From the NCBI GenBank assembly GCA_964424585.1, contig CAYRJD010000031.1, positions 2,352 through 66,351 on the forward strand: DNA of 64,000 nt, in the 5' to 3' direction. A program made the position numbers and the translations under genes. Below, one piece after another: positions 1-64,000 of the stretch. Below the pieces are notes generated by a model, which made no database searches, had not been told where the DNA came from, and saw only the letters and a list, made by a program, of their open reading frames with translations. Source of the DNA: an uncultured Acidimicrobiales bacterium (GTDB lineage Bacteria > Actinomycetota > Acidimicrobiia > Acidimicrobiales > Poriferisodalaceae). Each line of letters begins with the position of its first letter. Positions within the stretch are counted from its first letter, which is position 1.

Positions 1-3000
1 TGCGCGACGCCGTTGATGCCGAGCCGCACGCACTCCGCTCGCAGCAACCCGACCCCCAGCAGCGTCTCGGCCGCAGGCGGCAGCGGGCCGTAGCGGTCGA
101 GCCACTCGTGCTCGATCTCCGCGACCTGCGCCGCTTCGGTCACGCTCGCCAGCCGCCGGTACGCCTCCAGCCGCTGCGCAGGCAGCGCCACGTAGTCCTC
201 AGGCAGGAACGCCGCCACCGGCAGATCGATGGTGATCTCGGGCGACTTCGGTTCGTCCCGGCCCTCCATCTGGTTGAGCGCGTCGCTGACCAGCTCGCAG
301 TAGAGGTCGTAGCCGACCGCCGCTATGTGGCCCGACTGCACGCCGCTCAGCAGGTTGCCCGCGCCGCGCAGCGCCAAGTCACCCATCGCGATGCGGTAGC
401 CCGAACCGAGTTCGGTCGACTCGCCGATGGTGCGAAGTCGCTCGTACGCCTGCTCGCTGAGCGTTCGGTCGACCGGATGAAACAGATAGGCGTACGCCCG
501 CTGGCCCGAACGCCCGACCCGCCCTCGGATCTGGTGGAGCTGCCCCAAGCCCATCAGGTCGGCGCGGTCGACCACCAGCGTGTTGACGGTCGGCATGTCG
601 ATGCCAGATTCGATAATCGTCGTGCACACCAGCACGTCGTAGGCGCCGTTCCAGAAGTCGAGGACGACCTGCTCAAGCGTTCCTTCGTCCATCTGGCCGT
701 GCGCCACCGCCACTCTGGCTTCGGGCACGAGGTCGCGCAGCTGCGCCGCGATCAGGTCGATGTCGGCGACGCGGTTGTGCACGAAGAAGACCTGCCCCTC
801 GCGCAGCAGCTCACGCCGGATGGCTTCGCTGACCGCGGCTACGTCGTAGGGCGCGACGTGGGTGAGGATCGGCTGGCGTTCTTCCGGCGGCGTCTGCAAC
901 AGCGAGAGGTCGCGGATGCCGGTGAGGCTCATCTCGAGCGTGCGCGGAATGGGCGTGGCGGTCATGGTGAGCACATCGACGTCGGTCTTCACGTGCTTGA
1001 GCGCGTCTTTGTGCTTGACGCCGAAGCGCTGCTCTTCGTCGATGACGACGAGGCCCAGATTGGCGAACGCGACGTCAGCCGAGAGCAGCCGGTGCGTGCC
1101 GATGACCACGTCGACGCTGCCCGTCGCCAGCCCGCCGATCACCTCGCGCTGCTGGCTGGGCGTGAGGAAGCGGCTGAGCACCTCGACGCGCACTCCGGTG
1201 TCGGCGAACCGTTCCGCGAACGTCTGATGGTGTTGCTGGGCGAGCAGCGTGGTGGGGACGAGCACCGCGGTCTGCTTGCCGTTGACCGCCGCGCAGCACG
1301 CCGCTCGCACCGCCACCTCGGTCTTGCCGAAGCCGACGTCGCCGCAGACGAGACGATCCATCGGCCGGTCTGCGGCCATGTCGGCGAGCACGTCGTCGAT
1401 GGCCGACTGCTGGTCTGTGGTCGGCACATACGCGAACGTGTCGGCCATCTCGCGCAGCGCCGAGTCAGCGATGTCGTAGGCGTGGCCGCTGGTGGTGAGA
1501 CGCTTGCGGTAGAGCAGCACGAGCTCTTGGGCGATCTCGTTGACCGCGGCTCGCACCTTTTCCTTTTGTCGGCGAAACTCGGCACCGCCCATCTTCGACA
1601 GCGTCGGCGTCTCGCCGCCGACGTACGGGCGGATGAGGTCGAGCTGGTCGGTCGGCACGTACAAGCGGTCGGTGCCCTTGTATTCGAGTTGCATGTAGTC
1701 GCGGACGCCGTCGCCGAACTCTCTTCGGACGATGCCCGCGAACCGGGCGATGCCGTGGTGGTGGTGGACGACGAAGTCGCCTGCGTTCAGGTCTTCGAAC
1801 GAAGCCTGCGGCGTGGCCCGACGACGAGCCGCGCGGTGGCTTCGACGGCGGCCGCTGAGGTCGTGCTCGCATAGCACAGCCAGGTGCGCGTCGGGCGAGA
1901 TGAAGCCGTGATGGAGCGGGGCGACGACCACCGACAACCCGCCGGCCAGTCCTTCGTCGCGCAGCGACTGGCCCACCCGGTCGGCCGAGCCGCTGCCGTC
2001 GGCCGCCACGAACACGCTCCACTGCGGCTTTGCGCTGAACGCGATCTCACGCAGCTGGGCCAGCAGCGCGTCGGGGCCGCCGGCCACGGGCTGCCAGGCG
2101 TGCGCCTCGAGTCGGTCGGGTGGCGTCGCGTCGCGCCCGGCAGGAGCTTGGCTGCCGAGACCGTCGAGCACCAGCACCTGCGCCGCGCAACGTTCGAGCA
2201 GCCGGTCGTAGCCGACGTGCAGCTGCGGAAAGGTGGCGTCGCCCTTCACCCCCCACGTGCGCACCAGCGACGCGGCGAGATCGGCGGTCTCCTCGGTGAT
2301 GTCGGCCGTGCGGTCGGCGAGGCGCGACGGCTCGCACAGCACGACCATCGCGTCGGCGTCGAGCAGGTCGGTGAGCACCGTTTCGTCTTCGACCAGCCAC
2401 GGCAGCCACGACTCCATCCCATCGAACAGCTCGCCCGACGCGAATCGCTCGAAGTGCTCCGCTGCCCAGCGCTGCTGCGCGGCGAGCCGCCGGGCGACAG
2501 CGGTGGTGTCGTCGTCGGCTCGCAGTTCGCGAGCCGGGTAGATGCGAGCAAGAGCGCAGGGCGCGACCGAGCGCTGGTCTGTGACCGAAAACCAGGTGAG
2601 CCGGTCGACCTCGTCGCCGAACAGCTCGAGGCGAACGCCCCGTTCGGCCGTTGACGGAAAGACGTCGACGATGCCGCCGCGCACGGCGAACTCGCCGCGG
2701 TGCTCGACCTGGTGCTCGCGCCGGTAGCCGAAGCTGACGAGCTGGCGGGCGAGTTCGTCGATGTCGACGGCCGAGCCAGTCGATATCTCGCGCACCCACT
2801 CTTCGGTTGGTGCGTGCGCGTCGGGGCCGAGCCGCTGAAGCAGCGCGCGCACTGGGGCGACCACCACCGGCGCTGGGTCGTCGGCACCGTCGTTCGGGCG
2901 AGCCGCGCCGCGCAGCAGCGAGACCGCTTCGAGGCGGCGCCCCATCGTTTCAACCTCGGGGCTGACCCGCTCGAACGGCAGCGTCTCCCACGCGCCGAAC

Positions 3001-3278
3001 AGCGAAACGTGCTCGCTGCCCAGCCACACGCACAAGTCGTCGTAGATCTGCTCGGCCGCTACCTTCGTCGGCACAGCCACCACGAGCGGACTAGGCGCGC
3101 GCGAGCCCGCCGCGCCGGTCGACGCAGCGGCTCGGGCGTGAGCCAGCGCGGCCAGCGCGAAGGGGCGCATCGCGTCGCTGGCTGCCAACGTAGACGCGCT
3201 GCCCGCAGCGGCACGCACGACGCAACGCTGACTGGCGAACGAGCGCGCCGCGGCCCGCAACGCGCCGACGTCGGGCAC
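1..3278 (-). CDS. mfd: transcription-repair coupling factor Mfd (3-prime end runs off the left edge; absent from the ORF track because no stop lies in the window)
   Basis: Hand translation of the minus strand: 1321-1350 gives [10 protein letters not shown] (Walker A) and 1021-1055 gives [12 protein letters not shown] (SF2 motif II typical of Mfd/RecG). It lies directly downstream of pth, the usual arrangement. The + strand ORFs 108-1874, 1884-2654 and 2700-3350 are Arg/Val-rich antisense shadows. The start (GTG near 3278) is approximate. Confidence 0.85.
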
Positions 3279-3312
3279 GTCGGCCGAGAACGCAGCCGGT
3301 GCGACGGTGGGG

Positions 3313-4002
3313 CTAGCCGTCACCGGGTGCAAGCGGTCGACGTCCGTTGAACGCGTTCATCGTCGCTTCGACGCCGGCCGTGGCGATCGAGTTGATCGCC
3401 TCGACCGCGACCTCGAGCGCCGCGTCGAGCGCTGCTCGCTCGGCTCTCGACGGGCGGCTGAGCACGTAGGAAACCCCCGCGCTCCCAGCGGGCGGCTTGC
3501 CCACGCCGATGCGCACGCGGCTGAAGTCGGCCGCGCCGGTGTGCTGACGGATCGAAGCCAGGCCGTTGTGCCCGGCGAACCCGCCGCCCGCTTTCACCCG
3601 CAGCGCACCGGGCGGCAGATCGAGTTCGTCGTGAACGACCACCAGCGCCGCCGCGTCGCTGATGCCCGCGCGCCGCAGCAGCAGCCGCACCGCTTGACCT
3701 GACTCGTTCATGAACACCTCAGGCACCGCGCAGTCGACCCGTAAGATGTCGCCCGACTCGGCTGGCTGGGGCGCTGGCAGACGCACCGTCGTGTGCTGCG
3801 CCTTCAGCCGCCGCACCGAGCGCAGCGCCTCGTCGTGGGTGTCGACGAACCGTCGCACGACGTCCGCGCCGACGTTGTGTCGGGTGTGGCTGTACTTGCT
3901 CCCGGGGTTGCCCAGACCGACGACGAGCAGATCGGCGGGAGTGCCCCGACGGCTACTCCGCTTCAGCTTCTTCGGCGCCCTCAGCCTCGGCCCGCTCGCC
4001 AT
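3313..4002 (-). CDS. pth: peptidyl-tRNA hydrolase
   Basis: 229-aa ORF with the LLVVGLGNPGSKYSHTRHNVG signature, located between rplY/ctc and mfd. The ATG at 4002 overlaps the rplY 3-prime end by ~50 nt. No ATG/GTG lies closer to the motif. Confidence 0.9.
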   Translation of the reverse strand: MASGPRLRAPKKLKRSSRRGTPADLLVVGLGNPGSKYSHTRHNVGADVVRRFVDTHDEALRSVRRLKAQHTTVRLPAPQPAESGDILRVDCAVPEVFMNESGQAVRLLLRRAGISDAAALVVVHDELDLPPGALRVKAGGGFAGHNGLASIRQHTGAADFSRVRIGVGKPPAGSAGVSYVLSRPSRAERAALDAALEVAVEAINSIATAGVEATMNAFNGRRPLAPGDG

Positions 4003-4600
4003 CTTCGTCGACCGCTTCCTCGTCGGTCTCGCCCGCGGCGATCGACGCGCGGCTGCGCTGACCGATGACCACGAGCGTGTCGTCGCCGAGCTGGCTGACC
4101 ATGCCGTCGGGCAGCGCCAGGTCGCCGACGCGCACCGGGTTCTCGATGGTCAACTCGGTGATGTCGACCTCGATCGACGGCGGAATGACACCCGCGGGCG
4201 CCTCGACGGTGAGCGACATCAGCTGCTGCTGCACGACTGCGCCTTGGCGCGACGCGAGGGTGGCCTCGCCGACCAGGTGGAGCGGGACGTCGACGACGAG
4301 CCGCTCGTCGAGCGCGATCAGCATGAAGTCGACGTGGGTCACGCGATTGGCGATGGTGTCGCGCTGCATGTCCTTGACGATCGTGAGGTGGTCGGTGCCG
4401 CCGACGTCGAGCGTGATGATGGCGTTGGGGCCCGCCGCGTTGAGCGCCGTGCGGAAGCGCAACCGGTCGAGCGTCAGCGCGACCGGTTCGGTGCCGTGGC
4501 CGTACATGACGGCCGGGATCTTGTCTGAGCGCCGCAAGCGCCGCGCCGCGCCGCTGCCGCGGTCGGTGCGCTGGGTGGCAGCGAGCTTTAGCTGTTCCAT
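3953..4600 (-). CDS. rplY: 50S ribosomal protein L25 / general stress protein Ctc
   Basis: MEQLKLAATQRTDRGSGAARRLRRSDKIPAVMYGHG N-terminus plus an acidic C-terminal tail. The ATG at 4600 is preceded by GAGG; the track start at 4615 is a TTG. Confidence 0.85.
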   Translation of the reverse strand: MEQLKLAATQRTDRGSGAARRLRRSDKIPAVMYGHGTEPVALTLDRLRFRTALNAAGPNAIITLDVGGTDHLTIVKDMQRDTIANRVTHVDFMLIALDERLVVDVPLHLVGEATLASRQGAVVQQQLMSLTVEAPAGVIPPSIEVDITELTIENPVRVGDLALPDGMVSQLGDDTLVVIGQRSRASIAAGETDEEAVDEDGERAEAEGAEEAEAE

Positions 4601-4657
4601 CTGTGTTTGCCTCAACGGTCGTGCGGAGCCCTCCGCGTGAGCGGTAAAGGCTACGGG

Positions 4658-5641
4658 CTAGAACAGGTTTTCGCCCGAGAAGATCTCCGACACCGAGGCG
4701 TCTTCAAACACCGACTCGAGCGCGTCGGCGAAGATCGGCGCGACGCTCAGCACCTTCAGCTTGTCGAAGTGCTTGCTCGACGGAATGGGCACCGTGTTGG
4801 TGACGACCACCCCGCTGAGCGGCGAACTCGTCAGACGGTCGACGGCTTCGCCGGAGAACACGCCATGGGTCGACGCGCACAGCACCTCCTGCGCGCCTTC
4901 CGCGGCGACCGCTTCGACGGCCGAGCAGATCGTGCCCGCGGTGTCGATCATGTCGTCGACGATGACGCAGGTGCGGCCAGCGACGTCGCCCATCACGCCC
5001 AGCATCTCCACCTCATTCGGCGTGTCGACCGAGCGCCGCTTGTAGATGGACGCCACCTCTGCGTCTAGGTGGCGGGCGTAGCGCTCGGCGACCTTCACCC
5101 TCCCCGTGTCGGGCGACACGACCACCGCGTCGCTTCCCACCACACCCTGGAGATATTCGATGAGCACGGGCGCCGCGGTGAGGTGATCGACGGGGCCGCT
5201 GAAGAAGCCCTGGATCTGGCCGCTGTGCAGGTCGATGCTGATGAGCCGCTGGGCGCCCGCGTGGAAGAACATGTCTGCCAGCAGGCGCGCCGTGATCGGT
5301 TCGCGGCCGGCCGACTTGCGGTCTTGGCGGGCGTAGCCGTAGAGCGGCGCAACCGCGGTGATGCGCTTGGCGGACGCTCGGCGAGCCGCGTCAACCATGA
5401 TGAGGTGCTCCATGATCGCGTCGTTGACCGACATGGTTTCGCACGCCGCGTGGCTCTGGATGATGAACACGTCGCCGCCGCGCAACGACTCCGCGGGTCG
5501 GCACTTGATCTCGCCGTTAGCGAAGTTGACCAGCCCGGGGTCGTCGAGCTCGACGCCGAGCTGGGTGGCGATGTCGGCCGCCAGCTCGGGGTTGGCTCGG
5601 CCGCTCAGCAGGTGCATGCGCTTTTTGGTGACTAGCTCCAT
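4658..5641 (-). CDS. prs: ribose-phosphate pyrophosphokinase
   Basis: 327 aa with the PRPP synthetase pattern, including the VVSPDTGRVKVAE and CVIVDDMIDTAGT PRPP-binding loops. Conserved glmU-prs-ctc-pth order. Confidence 0.95.
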   Translation of the reverse strand: MELVTKKRMHLLSGRANPELAADIATQLGVELDDPGLVNFANGEIKCRPAESLRGGDVFIIQSHAACETMSVNDAIMEHLIMVDAARRASAKRITAVAPLYGYARQDRKSAGREPITARLLADMFFHAGAQRLISIDLHSGQIQGFFSGPVDHLTAAPVLIEYLQGVVGSDAVVVSPDTGRVKVAERYARHLDAEVASIYKRRSVDTPNEVEMLGVMGDVAGRTCVIVDDMIDTAGTICSAVEAVAAEGAQEVLCASTHGVFSGEAVDRLTSSPLSGVVVTNTVPIPSSKHFDKLKVLSVAPIFADALESVFEDASVSEIFSGENLF

Positions 5642-5681
5642 GCGCGTGCCTCGGGTATCGGCCTGGCGGGACGCGCCGACA

Positions 5682-6449
5682 CTACCCGCGCTCAGGCGAT
5701 CGCAGCAGGATCGCTTCGCAGGCGGCTAGCTCGTCGGGCGTGTTGGCGCCGAGGATTTCGGCCGGGTCGTGCGTCGGCACCGCGAGCACGGTTTCGTGCG
5801 CGTCGGTGAGACGTGCGATTGCGTCGGTGAGGTACCGCTCGCCCGACGTCGGGCTGACGTCGACTTGCGTCAGCGCGGCGGTCAGCTTGGCGCGGTCGAA
5901 GCAGTAGGCCGACGCGTTGACCTCGTTCGTCTGCCGCTCGGCTGGCGTCGCGTCGGCGTGCTCGACGATGCGAACGACGGCCGCTGGCTGGCTGGGGCTG
6001 GCAACTCGCACGATGCGTCCGTAGCCGGTCGGGTCGTCGAGGTGAGCGGTCAGCAAGGTGGCTGCCGCGCCGGCGTCTCTTCGCGCGCGGACCAACCGAG
6101 CGATGGTGGCGGCCCCGATGAGCGGCGCGTCGGCCGCTAGCACCACGACGTCGTCGGCGTCGCGCCGACTGGACGCGTCGGCTGGCTCACCCAGCGCCGC
6201 CAGACCAACTTCGGCCGCGGCCGCTGTGCCGCTGGGCTCGTCTTGGGTCGCGAAGCAGACGTCGAAGCCCGCCGCGTCGGCCGCGTCGCGCACTCGTCGT
6301 CCGTCTCGCCCGACCACCACGACCGGCCGCTTCACGCCAGCTGCCGCGAGCGTTTCCAGCACCCAAAACAGCATCGGCTTGTTCGCCACCGGCTGCAGCG
6401 CCTTGGGCACGTCAGACCGCATCCGCTTGCCGTGACCCGCCGCCATCAC
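5682..6449 (-). CDS. GlmU-like UDP-N-acetylglucosamine pyrophosphorylase domain only (no LbH acetyltransferase domain)
   Basis: AIVMAAGHGKRMRSDVPKALQPV, LDDPTGYGRIV and IVEHADATPAERQTNEVNA match the GlmU N-terminal domain. The first 40 codons of the track ORF overlap tRNA-Gln, so the start is GTG 6449 or ATG 6446. The product is ~255 aa and stops 40 nt before prs. Confidence 0.75.
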   Translation of the reverse strand: MMAAGHGKRMRSDVPKALQPVANKPMLFWVLETLAAAGVKRPVVVVGRDGRRVRDAADAAGFDVCFATQDEPSGTAAAAEVGLAALGEPADASSRRDADDVVVLAADAPLIGAATIARLVRARRDAGAAATLLTAHLDDPTGYGRIVRVASPSQPAAVVRIVEHADATPAERQTNEVNASAYCFDRAKLTAALTQVDVSPTSGERYLTDAIARLTDAHETVLAVPTHDPAEILGANTPDELAACEAILLRSPERG

Positions 6450-6458
6450 GATGGCTCG

Positions 6459-6532
6459 TGGCTCGGGGAGGAGGACTCGAACCTCCACCGTCGGGACCAA
6501 AACCCGATGTCCTGCCATTAGACGATCCCCGA
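6459..6532 (-). tRNA. tRNA-Gln (anticodon TTG)
   Basis: The reverse complement folds by hand. Acceptor TCGGGGA/TCCCCGA, D-arm GTCT-AATGGCA-GGAC, anticodon arm TCGGG-TTTTGGT-CCCGA (TTG), T-arm GGAGG-TTCGAGT-CCTCC, with GCCA encoded. Confidence 0.9.
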
Positions 6533-6610
6533 ATAGCTCGCCGCGACCGCACCGCACCCAAGCCGGCGTCACGCCAAAGCGTAGTGAGGGCCGTTAGCCT
6601 GCGGGCGCTC

Positions 6611-6706
6611 ATGGGAAACCTCATCAAGAAACGCCGCAAGCGGATGCGCAAGAAGAAGCACCGCAAGATGCTGCGGCGCACTCGCTACCAACGCCGCAAC
6701 CGGTAG
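6611..6706 (+). CDS. 30S ribosomal protein bS22 (actinobacterial 31-aa basic peptide)
   Basis: [31 protein letters not shown] closely resembles the mycobacterial bS22 peptide as I remember it ([25 protein letters not shown]...). It is the internal ATG of track ORF 6458-6706. Confidence 0.8.
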   Translation: [31 protein letters not shown]

Positions 6707-6734
6707 CTGACCGGTACTCGTCGGGCTCGGTGAA

Positions 6735-8438
6735 GTGACGCTGACCACACGCAACGGGTTGCTCGCCGCCGTCTGCGGCGCCGCTGGCATGGCGGTGACC
6801 ATCGGCGTCGGCGAACTCGTAGACGGGCTGAGCGAAAACACGCCGTCGCTGGTCGTCGCGACGGGCGAGCTGCTGGTCGACTACACGCCCGGCGACGTCG
6901 TCGCGGTGAGCATCGAGACCATCGGCATCGCGCAGAAGACGCTGCTCGGCATCATGCTGGTTGCGCTCGCAGTGGTGGTCGGGGCGCTGGCCGGAAGGCT
7001 CGCCCACCGAGGCAGGCTGAACGTGGGCGCCGCGCTGTTCGCGCTCGTCGGCGTGGTGGCCGGCTTCTCCACCGCACGCAACCCGATGACCGACGCCTGG
7101 ATCGGGTGGCTGAGCGGACTGCTGGCGGCCGGCATCGGAGCCGGGGTTGCTTTCGTCGCGCTGGCCGCGTTCGGCTTGCTGGGTGTGCGGGCCGGTGCTT
7201 CGTCGGCCGGGTCGTCGGGCTCGGACGCAGCAGCGGGCGACGGCGCGAGCTCGGCGCTCGGCGCCGGCGGCCAGCCTTCGACCAGACGCGGCTTTTTGAC
7301 GCTCGGCGCAGCCGGCGTGACAACCGCCGCGCTCGCGCTGGCTGGCCGGAGGTTCAAGATGAACTCGGCCGTCGACGCGGCGCGCGACGACATACAGCTT
7401 CCCGACGTAGCGCGCGACGCTGGCTCGCAGCCGGTCTCGCCCAGCGCCTCCACGACGCCGACCGCCGGCGCGCTGGGACCCGCGCCGGCCGCGCCGCAGC
7501 AGGTTCAGCAGCGGCTCGCCGCGCTCGGCACCTTCGACGACCTCGAAGGCGTGACCTCCTACATCACGCCGAGCGACGACTTCTATCTCATCGACACCGC
7601 GCTGACCAAGCCGCGCGTCAACCCGGCCGACTGGCAGCTCAGCATCGGCGGCATGGTGGAGCGCGAGGTCACGTTCACGCTCGACGACATCTTGGCGATG
7701 GAGTTAGCCGAGTACCCGATCACGCTGTCGTGCGTGTCGAACCCCGTCGGCGGCGACCTAGTCGGCAACGCCGTTTGGACGGGCGTGCCGCTGGTCGAGC
7801 TGCTCGACCGAGCGGGCGTGCACAGCGACGCCAGCCAGGTGGTGGGTCGGTCGGTCGACCACTGGACCGCCGGCTTTCCCACCGAAGTGCTGAGCGACGG
7901 TCGGCACGCCATCGTGGCGGTGGGCATGAACGGCGAACCGCTGCCGATCGATCACGGCTTTCCGGCGCGCCTCGTGGTGGCCGGGCTGTACGGCTACGTG
8001 TCGGCGGTGAAGTGGGTCGAGTCGGTGACGCTGACGACGTGGGAAGACTTTGACGGCTACTGGGTGCCCAGAGGCTGGTCGAAGCGCGGGCCGATCAAGA
8101 TTCAGAGCCGCATCGACCTGCCGCGCCGGAGCCAGCGCCTGACGGCCGGCCAGGTCGTCACGCTCGCCGGGATCGCGTGGGCGCCGAACACCGGCATCTC
8201 GGCGGTCGAGGTTCGCATCGGCGACGGCGGGTGGGAGCGGTGCGAGCTAGCGGAGACGCTGGGCAACGACACGTGGGTGCAGTGGCGCTACCGATGGACA
8301 CCGGTTGCTGGCAACCACCAGATTAGCGTGCGGGCGATCGACGCCAACGGCGCGATGCAGCCGGTGGGTCCGGCGTCGCCTCGCCCGAACGGCGCAGAGG
8401 GGTACCACACCATCACCCGAGGAGTGGCAGAGGCGTAG
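6735..8438 (+). CDS. molybdopterin-dependent oxidoreductase (sulfite-oxidase fold) with N-terminal multi-TM region
   Basis: The N-terminal ~200 aa are hydrophobic. The C-terminal half has ITLSCVSNPVGGDLVGNAVWTGVPL and GEPLPIDHGFPARLVVAGLYGYVSAVKWV, typical of the Oxidored_molyb family. Confidence 0.8.
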   Translation: MTLTTRNGLLAAVCGAAGMAVTIGVGELVDGLSENTPSLVVATGELLVDYTPGDVVAVSIETIGIAQKTLLGIMLVALAVVVGALAGRLAHRGRLNVGAALFALVGVVAGFSTARNPMTDAWIGWLSGLLAAGIGAGVAFVALAAFGLLGVRAGASSAGSSGSDAAAGDGASSALGAGGQPSTRRGFLTLGAAGVTTAALALAGRRFKMNSAVDAARDDIQLPDVARDAGSQPVSPSASTTPTAGALGPAPAAPQQVQQRLAALGTFDDLEGVTSYITPSDDFYLIDTALTKPRVNPADWQLSIGGMVEREVTFTLDDILAMELAEYPITLSCVSNPVGGDLVGNAVWTGVPLVELLDRAGVHSDASQVVGRSVDHWTAGFPTEVLSDGRHAIVAVGMNGEPLPIDHGFPARLVVAGLYGYVSAVKWVESVTLTTWEDFDGYWVPRGWSKRGPIKIQSRIDLPRRSQRLTAGQVVTLAGIAWAPNTGISAVEVRIGDGGWERCELAETLGNDTWVQWRYRWTPVAGNHQISVRAIDANGAMQPVGPASPRPNGAEGYHTITRGVAEA

Positions 8439-8446
8439 CGGCCAGC

Positions 8447-9256
8447 TCAGTAGCCCGGTGCCCAAGAACCCCCGATGGGGCCCGTCGTGCTGACAGTCAC
8501 AGCCGCCACGCCTTCGTGCGTTACATCCGGGAACGTTCCGCGCACGAAGAACGCGCCGCCGCTGCCCGCGAGCTGCGGCATCTCGCCGGTCTGGTTGCCG
8601 AGCGCGTCTCGCCACGCCGCCAGCTCGGGCGCGATTGCCAACGTTGCCGGCCACAGGTCGTTGCGCGAGCGGCTCGCTGGCCGCAGCTCGTCCCACGCCT
8701 CATACACTCGACGGGTCGACACCACCAGCGGCGGAATGAGCACCGTGAACTCTTCGTGCGCGGCAGCCAGCACCTCCACCTGCTCGCCCACACCGGTCAC
8801 CCGGGCTCGACCGCCGACCAAGCAGAACGCCACGTCCGCCCCGAGCGCCGCGGCCGCTTGAGACGTGACCGGCGGGTCGGCTCGGCCGGTCTCGTTGGCC
8901 CACCGCAGCACGGCTGCCGCGTCGGCCGACCCACCGCCCAAGCCAGCGCCCACGCCGATGCGCTTGGCCAGGCGGACGTCGGCTCGCACGCCGACCATGT
9001 CGAGCGCCCGAGTGACCAAGTTGTCGTTCGGGTCGATGGGCGTGGTCGGCTCGGCTGCGGGTGCTTCGTAGACGACGTCGACGCTCGACGTGCCTGAGGT
9101 CGGCTTGAGCGTGAGCGTGTCGTAGAGGTCGACCGTCACCATCTCGGCGTCGATGGTGTGCAGCCCAGCGTCTCGCACGCCGGTGACGAACAAGCTCAGC
9201 GTGAGTTTCGCGGGCGCCAGCAGCGCGACCGGCTCGATGAGTTCGGAGGCGCTCAC
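8447..9256 (-). CDS. ispE: 4-diphosphocytidyl-2-C-methyl-D-erythritol kinase
   Basis: APAKLTLSLFVTG and GVGAGLGGGSADAAAVLRW are GHMP kinase motifs. The likely start, GTG 9256, overlaps the rsmA stop (GTGA). Confidence 0.9.
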   Translation of the reverse strand: MSASELIEPVALLAPAKLTLSLFVTGVRDAGLHTIDAEMVTVDLYDTLTLKPTSGTSSVDVVYEAPAAEPTTPIDPNDNLVTRALDMVGVRADVRLAKRIGVGAGLGGGSADAAAVLRWANETGRADPPVTSQAAAALGADVAFCLVGGRARVTGVGEQVEVLAAAHEEFTVLIPPLVVSTRRVYEAWDELRPASRSRNDLWPATLAIAPELAAWRDALGNQTGEMPQLAGSGGAFFVRGTFPDVTHEGVAAVTVSTTGPIGGSWAPGY

Positions 9257-10170
9257 CGCTCCAGGCTCGCACGCGCGAGGCCGAGCCACTCACCCACGTC
9301 TAGCTGCTCTGCGCGGCTGGTGGGGTCGATGCCTGCGGCCGCGAACGCGTCGAGCGTGACGTGTTGGCGCAGCGTGCGTCGCAGCATCTGACGGCGCCGG
9401 CCGAACCCGGCTCGCAGCAAGCGCTTGGCCTGCTGCTCGACGTCGTCGGCTGCTCGCTGGTGGTGGCGGGTCACCCGCACGAGCGCGGAGGTGACCTTCG
9501 GCTGGGGCCAGAACACCGTGGGCGGCACGCGTCCGACGATGTTGGCGTGCGCCTTCAGCGCGACGCGCACCGACACCGCGCCGTAGGCGGGCTGGTTGGC
9601 TCGCGCGACGAGCCGTTGCGCCGCTTCGAGCTGGCACATTACCAGCATTTTGTCGACGGCGGCCACGTCGTCGAGGAAGTCGATCACCAGCGACGTGGCG
9701 ACGTTGTACGGGAGGTTGGAAACCATCGACCAGCCTTCGCTGGCGGTCGGCTGCCAACCCGTGGCATCGAGCGTGGCTGGCCAGTCGAGCGCGCGGGCAT
9801 CTGCGTGGAGCACCTGCACTTCGCCTGACTCGGCGAGAGGTCGGTCGCCGGAGGCTCGTTCGTCGGGTGCTCGCTCCGCCGAGGCTCGGTCGTCGGGTGC
9901 TCGCTGGGCGAGCACCAGCCGCAGGCCGGCGATGAGCTTCGCGTCGGTCTCGACCGCCAGCACCCGGCAGCCGACGTCCAGCAGTCCGAGCGTGAGGCTG
10001 CCCAAGCCCGCGCCTACCTCGACCACTCGCTCGGCGGGTGCCACGTCGGCCAGTCGAACGATCTGGGCGATCGTGTTGGGCTCGACCACGAAGTTCTGCC
10101 CGAGGCTCTTGTTGGGCGACGCGCCCAGCTCGCCGAGCAGCTGCCGAACGCGGGTTTGGCTCAGCGTCAG
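9253..10170 (-). CDS. rsmA: 16S rRNA (adenine1518/1519-N6)-dimethyltransferase RsmA/KsgA
   Basis: KSLGQNFVVEPNTIAQIV and VVEVGAGLGSLTLGLL SAM motif. Only the C-terminal ~305 aa of the 679-aa track ORF are real; upstream it shadows tatD. No ATG/GTG/TTG lies near the N-terminus, so the start (CTG 10170 or 10164) is uncertain. Confidence 0.85.
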   Translation of the reverse strand: MTLSQTRVRQLLGELGASPNKSLGQNFVVEPNTIAQIVRLADVAPAERVVEVGAGLGSLTLGLLDVGCRVLAVETDAKLIAGLRLVLAQRAPDDRASAERAPDERASGDRPLAESGEVQVLHADARALDWPATLDATGWQPTASEGWSMVSNLPYNVATSLVIDFLDDVAAVDKMLVMCQLEAAQRLVARANQPAYGAVSVRVALKAHANIVGRVPPTVFWPQPKVTSALVRVTRHHQRAADDVEQQAKRLLRAGFGRRRQMLRRTLRQHVTLDAFAAAGIDPTSRAEQLDVGEWLGLARASLER

Positions 10171-11051
10171 GCTTGCGTCCCGGCCGCTGGCGCCTCGCGC
10201 GTCGGGAGGTCTGTCGACCCGTCCACGGGCAGTCGAAACAGCGCCGCGGCGTTCGCGGTGGTTTCGCGCGCCGCCTGGGGTGCGTCGATGCTCCGCACCT
10301 GCGCGACCAGCTCGCCGACGAGCGTCACCCAGGCGGGACGGTTGGGCTTGCCTCGGTTCGGAACCGGTGCCAGGAAGGGCGCGTCGGTCTCGACGAGGTA
10401 GCGGTCGGGCGGCGTCAGCGTTGCTGCCTCTCGCACCTCGGGCGCTTTCGGGAACGTGACGATGCCGCTGAACGACAGGCTCGCGCCCGCGTCGAGCGCG
10501 CGGCGCGCTTCGACTGGGCCGCCGGTGAAGCAGTGAAACACGGTGCGCTGCGGGGTACCGACGTCGGCTAGCACGCCGAAGGTGTCGTCCCACGCGTCGC
10601 GGGCGTGGATGACCAGCGCCAGGTCGTGGCGGCCAGCAAGCTCGATCTGCTCGGCGAACGCTGCCAGCTGCTGCGTGCGGGGCGAATGCTCGTAGTGATA
10701 GTCGAGGCCGCACTCCCCCACCGCGACGACCGCGCCCGAGTTTCGTTCGGCTTCGAGCAGCGCGGCGAGCCCCGCGCGCTCTTCTTCCCATCTGCTGGCG
10801 TCGTGCGGGTGCAGCCCGACGGTCGCGGAGACACCGGCCAGCTGCTTGGCCCGCTTCGTCGCCGCGCGGCTGCTCGCGAGGTCGGTGCCGATGTCGATCA
10901 GGTGGGCCACGCCTGCTGCGTGGGCTTGTTGCACCAAGGCGTGAGCGTCTGCGTCTTCGACGTCGTTGTGTCGGCGCGCCGATACGTCGTCGGTCGGCAG
11001 GTGGCAGTGGCTGTCGACCCACACGGCTCGCCGTTGCGCTGGCTCGGTCAC
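10167..11051 (-). CDS. tatD: TatD family metal-dependent hydrolase
   Basis: VWVDSHCHLPTDD N-terminal HxH motif, 294 aa, in the conserved metG-tatD-rsmA order. Confidence 0.9.
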   Translation of the reverse strand: MTEPAQRRAVWVDSHCHLPTDDVSARRHNDVEDADAHALVQQAHAAGVAHLIDIGTDLASSRAATKRAKQLAGVSATVGLHPHDASRWEEERAGLAALLEAERNSGAVVAVGECGLDYHYEHSPRTQQLAAFAEQIELAGRHDLALVIHARDAWDDTFGVLADVGTPQRTVFHCFTGGPVEARRALDAGASLSFSGIVTFPKAPEVREAATLTPPDRYLVETDAPFLAPVPNRGKPNRPAWVTLVGELVAQVRSIDAPQAARETTANAAALFRLPVDGSTDLPTREAPAAGTQA

Positions 11052-12647
11052 CTAGGCGTGCCTCGGAAAGAGCGGGTCGCCCTTGGTGACCGCCACGCCG
11101 CCCGCGTAGCCGCCCCAGCTGGCGGCCTCGGGCAGCGGCTGGTCTTCGGGTCGACCTTGCAGGCCGATGCGCCGCCAGATCTCGGCGGCGGAGTCGGGAA
11201 TGGCCGGCGACACGAGCATCACCACGATGCGAAGTATCTCCAGGCAGTCGCCGATGACCGCGTCGACCTGGGGCCCAGGCTCGAGCTTCCACGGCTCGAC
11301 CGCTTCGAGCGCGGCGTTGGCGTCACGGATGAGCGACCACGCCGCGTCGAGCGCGTCGGAGGGTTGCAGCGCGTCCCACGCTTGCGTGGCGGTCTCCACC
11401 GCCGTCGACGCGGCCAACGCCAGGTCGCTGTCGGATTGGGGGGCTGGGCCCAGTCCGCCGCACTTGCGCTCGACCATCGTCGCGACGCGGCTGAGCAGGT
11501 TGCCCAGGTTGTTGGCGAGGTCGGCGTTGTAGCGGGCGACCATTCCCTCGTATGAGAAGTCGCCGTCGGGGCCGAACGGCTGGTCGTGGAGGAAGTGGTG
11601 GCGCACGCCGTCTCGTCCGAAGTCGTCGACCAGCTCGCCCGGCGCGATCTGGTTGAGCGCGGACTTCGCCATCTTCTCGCCGCCGACCAGCAAGAAGCCG
11701 TGGACGTGAACTCGCTTGGGCGGCAGCACGCCAGCGCTCATCAGCATCGCCGGCCAGTAGACGCAGTGGAAGCGCAGGATGTCTTTGCCGATGAGGTGCG
11801 TGGCCGGCCAGTGCTGGGCGAAGCCGTCGGGGTCGCACTCGTAGCCCGCCGCGGTGATGTAGTTGGTGAGCGCGTCGAACCACACGTAGGTGACGTGCGC
11901 CGGATCCCACGGCAGGGGCACGCCCCACTGGATGGAGGTGCGGCTGATGGAAAAGTCTTCGAGGCCGCCACGAATGAAGCCCAACGCCTCGTTGCGCTTG
12001 GAGGCTGGCAGCACGAAATCTGGGTGCGCCTCGTAGTAGTCGAGCAGCGGCTGTTCGTACTTGCTGAGCGCGAAGAAGTAGTTCTCTTCGGAGACGTGCT
12101 CGACGGGGCGGCGGTGGATGCGGCAGCTGCCGTCGTCGAGTTCGGAGTCGGTGTAGTAGGCCTCACAACTGACGCAGTAGAGGCCTTCGTAGGTGCGCAG
12201 CTCGATGTCGCCGTTGTCGTGGCACGCGGCCAACAGCTTCTTCACCGCCGCGTGGTGGCGGGGCTCGCTCGTGCGGATGAAGTCGTCGTTCGAGATGCCG
12301 AGCGTTTCCCACGCCTGCTGAAATCGCACGACGGTCTGATCTGCCCACTGCTGCGGCGAGCAGCCGTTAGCTTCGGCGGCGCGCTGCACCTTAAGCCCGT
12401 GCTCGTCGGTGCCGGTGAGAAACATCACGTCGTCGCCGCACTGACGACGCCACCGGGCGTAGGCGTCCGCGGTGATGGTCGTGTAGGCGTGACCGATGTG
12501 CGGCGCGTCGTTTACGTAGTAGATGGGCGTGGTGACGTAGGTGCTGGGGCGCTCGTTGCGCTCTGCTGGGCCCTCGGCCGGACGCGTTGCTGAGACCCCT
12601 GCTGAGCCCTCTGCTGAACCGTCTGCTGGGCCGCTTGCCGCCGACAC
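11052..12647 (-). CDS. metG: methionine--tRNA ligase
   Basis: TTPIYYVNDAPHIGHAYTTI (HIGH motif), zinc-knuckle region CVSCEAYY...CRIHRRP, KMAKS (KMSKS motif). Its stop abuts the tatD start. Confidence 0.95.
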   Translation of the reverse strand: MSAASGPADGSAEGSAGVSATRPAEGPAERNERPSTYVTTPIYYVNDAPHIGHAYTTITADAYARWRRQCGDDVMFLTGTDEHGLKVQRAAEANGCSPQQWADQTVVRFQQAWETLGISNDDFIRTSEPRHHAAVKKLLAACHDNGDIELRTYEGLYCVSCEAYYTDSELDDGSCRIHRRPVEHVSEENYFFALSKYEQPLLDYYEAHPDFVLPASKRNEALGFIRGGLEDFSISRTSIQWGVPLPWDPAHVTYVWFDALTNYITAAGYECDPDGFAQHWPATHLIGKDILRFHCVYWPAMLMSAGVLPPKRVHVHGFLLVGGEKMAKSALNQIAPGELVDDFGRDGVRHHFLHDQPFGPDGDFSYEGMVARYNADLANNLGNLLSRVATMVERKCGGLGPAPQSDSDLALAASTAVETATQAWDALQPSDALDAAWSLIRDANAALEAVEPWKLEPGPQVDAVIGDCLEILRIVVMLVSPAIPDSAAEIWRRIGLQGRPEDQPLPEAASWGGYAGGVAVTKGDPLFPRHA

Positions 12648-12751
12648 ACGCCTGAGGCTACCGACGCCCTCCCACGAGGCTGGCCGGCTTCGCGCAGGTC
12701 ACGCAAGAAATCGACTGGCTAATTCGGTTCACCTTTTGCTCAACTAGCGCG

Positions 12752-13276
12752 GTGCTAGCTCACATCGCATTTGACTGGTCAGAACTCGCCGACGCCGCGG
12801 GCAACGTCGCGATCCCCGTCGCCGCCGTCGTCGGCATCGGGTTCGCCCGGTGGCGCAACTACCACGCGAAGCTCGAGAGCTTCAGGCAAGTGCTCATCAC
12901 CAAGGCCGACGCCGCGCAACGTCACCCGCAAGGGCCAACAGCGCTCGACGCTGGCCCGCCACCGGTGCCGCTCTACTTCACGGCGTGGAGGCTCTGGCTC
13001 TGGCTCACGCATCGGCACCTCTACTACGTGCTGTTCGTGCTGCACGACGCGCACGGGCAGAGCACCGCAGTGGTGACGTGGCTGCCCGCGGAGGACATGC
13101 CTGGTGCTGTAGCCGCCGCCTCTGGGTATTGGAAGATTCCGCTCGCGACGGATTTCGAGCACCAGTTCAACGAAGCTCGCGAATGCGCCTGGGTGCTGCC
13201 AGAGCGCTGCACCATCGCCGTCGGACGGCAATGGCTGCCGGGGGCCGCTCGGCGACAACCCGGAATAACCCGCTAG
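12752..13276 (+). CDS. hypothetical protein (one or two predicted TM segments)
   Basis: 174-aa GTG-start ORF with GC-rich third codon positions and a natural W/Y/F/H-containing composition. The overlapping minus ORF 12779-13360 is Arg/Pro/Gly-rich shadow. No family recognised. Confidence 0.5.
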   Translation: MLAHIAFDWSELADAAGNVAIPVAAVVGIGFARWRNYHAKLESFRQVLITKADAAQRHPQGPTALDAGPPPVPLYFTAWRLWLWLTHRHLYYVLFVLHDAHGQSTAVVTWLPAEDMPGAVAAASGYWKIPLATDFEHQFNEARECAWVLPERCTIAVGRQWLPGAARRQPGITR

Positions 13277-13362
13277 TGCCGCGCCGCAGCGAAACGAAAA
13301 CTGGATCATCAACCTCACCGCTAAGGTGAACCAAGGCATACCCTTGTCGCCGGGAGGCACAG

Positions 13363-13587
13363 ATGACTCAGCCAGATGCCAGCGAGCAAGAAGCGAGCCA
13401 ATCAGCTAGGGGCCAATCAGCCAGCGCGCACGAGGCAACCAACCACGCTCACAACGGTCACTGCCCCACTTGCGGCCAGGCCATCAAGTGCCCTACGTGC
13501 GGTCAGGTCATCAAGGACGACACCGCCGCGTCGCAGTGGTTCTTCACGTCTACGGCTCGGTCGCCTATACGGATGGTGTATCGCTAG
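13363..13587 (+). CDS. small zinc-ribbon protein, paralog 1 (HNGHCPTCGQAIKCPTCGQ)
   Basis: 74 aa. GGGAGG Shine-Dalgarno 6 nt upstream of the ATG. Two CPxCG knuckles, a disordered acidic/Ser-rich N-terminus and a basic tail ending MVYR. Paralogous to 13837-14046. Confidence 0.6.
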   Translation: MTQPDASEQEASQSARGQSASAHEATNHAHNGHCPTCGQAIKCPTCGQVIKDDTAASQWFFTSTARSPIRMVYR

Positions 13588-13750
13588 CTGGCGCGTTCGC
13601 GGCGAGACAGGGCGAGGCGGTAGGCGCGGTTGCGCCAGCAGCATCACGACCTCGCCGCGTCCGCTGCCCTCCGCGCTGAACTAACGGGCTAGCTCGCCGA
13701 CGGAGCCCCTGCGCACCTCTTCGTGCAGCTTGGAGATTTCGTCATCCACG
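13565..13750 (-). pseudogene. remnant of the rsmI 3-prime end (duplicated, internally deleted)
   Basis: 13560-13618 aligns by eye with 14036-14097, and 13627-13750 with 14217-14340 (the rsmI C-terminal coding region). About 120-130 nt of rsmI sequence are missing between the two blocks. No ORF is maintained. Confidence 0.55.
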
Positions 13751-13836
13751 AGGCGGCGGCCTGATCGTCGATGCCGTCGCTAAGGTGACGCTAGGTCTGC
13801 TGACGTCGGTCTACGGACGCTGCAAGGAGGCCCCGA

Positions 13837-14046
13837 ATGAAACGACCGGAGTCCAACCAGCCAGGCGACAGCCATTCAGAGGCCGCGCGCGCATCAACCA
13901 GTCACACTCATAACGGACACTGCCCGACATGCGGACAGGCCATCAAGTGCCCCGCATGTGGTCAACGCATAAGCACAGACACCGGCGAGTTGCGGATCAT
14001 CGCACGAAGTTCCAAACAACGACGTAGGCGCTTCGTGTATCGCTAG
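13837..14046 (+). CDS. small zinc-ribbon protein, paralog 2 (HNGHCPTCGQAIKCPACGQ)
   Basis: 69 aa. AAGGAGG 7 nt upstream of the ATG. Same double CPxCG core and FVYR terminus. Its stop TAG (14044-14046) shares CTAG with the rsmI stop. Confidence 0.65.
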   Translation: MKRPESNQPGDSHSEAARASTSHTHNGHCPTCGQAIKCPACGQRISTDTGELRIIARSSKQRRRRFVYR

Positions 14047-14924
14047 CTGGGTCGCTCGCCGCGAGACAGGGCGAGGCGGTATGCGCGGTTGCGGCCGACA
14101 CCGAGCGTCTTGGCGGCTGCGGCGGCGGCGTCTCTCGGGCTGGCTCCGGCTTCGAGGTTGGCGGCGACCTCGGCGACGATTTGGTCGTCGGTCGGCTCGA
14201 GCGTCAACTGCGGCCCGAGCACGATCACGACCTCGCCGCGTGCGCTGCCCTCGGCACTGAACTGACGGGCTAGCTCGTCAACGGCGCCTCTGCGCACCTC
14301 TTCGTGGAGCTTCGAGATTTCGCGAGCGACGACACAGCCGCGCTCAGGGTCGCCGCTTTCGGCGAGGTCGCTGAGCGTCGCGGCGAGCCGATGCGGCGAC
14401 TCAAACAGCACCACCGTGCGCGTCTCACGGGCGAGTTCCGCGAGCTGTGCGGCGCGGGCAGCGCCACGGCGCGCGAGCCAGCCGACGAACACGTGCGGCG
14501 TCGCCGCAAAGCCCGAAACCACCAGCGCGGCTACGTGCGCGCTCGGGCCCGGTATGACCGCCACCCGACAATCCGCCGCCGCGACGGCGGCGACGAGGTG
14601 CTGCCCTGGGTCGGCGAGCGCCGGCATTCCCGCGTCAGACACCAACACGACAGCCCGGCCAGCTTGAACCAACTCGACCACTTCGCCCGACACGTCGGCT
14701 TCGGTCGTCTCGCTCGCAACTAGCAGGCGCGGCACTCCGTCGGTTCGGCTGATGTTCAACAGATCGAGCAGGCGGCCCGTACGTCGGCTGTCTTCACAGC
14801 AGATGACGTCTGCATCGCGCAGGGCCTGGACTGCGCGCGGCGCGATGTCGGCCAGGTTGCCGAGCGGGGTCGCGACGAGCGTGAGCTGGCCCGCGAGGCT
14901 CGGCTGAGGGGGCGCTTCGGTCAC
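14043..14924 (-). CDS. rsmI: 16S rRNA (cytidine1402-2-O)-methyltransferase RsmI
   Basis: LTLVATPLGNLADIAPRAVQALRDADVICCEDSRRTGRLL tetrapyrrole-methylase-fold N-terminus, 293 aa. Confidence 0.9.
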   Translation of the reverse strand: MTEAPPQPSLAGQLTLVATPLGNLADIAPRAVQALRDADVICCEDSRRTGRLLDLLNISRTDGVPRLLVASETTEADVSGEVVELVQAGRAVVLVSDAGMPALADPGQHLVAAVAAADCRVAVIPGPSAHVAALVVSGFAATPHVFVGWLARRGAARAAQLAELARETRTVVLFESPHRLAATLSDLAESGDPERGCVVAREISKLHEEVRRGAVDELARQFSAEGSARGEVVIVLGPQLTLEPTDDQIVAEVAANLEAGASPRDAAAAAAKTLGVGRNRAYRLALSRGERPS

Positions 14925-15388
14925 GCCTCTTCGGCCGAGCCGGCCGATGGGTGGGTGGGTGCGTCGTCGGCCGTGCCGGCCGAGTCGTCGGCAGGACCAG
15001 CTGCGCGCACCTGCACCTCGCTGTCGACGCTCAAGCCCCAGCGTGCGAACGATCCGGCGGTCGCCTCAAGCACCGCGCAGCAGGTAAGCCTCGGCCGCCC
15101 CAGACGCCACGGCCGGTACGTCGCGACAGACGCGACGTCGAACGTCGCGTCGCTGCCGTCCAGCAGCCGACGCAGCTGGTTGTCTGCTGAGGCTTCGCCC
15201 GCGGGCTGACGGAGGTAGGCGACGTCGATCGCGAAGCGCATTCGGGCGGTGTGAATCCATCTGGCGGGCGCGAGCAGCAGCGCTCCCTGATGCTCGGTGC
15301 GACCCATCAGGCCGCGCCGTCTCGACGACCGCGTCACGGCGACCTCGACGCTGGCCATCACGTTGTTGTCTTGCACGAGCCATGCCAC
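14921..15388 (-). CDS. DUF192 domain protein
   Basis: RRRGLMGRTEHQGALLLAPARWIHTARMRFAIDVAYL matches the DUF192/COG1430 pattern. Its stop overlaps the rsmI start (GTGA). Confidence 0.7.
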   Translation of the reverse strand: MAWLVQDNNVMASVEVAVTRSSRRRGLMGRTEHQGALLLAPARWIHTARMRFAIDVAYLRQPAGEASADNQLRRLLDGSDATFDVASVATYRPWRLGRPRLTCCAVLEATAGSFARWGLSVDSEVQVRAAGPADDSAGTADDAPTHPSAGSAEEA

Positions 15389-15496
15389 GACGTGATTGTT
15401 GCGCGCGCAGCGATGATTTGACGAGGAGTTTTTCTTGGCCAGAGCGAAACGCAGGCAACACTGCTCTCATGGCCAACTCCACCGAGCCCCCTAATT

Positions 15497-15535
15497 GATC
15501 TAGCCCGCTGATCTAGCCCGCTGATCTAGCTCGCT
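15497..15535. repeat. 13-nt tandem repeat x3 (GATCTAGCCCGCT)
   Basis: 15497-15509 and 15510-15522 are identical. 15523-15535 has one mismatch (GATCTAGCTCGCT). The repeat lies in the ychF/DUF192 intergenic region. Confidence 0.9.
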
Positions 15536-15551
15536 GTGCTGGCGACGAGAC

Positions 15552-16658
15552 CTAGGCGTTGAAGCGGAACTCCATGACGTCGCCGTCGGCGGCCACGTAA
15601 TCCTTGCCTTCGCTGCGCACCTGGCCCAGCTCGCGGGCGCGCTGCCAGCTGCCGGCAGCCAGCAGCTGCTCGTGGCCGATCACGTCGGCCTTGATGAACC
15701 CGCGCTCCATGTCGGTGTGGATGCGACCCGCGCACTTCGGGGCGGTCCAACCCTGCTTGAACGTCCACGCCCGCGACTCCTTTTCGCCGGTCGTGAGGAA
15801 CGTGCGCAGGCCCAACAATCCGTGCGCGGTGGCGATGAACCGCGCCAGCGCGCCCTCGCCAAGCCCGAGGCCTTCCAGCATCTCGCCGCGCTCGTCGTCG
15901 TCGAGCTGAGCGGCTTCGGCTTCGAGCTGCACGCACAGCGGCAGCACCGCCACGTCGCCCAGCTCGGCCGCTATCCCGGCCGCCAGCTCGGACGCGCTCT
16001 CGATTTGGTCTTCGCCGAGGTTCAGCACCGCCATCACCGGCTTGTCGGTGAGCAGGAAGTGCTCTCGCAGCGCGACGGTGCGGGCGGCGTCGGTGGCGGG
16101 CGCGCCGGGGCCGTGCTGCCAAGCTCGGTACAGCGGCGTGCCCGCAGCCAGATGAACGTGCGCGGCTTCGAGCGCTTCGACCTCAGCGGCGATCTCTGCG
16201 TCGTTCGGTTCGGCGCGCGCCGCTTTGCGGCGACGGTCGATGCGTCCTTCGATGGTCTCGAGGTCGGCCAGCGCGAGCTCGACTTCGACGACCCGCAGGT
16301 GCTCCAGCGGGTCGCCGACGCCCGGCACGTCGTCTGCCGCGAACGCTCGCAGCACCAGCACGATGGCCTCGACCTCGCGAATGCCAGCGAGGAACTTGTT
16401 GCCCAAACCCTCCCCCGCGCTGGCGCCCTCGACCAACCCGCCGATGTCGACGAACTGGGTGGTGGCAGCCACGACCTTGGCGCTGTTGCTCATCTCCGCC
16501 AGCGCGTCGAGCCGCCCGTCGGGCACCTTGACCACGCCGACGTTCGGGTCGGTGGTCGCGAACGCGTACGGTGCCGCCAATGCTCCGCCGCCGACCAGCG
16601 CGTTAAAGAGGGACGACTTGCCAGCGTTGGGCAGTCCGACAAATCCGAAACGCTCCAC
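15552..16658 (-). CDS. ychF: redox-regulated ribosome-binding ATPase YchF
   Basis: FGFVGLPNAGKSSLFNALV P-loop and the C-terminal TGS-like GFIKADVI...DGDVMEFRFN. The likely start is GTG 16658 (VERFGFVG); the track start 16706 adds 16 atypical residues. Confidence 0.9.
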   Translation of the reverse strand: MERFGFVGLPNAGKSSLFNALVGGGALAAPYAFATTDPNVGVVKVPDGRLDALAEMSNSAKVVAATTQFVDIGGLVEGASAGEGLGNKFLAGIREVEAIVLVLRAFAADDVPGVGDPLEHLRVVEVELALADLETIEGRIDRRRKAARAEPNDAEIAAEVEALEAAHVHLAAGTPLYRAWQHGPGAPATDAARTVALREHFLLTDKPVMAVLNLGEDQIESASELAAGIAAELGDVAVLPLCVQLEAEAAQLDDDERGEMLEGLGLGEGALARFIATAHGLLGLRTFLTTGEKESRAWTFKQGWTAPKCAGRIHTDMERGFIKADVIGHEQLLAAGSWQRARELGQVRSEGKDYVAADGDVMEFRFNA

Positions 16659-16741
16659 AGCGACAAGCGAGGGTAGCTGCGCGCGTGCGAGACTGCGGAC
16701 GATCACCTGACACAGATCACCTCACAGACAAGGAGCAACCC

Positions 16742-17896
16742 ATGGGAGCACCAACCGCCGGACCGCTGGCAGGCATCAAAGTCATTGAGCTAGCCGGGAT
16801 CGGCCCCGGGCCGTTCTGCGCGATGCTGCTGGCCGACCTGGGCGCGGACGTGATCCGCATCGACCGCACGCAAACCGAAGACCTAGGCATCGATTCGGGC
16901 CGCAAGTTCAACGTGCTGAACCGCAACCGTCGTTCGGTCGCGGTCGACCTCAAGTCGCCCGACGGCGTCGAGACCGTGCTCAAGCTGGTCGAGCGAGCCG
17001 ACGTGCTGATGGAGGGCTTCCGTCCCGGCGTGACCGAGCGCCTGGGCTTGGGCCCCGACGACTGCTTGACGCGCAACCCGAGGCTCGTCTACGGGCGGAT
17101 GACCGGCTGGGGCCAGCACGGCACGATCGCGCACTCGGCCGGGCACGACATCAACTACATCGCGCTCGCTGGCGCGCTCGGCGCCATCGGTCCCAAGAGC
17201 AAACCCAGCCCGCCGCTCAACCTGATCGGCGACTTCGGCGGCGGTGGGATGTACCTGGCGTTCGGCATCTGCGCCGCGCTGTTGGAGGCGCAACGCTCTG
17301 GTCAAGGCCAGGTCATCGACGCTGCCATGACCGACGGCACCGCGTCGCTGATGGCGGCGATCTACGGGATGCACGGCGCGGGCGCGTGGACGGACGCCCG
17401 AGAGAGCAACTTCCTAGACGGCGGCGCCTACTACTACGGCGTCTTTGAGACCAAAGACCACAAGTTCGTTTCGATCGGCTCGATAGAGGGCAAGTTCCAC
17501 GACGAGCTGCTGACCCTCGTCGGCCTCGACGACGCGCCGACGGTCGACCGCAACGACCGGGCCGCGTGGGACGACAAGCGAGACCGCGTCGCGGCGATCA
17601 TCGCGACGAAGACGCGCGACGAATGGGACGACATCATGCTGGGCAGCGACGTGTGCTACGCGCCGGTGCTCAGCCTCGAAGAAGCACCCAAGCACCCGCA
17701 CAACGTCGCGCGCAGCACGTTCATCGAGGTCGAGGGCGTCACCCAGCCTGCGCCCGCGCCGAGGTTCAGCCGAACGCCCGGCGAAGTGCGCAGCGGGCCC
17801 GTCTCCGCCGGACAGCACACCGACGAAGCGCTCGCCGACTGGGGCTTCGACGCCGACGACATCACCAAGCTGCGCGACGTAGGCGCCATCGCCTAG
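16742..17896 (+). CDS. family III CoA-transferase, alpha-methylacyl-CoA racemase-like
   Basis: MGAPTAGPLAGIKVIELAGIGPGPFCAMLLADLGADVIRIDR and GHDINYIALAGAL (MCR-type His/Asp motif). AAGGAG lies upstream of ATG 16742. Confidence 0.85.
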   Translation: MGAPTAGPLAGIKVIELAGIGPGPFCAMLLADLGADVIRIDRTQTEDLGIDSGRKFNVLNRNRRSVAVDLKSPDGVETVLKLVERADVLMEGFRPGVTERLGLGPDDCLTRNPRLVYGRMTGWGQHGTIAHSAGHDINYIALAGALGAIGPKSKPSPPLNLIGDFGGGGMYLAFGICAALLEAQRSGQGQVIDAAMTDGTASLMAAIYGMHGAGAWTDARESNFLDGGAYYYGVFETKDHKFVSIGSIEGKFHDELLTLVGLDDAPTVDRNDRAAWDDKRDRVAAIIATKTRDEWDDIMLGSDVCYAPVLSLEEAPKHPHNVARSTFIEVEGVTQPAPAPRFSRTPGEVRSGPVSAGQHTDEALADWGFDADDITKLRDVGAIA

Positions 17897-17925
17897 CCGC
17901 TCGCGCCGGTAGCGTTGCCGTCGCT

Positions 17926-18012
17926 ATGTCGAAGAAGACGAAGAAGCGCAAGCTGCGCGCGAGACGCAGCAAGGCCAACCACGGCAAGCGCCCAAACACG
18001 GGCCGGGGCTAG
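17926..18012 (+). CDS. 50S ribosomal protein bL37 (28-aa basic peptide)
   Basis: MSKKTKKRKLRARRSKANHGKRPNTGRG. The KANHGKRPN core matches my recollection of mycobacterial bL37. It is the internal ATG of track ORF 17566-18012. Confidence 0.6.
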   Translation: MSKKTKKRKLRARRSKANHGKRPNTGRG

Positions 18013-18893
18013 CCGTCGGCCGAGTCGTTGACGACTGGCACACCGCTGCGCCGGTCGATCTCGTCGAGGATCGGCTGGCTGACCAGCTCGCCGCCGTAGT
18101 AGGTGTAGTGAACGCCGTCGGCTGTGCGCACGTTCTTGCCGTTGAGGCTGCGGGTGAAGCGTCCTTGCGGTGACACGATCGCGGCGGCGTCGACGAACGT
18201 GGCTCGGGGGAACTCGTCAACCACCTCGGCGACCAGCGGGTTCGCCAACGCCGCGAAGCTGCGCAAGCCGGGCGGCTGCAAGTGCGGAATGCCGACCCAC
18301 ACCAGCAGCCGGCCGGGCCGGTCGGCAGCGCGCAGCAGCGCTCTCACGGCGTCGCGATACAGCTCCTTCCACGCGTCGGTGCCCGCCGCGTGCTCGAGGT
18401 GGCCGCGGAACCGTTGATTGTCGTTCCCACCGATGCTCAGCACGATGACGTCGTAGCCGCCCTCTGACACCTCGGCTGCCATGTACTCGGGCCAGTCGAA
18501 ATACCAAGGCGAGACGTTGCCGGTCGACTTGCGGATGTCTTCGGTGATGACGAAGCGCTCATCTTCGCCGCGCAGCGTCATCATGCCGAACACCGCGCCT
18601 CCGACGAGTGAGTCGCCGCCGATGTAGACGTGCAGCGGGCTCTCGCCGGTCGGCACCTCGAGCAGCGACCGACGGTCTGCGCGCGCGAAGTAGTAGTAGG
18701 CCTCGGCGCCGACAAGGCCGGACTGGGCTTGCGGCGCGGGCCACAGCAGCGCCGGATCGACCGAGCTGACGTGAGCCGACGAGGGCGGTTCGACTTGGCT
18801 AGCAGCGTCTGGCTGAGCCGACGCCGACGCCGGCAGCGATGCGATCAACCAAGCCGCAACGGCTATCGGCCGCAGAGCGTGGCGTCTACCCAC
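18009..18893 (-). CDS. secreted SGNH/GDSL-family hydrolase (DUF459-like)
   Basis: Signal-like AVAAWLIASLPASASA, then SGNH blocks IGGDSLV, SIGGNDN and DGVHYT. The start GTG 18893 overlaps the upstream stop (GTGGGTAG); the first ~85 codons of the track ORF are shadow. Confidence 0.7.
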   Translation of the reverse strand: MGRRHALRPIAVAAWLIASLPASASAQPDAASQVEPPSSAHVSSVDPALLWPAPQAQSGLVGAEAYYYFARADRRSLLEVPTGESPLHVYIGGDSLVGGAVFGMMTLRGEDERFVITEDIRKSTGNVSPWYFDWPEYMAAEVSEGGYDVIVLSIGGNDNQRFRGHLEHAAGTDAWKELYRDAVRALLRAADRPGRLLVWVGIPHLQPPGLRSFAALANPLVAEVVDEFPRATFVDAAAIVSPQGRFTRSLNGKNVRTADGVHYTYYGGELVSQPILDEIDRRSGVPVVNDSADG

Positions 18894-20058
18894 CGACGAG
18901 GGTGACCACGCCGCGCAGCTCTTCGAGCAGGCGTTCCGACAGCAGCTCGCCGCCTTCGGTGCTGAAGTGGATGCCGTCGGTGAGCCGGGCGTCGATGCGC
19001 TGGCCGTTGGGCGTGTCGACGAACCGGCTGTACCCGCCGCCGGGGCCCTCGAACAGCTCATAGGTGCGCACGTAGTGGACACGCTCACGCTTGGCGGCTT
19101 CGCTCGCGTAGATCGCGTCGAGCTCGCGCATCTTGTCCTCGAAGCCACCATCGCGCATCGGCGGCAGCCCGACCCAGAGCACCTGACGTCGCGGCTCTGC
19201 GGTCGCGATGTCCATCATCGCGCCCACCCGCGACGCGTACTCCGCGACCCACGCGTCGGAGAAGGGCTGCACGTTTCCGTTCGCGGTCACCAGCCCTTGC
19301 GCGTCGTTGCCGCCGAACATCAAGATGACGACGTCGGCGTCGTCGGCCGCGAGAATCTCGGTGAGACGCTCGGGCCAGTTGAAGTAGTCGGGGCGACTCA
19401 GCCCGCTCGAAATCTCGCTGTCGGTTTCCGCGCTGATCACGCCGGTGTCGTTGGCGACGCTCACCATCTCATCGCCGAAGAAGTGAACGAGCGAGTCGCC
19501 CAGCACCAGCAACCGCAGCGGATCGTCCTCCGTGCCCACGAGCTGGTCGACGGCAGCGGCGGCGGGAGGCTCGTCGCTAGCCGGCGTCTCGTCGTCGGCC
19601 AGCACGACCGACGGGCTGTCAGGTGCTGGCCCGCTCGGCTCGGGTTGCGTCGCCTGGCTCGGAGCGCCCGCGGGGTCGTCGGCTGGCTCGTCGGCTGGCG
19701 TTGCAGTCACGGCGGCGTCGTCGGCGATGGTTGCCTCGTCGTCGGCCGGAGCGGACGCAGCCGAGGTTGCTGGGTCGTCGCCGACCGAGGCGAGCGTGTC
19801 TTCGCGGTTCATCGCCTGCGCCAGCCACAGCCGCGGCAGGTGCAGCCCGACGGCGCTCGCGACGGTCTCGACGGGCTCCCACACCGCCAGCGAAACGTCG
19901 CGCGGCCAGCCCAGCGGTTTGGTCTGCGCGTCGCGCAGCAGCGCTTGTGAGTTCAACAGCGCGGCCAGCACCAACGCCAGCAAGCCGATGAGCAGCACTC
20001 GTCCAGCTGGCGACGAGTTCGTCGAGCGGGCGCGCGCCTCGGTGGTCTCGGATCGCAT
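18886..20058 (-). CDS. membrane-anchored SGNH/GDSL-family hydrolase with acidic Pro/Ala-rich linker
   Basis: TM helix VLLIGLLALVLAALL and SGNH blocks LGDSLV, FGGNDAQ and DGIHFS. ATG 20058 overlaps the MBOAT stop by 1 nt (TGATG). Confidence 0.7.
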   Translation of the reverse strand: MRSETTEARARSTNSSPAGRVLLIGLLALVLAALLNSQALLRDAQTKPLGWPRDVSLAVWEPVETVASAVGLHLPRLWLAQAMNREDTLASVGDDPATSAASAPADDEATIADDAAVTATPADEPADDPAGAPSQATQPEPSGPAPDSPSVVLADDETPASDEPPAAAAVDQLVGTEDDPLRLLVLGDSLVHFFGDEMVSVANDTGVISAETDSEISSGLSRPDYFNWPERLTEILAADDADVVILMFGGNDAQGLVTANGNVQPFSDAWVAEYASRVGAMMDIATAEPRRQVLWVGLPPMRDGGFEDKMRELDAIYASEAAKRERVHYVRTYELFEGPGGGYSRFVDTPNGQRIDARLTDGIHFSTEGGELLSERLLEELRGVVTLVGG

Positions 20059-21515
20059 CAAAACTGGAAGTAGATGAACGGGGCCACGCCGGACGGGCCG
20101 AGCGCGTCGATGAGCACCAGCGCCACGGCGAGGCCGGCTGCCTGCACCAGCCACGAGGCACGAGACGCCGCGACGTCGAACGTCTCGCGCAGCGCGACGG
20201 GCGTGAACTGCGTCGCCAGCGCGCCGAACACCACGGCCAGCAGCAGCGGGCTGATGACGCCAGCCGAGGTGCCGAACTCGCCCAGCTGAGCGAGCACGTC
20301 TACCGCCTCACCCAGCGTCTCGGCCCGGAAGAACACCCAGCCGAAGCACACGATGTGAAACGTCAGCAACCACCGAGCGGTGTCTCCGATCGGCGACGGC
20401 CCCTTCGGGCGGCCGCCGCGCCCGCTCCACCAGGTTGAGATCAGCCGCTCGGCCACCAGCGCGACGCCGTGGATGCCGCCCCAGATCACGAAGTTCCACG
20501 TGGCGCCGTGCCACAGGCCGCCCAGCAGCATCGTGATCATCAAGTTGCGGAACGTGAACAGCGAGCCGCCGCGGCTGCCGCCGAGCGGAATGTAGAGGTA
20601 GTCGCGCAGCCAGCGCGACAACGTCATGTGCCAGCGACGCCAGAACTCACGTATTGACAGCGCCCGGTAGGGCGCGTCGAAGTTCTGCGGAAACCGAAAG
20701 CCCAGCAGCAACGCGACGCCGATGGCGATGTCGGTGTAGCCGGAGAAGTCGGCGTAGATCTGCACGGCGTACGCGTATACGCCGACCGCCACCTCAACCC
20801 CGCTGTGCGCTTCCGGGTTGGCGAACACGTCGTCGACGATCTCGGTCGCGAGGTACGACGAGATGACGACCTTCTTGAAGAGCCCCAGCAAGATGAGGCG
20901 AAACGCTTCGGCGGACGGCACGTAGCGCGGGTCGGGCTGGGCGGCGAGCTGCGGTCCGAACTCGCTGGCCCGCACGATGGGGCCTGCGACCAGCTGCGGG
21001 AAGAACGAGAGGTAGACCGCGAAGTCGAGCGGCTCCATCGTCTCGATCTGGCCTCGCCCGACGTCGATGACGTAGCTCATTGCCTGGAACGTGAAGAACG
21101 AGATGCCGACCGGCAGCGTGTAGTCGAGCACACCCAGCGACCCTTCGATGCCGATGCGGGCCAGCAGGTTCGACAGCTCGACCGAGAAGAAGTCGAAGTA
21201 CTTGAACGTGCCCAAAATGAGCAGGTTCGCACTCACGCCGCCGCGCACCCACCACCGCGCGGCGGTGTGATTGGCGAGCCGACGCGCGGCGCTGGCTCGG
21301 TCGGCCGCGACCCAGTTGATGACAATGGCGGCCACCAGCAAGAGCACGAAGCGCCAGCTCCAGTAGCCGTAGAAGTAGAAGCTGAACCCCAGCATCAGCC
21401 ACTTCCATACGGCGCCGAAAGGTCGCGTCAGCCAGTAGACGGCGAACACCGTTACGAAAAACAGCGCGAACGCCAGCGTGGGGAACAACATCGGCAAACC
21501 GAAGGTACCGCTCAA
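20058..21515 (-). CDS. MBOAT family O-acyltransferase (AlgI/DltB/PatA-like)
   Basis: Polytopic, with the RRWHMTLSRWLRDYLYIPLGG catalytic-His motif. The track start is a TTG; an ATG 8 codons downstream is also possible. Confidence 0.85.
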   Translation of the reverse strand: MSGTFGLPMLFPTLAFALFFVTVFAVYWLTRPFGAVWKWLMLGFSFYFYGYWSWRFVLLLVAAIVINWVAADRASAARRLANHTAARWWVRGGVSANLLILGTFKYFDFFSVELSNLLARIGIEGSLGVLDYTLPVGISFFTFQAMSYVIDVGRGQIETMEPLDFAVYLSFFPQLVAGPIVRASEFGPQLAAQPDPRYVPSAEAFRLILLGLFKKVVISSYLATEIVDDVFANPEAHSGVEVAVGVYAYAVQIYADFSGYTDIAIGVALLLGFRFPQNFDAPYRALSIREFWRRWHMTLSRWLRDYLYIPLGGSRGGSLFTFRNLMITMLLGGLWHGATWNFVIWGGIHGVALVAERLISTWWSGRGGRPKGPSPIGDTARWLLTFHIVCFGWVFFRAETLGEAVDVLAQLGEFGTSAGVISPLLLAVVFGALATQFTPVALRETFDVAASRASWLVQAAGLAVALVLIDALGPSGVAPFIYFQF

Positions 21516-21535
21516 CGGCTTGCCAAGATTGGCAT

Positions 21536-23368
21536 GTGAGCCGCTCAGGTGACGAACAGATTGCCGCCGTGCTGGCCCACCGGCGGGCGCTGGCGACGGC
21601 GTGGTTGGAGGTCGACCCCGATGCGCGCACCGCGGCGGCGACCCGAGAGCACCTAGACGACGACGGCTGGCTCGCCGAACACTTTGGCGACGCGCTGCGC
21701 TTTGGCACCGCCGGCCTGCGGGCGCCGATGGGACCAGGGCCAGCGCGCATGAACCGCGTGATCGTCAGGCTGGCCGCCCGAGCCGTCGCGCGAGTGCTCG
21801 ACGCTCAAGGGTTGGCCGACGCAGGCGTGGTGGTCGGTTTCGACGCGCGCTTCGGGTCGCGCGAGATGGCTGCCGACGCGGCGCGCGTGCTCGCAGCGAT
21901 GAGCGTCGCGGCGACGCTGATCGACGAGCCGGTGCCGACGCCGGTGGTCGCGTACCTGGCCCTCGAGCGGCGCTGCGGCGCTGCGCTGGTGCTCACCGCG
22001 AGCCACAACCCAAGCGCCGACAACGGGCTGAAGGTGTACTGGGCCGACGGCACGCAAATCAGGCCGCCGCTCGATACGGCGATCGAGGCGCAGTTCAACC
22101 TGGCCAGCCTCAGCGGGCCTGCCGGCCACTCTCTGGTGACCGACGCCGACCTCGCGCCGATCAACCACGTGACGATGCTCGAAGCACGCTTCGCGGTCGC
22201 GTCGTACGTGGGCGCCGCCATCTCGCCTCTCGCCCAAGAAGCTGGCGCGCAAGCCGACGCTCAGGCTCGCTCACAGGCGCCCGCGAGCTCGGAGTTCAGA
22301 ATCGCCTACACCGCGATGTTCGGCGTGGGCGCCGCGACGATCAGCGCCGCGTTCGCGGTGGCTGGCTTGGCCCAACCGGTGTGGGTAGAGAGCCAGTGCG
22401 AGCCCGACCCGACGTTCGGGGGCATGGAGTTTCCCAACCCGGAAGAACCGGGTGCGCTAGATGAAGCCATCGGCGTCGCGCAGCGTCACGGCGTCGCGCT
22501 GGTGCTGGCGAACGACCCCGACGCAGATCGGCTGGCCGTCGCCGCGCACGCCCGCGGCGAGTGGCACCTGCTCACCGGCGACCAGATCGGCTTGCTGTTG
22601 TGCGACCACCTCTGCGCGCGCCGCGCGGGCTCGGCCCCCGGGTTGTATAGGGACTCGTCGCGCGACCTTCTCGCCGCGTCGTCGGTCGTTTCAGGCTCGG
22701 CCGTCGAGGCGTTGTGCCGCAGCCGGGGCGTCGTGCACGTGCGCACGCTGACCGGCTTCAAGTGGGTGATGGAGGCGCGCATCGCTCACCCAGACGCCGA
22801 CTGGGTGTTCGGCTACGAGGAAGCGCTCGGCTACTCGGTCGGCGACGCCGTGATGGACAAAGACGGCGTGTCGGCTGCGGTCGAGTTCGCCCGCCTCGCG
22901 CAGCGCCTAGCTGCGCGCGGCGCCACCGTCGTCGATCGCCTAGACGAGCTTGCGGGCGAGATCGGCGCGTTCGAGACCGCCAACGTGAGCGTGCGCGCGT
23001 CGGGTGCCGACGCGATGGCTCAGCAGGCACGTCAGATCGCCGCGCTAGCTACGTCGCCGCCGACGCACGTCGGCAGGTTCGCCGTCAGCTCGGTCGTCGA
23101 CTGGAACCAGCAGCAGCCGCCGATGCAAACCAACCTCGTCGAGCTGCGTCTCGACGACGACGAACGCTCGGCTGGCTCGCGCACCGCGCGACGGGTGGCT
23201 GCTCGGCCGAGCGGCACCGAGCCGAAGATGAAGCTCTACCTAGAGGTCGCCGCGCCGGGCCGTCAAGCCGACCCCGCCGCTGCCCGCGCAGCGTGTCGAG
23301 CCGAGCTGGACGAGCTGCGCGGCGCGGCGCTAGAGCTGCTCAACGCCGAACCCAAATGGCGCGCCTAG
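21536..23368 (+). CDS. phospho-sugar mutase (phosphomannomutase/phosphoglucomutase family)
   Basis: LVLTASHNPSADNGLKVY active-site Ser loop, FPNPEEPGALD and RPSGTEPKMKLY phosphate-binding loop. Confidence 0.85.
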   Translation: MSRSGDEQIAAVLAHRRALATAWLEVDPDARTAAATREHLDDDGWLAEHFGDALRFGTAGLRAPMGPGPARMNRVIVRLAARAVARVLDAQGLADAGVVVGFDARFGSREMAADAARVLAAMSVAATLIDEPVPTPVVAYLALERRCGAALVLTASHNPSADNGLKVYWADGTQIRPPLDTAIEAQFNLASLSGPAGHSLVTDADLAPINHVTMLEARFAVASYVGAAISPLAQEAGAQADAQARSQAPASSEFRIAYTAMFGVGAATISAAFAVAGLAQPVWVESQCEPDPTFGGMEFPNPEEPGALDEAIGVAQRHGVALVLANDPDADRLAVAAHARGEWHLLTGDQIGLLLCDHLCARRAGSAPGLYRDSSRDLLAASSVVSGSAVEALCRSRGVVHVRTLTGFKWVMEARIAHPDADWVFGYEEALGYSVGDAVMDKDGVSAAVEFARLAQRLAARGATVVDRLDELAGEIGAFETANVSVRASGADAMAQQARQIAALATSPPTHVGRFAVSSVVDWNQQQPPMQTNLVELRLDDDERSAGSRTARRVAARPSGTEPKMKLYLEVAAPGRQADPAAARAACRAELDELRGAALELLNAEPKWRA

Positions 23369-23404
23369 CTAGTATCGCCCCTGTCAATCTGACTGGGGGA
23401 AACG

Positions 23405-24646
23405 ATGGACCCGACCTACTCCGATGAAGCCGAGGGCTACCGCGAGAAAATCCAGGCGTTCTTGGGCGAGCACCTGCCGAGCAACTGGCGCGGCATCGGC
23501 CACCTCGACGACGCCGAGCGCGAGACGTTTACCGAAGAGTGGCGCGCGCTGCTGGCCGACAATCAGCTGCTGGCGGTGTCGTGGCCGACCGAGTACGGCG
23601 GCGCCGGGCTGAGCGAGGTCGAGCGGGTCGTGCTCGCCGAAGAGTTCACCAAGGCCGGCGTGCCTCAAGGCAACGACAACGACGGCTTCTCGATCACGAT
23701 GGTCGGCAACGCCATCATCGAGTGCGGCACCGAAGAGCAGAAGCGCCACTTCCTGCCGCGCATCATCAGCGGCGAAGACCGCTGGTGTCAGGGCTACAGC
23801 GAACCCGACTCAGGCTCCGACCTCGCCAACTTGGGCACGCGGGCCACCCTCGACGGCGACGAGTGGGTGATCAACGGCCAGAAGATCTGGACGTCGAGCG
23901 GCCACACCGCGAACTGGATTTTCGTGCTGTGCCGCACCAACCCCGAAGCGCCCAAGCACAAGGGCATCAGCTTTCTGCTGGTGCCGATGAGCCAGCCCGG
24001 CGTCGAGCTGCGTCCCATCATCAACATCAACAACCGTCACGACTTCAACGAGGTGTTCTTCACCGACGCGAAGACGCCCAAGCAGAACGTCGTGGGCGAC
24101 GTCAACGACGGCTGGCGGGTCGCGAACGTGCTGCTGGGCTTCGAACGAGGCCACGGCGCCACCACCGACGCGCTGCGGTTCCGCGACGAACTCGACCGCA
24201 TCACCGCGCAAGCGCAAGAGCGCCACCTCACCGCCGATCCGCTGCTGCGCCAAGACCTCGCCCGCGCGCACAGCAAGGTTGAAATCATGAAGTGGCTCGG
24301 CCAGCGAGGCGTGAGCCGCGTGCTGGCCGGCCACGCGCCCGGCCCGGAAAGCTCGCTCCACAAGCTGCTGTGGAGCGAGTATCACCAGGAGGTCACCGAA
24401 CTCTCCATGCAGATTCTCGGAACCGAAGCGACCGCACCGAGCGGGCACCCCGCGAGCAGCGGCATCAACACCGACTCGGTGGGGTCGGCGTTTTCAAGCC
24501 TCTCGTGGGTGCAGACGTTCATGGGCGCCCGCCCCGGCACGATCTACGCGGGCACGTCTGAGGTGCAGCGCAACATCATCGGCGACCGCGTGCTGGGGTT
24601 GCCACGAGAACCGAGGGCCGACGGCGGCCCGTGGAAGCAGGGCTAA
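23405..24646 (+). CDS. acyl-CoA dehydrogenase
   Basis: GYSEPDSGSDLANLGTRATLDGDEWVINGQKIWTS and C-terminal IYAGTSEVQRNIIG. Confidence 0.9.
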   Translation: MDPTYSDEAEGYREKIQAFLGEHLPSNWRGIGHLDDAERETFTEEWRALLADNQLLAVSWPTEYGGAGLSEVERVVLAEEFTKAGVPQGNDNDGFSITMVGNAIIECGTEEQKRHFLPRIISGEDRWCQGYSEPDSGSDLANLGTRATLDGDEWVINGQKIWTSSGHTANWIFVLCRTNPEAPKHKGISFLLVPMSQPGVELRPIININNRHDFNEVFFTDAKTPKQNVVGDVNDGWRVANVLLGFERGHGATTDALRFRDELDRITAQAQERHLTADPLLRQDLARAHSKVEIMKWLGQRGVSRVLAGHAPGPESSLHKLLWSEYHQEVTELSMQILGTEATAPSGHPASSGINTDSVGSAFSSLSWVQTFMGARPGTIYAGTSEVQRNIIGDRVLGLPREPRADGGPWKQG

Positions 24647-24648
24647 AC

Positions 24649-25419
24649 ATGGAACTACGACTTCACGGCAAGACCGCGCTCGTCACCGGCGGCTCCGCCG
24701 GCATAGGCAAGGGCATAGCCAAGGCGTTCGCAGACGCCGGCGCGAACGTGATGATCACCAGCCGTAAGGCAGACAAGTGCGAGGCTGCAGTGGCCGACAT
24801 CGGCGGCGAGAGCGACTTCATCGCCAGCCACATCGGCCACCTCGACGAAGCCGACCGCGTGATCGACGGCACGATCGAACGCTACGGATCGCTCGACGTG
24901 CTGGTCAACAACGCCGCGACCAACCCGTGGGCAGGCCCGATGATCGACTGCGACGTGCCGCGGCTCGACAAGACGTATGAGGTCAACCTGCGGGCGCCTC
25001 TGCAGTGGACGCAAGTGGCCTGGCAGCGCTGGATGAAAGAGCATGGCGGCTGCGTCATCCACATCGCGTCGGTTGGAGGTCACAAGACCAGCGAAGCGCT
25101 GGGCGTCTACTGCATGTTTAAAGACGCGCTCATGCACATGACCAAGCAGCTCGCGGCCGAGATGGGCCCGGGCGTGCGAGTCAACTGCATCGCTCCGGGG
25201 CTCATTCGCACCGACTTCGCTCGCGTGCTGTGGGACGGCCCGCGCGGCCAAGCGATAGCCGATCAGCTGCCGCTCGGCCGGCTGGGCGAGCCGTCAGACA
25301 TCGGTGAGGCCGCGCTGTTTCTGGCTGCCGGCGCGAGCTGGATGACCGGGCACGTGATGGACATCGACGGAGGCGAGATCGTCAAGATCTCGGGCGAACT
25401 TCCGCTCGAACAGCACTGA
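24649..25419 (+). CDS. SDR family oxidoreductase
   Basis: GKTALVTGGSAGIGKGIA (TGxxxGxG), NNAA, Y-x3-K (YCMFKDAL). ATG 24649 follows the ACAD stop by 2 nt. Confidence 0.9.
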   Translation: MELRLHGKTALVTGGSAGIGKGIAKAFADAGANVMITSRKADKCEAAVADIGGESDFIASHIGHLDEADRVIDGTIERYGSLDVLVNNAATNPWAGPMIDCDVPRLDKTYEVNLRAPLQWTQVAWQRWMKEHGGCVIHIASVGGHKTSEALGVYCMFKDALMHMTKQLAAEMGPGVRVNCIAPGLIRTDFARVLWDGPRGQAIADQLPLGRLGEPSDIGEAALFLAAGASWMTGHVMDIDGGEIVKISGELPLEQH

Positions 25420-25508
25420 GCACTGCGCGCTCAAATGACCCAGACGAAGGGCTGCTGTTAGACCCGATAGCCGACAAACCCAAGCGAGAGCCGTTCCGCG
25501 GCTGGAAG

Positions 25509-26717
25509 GTGGTCGGCGCTGGCGCGGTCATTCAGGGGCTGCAGAGCGCGCTGATCCTCCAGGCGCTGGGCAGCTACCTGGTTGTGCTGGAGAGCGCGTT
25601 CGGTTGGTCGAAGTCCGCGCTGTCGGCGGCGTACTCGATGAACCGCGCCGAGTCCGCGCTGTTAGGTCCGCTGCAGGGCTGGCTGCTCGACCGCTACGGC
25701 CCGCGGCGCATCGCCCGCACCGGCGCGGTGCTGCTGGCGTGCGGCTTCGTCGCGTTCAGCCAGGTCAACGCGCTGTGGCAGTTCTTCGCCGCGTTCGTGT
25801 TCGTGTCGGTCGGCGCCGGCTTCTGCGGGTTCCTCACGGTCACGCTCGCAATCGTGCGCTGGTTCGAGCGGCGTCGGGCGCGGGCGCTGGCGATGGGCAG
25901 CATGGGGTTCGCGCTCGGCGGCGCGTGCGTGCCGCTGGTAGTGCTGGCGATCGAGACGTTCGGCTGGCGTTGGACCGCTGGCGCGACCGGCGTCGGCGCG
26001 TCGGCGATCATCTGGCTGCTGGCTGGGCTGCTCGAAGGTCGGCCTGCGGATTTCGGCGTGCAGGTCGACGGCGCTGCCCCGGCGGGCGGCACCAGACGCG
26101 CGGAGGGAGTGTCTGACCGGCACTTCACGGCCGCAGAGGCGGTGCGGACGCGCGCGTTTTGGATGATCTCGCTGGGGCACATGAGCGCGCTGTTCGCGGT
26201 CGGCGCGGTGCTGGCTCACCTGCAGCTGTACCTCACGTCAGACCGGGGCTACACGCTGGGCGAAGCGTCGATCGTGGCTGGCGCGCTGCCGGTCATGCAG
26301 ATGGTGGGCATGGCGCTGGGCGGATGGCTGGGCGACCGCATCAACAAGCGGCTCATCGCGACGACGGCGATGCTGGGCCACGCCGCCGGGCTGCTGCTGC
26401 TGGCGTGGGGCGTCAACCTGGCTGCGATCGTGGCGTTCGTGCTGCTGCACGGCCTCGCGTGGGGCGCGCGGGGCCCGCTCATGCAGGCGCTGCGCGCCGA
26501 CTACTTCGGGTCGTCCAGCTTCGGCGCGATCATGGGCATCAGCTCGATGATCGTGATGCTGGGCACCGTGCTGGGGCCGCTGGTGGCTGGCATCGCCGCG
26601 GACGTCGCCAGCTACCGCTGGGGCTTCGTGGTGCTGGCGGCGTTCACCGGCGCGGGCATGATCTTCTTCGTGCTGGCGACTCCGCCGAAGCTGCCGCAGC
26701 GGGCGGCGACGTGCTAG
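25509..26717 (+). CDS. MFS transporter
   Basis: About 12 hydrophobic segments and the GPLQGWLLDRYGPRR loop 2-3 motif. The start is uncertain: the frame stays open upstream, but only CTG/TTA codons occur there. Confidence 0.8.
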   Translation: MVGAGAVIQGLQSALILQALGSYLVVLESAFGWSKSALSAAYSMNRAESALLGPLQGWLLDRYGPRRIARTGAVLLACGFVAFSQVNALWQFFAAFVFVSVGAGFCGFLTVTLAIVRWFERRRARALAMGSMGFALGGACVPLVVLAIETFGWRWTAGATGVGASAIIWLLAGLLEGRPADFGVQVDGAAPAGGTRRAEGVSDRHFTAAEAVRTRAFWMISLGHMSALFAVGAVLAHLQLYLTSDRGYTLGEASIVAGALPVMQMVGMALGGWLGDRINKRLIATTAMLGHAAGLLLLAWGVNLAAIVAFVLLHGLAWGARGPLMQALRADYFGSSSFGAIMGISSMIVMLGTVLGPLVAGIAADVASYRWGFVVLAAFTGAGMIFFVLATPPKLPQRAATC

Positions 26718-26756
26718 ATGTAGCCCCAATGAGAGCAACCCAGTGAGAGCAACCCA

Positions 26757-27965
26757 GTGAGTCAGGGCCCGCCGGCGGGCAGCGCCCCCAGCCCCCTCGC
26801 AGGCATCCGAGTGCTCGACATGAGCCGCGTGCTAGCCGGGCCGTTCGCCGGTCGCATCTTGTCTGACCTGGGTGCTGAGGTCGTCAAGCTGGAGCCGCCG
26901 GAAGGCGACGTCACCCGCAACTGGGGTCGAGTGCGCGCCGGGCTGGCTGGCTACTACACGCAACAAAACGTCGGCAAGCGCAACGTCAGCATCGACCTGT
27001 CAGCCGAAGGCGGGCCTGAGCTGGTGCGCCAGCTGGCGACGCGCTGCCACATCCTCATCGAAAACTTTCGCCCCGGTGTGATGGCTCGCTACGGCATCGG
27101 CTTCGACGACTTGCTGGCTGTCAACCCATCGCTGGTGATGCTGTCGATCAGCGGTTTCGGCCAGGACGGCCCCGAGAGCAGCCGGGCTGCGTACGCGCCG
27201 ATCTTGCACGGCGAGTCTGGGTGGCTGCGTCGGCACGCCGACTGGGTAGAGCGTCCGCTGGTCGACATGAACCTCTCGGTCGCCGACACCAACGCGTCGC
27301 TGCACGGCGTCATCGGCATACTGGCGGCGCTGCGCACCGCCGAGCAGACGGGCGTGGGCCAGCACATCGACATCGCGATGCTCGACGCGTTCTTGGCGAC
27401 CGACGACGCGAGCCACGCGGGCCTCGACGACGTGGCTTACGTGGGCCAAGGCGGGCTGGTGTGGGACGCGACCGACGGTCCGGTGCTGACCGCAGGCGAC
27501 TTCCGCTGGATCTGGCGACGCTTGAGCGAGACGCACGGCTTGGTGTCCACCGAGCCCGACGACGCGGACGTGGCCGCCAAGCGCGAGCACCGAACGCGCG
27601 CGATCGAAGCGTTTCTCACGTCGTTCGCGAACCGAGCCGAGATGACCGCTGCGCTCGATGAGGCGGGCCTCGCGTGGGGCAACCTCAACACCACCGCCGA
27701 GGCTTACGAGACGCCTACCGCGCTGCATCGCAAGTCGTCGGTCGAGATCGACGCGCGCGACGGCGGCACGCGGCGGGTGCCTCAGACGCCGTACCGCTTT
27801 TCGGGCGCGACGTCGGGCGTGCAGGCGGGCGCCACCGCGCCGCATCGAGGCGAGCACAACGCGGATGTGCTGGCGTCGTGGCTGAACCTCGGCGCGCACG
27901 AACTCGAGGCGCTCGCTGATGCCGGGGTGATAACTGCTGAGCACCGAGGTGCGACTGGCGCGTAA
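26757..27965 (+). CDS. family III CoA-transferase (CaiB/BaiF)
   Basis: PLAGIRVLDMSRVLAGPFAGRILSDLGAEVVKLEPPEGDVTR N-terminal signature. Confidence 0.85.
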   Translation: MSQGPPAGSAPSPLAGIRVLDMSRVLAGPFAGRILSDLGAEVVKLEPPEGDVTRNWGRVRAGLAGYYTQQNVGKRNVSIDLSAEGGPELVRQLATRCHILIENFRPGVMARYGIGFDDLLAVNPSLVMLSISGFGQDGPESSRAAYAPILHGESGWLRRHADWVERPLVDMNLSVADTNASLHGVIGILAALRTAEQTGVGQHIDIAMLDAFLATDDASHAGLDDVAYVGQGGLVWDATDGPVLTAGDFRWIWRRLSETHGLVSTEPDDADVAAKREHRTRAIEAFLTSFANRAEMTAALDEAGLAWGNLNTTAEAYETPTALHRKSSVEIDARDGGTRRVPQTPYRFSGATSGVQAGATAPHRGEHNADVLASWLNLGAHELEALADAGVITAEHRGATGA

Positions 27966-27977
27966 CTTTGGCGAGCT

Positions 27978-29351
27978 ATGAGCACAGACATCGCACTGCA
28001 AAGCGCCGTCGCGCAGGCGGCCGCCGTTCGCGCTGGTGAGATTTCCAGCCGAGAGCTGACCCAGCACGTCATCGACCGCATCGAACGACTAGACGGCGAA
28101 GTGAACTCCGTGGTGACCCGCTGCTTCGACGAGGCTCTCGCTGGCGCTGGTGCGGCAGACCAAGCGCTGGCCAGCGGCGAACCGACGGGACGACTTCACG
28201 GACTGCCGTTCACGGTGAAAGACGCGCTGGCGACGGCCGGCATTCGCTCGACCGCCGGAGCAGCCGAGCTGGCTGACTACGTGCCCGACTACGACGCGCC
28301 GGTGGTCGCCGCAGCCAAGCGCGAGGGAGCGATCGTGCTGGGCAAGACGAACCTGCCGACCTGGTCGGCCGACAACCAGTCGTTCAACGACATCTTCGGC
28401 ACGACCAACAACCCGTGGGACACATCTCGCGTTCCGGCCGGCTCGTCGGGCGGCGCTGCGGCCGCGACGGCGATGGGGTTCACGTCGTTCGAGCTGGGCA
28501 CCGACATCGGCGGCTCGATCAGGTTTCCGGCTTCGTTCAACGGCATCTGGGGCCACAAGCCCAGCTGGGGCATCGTGCCCAGCACCGGCTACCTGGATCA
28601 CCCGAAGGGCGGCACGACCGAGGCAGACATCAACGTGCTGGGCCCGCTCACGCGCAGCTGCGACGACGCCGAGCTGCTGGTTGACGTCTTGCTACGTAAC
28701 GAGCGTCCGTGGGTGCCGCAGCTGACCGACGCACCCGGCGACGTGCGCGAGCTGCGGGTCGCGGCGTGGCTCGACGACCCGTTCTGCGAGGTAGACGCCG
28801 AGGTGCTGGCGGTGCTCGAGCCCGCGGTCGATGCGCTCGCCACGAGCGGCGTGTCGGTCGACCGCGGCGCTCGCCCAGAGCTCGACCCCGACGACGCGTG
28901 GCGCACGGGTTTGTGGCTGGTGCGAAGCGCGATGACGTTGGCGGGCACGTCCGACCGCTACACCCACGGCGAGTGGCTGACCAACCACGCGAAGCGAGAG
29001 CGCTTTCGACTGGCGTGGGCCAAGTTTTTCTCGCACTACGACGCGCTAATCGCGCCGGTGGCGTTCATTCCGCCGTTCGAGCACATGCAACAAGGCACGT
29101 TCGGCGAGCGCACGCACGTCTGCAACGGCGTCGAGCGGCCCTACCTCGATATGACCCGCTGGACGATCCTCACCGGCATGGCGTACCTGCCGGCGACGGT
29201 GCCGCCGCTGGGGCTAACGCCGACCGACGGGCTGCCGATCGGCGCGCAGGTGGTCGGCCCGTACGGCGGCGACAACGTGACGCTCGCGCTGGCGCGGCAC
29301 TTCGGCGAGGTAGCTGGTGGCTACGTGCCGCCGCCGCTCGCTCTCACCTAG
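27978..29351 (+). CDS. amidase (amidase-signature family)
   Basis: GLPFTVKD, GKTNLP, GSSGGAAAATAMG and GTDIGGSIRFPA, giving the Ser-cisSer-Lys context. Confidence 0.85.
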   Translation: MSTDIALQSAVAQAAAVRAGEISSRELTQHVIDRIERLDGEVNSVVTRCFDEALAGAGAADQALASGEPTGRLHGLPFTVKDALATAGIRSTAGAAELADYVPDYDAPVVAAAKREGAIVLGKTNLPTWSADNQSFNDIFGTTNNPWDTSRVPAGSSGGAAAATAMGFTSFELGTDIGGSIRFPASFNGIWGHKPSWGIVPSTGYLDHPKGGTTEADINVLGPLTRSCDDAELLVDVLLRNERPWVPQLTDAPGDVRELRVAAWLDDPFCEVDAEVLAVLEPAVDALATSGVSVDRGARPELDPDDAWRTGLWLVRSAMTLAGTSDRYTHGEWLTNHAKRERFRLAWAKFFSHYDALIAPVAFIPPFEHMQQGTFGERTHVCNGVERPYLDMTRWTILTGMAYLPATVPPLGLTPTDGLPIGAQVVGPYGGDNVTLALARHFGEVAGGYVPPPLALT

Positions 29352-29365
29352 CGCGCGACTAGCGC

Positions 29366-32300
29366 TCAGCTGACGGGCTGCTCGCCCTTCGCGGCTTCGG
29401 CGACCCACTCCCCTAGCGCGTCGAACTCGGTCTCTAGCTCGGCTCGGTGGATCGTGCCGGTCTGCGTGCCGTCGGGCGCGATGAACAAGAACTCGACTCG
29501 GTCGACGGTGCGCTTGGTGGCTCGCTCGACGCAGTAGGCGTAGGTGACGCCTTGAGGCTTGTAGTAGCCGAGGCGCTCGTCGATGCCACCGTCGCCGCTG
29601 TCACCAGCCAGCGTGTCGGTCTTGTAGTCGACCACCACCAGGTCGCCCGTGTCGGCGCACTCATACAGCAGGTCGATGAAGCCCTCGAGCGCGACCTGCT
29701 CGCCGTGATCGCGCTGTTCGTCGTTCGGATCGCTCGGGAGCGGGTGCGGCGCGCCGACGTGAGTTTCCTTGTAGTGACGCACAGCGCCCGCTCGTGTAAC
29801 GACGTCGCTCGCCAAAGCGCTGGCGACCAGCCTGCGCACGCGAGCCTTCGCTGCCGCATCAAGCGTGCGAGCGCGAGCGGCTATCACGTCGTCGAGTTCT
29901 AGAGCGGCCAACCGCTCTGCGCCCGCGTCCAGCGCCGCGTTGGCAGACAGATCGACGACCTCCAGCACGTCGTGCACCGCGCTGCCGACCGTGGTGCCGA
30001 AACGGCCTCGGCTGGCTGTGCGCTCGTTGTCGTGGTCGCGGTCGACGTCGGCCGTCGCCTCAGCACCGGCCTCTTCGGTGTCTCGCGCATTCGAGCGTTC
30101 GCTGAGCGACTTCGCTGCTCGGCTGACCGTGGTCGCCGGCACCGAACCCACCCGGGCTGATGCGACTTGTGCCTCACCGAGACGTCGCAACCATTCGTCG
30201 CGGGTCATCGTCGCGATGGGGTCGCCGGTGCTCGCCCCCAGTGCGTGGCTGAGTGCGTCGCTGGGCGTTGTGTCGAGCGTCGCGCGGTCGCGGTAGCTGG
30301 CCAGCGCGACTCCCTCTTCCAGCTCGAGCACGTAGCCGGGCTTGTCGTAGGGAGAGGTGAGTCCTTCGCTCTTGGCTCGGCGCAGCGCGTCCTCGTTCAT
30401 CGGGCCGCCCAGCTGTGCTTCGTAGAGAACCTGAGCGTGAGTGATGCTCAACAGGTTGGTCGACTTCTTGGGCGGCGCTGGCCGGTGCAGCGACACAACC
30501 AAGTGGTCACGCGCCCGGGTGCACGCGACGTACAGCAGGCGAATGCGCTCGTGGTGATCAGCGATCTGCTTGTCGTCTCTCCATGCCTCATATCCGGGCG
30601 ACGTGACGACGTCGTTGAGCTTGATGGCGGCCTTGCCCGCGTGATCTCGCTCGAATCCGCTCCCTTTCACGTAGTTGGGATGGCCCTCCATTCCGGCGAC
30701 GATGACGATCGGAAACTCAAGCCCCTTCGCCGCGTGGATGGTCAAGATGCGAACCGAGTGGTCGTCAGTTTCCGGCAGCAGCGCCTCAGATGCACGGTTC
30801 TCCTCGTGCGCTTGGATGCGGGCCCACTGCACGAACTCTCGCAGCCCGCCTTGCTGGCTCTCAGAGAACGCCCGGGCTTGGTCGGACAGGTAGCGCAGCT
30901 GCCGCCAAGAGTCTCGGGTGCGGGGCCAGCTCGCGGCGTGCTCCAGCACCTGGCGGTCGCGCACCAACCGGTCGATCAGTGCTGCAGGTGAGACGGTTGC
31001 CGAGATCTCGTGCAGCTCTGCCAAGTGGCCGAGCGCCTCGGCAACCACGCCCTCGCGCAACCGCTCCGCTGCTGCTTTGCCTTGTGGCGTGGTGGGAATC
31101 TCGGCGCAATCTGGCGGCTCAGCCCGCTCTTGGTCGGCGGTGTTGCGCGAGCCGAAGCGAAACGAACGCCCCCCGAGGCGCGCATGTAAGTACAGGTCGT
31201 CGTCGCCGCAGCCGTAGATCGGCGAGCGCAGCGCGCTGACGGTCGCAAGCTCATCGGTGGGGTCGCAGATCGCGGCGACGCACAACATGACGTCGCGCAC
31301 CACGGGCGCGGACCAGATCAGCGAAGCAGCCTCTAGCCGGTAGGGAACGTCGTTGGCGTCGAGGAGCCGTTCCAGTGACGGCAGCGAGGTGCGAGTTGGA
31401 ATCAAGATCGCGATGTCATCAAGCCGAGCTGGTCGCTCACGCTCTGACTGCTCGTCGGTTGCTCGCTCGGCGACGCTCCAACCCTCAGCCAAGATCGTCT
31501 TGATCGTTCCAGCGACATCCAGGCTCGCCTGCTCGCGCGCGAAGTTCGCAGCCGAGCGAACGACCGACTTAGCCATCTTGGTGTGCTCGTCGGCCACGCC
31601 CAGCAGCGTCACCGCTGCGCCGGTGCCGAGTGGCTCGCGCGTAGCAACCAGCGGCTGGTACTCCGATGAGTAGCGGGGTGCGTCTTTGTCGCCCATCAGC
31701 TCGCGGAAGGTGCGGTTTACCCAGTCAATGATCGGACGAACGGTCCTGAAGTTCGCCGCTAGCGCCAGCCGGTTGCCGCGCTTGGTGAGGTGGGTTCGCG
31801 CGTCCATGTACAAGCTGACATCTGCTCGACGAAACGCGTATATCGACTGCTTGACGTCGGCGACGCAAAACAGCGCGCCTGGCCGAACTTCGTGGTCTTG
31901 CCAGCTCTTGCCCTTTTTCGCAACGACCGCTGCCAGCGCGGTCGCGATCTCCACCTGCAGCGGGTCGGTGTCTTGAAACTCATCGAGCAGCAGACGCTCG
32001 TAGCGCTTACCCAGCCGCTCGGCGACGTCAGGCTGGTCGCGCAGCAGTTCGCGCGAGAGCACCAGCAGGTCGTGAAACTCGATCGAGCCGATCTCTCGGC
32101 GCTCGCGCGCCGAGTCGAGCGTGAAGGCGCGCAGTCGTTCCACGATCAGCGCGAACGAAGGCTCAACTACCGCCCTGACGGTCGCCAGGTACGTCTCGCG
32201 CAGGGCTGCGTAGCTCGCTCGAAGGTCCGCCAGCTTGGCTTTGTCGCCCCACTTCGCGTTGTTGCCCAGATTCGTTTCGGACTTGGTGAGCATGGTCGCA

Positions 32301-33136
32301 AACTGCTCCGACAACAGGGTTGCGAGCACGTCGGCATCGTCGCTCACACCTTCGAGTTGTCGCGCCAGGCTCGACAACTCAAGCAAAATCGCGTTGAGCC
32401 TGTCGTCAGCATCGACCGACGTGTCGGCGTCGGTCGCCGTGTCGTTCAGTGCCGCGACCAGCCGGTCTCTGGCGGTTTGCGTGTCGACGTCGGGCACCTG
32501 CGGAGGCGTCCACTGCTCATCGACGAGGCGATCCCAGTTCTCGTTGAACATGACTGCGACGTCGCGCAGTGCCCGCAGTGTGACGCCCGCGACGTCGAGC
32601 ACCCGATACGCGGCGAAGCAGCACTCGTCGGTCAGCAGGGTCGTGACCATCGTGCCCCACCGACGGTCGAAGGAGACCGTGCTGCCGATCGCGTCGAGGT
32701 TTTCAAAGCCTGGCGGCAGACCAGCTTCCACGGTGTGCTCGGTGAGAATGCGTCGCGCGAAGCCGTGCAGCGTGAGGATCGCCGCGCCGTCTAGCTCATC
32801 GAGCGCCTGCGCGATGCGCTGGTGGTGCTCGGGCTCGCGGCCTTCGTCAGCTTCGCCGCGACGCTGTGCCAGCTCGTCCCTGATGCGTACCCGCAGCTCG
32901 GCGGCTGCCTTCTCGGTGAACGTGATGGCGGCTACGCGCGAGATCGGCACGCCGGCGGTGACCAAGTTCGCGATGCGGCCCACCAGCACCGTCGTCTTGC
33001 CGGTGCCGGCGCCAGCCTCCACGAAGAGCGTCTCGGCCAAATCGCGCTGCGCGGCGTCGCGCGCTGACTGGTCGACGGGTTCTGTCGCAACGGGAACGGT
33101 CATCGGGACATCTTTCGTCATGCCCTCAGTCGTCAT
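29366..33136 (-). CDS. UvrD-type helicase / PD-(D/E)XK nuclease subunit (AdnB/AddA-like)
   Basis: FVEAGAGTGKTTVL Walker A, LLLDEFQDTDPLQ motif II, TIHAAKGLEFP motif V-VI, C-terminal GFIDLLYECADTGDLVVVDYKTD nuclease motif. 1256 aa. Confidence 0.8.
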   Translation of the reverse strand: MTTEGMTKDVPMTVPVATEPVDQSARDAAQRDLAETLFVEAGAGTGKTTVLVGRIANLVTAGVPISRVAAITFTEKAAAELRVRIRDELAQRRGEADEGREPEHHQRIAQALDELDGAAILTLHGFARRILTEHTVEAGLPPGFENLDAIGSTVSFDRRWGTMVTTLLTDECCFAAYRVLDVAGVTLRALRDVAVMFNENWDRLVDEQWTPPQVPDVDTQTARDRLVAALNDTATDADTSVDADDRLNAILLELSSLARQLEGVSDDADVLATLLSEQFATMLTKSETNLGNNAKWGDKAKLADLRASYAALRETYLATVRAVVEPSFALIVERLRAFTLDSARERREIGSIEFHDLLVLSRELLRDQPDVAERLGKRYERLLLDEFQDTDPLQVEIATALAAVVAKKGKSWQDHEVRPGALFCVADVKQSIYAFRRADVSLYMDARTHLTKRGNRLALAANFRTVRPIIDWVNRTFRELMGDKDAPRYSSEYQPLVATREPLGTGAAVTLLGVADEHTKMAKSVVRSAANFAREQASLDVAGTIKTILAEGWSVAERATDEQSERERPARLDDIAILIPTRTSLPSLERLLDANDVPYRLEAASLIWSAPVVRDVMLCVAAICDPTDELATVSALRSPIYGCGDDDLYLHARLGGRSFRFGSRNTADQERAEPPDCAEIPTTPQGKAAAERLREGVVAEALGHLAELHEISATVSPAALIDRLVRDRQVLEHAASWPRTRDSWRQLRYLSDQARAFSESQQGGLREFVQWARIQAHEENRASEALLPETDDHSVRILTIHAAKGLEFPIVIVAGMEGHPNYVKGSGFERDHAGKAAIKLNDVVTSPGYEAWRDDKQIADHHERIRLLYVACTRARDHLVVSLHRPAPPKKSTNLLSITHAQVLYEAQLGGPMNEDALRRAKSEGLTSPYDKPGYVLELEEGVALASYRDRATLDTTPSDALSHALGASTGDPIATMTRDEWLRRLGEAQVASARVGSVPATTVSRAAKSLSERSNARDTEEAGAEATADVDRDHDNERTASRGRFGTTVGSAVHDVLEVVDLSANAALDAGAERLAALELDDVIAARARTLDAAAKARVRRLVASALASDVVTRAGAVRHYKETHVGAPHPLPSDPNDEQRDHGEQVALEGFIDLLYECADTGDLVVVDYKTDTLAGDSGDGGIDERLGYYKPQGVTYAYCVERATKRTVDRVEFLFIAPDGTQTGTIHRAELETEFDALGEWVAEAAKGEQPVS

Positions 33137-36100
33137 AGAGGGCCTTGAGCTTCAGGTCGAGCGACAGCAGCAGCCCCAACCCCGTTGGCGACCACTGCTC
33201 GTCGCCCGTGCGGTCAGCGGCTGCGTGGTCGGCTGCCTGTCGTTCGCGCGACGCCAGAATCGCGAGAGCCGCGCTCTCGGCTTTGCGCACGAAGTGTCGC
33301 CGCAGCTCGGCGGTTCGCAGCCCGTCGGGGTCGCAGAACTCACACGGCGTGTGCCCGCCGCGTCTATCGGAACCGGCCTCTGGCTTGCCGACGAACACGC
33401 CCTGGTTGATGCCCTTGGCGATCGCGTCGACGACTTCGGCGAACCTATCTCTGGCCTTGTCGTCAAAGGCGATCGTCACGTCGCTCCAGCTGCCCTTGCG
33501 TGAAGTGACGAACCAGTACATGCCGCTCGTGGGCGCAGCCATGTCACCGCCGCTCTCGCCATAGAGCGCCTCCGCCGCTAGCGCGTAGATGGGCAGCTGC
33601 AGCTTGGTGCCGCTCAACGTGAAGTCGTCTGCAGAGCCGCTGATGATGCGCTTGTACGGGTCAGGCTTGCCCGTCTTGTAATCGATGACCAGCAAGCTGC
33701 CATCGGCGAGTCGTTCGACCCGATCTATCGAGCCGCGAAACAGCACCGCGCCGCCGTCGCTCAGCTCATAGCTGATCGGCGCAGCCGCAGGCTCATCGCT
33801 CTCGTCCCAGTGACCGCTGCTGCCAAATCGCGCCTCGGCATCGATCAGCACCCCGCGCGGCTGCTCGCGCTCTGCGCGCTGCTCGTCAACCTCGCAGAAC
33901 GCACGCAGGTCGCCGATGATTTGGGCTCGGCTGACCTGCCACGGCAGCTCGTAGCCCGCTCGGCCTTCCGCCTCCACGCGGGCGAAGTGCTTGTCTGCCA
34001 ACTCGACGAGCTTGTCGGGGTCATCCGCGCGATAGGGCTTGTCTGGCCCTGGGAGTCGTCGCTCGGCGCCCAGGTGACGGGCAAAGTCTTCGAGCGCGGC
34101 GTGAACGATGTGCCCGTAATCCAGCGCGCTCAGCGTCAGCAGCTCGTCTGGCTCTTCGACGGGAGCGACACCCAGCAGGTACTTGAACAGGTAGCTGCGC
34201 GGACAGGTTGCCCAGGCCTCCAACGTCGTGGGGCCGATCTGTCGGTTGTCGTCGCCGCCACCCAGCTGGTCGCGCTCGAGCAGGACGCCTTCCAAGTTGC
34301 CGTCAAATCGCGTGAACGCGTCGCTGCGTCTAGCTGCCGATGCGGCTCGCGCTGCCTTCACTGGGCTCGACGCTGGGGCATCGACGGTGGAGGCCCAGCG
34401 GTTCCACCCCAGCCTGAGGATGTCTGCTGTGTCTCGCTCCCACGGCGTGACGGGAAACGCTGCTTTACGAACGCCGGAGAAGAACGACGCCACCGAGGTG
34501 CGCTCAGCACTCGGAGACACCTCCGCGAGCCACCTCGACTCGACGTTCTCAGACGTGCGCCTCATGCTGCCCCGAGGAACGACCCCCACCGTGTGCCCTT
34601 CTGCCGACTGCGTGGCGGCCAGCACGCCCAACAGCGAGTGGTGCTGACTGGTGACCTGCTCGCCGACGCGCTCAAGCTCGCCGTCGAGCGCGGCCCGCTC
34701 TTCTTCACCGATGAGCGTGTCTGGCGGCACACGCTTCGGATAAAGGCCTTCAGCCAGCCCCAGCACGTAGGCGCGCCGTGCCATGAAGAACTCGCTGTGC
34801 TCGATCGGCGCCACGTTCACCCCGGCGCTGCCACCCGGCTGTAGACGGACCGCCTCGCGCAGTCGGGTGCCGAGCACCGCCGCCAGCGTCGTCACCGTCG
34901 CGTCGGGCTCGATGTCGTCTAGGCCCTTCAGCTCATCGACGAACGCGTGGATGCGGCGCGCGGCTTCTTGTTCTCCGCGCGGCCACTTGGAGGGAGTCAT
35001 GTCGGCGTCGCCCTGCCCGGAAGCGCCCGAAAACCGCACCCCCAGGTAGCGATAGAGCAAGCCGTGAAACCAATCGCATATGTCTGGCCAACCGGTGAGC
35101 GTCGTTGCGTCGGCTAGCCGCTTCTTCAGTTCCTCCATGAACTTCTTGATCTCACCGCACTCGGCAGCGTCATTTTTCTTACGTTTGGCTACCCAGTCGG
35201 CGTCGTCTATGTCGTCGCGGCTCTCGACCGACCGGTCGTTCGCGTCGCCTAGAAGTTTGTCCACGTGGCTCTCCAGTCGCTTAGACCAGTCGTCGCCGCC
35301 CGCTACGCCCGCTGCGCGTGTCAGCCGCTCCCACCGCGCGACGGGCACCCGGTTGTGCGCTGCGGGGCTGGTCGTGGCTTGTCGAGGTGGCTGACGTCGC
35401 AGCACGCCGACCGACAGCAAGTTGAACACGTCTTGCCGAGCCAGTTCGCCGCCGATCAGACCCAGCAGCCCCGCTGCGACGCGACCGGTGATGGACTCGC
35501 CCAGCGCTTGAGGTGGAATACCGTGCCAGGCGATGCCTGCAGCGTCGAAGTGGTCGGCCAAGATGCGCGAGTAGGTGCCTTGTGAGGGTGCGAACACCGC
35601 GATGTCGGTGGCGCGCACACCGGCGTCGATGTCGGCGAGCACTCGTCGGGTGACGTGACGAACCTCTTCGTCTTGGTCGCTGACGTCAAGCACCTCATCG
35701 AGCCTCGCCGGGGCTACGCCTGTCGCTGCGGCTGCGAACGCCGCCTCGTCGCCGCCCAGCTGGTGCACCAGCTCTCGCACGCTCGCGTCGGCTTGGGCGT
35801 TGCCAGTGACGCCGCCGATCGCACGCACGCCGATCGCGTCGCCGAGCGCCAGCAGCAGCCCGGCCTCGCCGCGGCTCAGCTGTTTGGGCAAGAACACAAT
35901 GAGCGCGCCGATCTCTTCGAGCGGCTTGCTAGGCGACGTCTCACCCGCTGTGACCGATGCCCTCACCAACGCGGTCGCTGTGTCGAGCGCGTCTCGCTCG
36001 TCGTAGTGGCCGCCGCGCAGCAGCTCAGCAACCCGTCGACACACCGCGACCACGTCGCGGGCGCGTCTGGTTGTCGCGGCGAGCACATCGAGCGACGGCT

Positions 36101-36521
36101 CGTCGAGCGCTCGCAGCTCGCGGAATATGCGAACGAACTCAGCTTGGGTTGACGGGTGATGCGCGACGGCTCCGAACATGCCGCCGCTGTCGTTGAGCGC
36201 TTGGCGAACGGCCGCGCCGACGATCATGTCGTTGACCGGCCGCCGACCCTGCGCCAACATCGACGGCATCGCCAGCCGATCGGCGAGCCGCCGCAACGTG
36301 ACGAACTCGACCGCCGCGATGCCGCTGGTGCGCGCGGCGAAGTAGCGGCGCAACTCGACGCCAGCCAGCGTCGTCGGCACGACGACGGTGACCGGCGCCA
36401 GCGGGTCGTCGCGCTTGGCGCTCCCGATTGCTTCGGCGAGCGCGTCGCGCGCGGGCTTGCCGTATGCGACCGGCGTGATCGTGAGCCCAACAGAGGCAAT
36501 AGGTGCTGGCATCAAGGTCAA
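33126..36521 (-). CDS. PD-(D/E)XK nuclease / degenerate helicase subunit (AdnA/AddB-like)
   Basis: 1131 aa, overlaps the downstream partner by 11 nt. C-terminal GSIDRVERLADGSLLVIDYKTGKP nuclease motif. I could find no GxGK[ST] Walker A. Confidence 0.7.
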   Translation of the reverse strand: MTLMPAPIASVGLTITPVAYGKPARDALAEAIGSAKRDDPLAPVTVVVPTTLAGVELRRYFAARTSGIAAVEFVTLRRLADRLAMPSMLAQGRRPVNDMIVGAAVRQALNDSGGMFGAVAHHPSTQAEFVRIFRELRALDEPSLDVLAATTRRARDVVAVCRRVAELLRGGHYDERDALDTATALVRASVTAGETSPSKPLEEIGALIVFLPKQLSRGEAGLLLALGDAIGVRAIGGVTGNAQADASVRELVHQLGGDEAAFAAAATGVAPARLDEVLDVSDQDEEVRHVTRRVLADIDAGVRATDIAVFAPSQGTYSRILADHFDAAGIAWHGIPPQALGESITGRVAAGLLGLIGGELARQDVFNLLSVGVLRRQPPRQATTSPAAHNRVPVARWERLTRAAGVAGGDDWSKRLESHVDKLLGDANDRSVESRDDIDDADWVAKRKKNDAAECGEIKKFMEELKKRLADATTLTGWPDICDWFHGLLYRYLGVRFSGASGQGDADMTPSKWPRGEQEAARRIHAFVDELKGLDDIEPDATVTTLAAVLGTRLREAVRLQPGGSAGVNVAPIEHSEFFMARRAYVLGLAEGLYPKRVPPDTLIGEEERAALDGELERVGEQVTSQHHSLLGVLAATQSAEGHTVGVVPRGSMRRTSENVESRWLAEVSPSAERTSVASFFSGVRKAAFPVTPWERDTADILRLGWNRWASTVDAPASSPVKAARAASAARRSDAFTRFDGNLEGVLLERDQLGGGDDNRQIGPTTLEAWATCPRSYLFKYLLGVAPVEEPDELLTLSALDYGHIVHAALEDFARHLGAERRLPGPDKPYRADDPDKLVELADKHFARVEAEGRAGYELPWQVSRAQIIGDLRAFCEVDEQRAEREQPRGVLIDAEARFGSSGHWDESDEPAAAPISYELSDGGAVLFRGSIDRVERLADGSLLVIDYKTGKPDPYKRIISGSADDFTLSGTKLQLPIYALAAEALYGESGGDMAAPTSGMYWFVTSRKGSWSDVTIAFDDKARDRFAEVVDAIAKGINQGVFVGKPEAGSDRRGGHTPCEFCDPDGLRTAELRRHFVRKAESAALAILASRERQAADHAAADRTGDEQWSPTGLGLLLSLDLKLKALYDD

Positions 36522-36585
36522 CGAAGCTAGCTAGGGGGTGGGACACGCGACCCGAACGCCAGGCCGCGCTGCACCCACACCCGCC

Positions 36586-37515
36586 TTAGGTGCCAGCCAG
36601 GCGCGCGACGACCGGTGCGAAGCTGTCGGTCTCTTCTTGCCGAACGACGATGTAGCTCGTGCCGTAGATCTCGCGGTCGCGCGCCAGCTGATCGCAAATC
36701 TGATCGACCGTGCCAGCCAGCACGATCGGCGTTTCGGCGGCTTCCTCCGGCGTCATGCCGAACGCCGGCGCGGCAGAGCGAAACAGCTCGTCGCGGTTGT
36801 CGGTGACGGTGGCGATGAACGTGTTCATCTGCAGCTCGACGTCGTCGAGCCGGTCGCCCGCGGCGGCTTCCACCCACGCTCGCCGCTCGACGAACCGCTC
36901 CGCCAGCGCCGACCGAACCGCTTCGGGGCCGACCCTTCCCTCGTGCAGCGACGGGTTGAACCCGACGATGTCCGCCAGCCGCGCCGCCTCCGACAACATC
37001 CGCTTCGCGCCGCCGCCGATGACGATGGGCGGCCCACCTTCGTTGTGCGGCAGCGGCCTTCCAACCAAGTTGGTGACGGTGTAGTGCTCGCCCGCGAAGC
37101 TGAACGGCTGGCCCGACCAGTGACCCTTTATCACCTTGATCGCTTCGATCATGCGGTCGATGCGGACGCCCGGTCGGTCGTACGCAATGCCCGAGACGTC
37201 GTAGTCGGTGCGCATCCAGCCGGCGCCGATGCCGAACTCGACACGCCCTTGCGCGAAGCAGTCGAGCGACGCGATCTCCTTCGCCAGCACGACGGGGTGC
37301 CGGTAGTCGACGTCGTAGACGAACGAGCCGACCGTAAGCGTGGTGGTGCATTCGGCTGCCACCGTGATGGCGACCGTCGGCGCCCACTGGTCGCCGAAGT
37401 GGTCGGGGCAATACACGGTGCTGTAGCCCAAGTCTTCGAGCTTGCGGACGGCCTCTCGGTAGGCATCCGCGCTGGGCGAGTGGGCGAACTGAACTCCGAA
37501 GCGGAACGGTTTCAC
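36586..37515 (-). CDS. LLM-class (luciferase-like) F420-dependent oxidoreductase
   Basis: MKPFRFGVQFAHSPSADAYREAVRKLEDLGYSTVYCPDHF and EFGIGAGW motifs. Confidence 0.85.
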   Translation of the reverse strand: MKPFRFGVQFAHSPSADAYREAVRKLEDLGYSTVYCPDHFGDQWAPTVAITVAAECTTTLTVGSFVYDVDYRHPVVLAKEIASLDCFAQGRVEFGIGAGWMRTDYDVSGIAYDRPGVRIDRMIEAIKVIKGHWSGQPFSFAGEHYTVTNLVGRPLPHNEGGPPIVIGGGAKRMLSEAARLADIVGFNPSLHEGRVGPEAVRSALAERFVERRAWVEAAAGDRLDDVELQMNTFIATVTDNRDELFRSAAPAFGMTPEEAAETPIVLAGTVDQICDQLARDREIYGTSYIVVRQEETDSFAPVVARLAGT

Positions 37516-37564
37516 GGCGGCAACCTAGCGAGCGTCGGACGCTGGGCAGCGATGGTTGGGCCAG

Positions 37565-38212
37565 CTAGCTCGCGGTTGCTGCCGTCAGGTTTGTCGCGGC
37601 GAACTCCCAGTTGATGAGGTGCTCGACGAAGACGTCGATGTACGCGCGGCGGTCGTTGAAGCGGTCGAGGTAGTAGGCGTGCTCCCACACGTCGATGACC
37701 AGCAGCGGGCGCAGCGGCCCGACGAGCGGCGTGGCAGCGTCGTTCGTCTGGACGACGGCGAGCGAGCCCGCGCCTTGACCTGCAGGGCCGCCGGTCGGGT
37801 CACACACCAGCCAGCCCCAGCCCGACGCGAAGTTGGCGGCGGCGCCGTCGGCGAACTCGGTGAGCATCGCGCCGACGCTGCCGAAGCTGGCCTCGATGGC
37901 GGCTCGCAGATCGCCGTCGGGCTCACCGCCGCCGTCGGGCGTCATCGAGTGCCAGTAGAAGGTGTGGTTCCAAGCCTGCGCGGCTGCGTTGAACAGCGCG
38001 CTGGGCGCGCCACCGCGCTGCGCGTCGGGGTGCGTGCTGCGCACCAGCTCTTCGAGCGAGAGCGACTCTTGCGGCGTGCCTGCGACCGCTTTGTTGACCG
38101 CGGCGAAGTAGCCCGCGTGATGCTTGCCGTAGTGGTAGCCGATGGTGCGCTCTGAGATGTACGGGGCGAGTGCAGAGCGGGTGTAGGGAAGAGGGGGAAG
38201 CTCGAGCGGCAA
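37565..38212 (-). CDS. sodA: Fe/Mn superoxide dismutase
   Basis: LPPLPYTRSALAPYISERTIGYHYGKHH and DVWEHAYYLD metal-ligand motifs. Confidence 0.95.
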   Translation of the reverse strand: MPLELPPLPYTRSALAPYISERTIGYHYGKHHAGYFAAVNKAVAGTPQESLSLEELVRSTHPDAQRGGAPSALFNAAAQAWNHTFYWHSMTPDGGGEPDGDLRAAIEASFGSVGAMLTEFADGAAANFASGWGWLVCDPTGGPAGQGAGSLAVVQTNDAATPLVGPLRPLLVIDVWEHAYYLDRFNDRRAYIDVFVEHLINWEFAATNLTAATAS

Positions 38213-38340
38213 GGTGTTCCTCGGGTTGTGGGTGCTGACGGCGGGCTGGTTGGCGGCGCGTCAGGGTAACGAGCCGCCGAGAGCCAGCTGCCAAGAGCCA
38301 GTCGCCGAGTGCCCGCTGGGCGCCTCTAGCTTGCGCCGCC

Positions 38341-39411
38341 GTGAATGCGATGCCTCCGGGCGGCTTACCGGTCGCGCTGTTCGAGCCCGTCGTCGGTGAC
38401 GGCGCGCAGACGGCCGAGGCGCGCTGGCCTCGCACGGTGCGACCCACCGAGCTGACCCGCGGGCCGTGGAGCCACGGCATCATGCACGGCAGCGGCATCT
38501 GCGGGTTGCTGGGCTGGGCGCTCGAGACCGAGCTGGTCGCAGCCGTTGCCGACGCAGCTCGCGCCGGGCGTGACGTGGCGAGCTTGGTGTGCAGCCGCAT
38601 GACCGTGGAGATGCTGAGCGGCGTCGAGCTGGCAGACATGTCGGTGAGCGCACGGGCCGTGAAGCTGGGTCGGCGAACTGCGGTCGTCGATGCGTCGTTC
38701 GGACGGCCGGGCGAACCGGCGTTGGCGAGGGCGACGTCGCAGTGGCTCGCGCCGCTCGCTGGGGGCGACGCCGGTGCCGCTGGTGTCTCGGCTGGGCCGG
38801 GCGCCTCGGCGATGCCGCGTGCCGAAGCGCCCTGGCTGCCGCCCGTTCCCCCGCAGCGAGCCAACCCTGGGGCTCACTCAGAGATCAGCTACCCGAGGCC
38901 TGGCTTCAACGCCGACGCGGTCGACCTCCGCTACGTGGAAGGCTCGACCGAGACGCCGGGCCGGGGCGTGGTGTGGATGCGCCTAGACGTTCCGCTCATG
39001 GCGGGCAAGCCGACGTCGCCGTTCGGGCTTGTGGCGACCTTGTCTGATTTCGGCGCGGCGGTCGGCTGGGATTTCTCGCCCAGCGGGGGCGCGCTCATCA
39101 ACACCGACGTGACGCTGCAGCTGCTGCGCGCTCCTGTGGGCGAGTGGTTGCTGTTTGAGTCTGAGACCGTCTTGGCTCACGGTGCGCCAGCGGCTACCAG
39201 CGCCGGAGACGCCGCCGCCGGGGCCAGCGTCGCCAGCGTGTCGTGCAACCACACGATGGTCTCCGACCAGCACGGCGCGGTCGGCTGGGTGCTGCAGAGC
39301 CAGCTCGACGCACCGCACGAGATCGGCTTGCCTGGCGGCGTCGCGGCGGCGACAGCCAACGTGGGCACGCGCGCCCAGCCGAGTTCGGCACGCGAGCACC
39401 AGATCGACTAA
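38341..39411 (+). CDS. thioesterase-superfamily (double hotdog, TesB-like) protein
   Basis: TRGPWSHGIMHGSGICGLLGWALE and a second-half motif, NTDVTLQLLRAPVGEWLLFE. Family assignment is by motif memory only. Confidence 0.55.
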   Translation: MNAMPPGGLPVALFEPVVGDGAQTAEARWPRTVRPTELTRGPWSHGIMHGSGICGLLGWALETELVAAVADAARAGRDVASLVCSRMTVEMLSGVELADMSVSARAVKLGRRTAVVDASFGRPGEPALARATSQWLAPLAGGDAGAAGVSAGPGASAMPRAEAPWLPPVPPQRANPGAHSEISYPRPGFNADAVDLRYVEGSTETPGRGVVWMRLDVPLMAGKPTSPFGLVATLSDFGAAVGWDFSPSGGALINTDVTLQLLRAPVGEWLLFESETVLAHGAPAATSAGDAAAGASVASVSCNHTMVSDQHGAVGWVLQSQLDAPHEIGLPGGVAAATANVGTRAQPSSAREHQID

Positions 39412-39459
39412 GCCATACGTCCCGACCACCCCATTACAGCGAGACCGAAAGAGAGTCCG

Positions 39460-39876
39460 ATGACACAAACCACGCTTCCTGTTCGCCACATCTTCACGAT
39501 GGTGGTGGAGGGCGCAGAGAAACCAGCTACCCGCATCAAGGGCGGCCCGGCGGGCGACCGCATGGTGTTCGAGGTAACGGGCGGCACCATCAGCGGCGAA
39601 CGCATCAACGGGTCGATCGTGTCGCCGTCGGGCGACTGGCTGTATCGCTACCCCGACGGGTCGATGCACCTAGACGTGCGCATTTCGATCAAGACGAACG
39701 ACGGCGCCGACATTTTGATGCAATACGAGGGCAAGCTCGGCCCCAATGGCGCTCGCAGCGCGCCGACGTTTCTCACCGCCAGCGACGACTACGCCTGGAT
39801 GAACTCGATCCAAGCCGTAGGCATCGGGAGCTTCCCCGAAGGCCAGCTGACCTATGAGGTTTACGAGCTGCTGTAG
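39460..39876 (+). CDS. DUF3237 (UPF0311) family protein
   Basis: GGPAGDRMVFEVTGGTISGERINGSIVSPSGDWLYRYPDGSMHLDVRISIKTNDGADILMQYEG matches the DUF3237 pattern. Confidence 0.7.
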   Translation: MTQTTLPVRHIFTMVVEGAEKPATRIKGGPAGDRMVFEVTGGTISGERINGSIVSPSGDWLYRYPDGSMHLDVRISIKTNDGADILMQYEGKLGPNGARSAPTFLTASDDYAWMNSIQAVGIGSFPEGQLTYEVYELL

Positions 39877-39893
39877 GGCGCTACCGGGGCGGG

Positions 39894-41114
39894 CTACCGG
39901 GATCGGGGCGGATGTGCCTCGATCGCCTCTAGGACGGGCAGCGTGCCCCACCCAGCCGAGCCGTCTAGCACGATGTGGCCCTCTTTGATGAGCGGCGCGA
40001 CGGTGACGAGTTCGTCGTCCCAGCTGAGCCGGTCGACGTCGGTTTCCATGATGCGCAGGTTCGGCGTGGCGGCGGCGAAGTGGGCGTTCATCATCGTGGC
40101 GAGGTGCCCGTAGAAGTTGTGCGGCGCGGTGTTGACGCCGAAGGCCGCGGCGGTGGCTGCCATCTTGGTGGCTTGCCACATGCCGTTCCAGATGCCGTCG
40201 ATGATGGCGACGTCGAGCGCGCCCGCTTCTAGGTACGGCACGAGCTGCTCGGCACCCATCAGCGTCTCGCCGCCGCTGATCGGGAAGTGCGCGGCGGCTC
40301 GCACGTGCGCCAACTCTTCGGGGTGGTCGCTGTCGATCTCTAGCCAGAACAGGTCGAAGTCGTCGAGCGCTCGCACCACTGCCAAGCAACCCGCGGCGGT
40401 GAAGTTGAAATTCAAATCGACCAAGATGCCGACATCGCTTCCCGCGCCAGCGGCGAACGCTTCGAGGAACGTGCGGAAGTCGCGCAGGTCGCGCGCCTCG
40501 AGGTTCAACTCGGGCGCGTACGGCCTGCCAAAGCCCGGCGCCCACGAGCGAAGCTGTGGCTTGCCGTCGGCGTCGTGTTGGGCCAAGAACACGTTCGTCT
40601 TGAGCGCGCCGATGCCCGAGGCTGCGACCTCCGCGCCGAGCGCTTCGACGCCGGCTAGGTCGGTGACGGGGTTGCCGTAGACGTGCGGAAGGTTGATGCG
40701 CCAGGTGCCGCAGTGCGACCAGTAGATGGGGATGCGGGTGCGAACGGCGCCGCCCAGCAGCTGGTAGCAGGGAACGTCGAGCGTGCGGGCCATCGCGTCG
40801 AGCAGCGCGTTTTCGATGGCGCCGATCGCCATGCCCACAAGCCCGCGCGCGGTCTGGCGGGCGCGGGCGAACAGAAGCTGAAACGTGCCTTCGTGGTCGC
40901 ACACCGACGTGCCGATGACGGCGGGTGCCATCTGAGCGATCAGCTGCTCGACCGCACCCGATGGCAGCCCCAGCCCGACGTCAAACTCCGCCCAGCCCTC
41001 GACGCCGCCCGCGGTCGTGACGCGCAAGAAGTGGTAGTTGCGCCAGCCCGCGTCGCAGGCGAACGTGTCGAGACGGCTGACCGTGTCCGACCCATCGGCT
41101 AATCTGGCACCCAT
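39894..41114 (-). CDS. enolase-superfamily enzyme (mandelate racemase/muconate lactonizing family)
   Basis: WRNYHFLRVTTAGGVEGWAEF capping domain, ALKTNVF, LVDLNFNF, FWLEID and ISGGETL metal-ligand strands. The start is taken as in-frame ATG 41114 (MGARLADGS). Confidence 0.8.
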   Translation of the reverse strand: MGARLADGSDTVSRLDTFACDAGWRNYHFLRVTTAGGVEGWAEFDVGLGLPSGAVEQLIAQMAPAVIGTSVCDHEGTFQLLFARARQTARGLVGMAIGAIENALLDAMARTLDVPCYQLLGGAVRTRIPIYWSHCGTWRINLPHVYGNPVTDLAGVEALGAEVAASGIGALKTNVFLAQHDADGKPQLRSWAPGFGRPYAPELNLEARDLRDFRTFLEAFAAGAGSDVGILVDLNFNFTAAGCLAVVRALDDFDLFWLEIDSDHPEELAHVRAAAHFPISGGETLMGAEQLVPYLEAGALDVAIIDGIWNGMWQATKMAATAAAFGVNTAPHNFYGHLATMMNAHFAAATPNLRIMETDVDRLSWDDELVTVAPLIKEGHIVLDGSAGWGTLPVLEAIEAHPPRSR

Positions 41115-42045
41115 GAGCACTACAACGTATGACACCGAGCCGCTCGACGCCACCTTCGGGGCGATCGTGCGCGGCCTCGACGTGCGGTCGCTCGACGACG
41201 ACACGTTCGAGCATCTCTACGCGACGTGGCTCGACTACGGGCTGCTGATCTTCGTTGACCAGTTCCTGACGAACGACGAGCAGAACGCGTTCGCCCGACG
41301 TTTCGGCCCGCTCGAGTTCGAGGCGGCGCCGATCTCGAACGTCGGCAAGTCGGGTCGCATTCACTCTGAGTCGGCCGACGACCTGGTGAAGTCGCTCAAG
41401 GGCAACCAGGGCTGGCATCACGACAGCACCTACATGCCGCTGCAGGCCAAGGGCGCGGTGTTTCGGGCAGAGGTCGTGCCGCCCGGCGGCGCCGACACTG
41501 GGTGGGCCGACATGCGTGCGGCATACGACGAGCTAGACGAAGCGACCCAAGAGCGTCTCGCCGGGCTGACCGCGTATCACTCCCTCTATTACAGCCAGGG
41601 TCGCATGGGCTACCTGCCGCGCCAGAAAGAGGGCGGCGGCTACGACATGTACGGCTACCACGACTATGAGGCATCGCTGCGTCCGCTGGTGAAGGTGCAC
41701 CCTGAGACGGGCCGCCCGAACCTGCTGATCGGGCGCCACGCCTACGGGGTGAGCGGGATGGACGAAGACGAGTCGGTGGCGTTCATGGACGAGATCAACG
41801 ACCAGGCGTGCCAAGAGCCGCGCATCTACCAGCACGCTTGGACGCCCGGCGAGGTGGTCATCTGGGACAACCGGCGGCTGATGCACCGAGGAGTGCCCTA
41901 CGACATGACCCAGGCGCGCATCATGTGGCACACCCGCATCGCCGGCGACCCCGAAACCGAGATGGCGCTGAACCTAGACGCCGACGACGTGACGCTCGGC
42001 GTCGACCGCACCAACGACGTGCGCCCGCCCTACCAAGACGACTGA
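41113..42045 (+). CDS. TauD/TfdA family Fe(II)/2-oxoglutarate dioxygenase
   Basis: MSTTTYDTEPLDATFGAIVRGLDV, WHHDSTY (HxD) and RLMHRG. The internal ATG of track ORF 41038-42045 is the start. Confidence 0.85.
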   Translation: MSTTTYDTEPLDATFGAIVRGLDVRSLDDDTFEHLYATWLDYGLLIFVDQFLTNDEQNAFARRFGPLEFEAAPISNVGKSGRIHSESADDLVKSLKGNQGWHHDSTYMPLQAKGAVFRAEVVPPGGADTGWADMRAAYDELDEATQERLAGLTAYHSLYYSQGRMGYLPRQKEGGGYDMYGYHDYEASLRPLVKVHPETGRPNLLIGRHAYGVSGMDEDESVAFMDEINDQACQEPRIYQHAWTPGEVVIWDNRRLMHRGVPYDMTQARIMWHTRIAGDPETEMALNLDADDVTLGVDRTNDVRPPYQDD

Positions 42046-42166
42046 ACGCCCGCCATGTTGTGTGGTGCATTTCTAATTCTCGCAACTATTATCACACACC
42101 GTGGATGCCAAGCGGGTGCCTCGCAGTGAGTCCGAACGTCACGCCGCTGCTTAGCGAGCGCTGCGG

Positions 42167-43087
42167 GTGGGCGATGCTGCCGTCGCGGCCGAAATGGACG
42201 TCAGCTCCTCCGCCATCGAGGGCAACCAAGCCACCCGAGCAGACGTCGACCGCATCGCACGAGGTCAAGCCCCGCAGCAGCCACGCCTGCCGATGCAAGA
42301 CGCCCTCGAAATCGTGGGGTATTGCGAGGCCGCCAACTGGGCCTACAGCGCAGCGCTCGCCACGCCAGCTAGCTCTGCCTCGCGACCTCTGCTAACGCTC
42401 GAAGACGCGCGGACGGTGCACCACAAGTTGGTGAGTTCGGTCTGGCCGACGTTTCCTCCCCCTCAGCTCAAACCCGAGGAGGGGCCCGGCTCGTTTCGGG
42501 CCACCGACATCAAGCCATTTCCCGAGGGAATGCGGCCCCCTACGCATCCGCTCGTCCACGCGGAGATGACGCAGTGGATCGACCGGCTGAGCGCGAAGCG
42601 TCCGGCTGGTCACCGCGACGTGCCGGCGTTCCTGGCGCAGGCGCACGTCGACTTTGAGCAGATTCATCCGTTCAGAGACGGCAACGGGCGAACCGGTCGC
42701 CTGCTTACCTCGATGCTGGCTATTCGGCCCGGGTTTCCGCCGGTCATCGTGCGAGGCACCCAGCGGCGGACCTACCTGAGGGCGATGATGGACGCCGACC
42801 GAGGCGACACCGACGGACTCGCGAGCCTCATCGCTGCGGCGCTGCTTCGTGGCTTTGGTCAGCTGGGCGTCGTCGAGCGCCTGCCGACCGAGGTAGTGCC
42901 CCAGCCGTTCGTCGCGCTCGCGGCCGCGAACGGAGTCACCGCGAACGCGCTGCGCAATGCGGTCGCCCGTGGCCGTCTTCGAGCGGTGCGCACGCCCGAG
43001 ACCGGCTGGGTGAGCACCCAGCGCTGGTTGGTTGACTACCGAGCTTCCGCTCACGAGCGAGCATCGACGAGGGCCGCAAGCGACTAG
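42167..43087 (+). CDS. Fic family protein (class II, N-terminal inhibitory motif present)
   Basis: HPFRDGNGRTGR at 42665-42700 is the canonical Fic motif. SSAIEG at 42206-42223 fits the [ST]xxxE[GN] inhibitory helix. An in-frame TAG lies 4 codons upstream of the GTG, so the N-terminal domain is unusually short. Confidence 0.85.
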   Translation: MGDAAVAAEMDVSSSAIEGNQATRADVDRIARGQAPQQPRLPMQDALEIVGYCEAANWAYSAALATPASSASRPLLTLEDARTVHHKLVSSVWPTFPPPQLKPEEGPGSFRATDIKPFPEGMRPPTHPLVHAEMTQWIDRLSAKRPAGHRDVPAFLAQAHVDFEQIHPFRDGNGRTGRLLTSMLAIRPGFPPVIVRGTQRRTYLRAMMDADRGDTDGLASLIAAALLRGFGQLGVVERLPTEVVPQPFVALAAANGVTANALRNAVARGRLRAVRTPETGWVSTQRWLVDYRASAHERASTRAASD

Positions 43088-43108
43088 CCGCGCTCGCCCG
43101 GCTGGCCG

Positions 43109-44440
43109 CTAGTAGCGGTGCTGCCCGCGGTGCCCGAGCGGCAGCGCGCACCGCTTGTGCGACCTCGCGCCCACGTGCTCGCAGCGAGCCGAGCCGCCTG
43201 CGGCAGCCGGCGCGCCCGCTCCCCGAGCCATGGCCTCTTCGAGGGCCGCGCCACGCGTGGCATCGACGAGCGGCGGTTCGACACGCGGCTCAGGCAGCGG
43301 CCTTACGACCACGTCGCGCAGCCAGTGGAGGTAGCCGCGATGCGCTACGCGGACGAGTTGCTGGTCAGCGTCGGCGGCGACCAGCCCGTTCGCTTCAAGC
43401 TCGCGGAGAACGACGCCGCTGTCTAGGCCAAACGTCTTCACGAGCTCCGCAATCGGCAGCTCGCCATCGGCCCGAGCCAGCAGCACCAGCGCCGCCTTTT
43501 CGTCGTCGGTGAGCGTCCGCCAGACCGGCGCGAGCAGGTCGTCGGCTACCCGCACCGCCGCTCGCCGGATGCCTTCGACCACTGCTTCATCGGTGAGGTG
43601 CCCGTCGTCTGCAGCATCCCACGCCCGTGAGCCCACCAGCTGAAGCACGTACGGGTGCCCGCCCGTTGCGGCGACGAACCGATCGAGCGCGGCGGGCTCG
43701 ATGTCGCCGCCTCCGCTCGCGACGGTCCGAACGATGCACTGCTCGACGTCAGCAGGGTCGAGGGCGTCGACATCGATGTGCTCTGCCCGAGCGAGAAACG
43801 TCGGCCCGTCAACTTGCAGCGACCGCTTGAAGCCAGACAGCGCGGCGCCAAGAACCGAGACCGGATACGCGTTGACAGCTTCTCGCACTCGGATAACCAG
43901 ATCTTCAAGAGCGCCGGGCTCGACTCGGTGAATCTCGTCGATCACCAGCAACAATCCGGTGCCGCGACGCTGCGCGAGCTGACCAACTTCGTCGAGCAGC
44001 ACCTCTAGCTGCGTGAGCGCAGACAACTCGGCCTCAGACGGCGCCGTCTGTCGAGCAACGCCGACGCGAGCACCTACCCCAGCGACCGAGCCGCCGACGT
44101 CGACCGACGCGAGCTTGCTGGCGCCTCCGTCTAGCTCCTCACGCACCCGCCGCAGCCGCACGGCCATGCCCTCAAAGACGTTCGGCCCGTGAAGCACCGG
44201 AATGACGTGCCAGCCGCGCTCAATGGCCGTGCGTTGCGCTGCCTTGAGCAGCACCGTCTTGCCGAGCCCGCGAGCACCCAGCAGCAACACCTTGCGGTGC
44301 GGCGCACCCGCCATCGCCTCCAGCCGCCCAACGATCTCGTCGCGGCCACCCAGGTAGCGCGGCTCGTCATCGAAGCCCGGAGTGAACGGGTTCGCGCGCT
44401 GCACTGGAGGTTGCGTGTCACGCTTTCGTCGCCATCGCAC
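43109..44440 (-). CDS. AAA/STAND-like ATP-binding protein with C-terminal winged helix
   Basis: NPFTPGFDDEPRYLGGRDE lead-in, VLLLGARGLGKTVLL Walker A, LLLVIDEIH Walker B, wHTH-like ALVLLARADGELPIAELVKTFGLDSGVVLRELEANGLV, Cys/His-rich tail CEHVGARSHKRCALPLGHRGQH. Confidence 0.75.
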   Translation of the reverse strand: MRWRRKRDTQPPVQRANPFTPGFDDEPRYLGGRDEIVGRLEAMAGAPHRKVLLLGARGLGKTVLLKAAQRTAIERGWHVIPVLHGPNVFEGMAVRLRRVREELDGGASKLASVDVGGSVAGVGARVGVARQTAPSEAELSALTQLEVLLDEVGQLAQRRGTGLLLVIDEIHRVEPGALEDLVIRVREAVNAYPVSVLGAALSGFKRSLQVDGPTFLARAEHIDVDALDPADVEQCIVRTVASGGGDIEPAALDRFVAATGGHPYVLQLVGSRAWDAADDGHLTDEAVVEGIRRAAVRVADDLLAPVWRTLTDDEKAALVLLARADGELPIAELVKTFGLDSGVVLRELEANGLVAADADQQLVRVAHRGYLHWLRDVVVRPLPEPRVEPPLVDATRGAALEEAMARGAGAPAAAGGSARCEHVGARSHKRCALPLGHRGQHRY

Positions 44441-44499
44441 GACGTCGAGCCTACAAGCGGAAACTGCGGGTCGCAGTGGCGCTCTGGCGGCTGTAGCAA

Positions 44500-44575
44500 G
44501 CGAATAGCAAATAGCAAGCTGTTTGCTATTCGCATAGCAAGTAGCAGCTACTCGCTGTTGGCGTTGCTATTCGCC
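44500..44575. repeat. three copies of GCGAATAGCAA, two forming a perfect 12-bp inverted repeat
   Basis: GCGAATAGCAAA at 44500-44511 and its exact complement TTTGCTATTCGC at 44522-44533, with a 10-nt loop. A third copy, TTGCTATTCGCC at 44564-44575, overlaps the SDR stop codon. TAGCAAG recurs 3 times in 44494-44541. Confidence 0.85.
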
Positions 44576-45442
44576 GTCAGTGAAACTGGGCGGCAGCGTC
44601 GGATTTTCTATGGCGACCAGGGTGCGGTGGCGGCGCTCGACGTCGGCCAGCAGCTCGGGGTGAGTGAGCACCCAGAAGCGACGCTGATACATGGCGTCGA
44701 TGACCTGCGCGGCGACCTCTGACGGGTCCATGCCGCCTTCCAGCGCTGCCGCGATGTTTGCGTTGCGGCGTCGGTTGTCGGCCTCGGCTTTCTCCTTCGT
44801 TTCGCCTTCCCGTCGCTCTCGACGCAGGTGCTCTGGGCGGTTGCGCTGCGCGGTCGCGATATTGGTGCGCACCACGCCCGGGCACAGCACCGACACGCCG
44901 ACGTCGGCGTGCCGGTCTCGCTGCATCTCCAGATAGAGCGTCTCCATGATGCCGACCACGCCGTACTTGGCGGCGTTGTAGGGGCCCAGCCCGGCGACCG
45001 GCATCAGCCCGGCCATCGAGGCGGTGCTCATTACGTGGCTCTCTTCGGCCTCTATCAGGCGCGGCAGAAAGTGGTGCAGCCCGTAGATGACGCCCCAGAG
45101 GCAGACGTCGATCACCCACTTCCAGTCGTTGAGCTGCTGGTTGCGGATCAGCCCGCCGCCGCCCACACCGGCGTTGTTGCACAGCATGTGAATCGCACCG
45201 AACCGGTCGAGCGTCGCATCCGCCAGCTCGCCTACCGATGAGCTGTCGGTCACGTCGGTGCGAACCGCCAGCGTTTCGACGCCGGCCTCGGCCACCTCGG
45301 CGGCCGCCGCGTCGAGCGGCTCTTGCTCGATGTCGGCCAGCACGACGTTGGCGCCTTCGGCTGCGAACCGCAGCGCGAGCGCCTTGCCGATGCCAGACGC
45401 CGCGCCGGTGACGACCGCCACCTTGTCTTTCATTGTTTCCAT
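44567..45442 (-). CDS. SDR family oxidoreductase
   Basis: KVAVVTGAASGIGKALA, NNAG, YNAAKYGV. Confidence 0.9.
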   Translation of the reverse strand: METMKDKVAVVTGAASGIGKALALRFAAEGANVVLADIEQEPLDAAAAEVAEAGVETLAVRTDVTDSSSVGELADATLDRFGAIHMLCNNAGVGGGGLIRNQQLNDWKWVIDVCLWGVIYGLHHFLPRLIEAEESHVMSTASMAGLMPVAGLGPYNAAKYGVVGIMETLYLEMQRDRHADVGVSVLCPGVVRTNIATAQRNRPEHLRRERREGETKEKAEADNRRRNANIAAALEGGMDPSEVAAQVIDAMYQRRFWVLTHPELLADVERRHRTLVAIENPTLPPSFTDGE

Positions 45443-45526
45443 GGCTGCCCTCCTGTGGGTGCTTGGCTGTGAGTGTCGAGTTGGGTCAGCGGCCAGCGCC
45501 CGCCGTCGAGTGCCCAGCGTCGAGTG

Positions 45527-46669
45527 CTAGGCATCGACTTTGTTGAGCGCGTCGAGCCGGTCGACTGCTTCCACGTACTCGGTGATCATGTCTTCCACCA
45601 CGCGGGTCGCCGAGACCGACTCGTTCAGCTGCCCGACGACCTGGCCGATGAAGTAGTTGGCCAGCTCGACGGCTCCTTTGTTGTCGGGGTTCATCGCCGC
45701 CTTGTCGACGCGGCGGCTGGCGTTTGCGATCAGCATCGGCTGCAGCGGCATCGGCAGCGTGCCGGGCGAGTTCGGGCCCTCCCACTCATCTGTCCACGCC
45801 GAACGCAGCTGGCGCGCCGGCTTGCCGGTGCGCGACCGCGAGCGCAGCGTGTCCGCGGAGGACGCCGCGAGAAACTTCTCCTTGACGACCGGGTGGGTTT
45901 CGGCTTCGAGCGTCGTCAGCCAGACCGACCCGCACCACACGCCTTGCGCGCCCAGCGCGAGCGCGGCAGCGACCTGGCGTCCGTTGCCGATGCCTCCAGC
46001 CGCCAGCACCGGCGTCGGCGCGATGGCGTCGACGACTTCAGGCACCAGCACCATCGAAGCGATCTCGCCGGTGTGTCCGCCTGCCTCGTGTCCTTGCGCG
46101 ATGACGATGTCGACGCCCGCGGCGACGTGCCGCTCGGCGTGCACCTTCTTTCCGGCCAGCGCGCCCACAGCCACGTCGTTGGCGTGCGCCCGCTCGATCA
46201 TGTCGGGCGGCGGCGGGCCGAGCGCGTTGACCATCAGCTTGATCGGGTAGCTGAACGCCACGTCCATCAGCGGCACGGCCTGGGTGTAGGTCATCGGTGG
46301 GTCGCCCTGGCCGAAGCCCGTGCCGCCGTCTTGGGGCGGCTGCGGCGGCACGTCGTAGCGCTTCATCATGTCGTCGACGAAGTCGCGGTGCGTCTGCGGG
46401 ATCATGTCGCGCAGGTCTCTCGCCGACAGCTCGCCGTCTGACTTGCCCTCGTATTTCGCGGGCACGATGATGTCGACGCCGAACGGCTTGTCGCCCACTT
46501 CGTCCTTGATCCACGCCAAGTCGATGTCGAGCTGCTCGGGCGTGTGCCCCGCGGCGCCGAGCACGCCGAAGCCGCCGGCCTTGCTGACCGCCGCGACCAC
46601 GTCTCGGCAGTGCGTGAACGCGAAGATCGGAACGTCGGCGCCGACCATCTCACAAACAGGTGTCTTCAT
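45527..46669 (-). CDS. nitronate monooxygenase / FabK-like FMN oxidoreductase
   Basis: MKTPVCEMVGADVPIFAFTHCRDVVAAVSKAGGFGVLG, IAQGHEAGGHTG and AAGGIGNGRQVAAALALGAQGVWCGS. Start taken as ATG 46669. Confidence 0.85.
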   Translation of the reverse strand: MKTPVCEMVGADVPIFAFTHCRDVVAAVSKAGGFGVLGAAGHTPEQLDIDLAWIKDEVGDKPFGVDIIVPAKYEGKSDGELSARDLRDMIPQTHRDFVDDMMKRYDVPPQPPQDGGTGFGQGDPPMTYTQAVPLMDVAFSYPIKLMVNALGPPPPDMIERAHANDVAVGALAGKKVHAERHVAAGVDIVIAQGHEAGGHTGEIASMVLVPEVVDAIAPTPVLAAGGIGNGRQVAAALALGAQGVWCGSVWLTTLEAETHPVVKEKFLAASSADTLRSRSRTGKPARQLRSAWTDEWEGPNSPGTLPMPLQPMLIANASRRVDKAAMNPDNKGAVELANYFIGQVVGQLNESVSATRVVEDMITEYVEAVDRLDALNKVDA

Positions 46670-46764
46670 GGCCGCGACACTAGACGCGCGGCGCTCGGCG
46701 AGCCGCTCCAAGCGCGCCGCGCCCGGGTTGTGGCGCGTCGGGCGCGACCTGCGACAATCGCGCC

Positions 46765-47676
46765 GTGAGCATCAACGCCATCGGACACAGCTACGTCGAC
46801 GTCGCCTCGGGCACGCGCCTCGACGCTTGGTTTCCAGACGTGTTCGCGCTGGGCGACGACACCGCGCCCACCCGGTCGTGCCTAGCGGCTGAGCTAGGCG
46901 TGATCACCGGTGAGGAGGTGGAGGTGGCCATCGCCTCGCTCGATGAGCCACCAACGGATCTGCTCGACGCCTACCTGCGGCTGCACCTGCTCAGCCGCCG
47001 AGAGATCGCCCCGCACGACGCCAACCTCGACGGCCTGTTCGGCCTGCTGACAAACTGCGCGTGGACGAACGCCGGGCCCGTGCTGCCGGCGCAGGTCGAC
47101 GCGCTGCGAGTCGCCGCTGCGGCGCGCGGCGCGCACGTGTCGGTGCGAGCGGTCGACAAGTTCCCCCGCATGACCGACTACGTGGTGCCTGCTGGCGTGC
47201 GCATCGCGGACGCCGACCGGGTGCGGTTGGGCGCGCACCTGGCTGACGGCACGACCGTGATGCACGAGGGTTTCGTCAACCTCAACGCCGGCACGCTCGG
47301 CCCGGCGATGGTCGAGGGTCGCATCAGCGCGGGCGTGGTCGTCGGCGCGCACAGCGACCTAGGCGGCAGCGCCTCAACGATGGGCACTCTGTCGGGCGGC
47401 GGCAAAGAACGGGTCAGCGTCGGCGAGCACTGCCTGCTGGGCGCGAACTCGGGCATCGGCATCGCGCTAGGAGACCACTGCACCGTCGAGGCCGGCCTCT
47501 ACGTGACGGCTGGCAGCCGCGTCACGATGCCCGACGGCTCGGTCGTGCGCGGACGAGACATCTCCGGCCGCTCAGGCATGCTGCTGCTCCGCAACTCCGA
47601 AACCGGCACCATCGAAATGCGCGTCCGCAACGAACATGCCTGGACCGGCCTCGACCCCGACCTCCACGCCAACTAA
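46765..47676 (+). CDS. dapD: 2,3,4,5-tetrahydropyridine-2,6-dicarboxylate N-succinyltransferase (actinobacterial type)
   Basis: GVRIADADRVRLGAHLADGTTVMHEGFVNLNAGTLGPAMVEGRISAGVVVGAHSDLGGSASTMGTLSGGG hexapeptide region. Confidence 0.85.
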   Translation: MSINAIGHSYVDVASGTRLDAWFPDVFALGDDTAPTRSCLAAELGVITGEEVEVAIASLDEPPTDLLDAYLRLHLLSRREIAPHDANLDGLFGLLTNCAWTNAGPVLPAQVDALRVAAAARGAHVSVRAVDKFPRMTDYVVPAGVRIADADRVRLGAHLADGTTVMHEGFVNLNAGTLGPAMVEGRISAGVVVGAHSDLGGSASTMGTLSGGGKERVSVGEHCLLGANSGIGIALGDHCTVEAGLYVTAGSRVTMPDGSVVRGRDISGRSGMLLLRNSETGTIEMRVRNEHAWTGLDPDLHAN

Positions 47677-47930
47677 CCCCATCCCCACTTCCGGAGGGTC
47701 ACTTGGCTGCCGCGGCCCAACATGCGTCCAAAGTACACCCTGCCACCGAATCACCATCAGTGCCCAAACACATCAGTCGCGACGTCCCGCCCAGGGCCTG
47801 CCTAATGCCATGCCCACCAGTTCCAAGCACTATCAAAAATACAATTGAAGTGGTAGCTACATCGCACAGACAAAACTCCTACCAAACGAGGCGCAATACA
47901 TCAAGCAACCGTGTCTGCGAAGCACACGCA

Positions 47931-49361
47931 TCAGAGCACTGACTCAAGTTCCCGCCATTCGATTTTACCCTTGGCCTCTCGAGACTGAAGGTAACCCAAG
48001 TACTCAAGTGTCTTGGCCGCAAAATCCAGTTGAACTCTCCAATTCTGCTTTTGATCAACAAACACATCACCGTTCTGCTTTTCACCAACTAACTCATCAC
48101 CGGTCCGTCTAGCATCAGAGTCAGACCAACCAAGGTCCCCTAGTTTCAACCTTACTACGTCTTCATCCTCCTCGCCCGTCATAAATGCCTCAACCACTTG
48201 ACTACGAACAACCTCATCCTCTACAAACGTGGTATCCAGCTTCTTCAACACCGCTGCTAGGTAATGCCGCCAGTTCGTCACCTCATCGCAGTTCAAGTCA
48301 AGTCCCCCACCAGTTTCCTTATCCGCCTTAGCATCCTTGGCAAACCTAACAAGAGAGCTAAGCCATGTCTCCGTACTAGGCTCATCCGGCTTCGTATTTG
48401 AAAGATCGTCCTCCAAAGCAAGAACAGGACTGACGGTAGTCGTCAGGATCAAACGCCTCAATATGTTGTTCCAATTGCACTCAAACTCATTTTCCAGCTT
48501 CTCTCTCCACTCCTTCAGTTTCTCTTCGTACGCGTTTGATGTGTCGCTATCATCTTTGCCAGGTCTCTTTTCAAACCCAAAAAAGTGATCGTCATCAAAA
48601 ACCGCAGGGCGCTGCTTCATAATATTTTCCACGGCGCTCTTGACTTTAGCTTCATCGACTTTAACTTCATCGGTTTCCTTGATTTTTCGAATTATTTCGG
48701 CAAAAATTTGGTAAAGCGCAAATGAGCGTTTGGCTTTCTTTCGATTATCTGACGTTTTCGCTTGTAGGAGTTCATGTATTGATGGCCACCTGATTTGTGA
48801 TGTGCCTTCGACGTCGTCTTTATCCAAAGCGCGTGTTGAAGTCTCTCTCGGCTCTAACCTCCAATAACCTCTTTCACTTGCGTCGAGTTTGCCATCATTC
48901 TTGAGTTCGTTTCGTGCAAAGTCAATGTTGTTGCTCCAAACCGGTAGGCGTCGTTTCTTGGTGAGCCTTAGCTGACTCTGTCCGAAGTCGAAATCGGTGC
49001 GTCCATTTTTGATCTGGTCAAACACCCTGCGGAGCACTAGGACCCAGGCAACCGTCCTGTGGGCCACTTTGACGTTTAGGCCACCAAGTACTTGTTCTAA
49101 GTGGTCACGGTAGTCCTTAGCGCGCAATTTGCTACCCTCGCCCTGGAGGGTTGGCCACTGCTTCAAGTCTTCCTTCAACTGCCCCTGAGGTTTAGCGAGG
49201 ATATCTCTAGCAATTTTGTTGAACTCATCTGATAATCCTTTAGCTTCATCTTGATGGTCTGTCTTTCGGTAGTCACATTCCTTTTTCATCTTGCAGTGAA
49301 ACTTATCAAGTTTGTCCTTGAGATGATTTAGCCTTTCGGAGAGTGTCATGTGAGATTCCAT
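47931..49361 (-). CDS. AT-rich hypothetical protein with two Mrr_N-like winged-helix modules (island gene D)
   Basis: Long open frame in AT-rich DNA, where random stops should be frequent. K/E/D-rich. VWSNNIDFARNELKNDGKLDASERGYWRLEP and C-terminal NWRVQLDFAAKTLEYLGYLQSREAKGKIEWREL resemble the Mrr N-terminal wHTH. AAGGA lies 7 nt before ATG 49361; the track start 49397 and ATG 49349 are alternatives. Confidence 0.6.
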   Translation of the reverse strand: MESHMTLSERLNHLKDKLDKFHCKMKKECDYRKTDHQDEAKGLSDEFNKIARDILAKPQGQLKEDLKQWPTLQGEGSKLRAKDYRDHLEQVLGGLNVKVAHRTVAWVLVLRRVFDQIKNGRTDFDFGQSQLRLTKKRRLPVWSNNIDFARNELKNDGKLDASERGYWRLEPRETSTRALDKDDVEGTSQIRWPSIHELLQAKTSDNRKKAKRSFALYQIFAEIIRKIKETDEVKVDEAKVKSAVENIMKQRPAVFDDDHFFGFEKRPGKDDSDTSNAYEEKLKEWREKLENEFECNWNNILRRLILTTTVSPVLALEDDLSNTKPDEPSTETWLSSLVRFAKDAKADKETGGGLDLNCDEVTNWRHYLAAVLKKLDTTFVEDEVVRSQVVEAFMTGEEDEDVVRLKLGDLGWSDSDARRTGDELVGEKQNGDVFVDQKQNWRVQLDFAAKTLEYLGYLQSREAKGKIEWRELESVL

Positions 49362-49397
49362 CCTATATTCCTTTTGGGCTGTGTTGTTGTAGAGCAT

Positions 49398-50366
49398 CGA
49401 AGTGAGAGCGCGCGGGACCTAGGCGGCGTGGTGGAACTGCCCGTCCCCGTGATGGTGCTGTTATGTGGGACAATGGTGCGCGGGGTCGGCCAGCGAGTGC
49501 GGGCGCCATTGGGTCCCTGAGTGAACAGTTCGCGCGGGTCACCACAACCGCGTCGTCTTGCTGGCCTAAAATCACCTGGCAATCAACTGTTGGCCATGAG
49601 AGTTGTGGACGTCTCCGCGGAACACGCGCCGCATGACGAGGGCCATGGGCCGACGACAAGCGTAGGTGGCCGACCAGTGAAGCGTCATCACTCGCGACAC
49701 GGCCAAGGCCCACCTCGGCACGCGGGGCACTGCGTACGTAGCGCGTGGTGGTTCGACAGGCACCGACCCCTGCCTTCACTCGGTAGCTAAGGGTGGCGCG
49801 GCCGCGATGACTGCCTGTCGCAGCCAGTAGGGGTCGAACCGGGTGGGTCATGAGCATCGGCCGGTCAGCGACAAGACGTAACGGACGCGTGTCAAGACAT
49901 TGGCTCAGCGGCACAGACGCCAGCAGGACCTGGTCTTCGGATGGCACGAGCACCGCGGACATGCGCACACATGCTAGAGGGTGTTGCGTCAACTTCCAAG
50001 TCTTCCGTCGTGATGCGAGGCTTGGCGGTGCCGTGCTGGCGGGTCGGACGACGCCCGCGATGAACCATGCCGCAGCCCAACGAGACGATGTCGCTCATGA
50101 CGTCAGAGCTGCTGACCGGCAACGCGCATGCTTCCTCAAGAAGCACCGCAGGACTGCCGGGGGTCACCATTGCACGATGTGCGCATCACATTGCGTACTC
50201 TTCCTGAAAGAAGAATCGCAACGCCGACCAACCCACACAGGTGTCGATGAGCGTTTTGGCATGCGGAGCACACGGGCACGGCACCTGCTCGCAGAGTGCA
50301 ACGCTGCGCCCCTGGGTGTGCGGACTGAGGCCACCACTGCCCACGCCGAAGGCGACTGATCTGTTG
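49398..50366. other. ~970-nt segment without a credible ORF inside the island
   Basis: All six-frame ORFs here (49363-49992, 49521-49790, 49850-50359, 49892-50170) are Arg/Pro/His/Cys-rich with no SD and no recognisable motif. GC is intermediate. Confidence 0.5.
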
Positions 50367-51260
50367 TCACGGAGAGGTGGGTGGGGGTGGGGCTGCGAGG
50401 CGGGCGAAGTCGAGGAGCTGAGGGTGGTGGTGCTCGCAGCGGCGAGCGACGGCGGTCATGACGTCCCAGAGGCGAACGTCTGGTGCGGCACGGGCGGCGC
50501 TGCACACGGCACCCATCGCGCGTGGGTGGAGCAAGTTCGCATACGAGGCGCGCCCGCGGTCGGTGAAGCGCCCCCAGTCGCCCGCGCGCAGCACCTCATG
50601 GCACTCGTCTGGGGTCATCGGCTCGCTCGCATCGGCAGTGCCATCGGCTGCGACTACGGCCAGGTGTCTGCGCCACCAAGCACGAGCAACCGGCGCATCT
50701 TGGGCTGGGCGGCTGCCCCGGCTCTCAACATGACTTCCCAGGCGACGAAGGATGTTGCGGACGTCTCGGTCCAGCGCCTTGCGCTGCTTCTTGTTGAGGT
50801 CGGTGCCGTTGTCCCACGCGAGAGCGAAGCGGGAAGCGTTGAACGTCGCGCGAGGCGGCTCGGTGAACCGGCACTCTTCCAGCCACGCGATGTGCCAGAG
50901 GCACCAGGTCACCGGGTCTGATGCTTGCGACGGCGTGACGTCGCTCAGCGCCTCGTGCACTCGGACCTCCCACTCGAAAGGATACTCGTTCATGTCACTG
51001 GCAGACGTCTGCGGCAGCGGCGGAGCGTTGATGGAAGTGTCCGCGCTGAGCCCTAGCTCGTCTCGTAGGTAGCCAGCGAGGCGCAGACCGGTCACCGCTG
51101 GCCCTCGCAGGAACACCAACCGACGCTCAACCATCTCGTCATCGACGTCCGCGAACTTCCGGCAGGCAATCTTCTGCTGCCAGTCACGAAACTGCACACG
51201 GGCCGAGTCGTCCGCCTCCGTATACGCGGGCGAGGTTGTCGGATCGGGCGCGACACTCAC
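50367..51260 (-). CDS. hypothetical protein (island gene C)
   Basis: 297 aa. GTG start 6 nt after the stop of gene B. Balanced composition with W/Y/H/C-containing blocks (WCLWHIAWLEECRF). No family recognised. Confidence 0.6.
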   Translation of the reverse strand: MSVAPDPTTSPAYTEADDSARVQFRDWQQKIACRKFADVDDEMVERRLVFLRGPAVTGLRLAGYLRDELGLSADTSINAPPLPQTSASDMNEYPFEWEVRVHEALSDVTPSQASDPVTWCLWHIAWLEECRFTEPPRATFNASRFALAWDNGTDLNKKQRKALDRDVRNILRRLGSHVESRGSRPAQDAPVARAWWRRHLAVVAADGTADASEPMTPDECHEVLRAGDWGRFTDRGRASYANLLHPRAMGAVCSAARAAPDVRLWDVMTAVARRCEHHHPQLLDFARLAAPPPPTSP

Positions 51261-51266
51261 GACGAT

Positions 51267-52121
51267 CTACCCCTCGTAGTCGCCGGGTTCGACATCGGCG
51301 AGCAATTCGTCGCCCACCAGCAACGTCGCCGCGTAGAGGGAGCTGAAGCCTTCGTCGCCAGGCACCGCGCAGTCGGGGTCGGCCGCTCTCATGAGCCGAA
51401 CCAGCGAGTCACCCACGGCGTGGCGACTACCCGGCACGTCATCGCCCGCGAACTCAACTTGGTTCGGCGCGTCTGCGAGCGCCGCCGTCAATCCCGCCAG
51501 CGTGACCGCTAGCGCCGACGAACCAGACTCGTCTTGCTGGTACCGCTGGAGGTCGTCCGGGTGGAGTGACACCACCCAATGCGGCACGTCTGAGTTGGCG
51601 AACCCCAGCTTCATGCGCCGACGCTCGACGCTAGCGTCTGGCACGTACGCGACAATCGCGCTCAACGGCGAGACCAGCGGCACGTGCTGGCCGCGCACAA
51701 GCCAAGTGCCTGCGGGCACAAACACCGGTGCTTCCGCTTCCCATGCCGGATGAACTCCCTCAGGCTGGAGCTTGCAGTCCTCAACCGCCAGCAGGCCCGG
51801 CAAACCCACCAACTGTCGCGCCACCAAGTCCGTCTTGGCAATACTGGCGGTCACTCTGGTCAACCGCGCATCGGCGAGAAACAGCCGTGCGAGGTAGGTG
51901 GCCGGACTTCTCACCTCCAAGCACCATCTCGCGAAACCGTCTCGGACCAACTCTTCGAGCCCGGGCGCGCCGTTCAACTCGTGCTCGGCGACGAACTCAC
52001 CGACACGCGCCGTTCCGTGGCCACTAAATCGCACGAGGTCAACGTTCGCGTCGTAGCGCGCAGAAGGCCAATCGAGGTTCTGATAGTCCCGATGGTCGAG
52101 AACAGGGACTCTGTCGATCAC
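51267..52121 (-). CDS. hypothetical protein (island gene B)
   Basis: 284 aa. GTG 52121 overlaps the stop of gene A (GTGA). No family recognised. Confidence 0.6.
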   Translation of the reverse strand: MIDRVPVLDHRDYQNLDWPSARYDANVDLVRFSGHGTARVGEFVAEHELNGAPGLEELVRDGFARWCLEVRSPATYLARLFLADARLTRVTASIAKTDLVARQLVGLPGLLAVEDCKLQPEGVHPAWEAEAPVFVPAGTWLVRGQHVPLVSPLSAIVAYVPDASVERRRMKLGFANSDVPHWVVSLHPDDLQRYQQDESGSSALAVTLAGLTAALADAPNQVEFAGDDVPGSRHAVGDSLVRLMRAADPDCAVPGDEGFSSLYAATLLVGDELLADVEPGDYEG

Positions 52122-54094
52122 GACTGCTCCTCAACAGCCTCAACAGGCTTGAGCACCGCCACTTCCACGCGAAGCGCATCTAGCGCATCCTGGGAAACGC
52201 CAACGACATCCACCTCGAGTTCCGCCACTCCTTGTTCGGCAAGAGCTACGACGCTCGCCGCGTAATCGTCTGTGCCGTCAGCAAATCGGCAAGGTAGTGC
52301 CGCGGGCTTGACCTGCTTGTCGCACGCCGGGTCAGAACCGTTGCCCGCCAGCAGCACAATGTCGACCATCGCGTCAGCGCCGCTCGAAGTGCTCCGGTTC
52401 GATCCTCGGGCGGCGAACTTTGGTTGCCAGATGACGCGAACGTGGCCGTCTTCACGCGGAATGACCGAAGCGGGCAAGCCAGCTACACGACCCCTTGCCC
52501 GCGCTTGAGTGCGCGAGCGATTGGTGTCGCCCGGATGCTCGCCGCCGTTGGGATTTGGGTCTTCCTCCAAGGCTCTGCCCTCGTCGCTCTCGTCTTCGTC
52601 TTCGATAATCGGCGGCGGTGCTGGCTTGGCGCGCTGTGGCGGAGATCGATCGTCTAGCTCGCCGCGCAGCAAGCGAAGTGCCTCGGGCTCCCAGGTGCTC
52701 GTGTTCCGCGTCGGCACGGTTTCACGCAGCTCTTCAGCCAGAGCCCTCAACGCGCTCTTGAGCTGCGGCCCTTCCCGATTGGGTGCATTGCCCGCGTCGA
52801 CCTGGAGGTGTGAACCGGTCTCGCACGCACGCACGAGACGACCGAACGCGCCCGTAGCGTCAACGACGGCGTGAAACGCCACTTGGTCGGAAAAGTCCTT
52901 GGCCTCCAGGCGCCGAACGGCGTCGCTAATCCGCATGCCTTCTCGAAAGAGCGTCACCCGTGAACGCTCGCCGGGCGTCTCTTTCCATCTGATGCGGGCA
53001 CCGTCCAGCAGGTCATGACGCGGAGGCAACGACGTGCCCTCGGTCCACACCTTCCAGGCTGCGTGGGCATTGACCCCAGCGCCGAGTTCTTTGGCGCCAC
53101 GCGTAGCGCGCTGACGCAGTCTGATTCGTTCCAGAGCCTCCCGAAAGGCTTCAGTTCCGGCAGTGCCTTGACCACCTACCGCGGTCGACGCGCCCGTTAT
53201 CGCGTTCTCGTGCGTTACCTCCATCAGCCCGTCTTCGATTGCCACGGTGAAGTGATGCGCCACTATCTCCGCGATCCACGCACCCAGCGGATCGCGTTGC
53301 GTGTCGTCAAGTCGTCGGGGTGAGAGTGACCTATGTGCCGTGATGCAGACGGCAGTTCCCCGCTCCAAATCGCCAAGCAGCCAGTCGGGCGGATCATGCG
53401 CGGGGTACGGATCGGTGCCTATGAAGCTGTCGGCATGCGCTTCGACTGTCAAGCACCCGTGGTGCGAGCGGGCGACGGGTCTGCCGCTGTCATCAATGCC
53501 GTCGTCGGCATCTCCGTGGGTCGCCAGAAAACACTGCCCGCCCAGCATCCGGGTTCCGTCCGCCGCAATGCCACCGTAAAGCACGTACCGGAGGCGCGAG
53601 GCCGCAATGGCCGTCAGATGCCCGACACCGATCGAGCCCCTAGCGCTTGACCCTTCGTCGGTGTTGCCGCCAGACCCCTTGTTGAGCATCTTCTTGTAGC
53701 GGACGGCATCTAGGCCCTTGCCGTTATCCCGGCAGATAAGGCACGTGACGGCACCCTCGTCCAGTGCCTCAGCAATGCGCTCGCTCACCCTCCTATCTTG
53801 AGGTGATCGCCGCAGGTGCTCACCGATGCGCGCAAAAGCTCCCCTGTAGTCCGCGATGCCAGGCATCTGCGCGCTTGGCACACGTTGTGAAACAAAGTCA
53901 ACTCGAACGACTCCGTCAGCTTCATCGTCGGGCTGAGCGTCGAGCGCGTTCTGCACAAGTTCGCGAATGACGATCTCGTCGTTGACGTGTTCGTCTGCTA
54001 GAGCCGCGAAGCCGTCCTCGGTGCCCAAGTCTTTAACGAAGACGAGTCGTGCCTCGCCGCCGCTCGCCTGATCGGCCCCAGCTGCTTCGGTCAC
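52118..54094 (-). CDS. GHKL-superfamily ATPase (MutL/Hsp90/MORC-like Bergerat fold), island gene A
   Basis: N-box ELVQNALDA at 53936-53962, G1 box DNGKGL at 53711-53728, G2 box GSIGVG at 53621-53638. Start taken as GTG 54094, preceded by GAAAGGGG. The track start 54259 adds 55 Arg/Cys-rich residues. Confidence 0.75.
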   Translation of the reverse strand: MTEAAGADQASGGEARLVFVKDLGTEDGFAALADEHVNDEIVIRELVQNALDAQPDDEADGVVRVDFVSQRVPSAQMPGIADYRGAFARIGEHLRRSPQDRRVSERIAEALDEGAVTCLICRDNGKGLDAVRYKKMLNKGSGGNTDEGSSARGSIGVGHLTAIAASRLRYVLYGGIAADGTRMLGGQCFLATHGDADDGIDDSGRPVARSHHGCLTVEAHADSFIGTDPYPAHDPPDWLLGDLERGTAVCITAHRSLSPRRLDDTQRDPLGAWIAEIVAHHFTVAIEDGLMEVTHENAITGASTAVGGQGTAGTEAFREALERIRLRQRATRGAKELGAGVNAHAAWKVWTEGTSLPPRHDLLDGARIRWKETPGERSRVTLFREGMRISDAVRRLEAKDFSDQVAFHAVVDATGAFGRLVRACETGSHLQVDAGNAPNREGPQLKSALRALAEELRETVPTRNTSTWEPEALRLLRGELDDRSPPQRAKPAPPPIIEDEDESDEGRALEEDPNPNGGEHPGDTNRSRTQARARGRVAGLPASVIPREDGHVRVIWQPKFAARGSNRSTSSGADAMVDIVLLAGNGSDPACDKQVKPAALPCRFADGTDDYAASVVALAEQGVAELEVDVVGVSQDALDALRVEVAVLKPVEAVEEQS

Positions 54095-54178
54095 GGCCAG
54101 CGAACCCCTTTCGTGCGACCCCCAACTAGGCAGTCTGCCAGCAGTGCAACACCGCTTGCCGTGGCTTTCGCGGGTGCG

Positions 54179-54192
54179 TCGCACGCGTGCGA
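54179..54192. promoter_or_regulatory. perfect 14-bp palindrome TCGCACGCGTGCGA in a divergent intergenic region
   Basis: Read directly from the sequence. It lies between the GHKL gene start (54094) and the small + strand ORF (54241). CACTGC/GCAGTG and a GCGTGAC x2 repeat lie nearby (54213-54247). Confidence 0.3.
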
Positions 54193-54240
54193 GGCGTGCG
54201 CTGCGTCGGCAACACTGCAGGGCGTGACGGGCAGTGCCGC

Positions 54241-54633
54241 GTGACACACGTGAACTCATCTAGGCCGCTCGACGGCCCGTGGCGGCCGCTGACCGAAGTC
54301 GAACTGGCGAAGGTGCCAGCCCAGCTGGGCGTGTTCCAGCTCGCCGACGAACAAGGCGCCGTGCAACGCATCGGCTACGCCGGGGCACGCGAGCCGTTCG
54401 GAATGCGCAGCGCGCTGAAACGATTTCTCTGCCCGGGCGCCTCAGCTGCGGGCACGACGCCCGACACGCCAACACCGAAGCGCCAGCCGCAGCGGTTTCG
54501 CTACGAGTTCACCGCCAACTACGCCAGCCGCTACGACGAGCTGCTGATGCGCCACATCGCCGCCCACGGCCAGCTGCCCGACGCGCAGCGGCACGAGCAA
54601 GCCCGCGTCGGCAGGCTGAGCGGTGCGTCATGA
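54241..54633 (+). CDS. small conserved-looking protein with GIY-YIG-like N-terminal motif
   Basis: LGVFQLADEQGAVQRIGYAG has GVF, 10 residues, then RIG, which is GIY-YIG-like spacing. Its stop overlaps the ACAD start (ATGA). GTG candidates at 54187, 54241 and 54250. Confidence 0.45.
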   Translation: MTHVNSSRPLDGPWRPLTEVELAKVPAQLGVFQLADEQGAVQRIGYAGAREPFGMRSALKRFLCPGASAAGTTPDTPTPKRQPQRFRYEFTANYASRYDELLMRHIAAHGQLPDAQRHEQARVGRLSGAS

Positions 54634-55796
54634 ACTTTTCGCCAACGCAAGAACAGCAGCTCATCGTCGACACCGTCGCGAAGTTCGTCAGCACTGAGAT
54701 CGTCCCGCTCGAAGCCGACCTCGACCCCGACGCCGGCGAGCTCGCGCCCGAAGACGCCGAACGGCTCACCCAGATGACCAAGCAGATGGGCTTTTTTGGC
54801 CTCGACATTCCCGCCGAATACGGCGGCCCCGGCCTCGACACCACCACCCGCGCGCTGATGGCCATCGAGATGAGCAAGCACCGGGCCGGCCTCTACAACC
54901 CCTGCTACGGCACGTTCGGCGGCGCTGGACTAGCCCAGCTCTACGAGGCCACCGAGGAACAAAAGGAGCGCTGGCTCTACCCGACGCTGCGCGGCGAGAA
55001 GGTCGGCTGCTTCGCGCTGACCGAACCGACCGGCGGCTCCGACCCCGCCCGCGCCATCCGCACCCGAGCCATCAAAGACGGCGACGAGTGGGTGCTCAAC
55101 GGCGCAAAGCTGTTCATCTCAGGCGCAGACAAAGCCGACTACGCGCTGTTGTTCGCTCGCACGTCCGACGACCCCGGGCGCGCCGGCGTCACCGCCTTCA
55201 TCGTCGACACCGACACGCCCGGCTTTCACGTCCGACGGGTCGTCCACACGCTGCGCGCCACCCGCTACGCCACCGAACTCGAGTTCATCGACATGCGAGT
55301 GCCCAACGACAACGTGCTCGGCGAGGTGAACGGCGGCTTCGGCATCGCCAACGACCGGCTCAGCCGCCAACGCATTCCCTACGCCGCGGGCTGCATCGGC
55401 CCAGCCATCGTCGCCCAGCAGATGTCGATCGAGTGGGCGAAGAGCCGAGAGACGTTCGGCGGGCCGCTCGCCGACAAGCAAGCGATCCAGTGGATGATCG
55501 TCGACAACGAAATCGACATCCGCCACGCCCGCTGGTGCGTGCTCGACGCCGCGCAGAAAGCAGACGCCGGGCAGCGATTTCGCACCGAAGCGGCGATGGC
55601 GAAGCTCGTCGCCAGCGAAGCAGCCGGACGGGTCGTCGACCGAGCCATTCAAATACACGGAGGCATCGGCGTCACCAAAGACCTGCCGCTCGAACGCTGG
55701 TACCGAGAGCTGCGCATCCGCCGCATCGGCGAGGGCCCCAGCGAAGTGCAGCGGCTGATCATGGCGCGCGACATCCTGGGCGGCAGCTTCAAGTGA
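54630..55796 (+). CDS. acyl-CoA dehydrogenase
   Basis: MNFSPTQEQQLIVDTVAKF, ALTEPTGGSDPARAIRTRAIKDGDEWVLNGAKLFISG and RIGEGPSEVQR. The first 117 codons of the track ORF are shadow. Confidence 0.9.
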   Translation: MNFSPTQEQQLIVDTVAKFVSTEIVPLEADLDPDAGELAPEDAERLTQMTKQMGFFGLDIPAEYGGPGLDTTTRALMAIEMSKHRAGLYNPCYGTFGGAGLAQLYEATEEQKERWLYPTLRGEKVGCFALTEPTGGSDPARAIRTRAIKDGDEWVLNGAKLFISGADKADYALLFARTSDDPGRAGVTAFIVDTDTPGFHVRRVVHTLRATRYATELEFIDMRVPNDNVLGEVNGGFGIANDRLSRQRIPYAAGCIGPAIVAQQMSIEWAKSRETFGGPLADKQAIQWMIVDNEIDIRHARWCVLDAAQKADAGQRFRTEAAMAKLVASEAAGRVVDRAIQIHGGIGVTKDLPLERWYRELRIRRIGEGPSEVQRLIMARDILGGSFK

Positions 55797-57034
55797 GCAG
55801 CCACCTAGGCGAAGCCGAACCCCAAGACGAAGCCAGCCCGCAACGCGAGCCCGCCCGCGACCTGCCCCTCTCGGGCACCACCGTGCTCGACCTGGGTCAG
55901 ATCTACCTGGGCCCCTACGCCAGCTTTCTCATGGCCACCTCGGGCGCTCGCGTCATCAAGGTCGAACCGCCCGAAGGCGAGCCGCTGCGCGGCAACAGCC
56001 ACTCGCTGCCGTATGCGCTGCTCAACGCCAGCAAGGAAGCCGTCACCCTCAACCTCAAGCACGACCGCGGGCGCGAGCTGCTTCTCACGCTGGCTCGCCA
56101 GGCAGACGTGCTGACGTGCAACTTCGCGCCGGGCGTGACGCAGCGTCTCGGCATCGACGCGCCCGCGATGTGGCAGGTCAACCCCGCGCTCGTCTACGCC
56201 CAAGCGACCGGCTTCGGCCTCGACGGCCCCGACGCTAACCGCACCGCGATGGACTTGACCGTGCAAGCGCACATGGGGCCGATGAGCGTGACCGGCTACC
56301 CCGACCGACCAGGAGTGAAAGCGGGCGTCGCGTTCATCGACATCTTGGGCGGCACGCACCTGTTCGCGGCGGTCGCCGCCGCGCTCGTCGAGGTCGCCCG
56401 CACCGGCGTCGGCCGGATGGTGGAAACGTCGATGGCCGAGTCGGCGTTCTTCACCCTCGCCACCTACCTCCAGCAGTGGCACACGAGCGACGACGGCGCG
56501 ACGCCGCGCGTCGCCAACAAGCACGCCACGCTCGGGCTGTCGCCCTACGACACCTACGAATGCGCGGACGGCTACGTCGCGCTGATCGTCATCTCCGACC
56601 GGCAGTGGCGCGCCGTGGCTGACGTGATCGGACGCGACGACCTCGCCGACGACGAGCGCTACGCGCGCAACCGCGCCCGCATCGCACGGGCCACAGAGGT
56701 CGACGCGCTGGTGACCGGCTGGACGAGCGAGCGGCCCAAAGCCGAGGTCGCCGCCGCGTTCGCAGCCGCCGGCGTGCCGGTCGCGCAGGTGCGCGACATC
56801 GACGAGGTCGTCCACGACCAGCACCTCACCGAGCGGGGCTTCATCAGCTGGGCGCAGCATCCCGAGATGGGTCGCATCCCGCGCGCGCAAAGCCCGATCC
56901 GGTGGCACGGCTCTGAGCTGCCGCCGCTGCGCTGGCACAGGCCGGTCGGCGCCGACAACGAAGCCATCTTCGGCGAGCTAGCGGGGCTCTCACCCGACGA
57001 GGTCGCCGCGCTCGCCAGCGAAGGCGTCATCTAG
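55793..57034 (+). CDS. family III CoA-transferase (CaiB/BaiF)
   Basis: LSGTTVLDLGQIYLGPYASFLMATSGARVIKVEPPEGEPLRG and AMDLTVQAHMGPMSVTG (Asp-containing active-site motif). GTG 55793 overlaps the ACAD stop (GTGA). The upstream part of the 648-aa track ORF is shadow. Confidence 0.85.
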   Translation: MSSHLGEAEPQDEASPQREPARDLPLSGTTVLDLGQIYLGPYASFLMATSGARVIKVEPPEGEPLRGNSHSLPYALLNASKEAVTLNLKHDRGRELLLTLARQADVLTCNFAPGVTQRLGIDAPAMWQVNPALVYAQATGFGLDGPDANRTAMDLTVQAHMGPMSVTGYPDRPGVKAGVAFIDILGGTHLFAAVAAALVEVARTGVGRMVETSMAESAFFTLATYLQQWHTSDDGATPRVANKHATLGLSPYDTYECADGYVALIVISDRQWRAVADVIGRDDLADDERYARNRARIARATEVDALVTGWTSERPKAEVAAAFAAAGVPVAQVRDIDEVVHDQHLTERGFISWAQHPEMGRIPRAQSPIRWHGSELPPLRWHRPVGADNEAIFGELAGLSPDEVAALASEGVI

Positions 57035-57730
57035 GGCCGCTTGGCGAGCCTCCACCGCGAGCCCCGCTTCGAGCGGCAAATCGTACGCGGCGCTCAAGCA
57101 CGCCCGCAGCGCGCGCCAGCGTCGGCGCGGCGTGGCTGCTAGCTGCGTCGCGAGTTCGCGCGCCCGGCGCTCTAGCTCGTCGCCATCCACCACTTCGGCG
57201 ACGATGCCGAGCCGGTGGGCTTCGGTGGCGGTGATGGTCTCCGCGGTGAGCACCAACGGCAGCGCCGCGCTCGGCCCGATGGCTCGCGTCAAGCTCTGCG
57301 TGCCGCCGGCCGCCGGCAGCATCCCGAGCTTGGTTTCCGGCAAGCCCAGCACCGCGTCGCTCGCGGCCAAGCGAATGTCGCACAGCAGCGACATCTCGAG
57401 GCCCGAGCCGAGCACGTGGCCGCGCAAAGCGGCGACGGTCGGCACACCCAACTCGGCCAGCGTCAGCCACGGGTCGCGCTGCCAGCGAATGCGCCGAGCT
57501 TCGATGACCGAGCTGGCCGAACCGAACTCGGCGAGGTCTGCGCCCGCGCTGAAGTAGCGCCCCGCCGCCAGCAGCAGCACGCACCTGGCTGAGGGCACGT
57601 CGCGCACGGCGGTCACCGCTTCGATGAGGGCGTCTCGCATCTGCAGGTCGTAGATGTTGAGCGGCGGATGATCGAGCGTGATGGTCGCCACGCCGTCGTC
57701 GCCGAAGGTGAGGTGCAGACGCTCTCCCAC
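56990..57730 (-). CDS. enoyl-CoA hydratase/isomerase family protein
   Basis: GVATITLDHPPLNIYDLQMRDALIEAV and FSAGADLAEF oxyanion motif. Start taken as GTG 57730, 8 nt after the upstream stop. Confidence 0.8.
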   Translation of the reverse strand: MGERLHLTFGDDGVATITLDHPPLNIYDLQMRDALIEAVTAVRDVPSARCVLLLAAGRYFSAGADLAEFGSASSVIEARRIRWQRDPWLTLAELGVPTVAALRGHVLGSGLEMSLLCDIRLAASDAVLGLPETKLGMLPAAGGTQSLTRAIGPSAALPLVLTAETITATEAHRLGIVAEVVDGDELERRARELATQLAATPRRRWRALRACLSAAYDLPLEAGLAVEARQAALDDAFAGERGDLVG

Positions 57731-57738
57731 GAGCCCGC

Positions 57739-58803
57739 CTAACGCCGCCGCGCCGATGCCAGCGCCGCGTGCACGAGCGGCGCGACCGCATCCGCGAGCG
57801 ACACACCGCAGGCGGTCGGACGCGCGCTCGTGAGCTGGTCGGCCGCGGTCGCCGCTGCTACGAGGCCAGCCAGCGGGTCGGGGTAGGAAAACTCGCACGG
57901 CTCCGGCTGAGCACCCAGCCAGCCCAGCCCGCTGGTGGCGTGCACGCCTGAGCCGTAGGCGATCCAGTCGGCCTCCGGCGCGTTTGGTTCGTACGCGGTG
58001 ATGGCGAGCGTGCGCATCGGGCGGCGCAGCTGGCTGGGCAACAAGCCGAGGTTCGCCAGCGCGCGGCGCGACATCGACGTCACCAACAAGTCGGCGGCGG
58101 CGAGGCAGTCGTCGAGCGCGCGCCGCTCATCTAGCTGCCGCAGGTCGAGCTCGACCACCTCTTTGTCTTCGTTGAGCTGACGAAAGTGCGCAGGCGAGCC
58201 GCGCAGCCCGTCTACTCGCACGTTCGACTCGACCTTGATGACGCGCGCCCCAGCTCGCGCCAGCAGCTGGGTGCACAGCGGCCCGGCCCACATCGAACTC
58301 AGATCGACGACCGTGACGTCGGCCAGCGATCGGCGCGGCGCGCCGAGCGGACGCGAGGTGTCGTCGAGCAGCGCGGCCGGCTCACTCGGTGCGCGCCCCG
58401 CGACCGGCGCGCTCAGCTGGCGATAAGGCGTAACCGCCAAGCGCCACTGCTGCGCTTCGGCCGCAGCGGCCTCAGCGTCGACGGGCTCGGCGTCGGTGGG
58501 TCCAGCAACATCGCCGTGTTCGGCACCGCTGGCCAGCGATCCGCAGAGGCGCTGCCAGGTGTCTTCATCGTCTGGGCCCAGATCGACGCACAGCGCGCCC
58601 TCGCCCCAGGGCACCGGCTCGGCGCGAACACCCAGCCCGCCCAGCCGCGCCGGCGCGTCCACCCAGTCGGCGACGTCGCCGACGACCGCGCCGAGCCGCG
58701 CCTCGACCCGCGCACCGAGCGCCTCGGCGTACTCCCACAACCCCGGCGGCAACGTGCCGCCGGTCGGCTCGCCCGTCGAGGGCCGAGGCTCGGTCAACGT
58801 CAT
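57739..58803 (-). CDS. family III CoA-transferase-like protein with unrelated ~150-aa N-terminal region
   Basis: VTVVDLSSMWAGPLCTQLLARAGARVIKVESNVRVDGLRG signature. The motif AYGSGVHATSGL has Gly where the catalytic Asp is expected. Confidence 0.7.
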   Translation of the reverse strand: MTLTEPRPSTGEPTGGTLPPGLWEYAEALGARVEARLGAVVGDVADWVDAPARLGGLGVRAEPVPWGEGALCVDLGPDDEDTWQRLCGSLASGAEHGDVAGPTDAEPVDAEAAAAEAQQWRLAVTPYRQLSAPVAGRAPSEPAALLDDTSRPLGAPRRSLADVTVVDLSSMWAGPLCTQLLARAGARVIKVESNVRVDGLRGSPAHFRQLNEDKEVVELDLRQLDERRALDDCLAAADLLVTSMSRRALANLGLLPSQLRRPMRTLAITAYEPNAPEADWIAYGSGVHATSGLGWLGAQPEPCEFSYPDPLAGLVAAATAADQLTSARPTACGVSLADAVAPLVHAALASARRR

Positions 58804-59597
58804 CGGCCAGCGAAGTCGGGGGGTCGCTTGTCGAAGAACGCGGCCAGCCCTTCGGCGCGGTCGTGCGTGCTGGCGAGCAGACCGTTGAGGTCGCCCTCTA
58901 GCCGCAGCCCCTCGCGCAGCGACATCTCGGCGCCGCGGTGCACGGCTTCTTTGGCCAGCTCGAGCGCCAGCGGGCCGCGCTCAGCGAGCGAGCCGCACAG
59001 TTGCGCGGCGCCCGCTGCGAGCGCCTCGTGGCCCTCGAACACCTCGTGCACCAAGCCCCACTGCTTCGCCGTCGCCGCCTCGAGCGTGCTGCTGAGCATC
59101 AGCATCGACGTGGCACGCGCGTGGCCCACCGCCCGAGGCAGACGCTGCGTTCCGCCCCACGACGGAAACGCTCCGTCGCCGCTCGCGTCTAGCGCGAACA
59201 CGGCGTCCGCGCGCGCGAGCCGAACGTCGCACGCCAGCGCGATCTCGAGGCCCACTCCGCAGCACGCGCCGCCGATAGCCGCGACGACCGGCACCCGCAG
59301 CGCGGCGATGGCGTCGGTCGGGCTGGGCCCGTCGCCAGGCAGAGCTAGGTCTTTTGCGGCTCCGTCGCAGAAATCGCCGTCGGGCGCGTCCACCAGCACG
59401 ACCCGATAGTCGCGCTCTTCGCGCAGCGCCGATGCCGCAGCAGCGAGTTCACGCGCGCCGGATGCGCTGAGCGGCCCACCAGCGAGCCGCAGCCGCGCCA
59501 CCGCACCGGCGCCGCGGTCGTCGCCAGCGGCTCGGCTACTCAGTCGGCTGACTTGGTCTTCTTCGGCTCCTGGAGAGCCATGTCTTTGCCGTTGCAC
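58800..59597 (-). CDS. enoyl-CoA hydratase/isomerase family protein
   Basis: VVLVDAPDGDFCDGA, VVAAIGGACCGVGLEIALACDVRLA and AEGLAAFFDKRPPDF. The start is uncertain: ATG 59597 overlaps the upstream small ORF by 58 nt, and GTG near 59490 is an alternative. Confidence 0.7.
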   Translation of the reverse strand: MQRQRHGSPGAEEDQVSRLSSRAAGDDRGAGAVARLRLAGGPLSASGARELAAAASALREERDYRVVLVDAPDGDFCDGAAKDLALPGDGPSPTDAIAALRVPVVAAIGGACCGVGLEIALACDVRLARADAVFALDASGDGAFPSWGGTQRLPRAVGHARATSMLMLSSTLEAATAKQWGLVHEVFEGHEALAAGAAQLCGSLAERGPLALELAKEAVHRGAEMSLREGLRLEGDLNGLLASTHDRAEGLAAFFDKRPPDFAGR

Positions 59598-59782
59598 TGC
59601 AACGTGACCTGTCCCGGCTTGGTCACCAGCACCTCGATGCCGGTGGCTTCGTCTTGGTAGCGCTTGCCGACCATCACGCCGTCGCCACCGCCCGACGCGC
59701 TGATGTCGCCGTCGCCGCCCTTGGTGACGATGACCTGCACGCCCTCGTCAAGATCCAACCGCTCGCCTGCCGTGGTTGCCAC
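59540..59782 (-). CDS. small hypothetical protein (possibly a Cys-depleted desulforedoxin-like fold)
   Basis: 80 aa. VGKRYQDEATGIEVLVTKPGQVTLQCNGKDMAL resembles actinobacterial GKRYxCxxCGxEVLCTK small proteins, but only one Cys is retained. Confidence 0.45.
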   Translation of the reverse strand: MATTAGERLDLDEGVQVIVTKGGDGDISASGGGDGVMVGKRYQDEATGIEVLVTKPGQVTLQCNGKDMALQEPKKTKSAD

Positions 59783-59945
59783 TTACGCATACCCCCTTGT
59801 GGTGTTGTCCGATGACGAGCCGCTACTCGTCGCGTTGTCGGTGCGACACAGGCTAACGCCCGCCGCCGCAGACACTTCGTCAAACCCAACCCGCCGCCCT
59901 GACCCAGCCGCCCTGATCTCGCCTCGCTCACCTAGTCTCGCAGCC

Positions 59946-60902
59946 GTGACACTTGAACCTCAAGCGGCCAAGTTGCTGAGCCGCATCGAAGCGCTCGGAC
60001 TACCGGAGTTCGAAACGGTGGGCCACGAACGAGCCAGAACGGGCTTTGCGAGCCGTCCGCCCGCCGGGCATCTCGTCGAGGTCGCAGCGGTGAGCGACGA
60101 CAGCTTCGCCAGCGCAGACGGCAACGACGTAGCCGTGCGCGTCTACACGCCAACCCAAGCGGCGCACCGCGTGCCGCTCGGCGGTTTCGGGTGTCTCATC
60201 TACTTCCACGGCGGCGGCTGGGTGGTCGGCAGCATCGAAACGCACGACCGGGTGTGTCGAGCGCTCACCGAGCTGGCCGGCGTGGTGACCGTGTCGGTCG
60301 ACTACCGCCTGGCTCCCGAGCACAAGTTTCCTGCCCCTGCCGAAGACTGCTACGCCGCGGTCGTCTGGGCGCACGACAACGCCGAGCGGCTCGGCATCGA
60401 CGCGGCCAAGCTGGCTGTGGGCGGCGACTCAGCGGGCGGCAACCTGGCCGCGGCGGTCGCGCTGATGTGTCGCGACCGAGGCGGCCCGGCACTTGCGCAC
60501 CAGATGCTGATCTACCCGGTCACCGACTTCGACCGCACGACGTCGTCGATGCGCGCCAACGCCGAAGGCTTCTTGCTCACCCGCACGACCATGAGCTGGT
60601 TCGACGATCACTACCTGGCGACCGACGACGACGCGAACAACCCGTACGCCGCGCCGCTCGCGTGCGACGACCTGTCCGGGCTCGCACCCGCTGTGGTCAT
60701 AGTGGCTGGCCACGACCCGCTGCGCGACGAAGGCGTCGCGTACGCGCAGCGGCTCAGCGCCGCGCAGGTGCCCACGACGCTGGTCGAATACCCGGGGCAG
60801 TTTCACGGGTTCTTCACGATGACGAAGTTCCTCGACCAAGCGGTTCAGGCTCAGTCGCTCGCGGCTGCGCTGCTGTCGGCCCAGCTAGGTGCGACCGGCT
60901 AG
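59946..60902 (+). CDS. alpha/beta hydrolase, hormone-sensitive-lipase-type esterase
   Basis: HGGGW oxyanion motif, GDSAGGNLA nucleophile elbow and DPLRDEG...H triad context. Start GTG 59946; upstream track ORF residues are shadow. Confidence 0.85.
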   Translation: MTLEPQAAKLLSRIEALGLPEFETVGHERARTGFASRPPAGHLVEVAAVSDDSFASADGNDVAVRVYTPTQAAHRVPLGGFGCLIYFHGGGWVVGSIETHDRVCRALTELAGVVTVSVDYRLAPEHKFPAPAEDCYAAVVWAHDNAERLGIDAAKLAVGGDSAGGNLAAAVALMCRDRGGPALAHQMLIYPVTDFDRTTSSMRANAEGFLLTRTTMSWFDDHYLATDDDANNPYAAPLACDDLSGLAPAVVIVAGHDPLRDEGVAYAQRLSAAQVPTTLVEYPGQFHGFFTMTKFLDQAVQAQSLAAALLSAQLGATG

Positions 60903-60912
60903 TCGCGACCAG

Positions 60913-63378
60913 TTAGCTGAGCGCGCCGGCGTCGCGCAAGCTGGCGACCTCAGCTGCGTCTAGCCCGAGGTAGTCGCGCAGCACCTCATCGGTGTGCTGC
61001 CCCAGCGTCGGCGCGGGCGACGCGACGCCGTTGGGCCCGTCGTGCGCGATCCACGGCACGCCGATGTGCGCCATCGGCCCGACCACCGGATGCTCGAGCC
61101 GTTCGATGACGCCGCGAGCAGCCAAGTGCGGGTCGCGCTCAAGCTCGACCGCGCTGAGCGAACCGAACGCCGCGACGCCGACGGCCTGCAGCGTCTTCGT
61201 GGCTTCGGTCATGTCTCGGCTCGCCGTCCACGCGCCGATGAGGGCTTCGAGTTCGTCTTCGTGCGCCTTGCGCCCCGCGAGCGTCGCGAACCGGCCGTCG
61301 TCGGCGAGGCCCTCCGCCTCCTCGGCCAGCACGCTGGCGAGCGCGCGCCACTGCTCCTCGCTCGCGCACGAGATCGCGACCCACTTGTCGTCGCCCGCGC
61401 AACGAAACACGCCGTGCGGGCACATCTGCGGGTCGCGGTTGCCGTTGCGCTCTGGCTGGCTGCCGGCTATCAGCCACTCCATCCACCCCTCCGCGACGCA
61501 GGCGGTGGTGGCCTCCCACAGCGACGTGTCGACCAGCTGCCCCTCGCCGGTGTGCCGGCGCGCCATCAGCGCGGCCACCAAGCCGAACGTCGTCGTAATG
61601 CCCGCTGCCGGGTCGCCGAGCGACACGCCGATCTCTTCGGGCTCGCCGTCGACGTAGCCGGTCATCGACGCGAGCCCCGACAGCGGCGCCATCGCCGGGC
61701 CGTAGCCCATGTAGTTGCGATACGGCCCGGTGTGGCCGTAGCCGCTGATGACGCCGACGATGACGTCGGGGCGCTCCGCGGCCAGCGCCTCGTAGCTGAG
61801 CCCCCAGCTCTCCATCACGCCGTAGGCGTAGTTCGACAGCACCGCGTCGGCTTTGAGCGCGACGCGTTTGGCGAGCGCCCGCCCTTCGGGGTGGCTCATG
61901 TCGATGCTGACGCTCTTCTTGCCTTGCGCCCACTGGTTGAAGTAGCCGTTGGTGTCGAGCGTTTGCGGATGGTGCACCGAGTGCAGCGGCAGGCGGCGGC
62001 CGAGGTCTGGCCGCACCGACGACTCGATCTTGAGCACCTGCGCGCCGAGGTGCGCCAGGTAGAGCGAGCAGTACGGGCCCGCCCAGACCCACGAGAAGTC
62101 CGCGATGGTGATGCCTTCGAGCGGCCGGGTCGCGGGCGTCGATGCGTGGCGACTGGCTGACGCGTCGCTCGCGCCCGCTCGCGCTCGCGCGAAGCCGCAG
62201 CCGGCGTCGGCATCTAGCGCGGGCGCTGCTCGGCGCAGACACCACCACGGGTTGCCCAACCTGCTCGGCGGGCCGGGCACCGTGATCTCACCGAGCCCTG
62301 GCTGGTCGAACGAGGCCAGAAACCCACGCTCTGCCAAATGCTCGTCGACCGCCATCTGGCTGATCGTGTTGACCGGCGCGAACGCGATGCGCTCGGCTTG
62401 GCCTGCGTGAAACAGATCGCTCACCCGCTGGTCGGACGTCCACTCGCCCAGCCACAGGTGCAGCAAGTCGGCGTTGTCGAAGCGTGCGTCGAGCGTCTCA
62501 AAGATCTCCATGTCGGCCCACTCGGGGCGACCCATCAGGTCTTTGAGGCGCTCCCACTGGTCGGCCTCTACGCAGACGACGAAGATGCGGCCATCCGCGC
62601 ACCGCAGCATCCGCCACGGGTTGATGACGCGCGCGCCCAGACGGCTGGGCACGTCGCCGGTGTAGGGGTAGGTGAGAAAGCCTGCCTCGAGCATTCCCGC
62701 GACGTACGCCATCTGGGCGAAGTCGAGGTGCTCGCCGCGTCCGGTGCGTTGGGCTCGGTCGGCGGCTGCGACGCCCGCTGCGGCCGCGGCCATGCCGCAC
62801 TGGAAGGCGGCCTGGTGTCCGTGCGGCTTGAGCGGCGGCAACTCCGCGTCGTCGATGCAGCCTGGCGACAGCCAGCCCCAGCCGCCGGCGTTGAGCACGG
62901 TCAGCTCTTCGGCCGCGTAGCTGGCGTACGGGCCGGTCTGTCCGAACGGCGTGATGGCGACCGACACGAGGTGCGGATGTCGGGCGCGCAGATCGGGCGC
63001 GGCGAGGCCAACCGCAGCGGCCGTCGGGCCGTCGGTGTCGTAGAAGAACAGGTCGGCGTCGGCTAACAACTCGTCTAGTCGCGCCCGCCCGGCAGCGGTG
63101 GCGACGTCTGCGACGACCGACCGCTTGTTGGCGTTCAGGTAGACGAACAGCCCGCTGGTCGGCTCGGCGGCTTCGCAGTCGGGCAACGCTCGCGCGTCGC
63201 CGTCGCCCTCGACCATCGCTCGTCGGGTCGGAGGAAACGGCCCTCGTCGTCGCGCCCGGTCGCCAGCTGGCGGCTCGACCTTGACGACGTCTGCGCCCAA
63301 GTCTGCGACCAGCTTCGCGGCCCACGGCGCGGCCACCATCTGGCCCAGCTCGACGACGTTGAGGCCCTCTAGCCCCAA
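60913..63378 (-). CDS. tandem fusion of two complete family III CoA-transferase units
   Basis: 821 aa. Unit 1 starts LEGLNVVELGQMVAAPWAAKLVADLGADVVKVEPPAGD. Unit 2 (about residue 405) starts LEGITIADFSWVWAGPYCSLYLAHLGAQVLKIESSVRPD. Each unit is ~400 aa, the normal monomer length. Confidence 0.8.
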   Translation of the reverse strand: MGLEGLNVVELGQMVAAPWAAKLVADLGADVVKVEPPAGDRARRRGPFPPTRRAMVEGDGDARALPDCEAAEPTSGLFVYLNANKRSVVADVATAAGRARLDELLADADLFFYDTDGPTAAAVGLAAPDLRARHPHLVSVAITPFGQTGPYASYAAEELTVLNAGGWGWLSPGCIDDAELPPLKPHGHQAAFQCGMAAAAAGVAAADRAQRTGRGEHLDFAQMAYVAGMLEAGFLTYPYTGDVPSRLGARVINPWRMLRCADGRIFVVCVEADQWERLKDLMGRPEWADMEIFETLDARFDNADLLHLWLGEWTSDQRVSDLFHAGQAERIAFAPVNTISQMAVDEHLAERGFLASFDQPGLGEITVPGPPSRLGNPWWCLRRAAPALDADAGCGFARARAGASDASASRHASTPATRPLEGITIADFSWVWAGPYCSLYLAHLGAQVLKIESSVRPDLGRRLPLHSVHHPQTLDTNGYFNQWAQGKKSVSIDMSHPEGRALAKRVALKADAVLSNYAYGVMESWGLSYEALAAERPDVIVGVISGYGHTGPYRNYMGYGPAMAPLSGLASMTGYVDGEPEEIGVSLGDPAAGITTTFGLVAALMARRHTGEGQLVDTSLWEATTACVAEGWMEWLIAGSQPERNGNRDPQMCPHGVFRCAGDDKWVAISCASEEQWRALASVLAEEAEGLADDGRFATLAGRKAHEDELEALIGAWTASRDMTEATKTLQAVGVAAFGSLSAVELERDPHLAARGVIERLEHPVVGPMAHIGVPWIAHDGPNGVASPAPTLGQHTDEVLRDYLGLDAAEVASLRDAGALS

Positions 63379-63382
63379 AGCT

Positions 63383-63604
63383 CTAGTCGGATTCGTGCTT
63401 GAAGCTGAGCCGCACCTTGGTGCGATACGCGGTGATCTTTCCGTCGTCGATGACGACGTCTTGCTCGATCACCTCGGCGACGCGGAGGTCGGAAAGCGAC
63501 TTCGACGCCTCCTGAACCGCGTTCGACGTGGCTTGTTCCCACGACACGTCGCTGGTGCCGATCAACTCGATGACGTTGTAGACGCTGCTCACTGGATGCT
63601 CCAT
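63383..63604 (-). CDS. dodecin family flavin-binding protein
   Basis: MEHPVSSVYNVIELIGTSDVSWEQATSNAVQEASKSLSDLRVAEVIEQDVVIDDGKITAYRTKVRLSFK fits the dodecin pattern. 73 aa. Confidence 0.85.
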   Translation of the reverse strand: MEHPVSSVYNVIELIGTSDVSWEQATSNAVQEASKSLSDLRVAEVIEQDVVIDDGKITAYRTKVRLSFKHESD

Positions 63605-63688
63605 TCCTTTCCTGCGTGACCTACAGTTGGCACGCGAGACTGCCCGCTAAGCGCCGCATCCTAACCGACCGCCGCATAGGAGACTCAA

Positions 63689-64000
63689 GTGTTCGAAGCG
63701 CCTACCTCAATGAGCTACGCCGTGGAACGAGTGTTGACGCTCGTGGCCACGTCCGAGACGTCTTGGGAAGACGCCGCCCAGCGGTGCGTCACCGAGACCT
63801 ACAAGACCAACCGCGACCTGCGGGTCGCGCACGTGCTCGAACAAGACGTGATGCTGCGCGACGGCAACATCGTGCTCTACCGCATCAAGCTCGGGGTGAC
63901 GTTCCGCATCGACCGGCACCGCCCGCCGGCCGCGCCGGGCGAGCCCGACATCGAGGTCAGCCGGTGGCTGGTGGTGACCAACCAGACGCTCGGCAAGGGC
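63689..64000 (+). CDS. dodecin-like domain protein with C-terminal extension (runs off the right edge)
   Basis: Hand translation: VFEAPTSMSYAVERVLTLVATSETSWEDAAQRCVTETYKTNRDLRVAHVLEQDVMLRDGNIVLYRIKLGVTFRIDRH... continuing open to 64000. AGGAGA lies 5 nt before GTG 63689. Not in the track because no stop lies in the window. Confidence 0.6.
   Translation, partial: MFEAPTSMSYAVERVLTLVATSETSWEDAAQRCVTETYKTNRDLRVAHVLEQDVMLRDGNIVLYRIKLGVTFRIDRHRPPAAPGEPDIEVSRWLVVTNQTLGKG

Follow-up and report, generated by a model that had tools for sequence, protein, structure and literature searches.

A predicted GHKL ATPase cassette in an integrase-less genomic islet of a sponge-associated Acidimicrobiia bacterium

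About 6.5 kb of DNA, read entirely from the strand opposite to its neighbors, separates a dapD-like gene from an acyl-CoA dehydrogenase operon in an uncultured bacterium and carries a rare three-gene ATPase cassette. An earlier note on the same letters had described the stretch as a compositionally foreign mosaic inserted between two core loci. Here we examine that description across the window (the whole 64-kb stretch of DNA that was analysed) and by comparison with related loci.

A compositionally deviant islet between core genes

The left flank (46765..47676, plus strand) is a dapD-like gene of the tetrahydrodipicolinate N-succinyltransferase family, with Pfam matches to THDPS_M and Hexapep_2; its NCBIfam DapD_actino score of 391.7 bits is under the 441.5 cut-off. 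It has a GC3 of 0.88 and is 91% identical to the orthologue at L002, a locus from one of the closest relatives. The right flank (54241..55796, plus strand) consists of a small DUF7508 gene (Pfam E=1.6e-12), which probably starts with GTG at 54241 or 54250, and the acyl-CoA dehydrogenase (ACAD) gene at 54630-55796. The two overlap by ATGA at 54630-54633, as expected for the translational coupling noted previously. The ACAD is 97% identical to that of L002 and belongs to a 152-member 90% cluster named Ca. Poriferisodalis or Acidimicrobiaceae; the host is a sponge-associated, Ca. Poriferisodalis-like bacterium of the Acidimicrobiia.

Between these flanks, from 47,677 to approximately 54,230 (right boundary about 54222-54240), lie genes that we call A, B, C and D, all on the minus strand, whose identities the earlier note had not recognised. 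The families to which they could be assigned have no connection with lysine or acyl-CoA metabolism, as had been proposed. In 300-nt windows, GC content falls from 0.68-0.73 in the dapD-like gene to 0.607 at 47550-47849 and to a minimum of 0.413 at 48450-48749, is back to 0.607 at 49350-49649, runs at 0.60-0.71 until about 54.0 kb, and stands at 0.68-0.70 from 54.0 kb on. Among 1-kb bins of the 64-kb window only those at 48-49 kb (0.464) and 49-50 kb (0.574) dip strongly, and the remainder have values of 0.627-0.729. The foreign, mosaic character claimed in the earlier note is thus borne out by a computed discontinuity: a level of about 0.69 gives way at 47.7-49.5 kb to 0.41-0.53, and then to 0.61-0.67 as far as about 54.2 kb. 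Its hand counts had the pattern and the coordinates right and the values somewhat too extreme: 33-50% for gene D, where we compute 41-53%, and 78% for one line of dapD, which is on the high side for a gene with a mean of 0.698. Codon usage deviates as well. GC and GC3 are 0.467 and 0.51 in D, 0.672 and 0.77 in C, 0.649 and 0.76 in B, and 0.635 and 0.68 in A, against a mean GC3 of 0.84 (sd 0.05) in the 44 other long ORFs.

Searches against Pfam, PADLOC, NCBIfam and PHROG found no integrase or transposase among the ORFs of the island, no tRNA lies closer than 6.5 kb to it, and no direct or inverted repeat at its boundaries exceeds matches of chance length, all of which agrees with what had been read by eye. 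We conclude that 47,677 to approximately 54,230 is a genuine, integrase-less genomic islet.

An abrupt change of GC content in a metagenome-assembled genome of an uncultured organism could also be produced by a chimeric join, whether in assembly or in binning. We regard this explanation as extremely improbable: an independent Logan assembly from 3 samples is 100% identical over 48073-60232, across both the C-spacer-D and the A-DUF7508 junctions, and two further samples (L002 and L003) have A, B, C and a low-GC D between the same flanking genes.

Gene A and its conserved partners

Gene A (52118..54094, minus strand), whose start we set as in homologue P0001, encodes 658 amino acids. Its assignment as a GHKL ATPase that also has a transducer-like and a beta-rich C-terminal domain draws on motifs, PADLOC, Pfam and AF2/Foldseek. 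We looked for the Bergerat patterns ExxxNxxDA (N-box), DxGxG (G1) and GxxGxG (G2), and found ELVQNALDA, DNGKGL (DNGxGL in the family) and GSIGVGH (GSxGVGH in the family). The motifs are kept in 8 of the 9 homologues, the ninth (P0008) being truncated at its N-terminus and lacking ELVQNALDA. Pfam HATPase_c_3 is matched by 7 of the 9 family members, and PADLOC model PDC-M33A matches residues 98-254 of A, mainly the ATPase region (E=1.2e-14, 51.9 bits). The AF2 model has a mean pLDDT of 63; the prediction is good for residues 40-130 and 230-460, and core segments reach 80-93. Its top Foldseek matches are Topo VI-B (2.6e-9), Hsp90, MLH1/MutL, MORC2/3 and GyrB, and alignments to Topo VI-B, MutL, Hsp90, MORC and GyrB extend over 450-560 columns with probability 1.0 and E values from 1e-9 to 1e-6. 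The model thus predicts a GHKL fold and, after it, a transducer (ribosomal-S5-like) domain, placing A in the GHL branch.

ATPases of the Topo VI-B, MutL and MORC kind dimerise upon ATP binding and so clamp or manipulate DNA. Gene A shares their Bergerat motifs and predicted fold, as it does those of GyrB, but sequence identity to these proteins is only 10-13%, and its C-terminal ~200 residues, a disordered linker and the beta-rich domain, are unmatched. The cassette also differs in lacking Spo11/Topo VI-A, the MutL C-terminal endonuclease and a CW/coiled-coil partner, and has instead the obligatory partners B and C, which are unique to this family.

Gene B (51267..52121, minus strand; 284 aa) always follows A, and the two overlap by 4 nt, the 5' end of B lying across the stop of A. 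Gene C (50367..51260, minus strand; 297 aa) accompanies A and B wherever the contig of a cassette extends over that position. Neither has a detectable fold relative; a single-sequence AF2 model of B reached a pLDDT of 32 and gave no usable fold, and C had no match in the PDB or PADLOC. The invariant residues of the B family are of structural types only (P, Y, P, W, G, A). C is rich in Arg and Trp, with W119, R168, R172, R181, W196, R197 and W229 invariant, and because of this it may bind nucleic acid. A weak DUF6339 signal appears in 3 of the 9 members of the C family (best E=1.3e-3, under the cut-off).

The order A then B is also that of PDC-M33, a PADLOC candidate system for which our literature search found no published description. 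Distant homologues of A match PDC-M33A at up to 9e-17, and 4 of 9 B homologues, all distant ones, match PDC-M33B (best E=2.6e-11). The window differs in that its B and C match no PDC model, nor any other PADLOC model; its B gives no PDC-M33B match at E<=0.1, and the homology of that protein to the model is therefore transitive only.

A three-way alignment of the window with L002 and L004, the latter from another close relative, delimits a cassette-borne region upstream of A (54095..54235, minus strand). Two of its motifs are kept in all three cassettes, the palindrome GGCAGTCTGCC at 54129-54139 and another box at 54205-54221. The 11-mer TGGCAGACTGC is invariant among the three despite the different neighbor (Amidohydro_2) at that position in L002. 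We infer that these motifs form a putative promoter or operator.

Variation at the locus and gene D

In the closest relatives (L002/L003 and L004), whose flanks are 91-97% identical to those of the window, A, B and C are present at the same locus, and the island is therefore not a strain-specific recent acquisition. The junctions vary: dapD|D-C-B-A|DUF7508 in the window, dapD|D-C-B-A|Amidohydro_2|DUF7508 in L002, and dapD|Amidohydro_2|C-B-A|DUF7508, without D, in L004. Aligning more distant relatives recovered the empty junction that had been suggested as a check. At L011 (dapD-like identity 78%) DUF7508 begins 12 bp after dapD, and L009, L010 and L015 (70-78%) have dapD-Amidohydro_2-DUF7508 and no island. 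The Amidohydro_2 neighbor of L002 and L004 is gone from the window genome.

Divergence of the cassette exceeds that of its surroundings. For A, B and C, dS is 1.0-1.6, 3-5 times that of the flanks (0.31-0.40 for dapD, ACAD and NMO), a difference that the weaker codon bias of the cassette could partly inflate. The closest relatives share the same A-B-C genes at the same place, which is half of what the earlier note would have taken as refutation, but codon usage is not that of the host, the junctions differ, and dS is deeper than in the flanks. The locus fits a recombination hotspot that holds old, exchanged alleles of a cassette. With only three occupied genomes, all bearing alleles of the same cassette, the hotspot reading rests on the junctions and the excess dS rather than on turnover of cargo. 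Integrase-less defence hotspots between conserved core genes are a described type. The present locus resembles them in its variable cargo between the same core genes, deviant composition, several junctions, empty sites and lack of mobility genes, and differs in that the occupied genomes carry alleles of one cassette instead of different systems.

Because dN/dS of A, B and C is 0.15-0.22, these sequences point to genes that are under purifying selection and functional.

The left part of the islet behaves differently from the right. Nucleotide homology to L002 and L004 is present over 50371-54053, and 47681-50370 has none to either. This left part begins with a trailer of 254 nt (47677..47930) between the convergent stops of the dapD-like gene and D. 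It corresponds to the ~250 nt of C+A-rich plus-strand sequence reported in the earlier note (GC 0.56, GC skew about -0.3), is unique to the window genome, only ~40 bp being present there in L002 and L004, and showed no RNA family match and no excess folding on either strand. A spacer of 969 nt (49398..50366; GC 0.64, island-like) matches the ~1 kb previously seen to be free of ORFs. All six of its frames are broken by stops or lack the GC3 signature, tblastn and HMM searches found no trace of D, B, C, Amidohydro_2 or the sulfur-modification genes E and S described below, and it has no Rfam match and a fold z-score of +0.75. Its counterpart in L002 is only 273 bp long. The spacer may be decayed DNA.

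Between trailer and spacer lies gene D (47931..49361, minus strand), an AT-rich orphan of 476 aa from an internal ATG; the open frame itself runs on to 49397, for 488 aa. When 1.84 billion representatives were scanned in full with HMMER, the family came to 2 members, the sole true relative being P0029, the D gene of L002. That gene has a GC of 0.494 and lies in the same position and orientation, immediately downstream of C; its product is 26% identical to D, with identity concentrated at the N- and C-termini (BLASTP E=3e-12; 4e-6 in the whole-library scan). Both proteins match Pfam Mrr_N, the N-terminal winged-helix domain of Mrr, below its 29.5-bit cut-off (D, residues ~143-181, E=4e-5, 24.0 bits; L002 D, residues 126-160, E=9e-6, 26.2 bits), and only over the second half of the domain, comprising the recognition helix and wing. 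A second conserved segment is a C-terminal helix-turn. This resemblance recalls Mrr, a type IV, modification-dependent restriction enzyme, but D lacks the Mrr_cat PD-(D/E)xK nuclease domain, and its other ~300 residues are orphan sequence. No match to D was found in the PDB, PADLOC, PHROG or NCBIfam, no catalytic domain was detected in it, and no nuclease-like motif is conserved in the alignment of the two proteins.

The two GC levels had been taken to indicate at least two acquisitions or a nested insertion. In its strict form this would mean an older A-B-C island and a later, unrelated, AT-richer insert of 2.7 kb (trailer, D and spacer), with D having no functional connection to A-B-C. The break in homology at 50370/50371 is as expected from such a history, as are the GC3 of D (0.51, against 0.68-0.77 in A-B-C), the presence of A-B-C without D in L004, and the 969 nt of noncoding DNA between D and C, which may give D a promoter of its own. 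Three observations count against it: the AT-rich homologue in L002 directly after C in the same orientation, the occurrence of D-type proteins nowhere else among the 1.84 billion representatives, and the sister relationship of the two D-bearing cassettes (window and L002) in a neighbor-joining tree of A. Because of these, D appears to be a cassette-linked accessory and not a random nested insert, and we consider two unrelated acquisitions unlikely. Even so, replacement of 47681-50370 as a module is plausible given its lack of nucleotide homology to L002 or L004. Since its homologue occupies the same place after C and is likewise low in GC, the two sequences mark D as an accessory that recurs with the cassette in this clade and evolves fast. 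That its AT-richness lasts in a genome of 68% GC might be due to repeated replacement, to selection favouring AT-rich DNA, or to silencing.

Related cassettes and sulfur modification

Elsewhere A-B-C keeps different company. At approximately 20 distant loci, mostly from sponge metagenomes, it adjoins, as an operon in all the other lineages recovered, a gene that we call E, which encodes an SspD/DndC-like PP-loop enzyme (L005/6, L007/8, L089, L090, L091, L093-096, L098-101, L103-106 and L108). The E proteins have the PP-loop SGGRSS and invariant Cys motifs, and match SspD (1e-8), DndC and PAPS_reduct. A cysteine desulfurase, S, is present in L007/8, L090, L091, L103, L104 and L108, and matches the SspA/DndA model at E=1e-122; DndB (PF14072) occurs in L090, and GmrSD_N in L089, L100 and L104. 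Judged by gene content alone, A-B-C at these loci is most likely the core of a phosphorothioation-type DNA sulfur-modification and defence system, supplying its ATPase and its DNA handling. The likeness is to DndABCDE (with or without DndFGH) and SspABCD-SspE, which like the distant cassettes have a PP-loop enzyme, a desulfurase, an ATPase with small DNA-handling partners, and DndB or a GmrSD_N/SspE-like protein. The differences are that A is a predicted GHKL ATPase, whereas DndD is ABC/SMC-like and SspC is AAA+, and that neither B nor C resembles DndE or SspB. In PADLOC, A, B and C matched none of the Dnd or Ssp models, and the phosphorothioation and BREX papers that we consulted make no mention of GHKL or HATPase.

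The window is unlike both Dnd and Ssp in a further respect, as its island has no PP-loop enzyme, desulfurase, DndB or SspE. No homologue of E was found in the 64-kb window by tblastn or in 47677-50400 by profile HMM, no cysteine desulfurase was found in the window, and neither gene is present in L002-L004. In the neighbor-joining tree of A the E-less cassettes (window, L002 and L004) are monophyletic and sister to an E-bearing clade. Because all three fall in one clade, this suggests a single loss of E followed by persistence.

We considered whether the remaining genes are a non-functional leftover of an E-A-B-C system on its way to deletion, in which the spacer would be part of the decay. The loss of E and S, the unexplained noncoding spacer and the disappearance of Amidohydro_2 from the window genome would all suit a relic. 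Against this stand the intact A, B and C genes of three lineages, with cassettes 30-40% different at the nucleotide level, their low dN/dS, and the retention of all GHKL motifs and family-invariant residues and of the conserved motif upstream of A; we judge decay to be very unlikely.

Alternatively, the system might be split, with A-B-C still taking part in modification and the PP-loop enzyme and desulfurase acting in trans from elsewhere in the genome. Known dnd clusters often use the housekeeping IscS as desulfurase (Rakesh et al. 2024, PMC10853773), A-B-C is under purifying selection, and the search for E covered 64 kb of the genome, which leaves room for a copy acting in trans. However, E adjoins A-B-C at every one of the approximately 20 E-bearing loci found and was never seen apart from it, it is missing from the window, from the 22 kb around the L002 cassette and from L004, and the three E-less cassettes form one clade. 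A split system therefore seems to us distinctly improbable.

The reading towards which we lean, with slightly more confidence than doubt, is that the islet, in its hotspot, encodes the core of a phosphorothioation-type system, namely its ATPase and DNA-handling part, which has been uncoupled from sulfur transfer and is paired with D. The clade of the window would have lost the sulfur-transfer genes and gained D. Given the purifying selection, A, B and C may still work as an ATP-driven DNA-scanning complex, to which D would supply DNA recognition for modification-independent surveillance or defence. A precedent comes from DndD and DndE, described as a scanning core, made up of an ATPase and a DNA-binding protein, which can be joined to new partners (Rakesh et al. 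2024, PMC10853773). None of the four proteins has a recognisable nuclease or other effector domain, so that a killing or restriction step cannot be named.

A bolder version, which we advance only tentatively, is that A-B-C is the scanning core of a new type of DNA backbone or sulfur modification-defence system, based on a GHKL (Topo VI-B/MORC-like) ATPase instead of an ABC or AAA+ one and found largely in marine-sponge symbionts. In Ca. Poriferisodalis-like bacteria it would have been separated from the sulfur-transfer enzymes and re-coupled to a hypervariable, persistently AT-rich double winged-helix protein, providing modification-independent surveillance without a recognisable nuclease, perhaps through the clamping or silencing of foreign DNA. 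Should the family-level reading be right, E-S-A-B-C loci would be a further route to phosphorothioate-like DNA modification, besides Dnd, Ssp, Tdp and BREX type 4, and one that a GHKL clamp ATPase would drive. The window offers a natural experiment: its ATPase core persists under purifying selection without the modification enzymes. This bears on a question raised for Dnd systems, namely whether DNA-scanning cores are autonomous units open to re-wiring with different effectors.

To the sponge symbionts, in whose metagenomes an enrichment of defence genes is known (Horn et al. 2016, PMC5099237; Slaby et al. 2017, PMC5649159), the present locus adds a defined hotspot and a defence-type cassette. 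Other neighbors of the distant cassettes are of defence type and include toxin-antitoxin genes, a reverse transcriptase, TIR, insertion sequences, Type ISP restriction-modification and methylases.

Borders and composition of the island

Four minus-strand genes, which we call A, B, C and D, lie between a dapD-like gene (46765-47676, plus strand) and the DUF7508-ACAD operon. The sharp compositional break that the earlier note had placed directly after the dapD stop codon is borne out by GC in 300-nt windows, by 1-kb bins and by GC3. In the 300-nt windows, GC falls from 0.68-0.73 in the dapD-like gene to 0.607 at 47550-47849 and to a minimum of 0.413 at 48450-48749; it is back to about 0.61-0.65 by 49.4-49.6 kb, stays at 0.60-0.71 up to ~54.0 kb, and is 0.68-0.70 past that point. 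Only two 1-kb bins, 48-49 kb (0.464) and 49-50 kb (0.574), fall outside the range of 0.627-0.729 that holds all others in the window. GC3 is 0.51 in D, 0.77 in C, 0.76 in B and 0.68 in A, against a mean of 0.84 (sd 0.05) for the 44 other long ORFs that served as reference. Elsewhere in the window, 12001-14000 and 31001-32000 also have slightly lower GC (0.64-0.66), which is the range of genes A to C as well.

On the right, the DUF7508 ORF overlaps the start of ACAD through an ATGA, which is the translational coupling of a small ORF to ACAD described earlier. Likewise, ORF annotation revealed no integrase, transposase or other mobility gene among the island ORFs, a tRNA search found no tRNA near the island, and a search of 47400-54500 for direct or inverted repeats or attachment sites returned only chance-size matches, in agreement with the earlier note. 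(At 8950-9047, ARAGORN calls a tRNA-like gene whose anticodon, cgca, has four nucleotides; the Rfam tRNA model does not report it at its gathering threshold.) An assembly artefact could also account for a compositional break of this kind, but an independently assembled contig, from three samples, is 100% identical across 48073-60232, and the joins are therefore not artefactual.

Upstream of A, a palindrome, GGCAGTCTGCC (54129-54139), and a second box (54205-54221) are kept in the cassettes of the window and of its closest relatives, L002 and L004, despite ~35% overall divergence and differing neighbour genes. We regard the two as a candidate operator/promoter element. Since both persist in the three cassettes next to different genes, we place the right boundary of the island at ~54222-54240. 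In a scan for promoters and terminators, counts were at or under the shuffled expectation.

Empty and occupied sites in relatives

The ACAD beside the island belongs to a 152-member cluster at 90% identity, in which the named members are from MAGs of Candidatus Poriferisodalis and Acidimicrobiaceae, which are sponge-associated Acidimicrobiia. Against NCBIfam DapD_actino, whose cut-off is 441.5 bits, the gene called dapD reaches 391.7 bits, and it may be a DapD-family paralogue instead of the lysine-pathway enzyme. We searched its product against one genome per species and then mapped the window proteins onto the returned loci. An empty dapD-ACAD junction, which the earlier note had proposed to seek in related genomes, was found: in L011 (Ca. 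Poriferisodalaceae), the order is NMO(-), dapD(+), DUF7508(+) and ACAD(+), with 12 bp between dapD and DUF7508. Two further loci (L010 and L015) read dapD-Amidohydro_2-DUF7508-ACAD, and L009 reads dapD-Amidohydro_2-DUF7508 with ACAD on the opposite strand. These four layouts are uninterrupted and ancestral. Since relatives whose dapD-like proteins are 70-78% identical are uninterrupted, the 6.5 kb is an insertion relative to them.

Homologues of A are few, forming nine clusters in an index of 5.8 billion proteins, two of which sit at this same locus in close relatives with flanks 91-97% identical. The three occupied sites differ in layout. In the window we find dapD, D-C-B-A and DUF7508, with no Amidohydro_2; L002/L003 have dapD, D-C-B-A, Amidohydro_2 and DUF7508; and L004 has dapD, Amidohydro_2, C-B-A and DUF7508, with no D. 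Amidohydro_2 sits between dapD and DUF7508 in most of the relatives compared (L002, L004, L009, L010 and L015), and no remnant of it is detectable in 47677-54240 of the window. Protein identities of the window to L002 and L004, respectively, are 65% and 57% for A, 69% and 69% for B, and 77% and 65% for C; for D, the identity to L002 is 26%. Within the island, nucleotide homology to L002 is confined to 50371-54053 (70%); in the left flank it ends at the dapD stop codon, and 47681-50370 is unique to the window. The earlier view of the region as an inserted, foreign mosaic island stands, but the two independent recent acquisitions suggested with it do not hold as stated, because the cassette is also present in close relatives and D has a homologue in L002.

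By the Nei-Gojobori method, dS is 1.50 for A, 1.57 for B and 1.01 for C, values possibly inflated somewhat by weaker codon bias, compared with 0.40 for dapD, 0.31 for ACAD and 0.31 for NMO in the flanks. The excess over the flanks implies that the cassette alleles predate the split of their hosts. Together with the three junction types, such old alleles argue against simple vertical descent, and this comparison of sequences indicates that the locus is probably a hotspot with allele exchange or repeated insertion. A recombinant of L002-type and L004-type chromosomes was considered as the source of the window arrangement and rejected: sliding-window identity shows no breakpoint, and the distances among the three cassettes are about equal. 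A decaying relic would be another way to explain such a cassette; its dN/dS, however, is 0.15-0.22, which reflects purifying selection and means that the genes are functional.

Genes of the cassette and gene D

Gene A (52118-54094, minus strand, 658 aa) carries the Bergerat-fold motifs ELVQNALDA, DNGxGL and GSxGVGH, which are kept in eight of nine family members, the other (P0008) being N-terminally truncated. Sub-threshold HATPase matches are present in seven of the nine, and A matches the PADLOC model PDC-M33A (E=1.2e-14). By sequence or profile, its matches in the PDB are limited to weak GHKL ones. An AF2 model from a 9-sequence alignment has a mean pLDDT of 63, with core segments at 80-93, and resembles Topo VI-B (E=2.6e-9), Hsp90, MLH1/MutL, MORC2/3 and GyrB across the GHKL and transducer domains.

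B (51267-52121, minus strand, 284 aa) and C (50367-51260, minus strand, 297 aa) always come after A in cassettes whose contigs extend over that position. PDC-M33B is matched by four of nine B homologues, all from distant loci (best E=2.6e-11), with no match for the B of the window. The invariant residues of B are of structural types only, so that no catalytic site can be proposed, and its single-sequence predicted model (pLDDT 32) is unusable. C is rich in Arg and Trp, with invariant W119, R168, R172, R181, W196, R197 and W229, and a DUF6339 signal recurs in its family below threshold. Neither B nor C matched the PDB by sequence or profile. Mutual profile comparison of A, B, C, D and the PP-loop enzyme E of distant loci detected no hidden paralogy.

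We regard D (47931-49361/49397, minus strand) as a real gene, given its 1.4-kb ORF in DNA of 47% GC and its homologue in L002. Otherwise D is an orphan: among 1.84 billion representatives, scanned in full with HMMER, only D itself and the L002 protein were found. It contains a winged-helix segment resembling Mrr_N, under the Pfam cut-off, and a second conserved segment at its C-terminal end; no nuclease domain was detected in D, and neither D nor E matched the PDB by sequence or profile. Just ahead of the C-terminal segment, a 30-nt tandem duplication (48043-48102, 87% identical) encodes a repeated 10-aa unit, GDELVGEKQN / GDVFVDQKQN.

Both lineages have an AT-rich D (GC 0.467 in the window and 0.494 in L002; GC3 0.51 and 0.55) in hosts of 66-68% GC, even though identity between the two D proteins is only 26%. 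Divergence in situ should have raised the GC of D, and its repeated replacement needs a donor pool, of which 15 billion proteins show no trace. To invoke selection for AT-rich DNA in D, as a means of silencing by a nucleoid protein for instance, would be pure speculation.

On either side of D, the 254-nt trailer (47677-47930) and the 969-nt spacer (49398-50366) have no coding or RNA signature; the spacer is the ~1 kb that had been described as free of ORFs. Rfam found no RNA elements in them at gathering or E-value thresholds, and folding z-scores were +0.75, +0.14 and +0.60. A pseudogene origin of the spacer, from E, the cysteine desulfurase S of distant loci, Amidohydro_2, D, B or C, was rejected for want of a real match by tblastn or by profile HMMs against six-frame translations; one 8.8-bit match to E, out of frame within D, is noise.

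The wider cassette family and a proposed function

We surveyed the contigs of distant A homologues together with 16 loci (L093-L108) that a metagenome scan added and that were mapped by tblastn. Marine-sponge metagenomes (LXNI, LXNJ and MKWU) supplied most of the family loci; the sponges are Sarcotragus foetidus, Petrosia ficiformis and Aplysina aerophoba (PMC5099237). A 430-450-aa E directly adjoins A-B-C in every flank-covered locus except L097; across the related loci L005-L008, L089-L092 and L093-L108, A-B-C is almost always operonic with E. In E, the PP-loop SGGRSS is accompanied by a CTxxLK motif and by invariant cysteine pairs of the CxxC and CxC types; E matches SspD (1.3e-8), BrxP, DndC and PAPS_reduct. 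Six distinct loci (L007/8, L090, L091, L103, L104 and L108) encode a cysteine desulfurase that matches SspA/DndA models at 1e-122 to 1e-120; DndB is present in L090, and GmrSD_N proteins of the SspE/DndB superfamily in L089, L100 and L104. The neighbourhoods are defence-like, with toxin-antitoxin pairs, a reverse transcriptase, TIR, insertion sequences, Type ISP restriction-modification and methylases. No viral contig with the cassette was found, and PHROGs gave no phage link.

This gene set mirrors those of Dnd and Ssp phosphorothioation, with the GHKL ATPase standing in place of DndD or SspC, and the other family members look like a GHKL-based phosphorothioation-type system. We could not find a description of such a system: the accessible comparative-genomic literature on phosphorothioation and BREX does not mention a GHKL ATPase of this kind, and searches for PDC-M33 and DUF6339 found no mention. 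SspFGH/DndFGH were rejected as counterparts of A-B-C, SspH being FtsK-like and PADLOC matches being absent.

Homologues of E and of the desulfurase are missing from all 64 kb of the window and from L002-L004. When A is placed in a neighbour-joining tree, the cassettes of the window, L002 and L004 form one clade, in which the two D-bearing cassettes are sisters; it is itself sister to an E-bearing clade (L005, L093 and L094), which makes the loss of E a derived state. A rival explanation for these E-less loci is that E acts in trans; another, for D, which L004 lacks, is a functionally unrelated nested insertion. What the island carries is a new form, E-less and D-bearing, of a rare cassette family that is essentially without description beyond its listing in PADLOC as the candidate PDC-M33.

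On balance we lean slightly toward a four-part reading, in which the island would be a defence-type cassette residing in a hotspot. A-B-C would form an ATP-driven DNA-handling complex, with A dimerising upon ATP as GHL ATPases do, and C, perhaps also B, contacting DNA. In the ancestral system A-B-C would position the PP-loop enzyme and a persulfide donor on DNA; in the clade of the window it would act without sulfur transfer, with D as the DNA-recognition subunit. The analysis showed the motifs and fold of A, how the genes are linked, purifying selection, and that E and S have been lost; that A-B-C forms a complex, acts on DNA, works with D or serves in defence is inferred. The main weakness of this reading is that no effector activity can be named for the cassette. 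The biology could be new, and its proposed function rests on genomic association.

Two arrangements in distant loci are worth recording. In L097 (55-7897), two diverged A-B-C cassettes stand head to head, with A at 1913-3694 (-) and 4347-6233 (+); a PP-loop gene is absent between them and within 1 kb downstream, which would make L097 a possible second instance of a cassette without E. In L103 (12868-14937) and L108 (6935-9037), the cassette is directly followed by homologous proteins of ~700 aa that have an HTH of the Sigma70_r4 type, and next in L108 comes a ResIII/SNF2-type helicase (9040-11250); the HTH protein and the helicase may be restriction partners.

What the first reader, a model, noticed from the sequence alone, without database searches (positions are those of the whole stretch)
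47931..49397. Very AT-rich 488-aa gene with two Mrr_N-like winged-helix repeats
This is a 1.4-kb uninterrupted frame in DNA that is 33-50% GC per hand-counted line, within a ~70%+ GC genome. The charged protein has two segments that align well by eye with the C-terminal half of the E. coli Mrr N-terminal wHTH, recalled from memory as YKNRAGWAHDRLKRAGLSQSLSRGKWCLTPAG. The first is WSNNIDFARNELKNDGKLDASERGYWRLEP (nt 48843-48947). The second is the extreme C-terminus, NWRVQLDFAAKTLEYLGYLQSREAKGKIEWREL (nt 47934-48053). Mrr_N modules are typical of restriction and defence proteins. Here there is no recognisable nuclease or NTPase between them, so it may be a sensor, adaptor or regulator for the neighbouring GHKL operon, or an independent cargo gene from a low-GC donor.
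Basis: partly seen in the sequence, partly recalled or inferred. Interest (0 to 1): 0.65.

Follow-up and report, generated by a model that had tools for sequence, protein, structure and literature searches.

The report
AT-rich orphan gene with Mrr-type DNA reader
A real but almost unique, AT-rich gene in a GC-rich sponge-symbiont genome encodes a non-enzymatic protein with one Mrr-like DNA-binding winged helix, sitting beside an uncharacterised GHKL-ATPase operon in a fast-changing defence-type island; its role is unproven.

Summary
Window 47931-49397(-) is a 488-codon ORF. Its likely start is ATG 49361, giving 476 aa. It has 47% GC in a 67.7% GC window and is the only GC trough in 64 kb. Contig depth in three sponge metagenomes matches the flanks, so it is not an assembly chimera.

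The first Mrr_N-like segment is supported, but below the Pfam threshold (E 4e-5, 24 bits, cut-off 29.5). The only homologue gives the same hit. An HMM built only from unrelated Mrr_N proteins also finds it. The second, C-terminal copy is only suggestive (single-test p about 0.005 and 0.07). No nuclease or NTPase domain was found, and both AlphaFold models were unusable.

The family has two members among about 15 billion proteins. Both lie just downstream of a GHKL A-B-C operon at the same dapD locus. Seventeen distant A-B-C loci lack this gene and carry a PP-loop (SspD/DndC-like) gene instead. One close relative has neither.

Island alleles are much older than the host split (dS 1.0-1.5 against 0.3-0.4 in the flanks; gene D is saturated). 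Both D alleles still keep GC3 near 0.5.

Most likely it is a DNA-binding sensor or accessory protein of a hypervariable defence-type cassette. The link to the GHKL operon is inferred, not shown.

The parts
47931..49361 (-). Gene D: 476-aa CDS. The longest ORF extends to ATG 49397, giving 488 aa. It is an AT-rich, acidic, mostly alpha-helical protein.
   Evidence: ORF. ORF length against shuffles. Start and RBS. Gene-called product P0001. GC 0.47 and GC3 0.50. Helical secondary structure in two low-confidence AF2 runs.
49077..49361 (-). N-terminal ~95 aa helical, coiled-coil-like region. It is the best-conserved long stretch between the two family members.
   Evidence: BLASTP of D against P0011 over aa 5-195: 26% identity, E 3e-12. 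Weak Pfam hits to coiled-coil families (SF-assemblin, E 0.0057). AF2 helices 7-27 and 34-56. The coiled-coil and oligomerisation reading is inferred.
48855..48971 (-). Mrr_N-type winged-helix core (recognition helix plus wing), aa 143-181 in 488-aa numbering.
   Evidence: Pfam PF14338 E 4.3e-5, 24 bits, below the 29.5 cut-off, profile 39-77 of 87. The isolated segment scores 25.3 bits. 35% identity to EcoKMrr aa 54-84, E 0.010. 52-55% identity to the core of small Mrr_N proteins L006 and L007. Independent HMM iE 4e-8.
47946..48044 (-). Conserved C-terminal motif W-x3-L-x2-A-x3-L-x2-LGY-x2-S-x-EA-x-G. It may be a second, degenerate Mrr_N-like helix plus wing.
   Evidence: 39% identity over 33 aa between the two family members. 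hhalign against segment 1: P 0.0018, probability 15%, in register. Independent HMM iE 0.0021 for the window and 0.061 for P0011. Shuffles reached the score 11/2000 and 148/2000 times. No Pfam or BLASTP hit. Not significant in a 3433-ORF search.
48043..48102 (-). 30-nt tandem duplication inside gene D, encoding GDELVGEKQN / GDVFVDQKQN just before the C-terminal motif.
   Evidence: the repeat finder family D1, 87% identity. Logan contigs break here and show 2-3x depth.
47677..47930 (.). 254-nt 3' tail between the stop codons of gene D and the convergent dapD. It is partly AT-rich; the AT-rich block runs from about 47790 to 49395.
   Evidence: The equivalent spacer in L001 is only 40 nt.
49362..50366 (.). 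About 1-kb GC-rich (64%) spacer between gene C and gene D. It has no convincing coding frame and no homologue. It presumably carries gene D's own promoter.
   Evidence: No strong GC3 periodicity. Only composition-type ORFs. No blastn or meaningful tblastx match, and no amidohydrolase remnant. No Rfam hit. The L001 equivalent is 274 nt and is not alignable.
50367..51260 (-). Gene C of the GHKL operon (297 aa). It gives weak hits to DUF6339 and DinB_2.
   Evidence: Conserved after gene B in all related loci.
51267..52121 (-). Gene B of the GHKL operon (284 aa). It has no known domain. Its start overlaps the stop of gene A by 4 nt.
52118..54094 (-). Gene A: GHKL (sacsin/MORC-like) ATPase, 658 aa as gene-called (P0002).
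   Evidence: PADLOC PDC-M33A E 1.2e-14. HATPase_c and P_loop_sacsin weak hits. Homologues.
46765..47676 (+). dapD (tetrahydrodipicolinate N-succinyltransferase). This housekeeping gene marks the right edge of the island.
   Evidence: Pfam THDPS_M and Hexapep_2. 88% nt identity to L001, dS 0.40.

Best explanation
Gene D is a real, selectively maintained, laterally derived gene.

It encodes a non-catalytic DNA-binding protein with these parts:
- an N-terminal coiled-coil-like region that may drive oligomerisation;
- one Mrr-type winged helix, which reads DNA and, by analogy with Mrr and other defence sensors, possibly reads a modified or foreign DNA state;
- a long, fast-evolving acidic helical region;
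- a conserved C-terminal motif that may be a second, degenerate copy of the same helix plus wing.

It belongs to a small hypervariable cassette (GHKL-A, B, C, then D) lodged between housekeeping genes. It is transcribed from its own promoter. Most likely it serves as a DNA-sensing or targeting accessory for the neighbouring GHKL-B-C module. In this clade that module has lost the PP-loop (SspD/DndC-like) partner found in all distant relatives.

Shown: the gene is real, the wHTH-like motif is present, no enzyme domain is recognisable, the family has two members, both sit next to A-B-C, the alleles are old, and the composition is foreign.

Inferred: DNA binding, oligomerisation, any reading of DNA modification, and any functional coupling to A-B-C.
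For: - Real gene: a 489-codon open frame against a shuffle maximum of 302. Both alleles keep 413-476-codon ORFs in AT-rich DNA although divergence is saturated. Depth equals that of the flanks in three metagenomes.
- wHTH: Pfam Mrr_N E 4.3e-5 and 8.9e-6 in the two members, on the same profile region. PADLOC mREase_IV E 0.006. EcoKMrr BLASTP E 0.01. Independent HMM iE 4e-8 and 1e-10.
- Non-catalytic: no other domain found in Pfam, NCBIfam, PADLOC, PHROGs or PDB, whether whole or in segments.
- Linkage: the only homologue among about 15 billion proteins lies at the same position, same strand, downstream of gene C.
- The A-B-C alleles of the two D-bearing genomes differ by dS 1.0-1.5 against 0.31-0.40 in the flanks. 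The A-B-C plus D arrangement has therefore persisted far longer than the host split.
- D-bearing alleles are slightly closer to each other than to the D-less one.
- The window clade lacks the PP-loop gene that accompanies A-B-C in 17 of 17 distant loci.
- From the literature, Mrr_N is a swappable sensor domain in defence proteins: McrB fusions (PMC11090510) and the NsnA N-termini of Menshen (PMC12065111).
Against: - All Mrr_N scores are below the Pfam gathering cut-off, and only half of the domain aligns.
- Neither AlphaFold run gave a usable model (pLDDT 39).
- Gene D is absent from the closely related A-B-C locus L005 and from all 17 distant A-B-C loci. No other Mrr_N-like ORF lies within 10 kb of those loci.
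- Gene D has a different composition from A-B-C (GC3 0.50 against 0.68-0.77).
- It is separated from gene C by 274 nt in L001 and about 1000 nt here, while A, B and C are tightly coupled. This suggests a separate origin and a separate transcript.
- No shared domain with the PP-loop protein or with A, B or C (hhalign probabilities 0.4% or less).
- The two co-occurrences are at one locus in related genomes, so they count as one evolutionary observation.
- No expression data.
Confidence: 0.4

Rival explanations
1. Independent cargo. D is a self-contained single-gene element of a defence or variable island. It could be a stand-alone sensor-effector whose roughly 300-aa unknown helical part is an unrecognised effector, or a DNA-binding protein with another role. 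It happens to share an insertion hotspot with the GHKL operon.
For: - Composition differs from A-B-C.
- It has its own upstream spacer of 274-1000 nt.
- A-B-C exists without D in L005 and in 17 distant loci.
- The locus is a rearrangement hotspot. The amidohydrolase lies on different sides of A-B-C in L001 and L005 and is absent from the window.
- Unrelated defence genes commonly cluster together (general knowledge).
Against: - The only two family members known both lie directly downstream of A-B-C on the same strand, and have stayed there across dS above 1.
- No effector-like domain, transmembrane segment or enzyme motif was detected.
Confidence: 0.35
2. Transcriptional regulator. D is a wHTH repressor or activator that controls the GHKL operon or itself, comparable in role to the wHTH regulators of defence islands such as BrxR and CapW.
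For: - A wHTH motif with no enzyme domain.
- It lies adjacent to a candidate defence operon.
Against: - At 476 aa it is much larger than typical regulators.
- It lies downstream of the operon, not upstream or divergent.
- It has no WYL or other ligand-binding domain.
- It is absent from nearly all A-B-C loci.
- The Mrr_N type of wHTH is known from restriction and sensor contexts, not from regulators (PMC11090510, PMC12065111).
- No conserved operator-like sequence lies upstream of D in the two loci.
Confidence: 0.1
3. Non-functional relic or artefact. The ORF is either a decaying remnant of a foreign gene kept silent on AT-rich DNA, or a mis-assembled piece of another organism.
For: - No expression data.
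- Near-orphan status.
- The middle region is very poorly conserved.
Against: - Two saturated-divergence alleles both keep full-length ORFs in AT-rich DNA, where the per-codon stop probability is 0.058.
- Conserved N-terminal region, wHTH and C-terminal motifs, and a conserved RBS-start arrangement.
- Depth is even with the flanks, and contigs cross both GC boundaries in three runs.
- A syntenic copy is present in two further metagenome assemblies.
Confidence: 0.05

Closest known systems
EcoKMrr and the Mrr-family Type IV restriction endonucleases (Pfam Mrr_N PF14338 plus Mrr_cat)
   Same: Recognition helix plus wing of the N-terminal winged helix. D aa 141-171 (476-aa numbering) aligns to Mrr aa 54-84 at 35% identity. 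It matches Pfam profile positions 39-77. PADLOC mREase_IV hits the homologue.
   Different: - No Mrr_cat / PD-(D/E)xK nuclease domain.
- The wHTH is internal, following a 95-aa coiled-coil-like region, not N-terminal.
- Scores are below the family cut-off and the first half of the domain is not detected.
- About 300 further residues have an unknown fold.
Small stand-alone Mrr_N proteins (136-141 aa) from low-GC metagenome contigs (L006, L007)
   Same: 52-55% identity over the 29-aa wHTH core, the closest sequence relatives found for that segment. They come from 45-46% GC DNA, similar to gene D.
   Different: They consist of one wHTH domain plus a short tail. They have no similarity to D outside the core and no GHKL neighbours. 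They also score just below the Pfam cut-off (28 bits).
Mrr_N or other wHTH sensor modules fused to defence effectors (McrB homologues, PMC11090510; NsnA of Menshen, PMC12065111; tandem wHTH readers of FokI and BpuJI, cited in PMC12065111; wH-nuclease Type IV enzymes, PMC11037411)
   Same: The concept of a swappable winged-helix DNA reader, sometimes in tandem, that supplies target or modification sensing to a defence system.
   Different: In those systems the wHTH is covalently fused to the NTPase, ParB or nuclease effector. Here it sits on a separate polypeptide with no recognisable effector, and its partnership with the GHKL operon is only inferred.
GHKL-A/B/C plus PP-loop four-gene clusters of Acidimicrobiia and other (often sponge-associated) MAGs; PADLOC candidate PDC-M33 (A subunit only)
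   Same: The window's A, B and C are homologues of these clusters (27-39% identity for A; B and C are always next to it). A hits PDC-M33A.
   Different: The window clade lacks the PP-loop (SspD/DndC/BrxP-like) gene. Gene D is not part of any of the distant clusters. B, C and the PP-loop protein hit no PDC-M33 model, so the match to PDC-M33 is at the GHKL-domain level only.

Membership tests
Pfam Mrr_N (PF14338) domain | Score at or above the curated gathering threshold (29.5 bits) | tested here: not met
   24.0 bits for the window protein, 25.3 bits for the isolated segment and 26.2 bits for homologue P0011. E-values run from 4e-5 to 9e-6, significant but below the threshold.
Pfam Mrr_N (PF14338) domain | Recognition-helix plus wing motif aligned in register with bona fide Mrr | tested here: met
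   Profile positions 39-77. EcoKMrr aa 54-84, 35% identity, E 0.01. An HMM built without D sequences gives iE 4e-8 and 1e-10.
Pfam Mrr_N (PF14338) domain | Full-length domain, with the N-terminal helices (profile 1-38) present | tested here: inconclusive
   No profile coverage before position 39. A helix is predicted at aa 101-118 upstream, but only in low-confidence models.
Pfam Mrr_N (PF14338) domain | Winged-helix three-dimensional fold | tested here: inconclusive
   AlphaFold2 with one and with two sequences gave mean pLDDT 39.0 and 38.8. The models are unusable, so no fold search was run.
   No Pfam hit even on the isolated C-termini, and no BLASTP self-match. hhalign P 0.0018 with probability 15%. 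Independent HMM iE 0.0021 and 0.061. Shuffles reached the score 11/2000 and 148/2000 times. iE 7.7 and 270 in a 3433-ORF search.
Mrr-type Type IV restriction endonuclease | C-terminal Mrr_cat (PD-(D/E)xK) nuclease domain | tested here: not met
   No nuclease family in Pfam, NCBIfam, PADLOC or PHROGs for the whole protein or its segments. The PADLOC mREase_IV match covers only profile positions 52-85 of 317.
Component of the GHKL A-B-C (plus PP-loop) system | Conserved co-occurrence with A-B-C across homologous systems | tested here: not met
   Present next to A-B-C only in the window and in L001/L002. Absent from L005 and from the distant loci L003-L024.
Component of the GHKL A-B-C (plus PP-loop) system | Same-strand adjacency and co-inheritance with the operon | tested here: met
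   D lies downstream of C on the same strand in both D-bearing alleles. This has been kept across dS 1.0-1.5 between the A-B-C alleles. D is nevertheless separated from C by 274 to about 1000 nt, while A, B and C are tightly coupled.
Component of the GHKL A-B-C (plus PP-loop) system | Physical or genetic interaction with A, B or C | not testable with these tools
   This needs co-purification or genetics. hhalign finds no domain shared between D and the PP-loop protein, A, B or C.
PADLOC candidate system PDC-M33 | Match of the protein to any PDC-M33 subunit model | tested here: not met
   D and P0011 give no PDC-M33 hit. Only GHKL-A matches PDC-M33A (E 1.2e-14). B and C match nothing.

The most novel reading that the evidence does not exclude
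D may be the DNA-state reader that rewired an ancestral four-gene system (PP-loop DNA-modifying enzyme plus GHKL-B-C) into a PP-loop-independent, Type IV-like system. In this reading the PP-loop self-marking enzyme was lost, and a separately encoded Mrr-type winged-helix protein now tells the GHKL-B-C machinery which DNA to act on.

In addition, D's AT-richness has persisted through saturated divergence inside a 68% GC genome. It may be maintained by selection, for example as a built-in expression brake or a silencer-binding switch for a dangerous protein.
Probability: 0.1. Interest if true: 0.7.

Novelty: new variant of a known kind. Interest (0 to 1): 0.35.

Why it matters
If the coupling to the GHKL operon is real, this would be a defence-type ATPase system that swapped a DNA-modifying PP-loop partner for a free-standing Mrr-type DNA reader. 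That would show how immune modules change their self/non-self logic.

The locus also gives a clean natural example of cassette alleles that are far older than their host lineages. It includes a gene that stays AT-rich in a GC-rich genome, which bears on how foreign genes are tolerated and regulated in Actinomycetota-like symbionts.

As it stands, it is a near-orphan DNA-binding protein of unknown role in an uncultured sponge symbiont. Its immediate significance is modest.

Tried and rejected
- Homologue searches. The word-indexed search of 5.8 billion clusters was run with the single sequence and with a two-sequence profile. The exhaustive phmmer search covered 1.84 billion representatives. 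They found only the window protein, P0011, and a spurious repetitive protein (P0012).
- GTDB genomes with D patterns: no hit.
- Viral contigs, phage and plasmid collections: no hit.
- PDB by sequence for D, its profile, A, B, C and the PP-loop protein: no hit.
- Structure prediction. I did not run fold search, because matches to such models are meaningless.
- The look-up of encoding contigs for P0001: not on record.
- RNA runs: none. Transcription and Lsr2 silencing are therefore untested.
- Rfam: nothing in 46-56 kb.
- Insertion signatures: no convincing flanking direct or inverted repeats, tRNA or integrase at the island edges. The promoter and terminator scan was at chance level.
- Amidohydrolase relic: I tested whether the 1-kb spacer between C and D is a relic of the amidohydrolase found at this locus in relatives. 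It is not.
- Docking domain: I tested whether D shares one with the PP-loop protein or with A, B or C. It does not.
- Upstream regions of the two D alleles: not alignably conserved.
- AT-rich trough near A-B-C in L018: it holds unrelated genes.
- Literature: no paper mentions PDC-M33, DUF6339 or a PAPS-reductase plus GHKL defence system.
- Assembly-chimera explanation: rejected on depth and contig continuity.
Full report
**1. Observation**

Its stop-free run of 489 codons compares with a mean of 115 and a maximum of 302 in 2000 shuffles of the same AT-rich block. With a per-codon stop probability of 0.058, the chance of 488 open codons is about 3e-13.

The gene-called product in the public collection starts at the second ATG (49361; 476 aa, P0001). 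That start has AAGGAA 8 nt upstream. The only homologue has AAAGGAG at the same spacing. I therefore take 47931-49361 as the CDS.

The CDS is 47% GC, with GC1/2/3 of 0.56/0.34/0.50. Neighbouring housekeeping genes have GC3 of 0.85-0.89, and the GHKL genes have 0.68-0.77. The window as a whole is 67.7% GC, and this is its only trough. The AT-rich block (about 47790-49395) covers the CDS and its 3' tail. The DNA upstream of the start is host-like.

The Mrr sequence recalled from memory is correct (E. coli K-12 Mrr aa 55-86).

Three sponge-metagenome DNA runs contain the stretch at the same word depth as the flanks. Single contigs cross each GC boundary. The only contig break is at an internal 30-nt tandem duplication. 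The gene is therefore not an assembly chimera.

**2. What the protein is**

Pfam gives a single hit, Mrr_N (PF14338): E 4.3e-5, 24 bits (cut-off 29.5), aa 143-181, profile positions 39-77 of 87. The hit persists on the isolated segment (25.3 bits).

The homologue P0011 hits the same part of the profile (E 8.9e-6, 26.2 bits). It also hits the PADLOC model for Type IV methyl-directed restriction enzymes over that model's wHTH part (E 0.006).

Direct BLASTP to EcoKMrr aligns D aa 141-171 with Mrr aa 54-84 (35% identity, E 0.01). A metagenome scan with the core motif recovered two small (136-141 aa) Mrr_N-type proteins from 45% GC contigs. They are 52-55% identical over the core. An HMM built only from those two proteins and EcoKMrr, with no D sequences, finds the segment in both family members (iE 4e-8 and 1e-10 for a one-sequence search).

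The first 'repeat' is therefore a credible Mrr-type recognition helix plus wing. It fails the Pfam threshold, and only the C-terminal half of the domain is detected.

The second, C-terminal segment is conserved between the two family members (39% over 33 aa). It has no Pfam or BLASTP support.
- hhalign P 0.0018, probability 15%;
- independent HMM iE 0.0021 (window) and 0.061 (P0011);
- 11/2000 and 148/2000 shuffles reached those scores.

In a 3433-ORF search these hits are not significant. The second copy is suggestive only.

Nothing else is recognisable. There are no nuclease, NTPase or effector families in Pfam, NCBIfam, PADLOC or PHROGs, whole or in segments. There are no PDB sequence relatives.

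The N-terminal 95 aa look coiled-coil-like. The protein is acidic and mostly helical. Both AlphaFold runs (one sequence and two sequences) gave pLDDT of about 39 and cannot be used.

**3. Distribution**

The family has two members. The word-indexed search of 5.8 billion clusters (single sequence and profile) and the exhaustive phmmer search of 1.84 billion representatives found only the window protein and P0011. A third hit was a spurious repetitive protein. GTDB genomes, viral contigs, phages and plasmids gave nothing.

P0011 (413 aa) is 26% identical to D. The similarity is confined to the N-terminal region plus wHTH (E 3e-12) and the C-terminal motif. It is also AT-rich (GC 0.49, GC3 0.55).

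**4. Context**

D lies in a 6.6-kb island between dapD and a DUF7508/acyl-CoA-dehydrogenase pair. Upstream of it, on the same strand, are three tightly coupled genes:
- A, a GHKL ATPase (PADLOC PDC-M33A, E 1.2e-14);
- B, with no known domain;
- C, with weak DUF6339 similarity.

An apparently non-coding spacer of about 1 kb separates C from D.

P0011 occupies the same position in the syntenic loci L001 and L002: A-B-C, 274 nt, D, then dapD. A third close relative, L005, has A-B-C but no D. There an amidohydrolase abuts C. In L001 the same amidohydrolase (85% identical) lies on the other side of A-B-C. In the window it is absent. The locus is therefore a rearrangement hotspot.

Homologues of A in GTDB genomes are mostly from Acidimicrobiia MAGs, many of them sponge-associated. 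B and C always follow A. None of these loci has a D homologue, an adjacent AT-rich trough or any other Mrr_N-like ORF within 10 kb. Every one of 17 such loci instead carries an adjacent ~428-aa PP-loop / PAPS-reductase-like gene, with weak SspD and BrxP similarity. That gene is missing from the window, L001, L002 and L005.

**5. Evolution**

Between the window and L001, the values are:

| Genes | dS | dN |
|---|---|---|
| Flanking genes | 0.31-0.40 | 0.02-0.06 |
| A, B, C | 1.0-1.5 | 0.16-0.27 |
| D | saturated (third-position identity 0.30) | 0.91 |

dN/dS for A, B and C is about 0.15-0.18. The island alleles are thus much older than the split of the host genomes. This points to cassette exchange or long-lived polymorphism.

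A-B-C is under purifying selection, and D is the most diverged part. Even so, both D alleles retain full-length ORFs, a conserved start arrangement and the same motifs. The D-bearing A and C alleles are slightly closer to each other than to the D-less L005 allele.

Both D alleles keep GC3 of about 0.5. Either both came recently from an unsampled low-GC pool, or AT-richness is being maintained. I cannot decide between these (unexplained note).

**6. Mechanism**

The best-supported reading is a non-catalytic, probably oligomeric DNA-binding protein with an Mrr-type winged-helix reader. It belongs to a hypervariable defence-type cassette. Published comparative work describes Mrr_N as a swappable sensor domain on McrB homologues and on Menshen NsnA (PMC11090510, PMC12065111). 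By that analogy, D most plausibly senses or targets DNA for a partner, and A-B-C is the only candidate partner nearby.

Points against coupling:
- D is absent from nearly all A-B-C loci.
- Its composition differs from that of A-B-C.
- It has its own spacer.
- It shares no domain with the PP-loop protein or with A, B or C.

I give 0.40 to the accessory/sensor model, 0.35 to independent cargo, 0.10 to a transcriptional regulator and 0.05 to a relic or artefact.

**7. Comparison and novelty**

D works like a wHTH sensor module of restriction and defence systems. It is not a member of the Mrr endonuclease family, because it has no nuclease domain. It does not pass the Pfam Mrr_N threshold. It is best filed as a new, near-orphan variant of a known kind: a winged-helix DNA reader in a defence island.

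Interest is moderate to low for the gene itself. The PP-loop + GHKL + B + C cluster, and its PP-loop-less derivative, are the more general lead.

Noticed in passing
Window 50367-54094(-); loci L003-L024 (for example L003:8691-13607): The GHKL A-B-C trio is normally a four-gene cluster. The fourth gene is an adjacent ~428-aa PP-loop / PAPS-reductase-like gene with weak SspD, BrxP and PAPS_reduct similarity. It is present in 17 of 17 distant loci, mostly Acidimicrobiia and other (often sponge-associated) MAGs. It is missing from the window and its three close relatives. No paper or PDB relative was found for any of the four proteins. This looks like an uncharacterised, possibly DNA-modification-linked system.
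   Followed up: partly
Window 47677-54236, compared with L001:8610-15275 and L005:494-5368: The dapD locus is a rearrangement hotspot with three arrangements. Window: DUF7508 | A B C | 1-kb spacer | D | dapD. L001: DUF7508 | amidohydrolase | A B C | D | dapD. L005: DUF7508 | A B C | amidohydrolase | dapD. The island alleles have dS 1.0-1.5 against 0.3-0.4 in the flanks.
   Followed up: yes
Window 49362-50366: A GC-rich spacer of about 1 kb lies between gene C and gene D. It has no convincing reading frame, no homologue in any fetched locus and no Rfam match. The equivalent in L001 is only 274 nt and is unrelated in sequence.
   Followed up: partly
Window 48043-48102: A 30-nt tandem duplication (87% identity) inside gene D encodes GDELVGEKQN / GDVFVDQKQN. 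It is the point where the short-read assemblies break.
   Followed up: yes
Window 43109-44440(-): A 443-aa STAND/AAA_16-type NTPase (nSTAND1, E 2e-8) lies 3.5 kb from the island. It is conserved in the syntenic locus L001, where a Fic-domain gene is also nearby. The wider neighbourhood may be conflict-related.
   Followed up: no
Window 8950-9047(+): ARAGORN calls a 98-nt 'tRNA-???' with a four-base anticodon here. Rfam at gathering threshold supports only the tRNA-Gln at 6462-6532. The odd call is probably a false positive.
   Followed up: partly
L003:1001-2521 and 3413-4041; L003:18402-21836: The distant four-gene cluster in L003/L004 sits in a dense defence-type island. That island holds a reverse transcriptase (RVT_1), HepT/MNT toxin-antitoxin pairs, AAA_14/DUF4143 ATPases, a PIN gene, and Schlafen/AlbA_2-HATPase_c_4 genes.
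   Followed up: no

Follow-up and report, generated by a model that had tools for sequence, protein, structure and literature searches.

A GHKL ATPase-led three-gene operon of a sponge-associated Acidimicrobiia bacterium: a divergent PDC-M33 copy and possible orphaned core of a DNA phosphorothioation and defence family

What is the role of a compact operon led by a GHKL ATPase in an island of a sponge-associated Acidimicrobiia bacterium, and is it an undescribed conflict system, as an earlier note on this DNA proposed? In the window (the whole 64-kb stretch of DNA analysed here), ORF analysis revealed a real operon of three minus-strand genes: gene A (52118-54094), gene B (51267-52121) and gene C (50367-51260). 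At the A/B junction, GTCGTGATCG, the GTG start of B overlaps the TGA stop of A (GTGA), while B and C are 6 nt apart (TAG-ATCGTC-GTG). Recomputation of both junctions agreed with the earlier view of a single translational unit, and A-B-C is a functional, co-translated operon. The operon shares a variable island of 6.6 kb (47681-54236) with a spacer and a further gene, D. Blastn synteny with two related loci, L001 and L090, and base composition place this island between a THDPS/dapD-like gene and a DUF7508 gene (Pfam match at 1.6e-12), in a variable hotspot of the genome. Its GC content is low (0.52-0.65 vs 0.68-0.72 outside), and GC3 is 0.68-0.77 in A-C and 0.51 in D, compared to 0.86-0.89 in the flanking genes. 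The low GC and GC3 and the synteny-defined insert are in line with the foreign origin suggested previously, and relatives lie in defence islands.

Gene A encodes a GHKL (Bergerat-fold) ATPase of 658 aa. From an ATG the ORF would span 52118-54259 (713 aa); the public gene call P0001 and the orthologue alignment place the start at the GTG at 54094. After the Bergerat motifs come a conserved middle region, a linker of acidic low-complexity sequence and, at the C-terminus, a small domain. The Bergerat motifs reported earlier were all recovered on recomputation: motif I (N-box) ELVQNALDA (aa 45-53; 53936-53962, minus strand, as are all motifs of A), motif II (G1 box) DNGKGL (aa 123-128; 53711-53728) and motif III (G2 box) GSIGVG(H) (aa 153-158; 53621-53638). 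Their residues E45, N49 and D52 (alignments A3 and A7), D123, G125 and G127, and G153, G156 and G158 were invariant across 8 homologues with 26-65% identity, and motif III further includes H159. A likely motif IV ('GT' motif), GTAVCI with an invariant G246 (53342-53359), was assigned from position and sequence only. The middle region carries the family-signature motif FREGMRI (52928-52948), which also served as a search pattern. Its R384, G386 and M387 are invariant in two alignments, and the motif may form a loop that senses the gamma-phosphate or acts as a transducer. The linker, IIEDEDESDEGRALEEDPNP (aa 496-515; 52550-52609), is poorly conserved in alignment A3.

The family of A comprises 415 clusters at E<=1e-30. 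The PADLOC profile PDC-M33A matched A with an E-value of 1.2e-14, at profile positions 35-195 of 627 only. Alignment by hhalign with the PDC-M33A protein of Ligilactobacillus covered 402 columns (probability 99.3%, E 2e-20). The best matches in the PDB, to MORC3, MORC4, MutL and Hsp90, were weak (E ~0.01) and confined to the motif regions, and beyond these A, B and C matched no solved structure by sequence. A sacsin/Hsp90-like match of A was also weak. A motif scan of A found no Walker A, MutL DQHA endonuclease motif or MTase motif IV, nor were C-terminal features of MutL or Hsp90 present. These profile, PDB and motif searches agree with the earlier assignment, and support that A is a GHKL/GHL-type ATPase rather than a histidine kinase, MutL or Hsp90.

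The two partner genes are less easily placed. Gene B encodes an acidic protein of 284 aa with a beta-rich N-terminal half and a helical C-terminal part, and has homologues in every cassette. PDC-M33B matched 50 of 52 members of its family. An AF2 model of moderate confidence (pLDDT 64.6) gave no significant match to the PDB. Gene C encodes an all-alpha protein of 297 aa whose family is tied to DUF6339/PDC-M33C, although distantly: the DUF6339 E-value was 0.039 for the window copy and 0.0013 for L001, and was <=0.01 in 4 of 23 family members. Its AF2 model (pLDDT 89.7, pTM 0.87) matched nothing in the PDB or BFVD. Most C proteins are basic (family median pI 9.3), whereas the window copy is not (pI 6.15). 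Profile and structure databases yielded no metabolic or structural family for B and C, which the earlier note could not assign by eye. Since neither protein showed a DNA-binding fold, a nuclease fold or any further catalytic fold in sequence and structure searches, the roles proposed for them below are guesses.

Judging from these profile matches, the trio is a divergent copy of PDC-M33, an uncharacterised phage-defence candidate of PADLOC. Since PADLOC already lists this three-gene architecture, 'undescribed' was too strong a word. PDC-M33 is a computational candidate, for which our literature search found no experimental study. As an example we used the trio on the Ligilactobacillus salivarius megaplasmid NZ_CP047413, which matches PDC-M33A, B and C over their full length (3e-156, 2e-56 and 5e-49, respectively). 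Both trios have the same gene order, similar sizes (~650 aa for the GHKL ATPase, ~285 aa for the second protein and ~265-300 aa for the DUF6339 protein) and overlapping ORFs. Their A proteins are homologous, and their B and C families are connected through intermediates, whereas B and C of the window are too divergent to match the PADLOC models. Both lack a sulfurtransferase, and the surroundings of both are mobile or defence-related. Immediately upstream of the Ligilactobacillus trio are a type I-like N6 methylase and an HsdS fragment, in contrast to the window copy, which has no modification enzyme nearby. The main new result is the genomic context of the family.

The order A-B-C was shared by 76 of 80 genome loci, 41 metagenome loci and Ligilactobacillus plasmids, and the co-occurrence on which the earlier note had made its proposal depend is thus kept in essentially every relative found. 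In 75 of the 80 genome loci the trio formed one operon with a further gene, U2, and 42 carried U1 as well. U2 is a DndC/SspD-like PP-loop sulfurtransferase that matches PAPS_reduct, BrxP and, weakly, SspD; its PP-loop variant FSGGRSS and its Fe-S-type cysteines (C167, CxxC and a C-terminal CDC) are invariant. U1 is a DndA-type cysteine desulfurase (SspA/DndA at about 1e-135). Among 70 metagenome loci chosen by U2 alone, A was adjacent in 48; the others were contig-end truncations or fragments, and U2 was never found without A-B-C where the contig permitted the test. Loci with the trio and U2 number more than 100, mostly from sponge-microbiome bacteria, and double sets (A-B-C-U2-A-B-C) also occur. 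The usual company of a DndC/SspD-like U2 and a DndA-like U1 points to DNA phosphorothioation (PT), not to generic MORC-type restriction.

Around the cassette, 37 of 80 loci carried variable PT-linked restriction partners. These were a GmrSD_N/SspE-like protein flanking or inserted into the cassette (21 of 80 loci), the dnd restriction enzyme TIGR04095 (12 loci), a DndD-like SMC protein (10 loci), the PT-DNA-binding endonuclease NF045808 and the PT-associated methyltransferase TIGR04096 (9 loci each, above cut-off), and DndB/DGQHR. For about half of the cassettes, no further restriction gene could be recognised at a distance of up to 10 kb. A constant modification module with a swappable restriction module is also the layout of Dnd and Ssp systems (PMC12914056, PMC10853773). 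One might suppose that the trio instead helps the sulfurtransferase to modify RNA (tRNA included) or a small molecule, or that it is a paralogue of a chaperone or repair protein. Thiolation of tRNA is indeed known from PP-loop enzymes with Fe-S cysteines (ThiI, MnmA, Ncs6 and TtcA; PMC12914056), and the weak sacsin/Hsp90-like match of A could be read in favour of a role outside defence. Yet the neighbours TIGR04095, TIGR04096, NF045808, GmrSD/SspE-like and DndB are DNA-specific PT partners, the loci lie amid toxin-antitoxin, transposase and restriction-modification (R-M) genes, and the family has a patchy distribution over many phyla, on islands and in multiple copies. Combined with the missing MutL and Hsp90 C-terminal features of A, this makes a role outside defence very improbable.

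In its logic the relatives' cassette resembles DndABCDE, above all the DNA-scanning core DndD-DndE with DndC and DndA: it has a cysteine desulfurase, a PP-loop/PAPS-reductase-like enzyme with conserved cysteines, a large ATPase and small accessories, and DndB and variable nucleases lie nearby. However, DndD is an ABC/SMC P-loop protein whereas A is a GHKL protein without Walker A, B and C are unrelated to the ribbon-helix-helix protein DndE, and the window locus lacks any DndC-like or DndA-like gene. Compared to SspABCD-SspE, U1 of the relatives matches SspA and U2 weakly SspD, but their cassette has neither the DUF4007 nickase SspB nor the DUF6079/DUF499 P-loop ATPase SspC, and the window contains no Ssp gene. 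BREX type 4 (BrxP-BrxC-PglZ-BrxL) likewise combines a conserved ATPase-containing core with a PAPS-reductase-type PT synthase, and this core is shared by sister BREX types in which a methyltransferase takes the place of the PT synthase (PMC12914056, PMC12839542). This contrast is mirrored by the sponge-type and Ligilactobacillus-type trios, although the trio lacks homologues of PglZ, BrxL and BrxC and its ATPase belongs to a different superfamily.

Our preferred explanation, to which we assign a probability of roughly one half, is that A-B-C uses ATP to engage DNA, as the core of a family of GHKL-based systems for phosphorothioation and defence, and that the window copy has been orphaned from the enzyme that makes the modification. 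Together with U2 and usually U1, the trio looks like a putative fifth class of DNA PT system, powered by a GHKL ATPase. We infer that A would dimerise on ATP and clamp or scan DNA, as GHL ATPases do. B and C may form a complex, as B-C fusion ORFs among the relatives suggest. C is basic in most members, and the complex might recognise DNA and license the partner enzyme. The trio would thereby fill the role of DndD-DndE, SspB-SspC or BrxC in known PT systems. That such a core can be uncoupled from the PT enzyme is an idea taken from PMC10853773. A point against this reading is that a scanning core without its partner enzyme has no obvious output.

Neither U2 nor a desulfurase is encoded anywhere in the 64-kb window. 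Copies without U2 were found in the window, in L001/L002 and in L090, and stand-alone trios in L054 and in PDC-M33 of Ligilactobacillus. In the tree, the window clade is nested within U2-linked Acidimicrobiia clades, and the absence of U2 is by this topology a derived loss: the window copy probably descended from a U2-bearing cassette and then lost its sulfurtransferase. Such a loss might be taken to mean that the operon is a decaying remnant of a PT cassette without present function, and degraded copies do exist elsewhere (a remnant beside a transposase in L006, A fragments in L018, L152/L153, and split C or U2 ORFs in L010, L012 and L027). In the window, however, all three ORFs are intact and retain every family-invariant residue, and the three diverged U2-less copies (57-77% identical) are all intact. 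Moreover, dN/dS between the window and L001 was 0.15-0.18 (about 0.16) at a dS of 1.0-1.5, with a dS of 0.3-0.4 in the flanking genes. The window copy is under purifying selection and is maintained, and a functionless relic is most improbable. Under the preferred reading, this selection leaves two options. The core could serve a sulfurtransferase from another part of the genome in trans, adding a further targeting set as in the A-B-C-U2-A-B-C loci. Alternatively, it could carry out DNA surveillance or defence by itself, as a module comparable to the U2-less Ligilactobacillus trio.

An alternative explanation might be that A-B-C is itself a restriction or effector module (cf. DndFGH, TdpAB, SspE) that attacks or blocks unmarked DNA, and that the window copy is an orphan effector. 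TdpABC is the model here, although its hexameric translocase TdpA and its nuclease TdpB are unlike A, B and C. In that compact system PT is made by one PP-loop enzyme (TdpC) with DndA, and restriction falls to a separate pair that contains an ATPase (PMC12914056). Since TdpC alone, with DndA, is enough for PT synthesis (PMC12914056), U2 and U1 might suffice to mark self DNA, and A-B-C would then be the effector. The selection on the U2-less copies of the window, L001/L002 and L090, the trio alone in L054 and Ligilactobacillus, its listing as a defence candidate by PADLOC and the many cassettes without another restriction gene would all fit. MutL and Topo VI also combine a GHKL ATPase with a nuclease. 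However, searches of A, B and C for nuclease motifs and folds found none, separate PT-linked restriction modules at 37 of 80 loci would be redundant, and two A-B-C sets on one U2 fit specificity modules better. Furthermore, U2 was never found without A-B-C on contigs that permit the test; among real R-M and Dnd pairs, by contrast, modification modules often occur as orphans (PMC10853773). Finally, a PT-restrained effector that has lost its PT synthase should be self-toxic; its tolerance would require an invader-specific trigger, or restraint by D or a distal PT system. We regard an effector role as possible but rather unlikely.

In a model built on the earlier note, A-B-C-D would be a four-part, MORC-like restriction-type system unrelated to PT, in which D reads modified DNA and the trio restricts. 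Prokaryotic MORC/paraMORC and MutL-like GHL ATPases of restriction-modification systems were reportedly described by Iyer, Abhiman and Aravind in 2008. A shares with these the GHL-type Bergerat ATPase, the catalytic Glu of the N-box and the conflict-island setting, but resembles MORC and MutL in the motif regions only, without the endonuclease motif or a demonstrated S5-fold transducer, and B and C are unique to the trio's family. The GHKL assignment and the setting in a variable island hold, while the dominant U2/U1 context points to PT instead. Gene D (47931-49397, minus strand; 488 aa, highly charged) adjoins the trio in the window and in the same position in L001/L002, and has two Mrr_N-like winged-helix modules; the Ligilactobacillus trio also lies among methyltransferase and R-M genes. 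The single Mrr_N match of D (E 4.3e-5, 24 bits) is nevertheless under the Pfam cut-off of 29.5, its second, C-terminal module was recognised by eye and from similarity to the L001 orthologue only, and no catalytic or nuclease domain was recognisable. D is absent from L090 and all 150 other loci, and is only 26% identical to its L001 orthologue, whereas the flanking genes of the same two strains are 91-97% identical. Its GC content (0.467) differs from that of A-C (0.64-0.67), and A of the window nests among U2-linked homologues. Hence, D appears to be a variable neighbour rather than a conserved partner, its membership of the system is doubtful, and a four-gene restriction system unrelated to PT is quite improbable.

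D and C are separated by a spacer of ~970 nt (49398-50366) without a convincing gene, in which a search for remnants of U2, U1 and an amidohydrolase found none. A 75-nt stretch of this spacer (50234-50308) weakly resembles the flanking DUF7508 gene.

Upstream of distant homologues of gene A, the GHKL ATPase gene that leads the trio A-B-C, lies a PP-loop sulfurtransferase gene, U2. Its product (~430-450 aa) has weak PAPS-reductase similarity and matches the PADLOC models SspD (E 4e-8) and BrxP (3e-6). U2 is often accompanied by U1, a DndA-type cysteine desulfurase gene (SspA/DndA match ~1e-135). Our genome census covered 141 relatives, one genome per species, and was built on stop-to-stop ORFs and home-made HMMs. 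The best 80 of the 141 were analysed, and A-B-C was found in 76 of them, A-B-C plus U2 in 75, and U1 as well in 42. The gene order was U2-(U1)-A-B-C or A-B-C-U2-(U1). In the reverse test, 70 metagenome loci were chosen by U2 alone; A was adjacent in 48, and the remaining loci were contig-end truncations or fragments. Invariant in U2 are the PP-loop variant FSGGRSS, C167, and the cysteines in NCxxCF(L/M)KG and in the C-terminal CDC, a residue pattern as would be expected of a DndC-like, Fe-S-dependent sulfurtransferase.

Known partners of phosphorothioation (PT) surround the cassette in 37 of the best 80 loci. A GmrSD_N (DUF262)/SspE-like protein of ~600 aa is encoded in 21 of the 80, either between U2/U1 and A or directly after C, which suggests a dedicated PT-sensing restriction partner. 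Other partners include the 'DNA phosphorothioation system restriction enzyme' TIGR04095 (12/80), a DndD-like SMC protein (10/80), the 'phosphorothioated DNA-binding restriction endonuclease' NF045808 and the 'PT-associated methyltransferase' TIGR04096 (each in 9/80, above cut-off), and DndB/DGQHR. Loci with the GmrSD_N/SspE-like protein include L046, L051, L056 and L085, and also L034, L038, L053, L060 and others.

Clustered at 50% identity, the A family yields at least 415 clusters; many phyla are represented among the loci examined. Nearly all genome matches are MAGs with sponge-symbiont names, again from many phyla, and the sponge assemblies LXNI, LXNJ and MKWU (identified in PMC5099237) account for many of the metagenome matches; a smaller A-B-C-U2 subgroup derives from other JGI metagenomes. 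This distribution of the cassette (loci L010-L089 and L092-L161) points to habitat-wide horizontal spread. No A, B or C family member was found on phages and viral contigs, the sole phage match being a marginal one to the GHKL domain. Some genomes with an intact cassette have degraded copies as well, next to transposases (L006, 7573-8936; L018, 3862-5836; L152/L153); these copies contain a B fragment with C, A fragments, or a piece of U2 fused to a piece of C, and indicate frequent turnover. In four related Acidimicrobiia loci (L027, L035, L039, L068), U2 is split at the same position into two overlapping ORFs (~8.5-9.9 kb, locus coordinates), a pattern that a conserved frameshift, a split gene or a pseudogene common to all four could explain.

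The copy in the window lies on the minus strand. Gene A (52118-54094, 658 aa) starts with the GTG at 54094, in agreement with the public gene call and the orthologues, within an ORF that extends over 52118-54259. Gene B (51267-52121, 284 aa) has a GTG start that overlaps the TGA stop of A, and gene C (50367-51260, 297 aa) starts 6 nt past the stop of B. This layout, GTGA overlap and 6-nt gap included, had been claimed in the earlier note and was reproduced from the ORFs; its three Bergerat motifs of A also agreed exactly when their coordinates were recomputed. Motif I, the N-box ELVQNALDA (53936-53962), follows ExxxNxxD with the catalytic Glu (RELVQNALDA), and E45, N49 and D52 do not vary among 8 homologues that share a mere 26-65% identity. 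Across these homologues, D123, G125 and G127 of motif II (DxGxG; DNGKGL, 53711-53728) and G153, G156 and G158 of motif III (GxxGxG; GSIGVG, 53621-53638) are likewise invariant. A 'GT' motif IV (53342-53359) and the acidic linker (52550-52609, recomputed) complete the features located in A, of which a conserved FR(E/N)GMRI loop could be a candidate sensor. A scan of the locus for promoters and terminators was uninformative in this high-GC genome.

Apart from PADLOC PDC-M33A, all curated matches of A are weak and of the GHKL type. Pfam HATPase_c matched at E 0.034 (15 bits, cut-off 26.4), the NCBIfam sacsin ATP-binding domain at E 0.0035 (under its cut-off), and the PDB profiles of MORC3 and MutL at E ~0.01, weakly and over the N-box only. 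Crude motif scans found no Walker A, MutL endonuclease motif DQHA(x)2E(x)4E or methyltransferase motif in A, and no PD-(D/E)xK, HNH, Walker A, MutL endonuclease or MTase motif IV in A, B, C or the neighbouring gene D.

PDC-M33 is a three-gene candidate in PADLOC (models A, B and C). PDC-M33A matched the window's A at E 1.2e-14, over profile positions 35-195 of 627 only, and hhalign aligned the window's A with the full-length PDC-M33A protein of Ligilactobacillus at a probability of 99.3% over 402 columns. The window's B gave no direct match to PDC-M33B. However, 50 of the 52 members of its family matched this model (best E 4e-14); a BLAST/profile chain led from the window's B to that of locus L003 (9e-52) and then to that of L005 (6e-8), and hhalign with a single Ligilactobacillus B gave E 0.015. 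The window's C matched no PADLOC model and reached Pfam DUF6339 at E 0.039, under the cut-off, whereas the C of the closely related locus L001 reached 0.0013. In the C family, 4 of 23 members scored 0.01 or better, P0033 carries PF19866, and hhalign with the Ligilactobacillus C gave E 0.025. The trio on the megaplasmid of Ligilactobacillus salivarius matches PDC-M33A, B and C over their full length (3e-156, 2e-56 and 5e-49), its third gene is annotated 'DUF6339 family protein', and the three genes of the window likewise stand side by side, co-oriented and in A-B-C order. On the strength of these PDC-M33A, hhalign and B- and C-family matches, the window's trio is, as judged from sequence, a very divergent member of an architecture held in PADLOC as an unvalidated 'phage defence candidate' (term from PMC11514479). 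The system had been put forward as undescribed. The trio architecture is, however, already listed in PADLOC, though uncharacterised; our literature searches on DUF6339, PDC-M33, or GHKL with phosphorothioation found no description.

The Ligilactobacillus trio has no U2, and its immediate upstream neighbour is a type I-like N6 methylase gene accompanied by an HsdS fragment. On these megaplasmids (L091, L162 and L163) the conserved island runs from an integrase, the HsdS fragment, the N6 methylase and an 80-aa ORF through A-B-C to MmeI fragments, a type IIG methyltransferase, a DEAD helicase (weakly PbeA-like) and a GIY-YIG nuclease.

Direct scans of B and C against Pfam, NCBIfam and PADLOC gave nothing usable, and sequence and profile searches against the PDB gave no match. 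The AF2 model of C is confident and all-alpha (pLDDT 89.7, pTM 0.87) and had no Foldseek match in PDB and BFVD; HD-domain, DinB-like and TetR-like ideas were dropped, since the best match had an E of 1.5. The model of B, of moderate confidence (pLDDT 64.6), is beta-rich in its N-terminal half and helical in its C-terminal part, and Foldseek against the PDB returned generic beta-sandwich matches alone, none significant (E>0.02). Fused B-C ORFs in two loci (L087, 4772-6676; L077, 14753-16141) argue for joint action of B and C. With a median pI of 9.3, the proteins of the C family are on the whole basic, but the C of the window, at 6.15, is not; acidic proteins are encoded by A and B. B and C may have roles in DNA targeting; a non-DNA role of the trio is less likely.

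We put at about 0.5 the probability that the trio is the core with which a GHKL-based PT system engages DNA, driven by ATP, and that the window copy is such a core, orphaned from its sulfurtransferase. In function, the trio would then correspond to DndD-DndE, SspB-SspC or BrxC. Several observations speak for this reading. U2 depends on A-B-C and not vice versa, and the layout of a constant module with a swappable PT-restriction module matches that of Dnd and Ssp. One U2 can sit between two trios (A-B-C-U2-A-B-C), as in the Acidimicrobiia loci L017, L028 and L037. Moreover, a distant lineage apparently has a methylase as partner enzyme instead; swapping the partner enzyme of a constant core has been suggested for DndD-DndE and BREX alike (PMC10853773, PMC12914056). 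The main alternative, which we consider about half as likely, is that A-B-C is an effector and that PT is made by U2 and U1 alone, as in Tdp. The ability of the trio to persist alone would suit such a role, yet several points speak against it: the trio carries no nuclease signature, the neighbouring restriction modules would be redundant, and an orphan effector would be expected to be toxic to its own cell.

No U2, DndC- or SspD-like ORF or remnant was found within the 64-kb window, nor a cysteine desulfurase (DndA, SspA, IscS; U1), and neither the spacer between C and D nor the whole window held remnants of U2, U1 or an amidohydrolase. There was also no match to the P-loop partners DndD, SspC or BrxC at the window, where A is a GHKL protein without Walker A. 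Trios lacking U2 are rare among the relatives found via the window's A, being confined to locus L054, whose neighbours were uninformative, and the clade of the window. A neighbour-joining tree built from 91 A proteins, which is distance-based, rough and without support values, nests the clade of the window, L001 and L090 in U2-linked Acidimicrobiia clades, as sister to the U-A-B-C loci L003 and L010-L015. This nesting suggests that the U2-less state is derived. Between strains, the flanking proteins are 91-97% identical (dS 0.3-0.4), while A, B and C are 65, 68 and 77% identical, with dS 1.0-1.5 and dN/dS 0.15-0.18; hence the trio is diverse yet constrained. In view of its continued purifying selection, the orphan trio may either use a U2 encoded elsewhere in the genome or, like PDC-M33, be active in surveillance or defence on its own. 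A dead relic is a less likely reading.

The literature searched recognises four PT systems (Dnd, Ssp, BREX type 4 and Tdp), which combine a PAPS-reductase-type enzyme with P-loop ATPases, and a reappraisal of the PT machinery mentions no GHKL partner (PMC12914056, PMC10853773). A locus of these systems is expected to include a sulfurtransferase (DndC, SspD, BrxP or TdpC), whereas the window locus has none; the ATPase partner of Dnd, Ssp and BREX-4 is a P-loop protein (DndD, SspC, BrxC), whereas A is a GHKL protein. Tentatively, and with less confidence than in the core function itself, the GHKL-B-DUF6339 trio might be the engine that targets DNA in a fifth and so far unrecognised class of backbone (PT) modification, which uses GHKL instead of a P-loop ATPase and has spread horizontally through sponge microbiomes. 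The U2-less copy would show the engine to be modular: it would survive either as a self-sufficient unit of DNA surveillance or defence, or by supplying a distal sulfurtransferase with an additional specificity set, and B and C would be new folds for DNA recognition or processing. If true, a GHKL ATPase with two proteins without known folds would offer a mechanistically distinct route to PT site choice and, should PT activity be confirmed, a new means of modifying the DNA backbone at specific sequences.

In the literature searched, the systematic fusion of the trio to PT-synthesis genes and its long-lived PT-less derivative appear to be new, and PDC-M33, an orphan PADLOC candidate, gains a testable functional context. 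The dnd-type gene sets of sponge metagenomes look 'not functionally complete' (PMC5099237), a signal that the GHKL cassette may explain. The window copy is a natural experiment, in which the trio was long kept without a modification enzyme, and raises the question of what the core does alone.

The trio is part of an island at a variable hotspot. GC content falls from ~0.69 to 0.52-0.65 across 47.7-54.2 kb, and GC3 is 0.68-0.77 in A-C and 0.51 in D, against 0.86-0.89 in the flanking genes. In alignments with two related contigs, the variable insert extends over 47681-54236, bordered by a THDPS/dapD-like gene on one side and a DUF7508 gene on the other. The window reads DUF7508, A-B-C, a 970-nt spacer, D and THDPS; the relatives read DUF7508, amidohydrolase, A-B-C-D' and THDPS (L001 and L002) or DUF7508, A-B-C, amidohydrolase and THDPS, without D (L090). 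No att-like flanking repeats, integrases or tRNA targets were found for the island. The spacer from C to D (49398-50366, ~970 nt) contains no convincing gene; 75 nt of it (50234-50308) show weak similarity to the adjoining DUF7508 gene (tblastn E 0.005), perhaps as the scar of an insertion or a recombination event.

Gene D (47931-49397) had been pointed out as a neighbour of the trio with Mrr_N-like modules. Its Mrr_N match reaches 24 bits, against a cut-off of 29.5, and D has no Mrr_cat (PD-(D/E)xK) nuclease domain and no PDB or PADLOC match. D is also hypervariable and of deviating composition, and not every relative carries it: it is only 26% identical to its counterpart across strains and is absent from L090. 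D was rejected as an unsupported fourth subunit, and a four-part system that includes it is a less likely reading. Within D, a tandem repeat of 2 x 30 nt (48043-48102, 87% identical, in perfect register) encodes GD(E/V)(L/F)V..KQN twice.

Beyond the island, the product of an acyl-CoA dehydrogenase gene (54630-55796, plus strand) falls into a cluster at >=90% identity with MAG proteins of the sponge symbionts Candidatus Poriferisodalis and Acidimicrobiaceae, which indicates that the host is a sponge-microbiome actinobacterium (Acidimicrobiia); an initial assignment to a Mycobacterium-like actinobacterium was thereby rejected. Three housekeeping genes away from the island, a STAND-type NTPase of 443 aa (43109-44440, minus strand; Pfam nSTAND1 2e-8, AAA_16 1.6e-9) may act independently in defence or signalling. 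ARAGORN reported a normal tRNA-Gln at 6459-6532 and a 98-nt tRNA-like gene with the four-base anticodon 'cgca' at 8950-9047 (plus strand).
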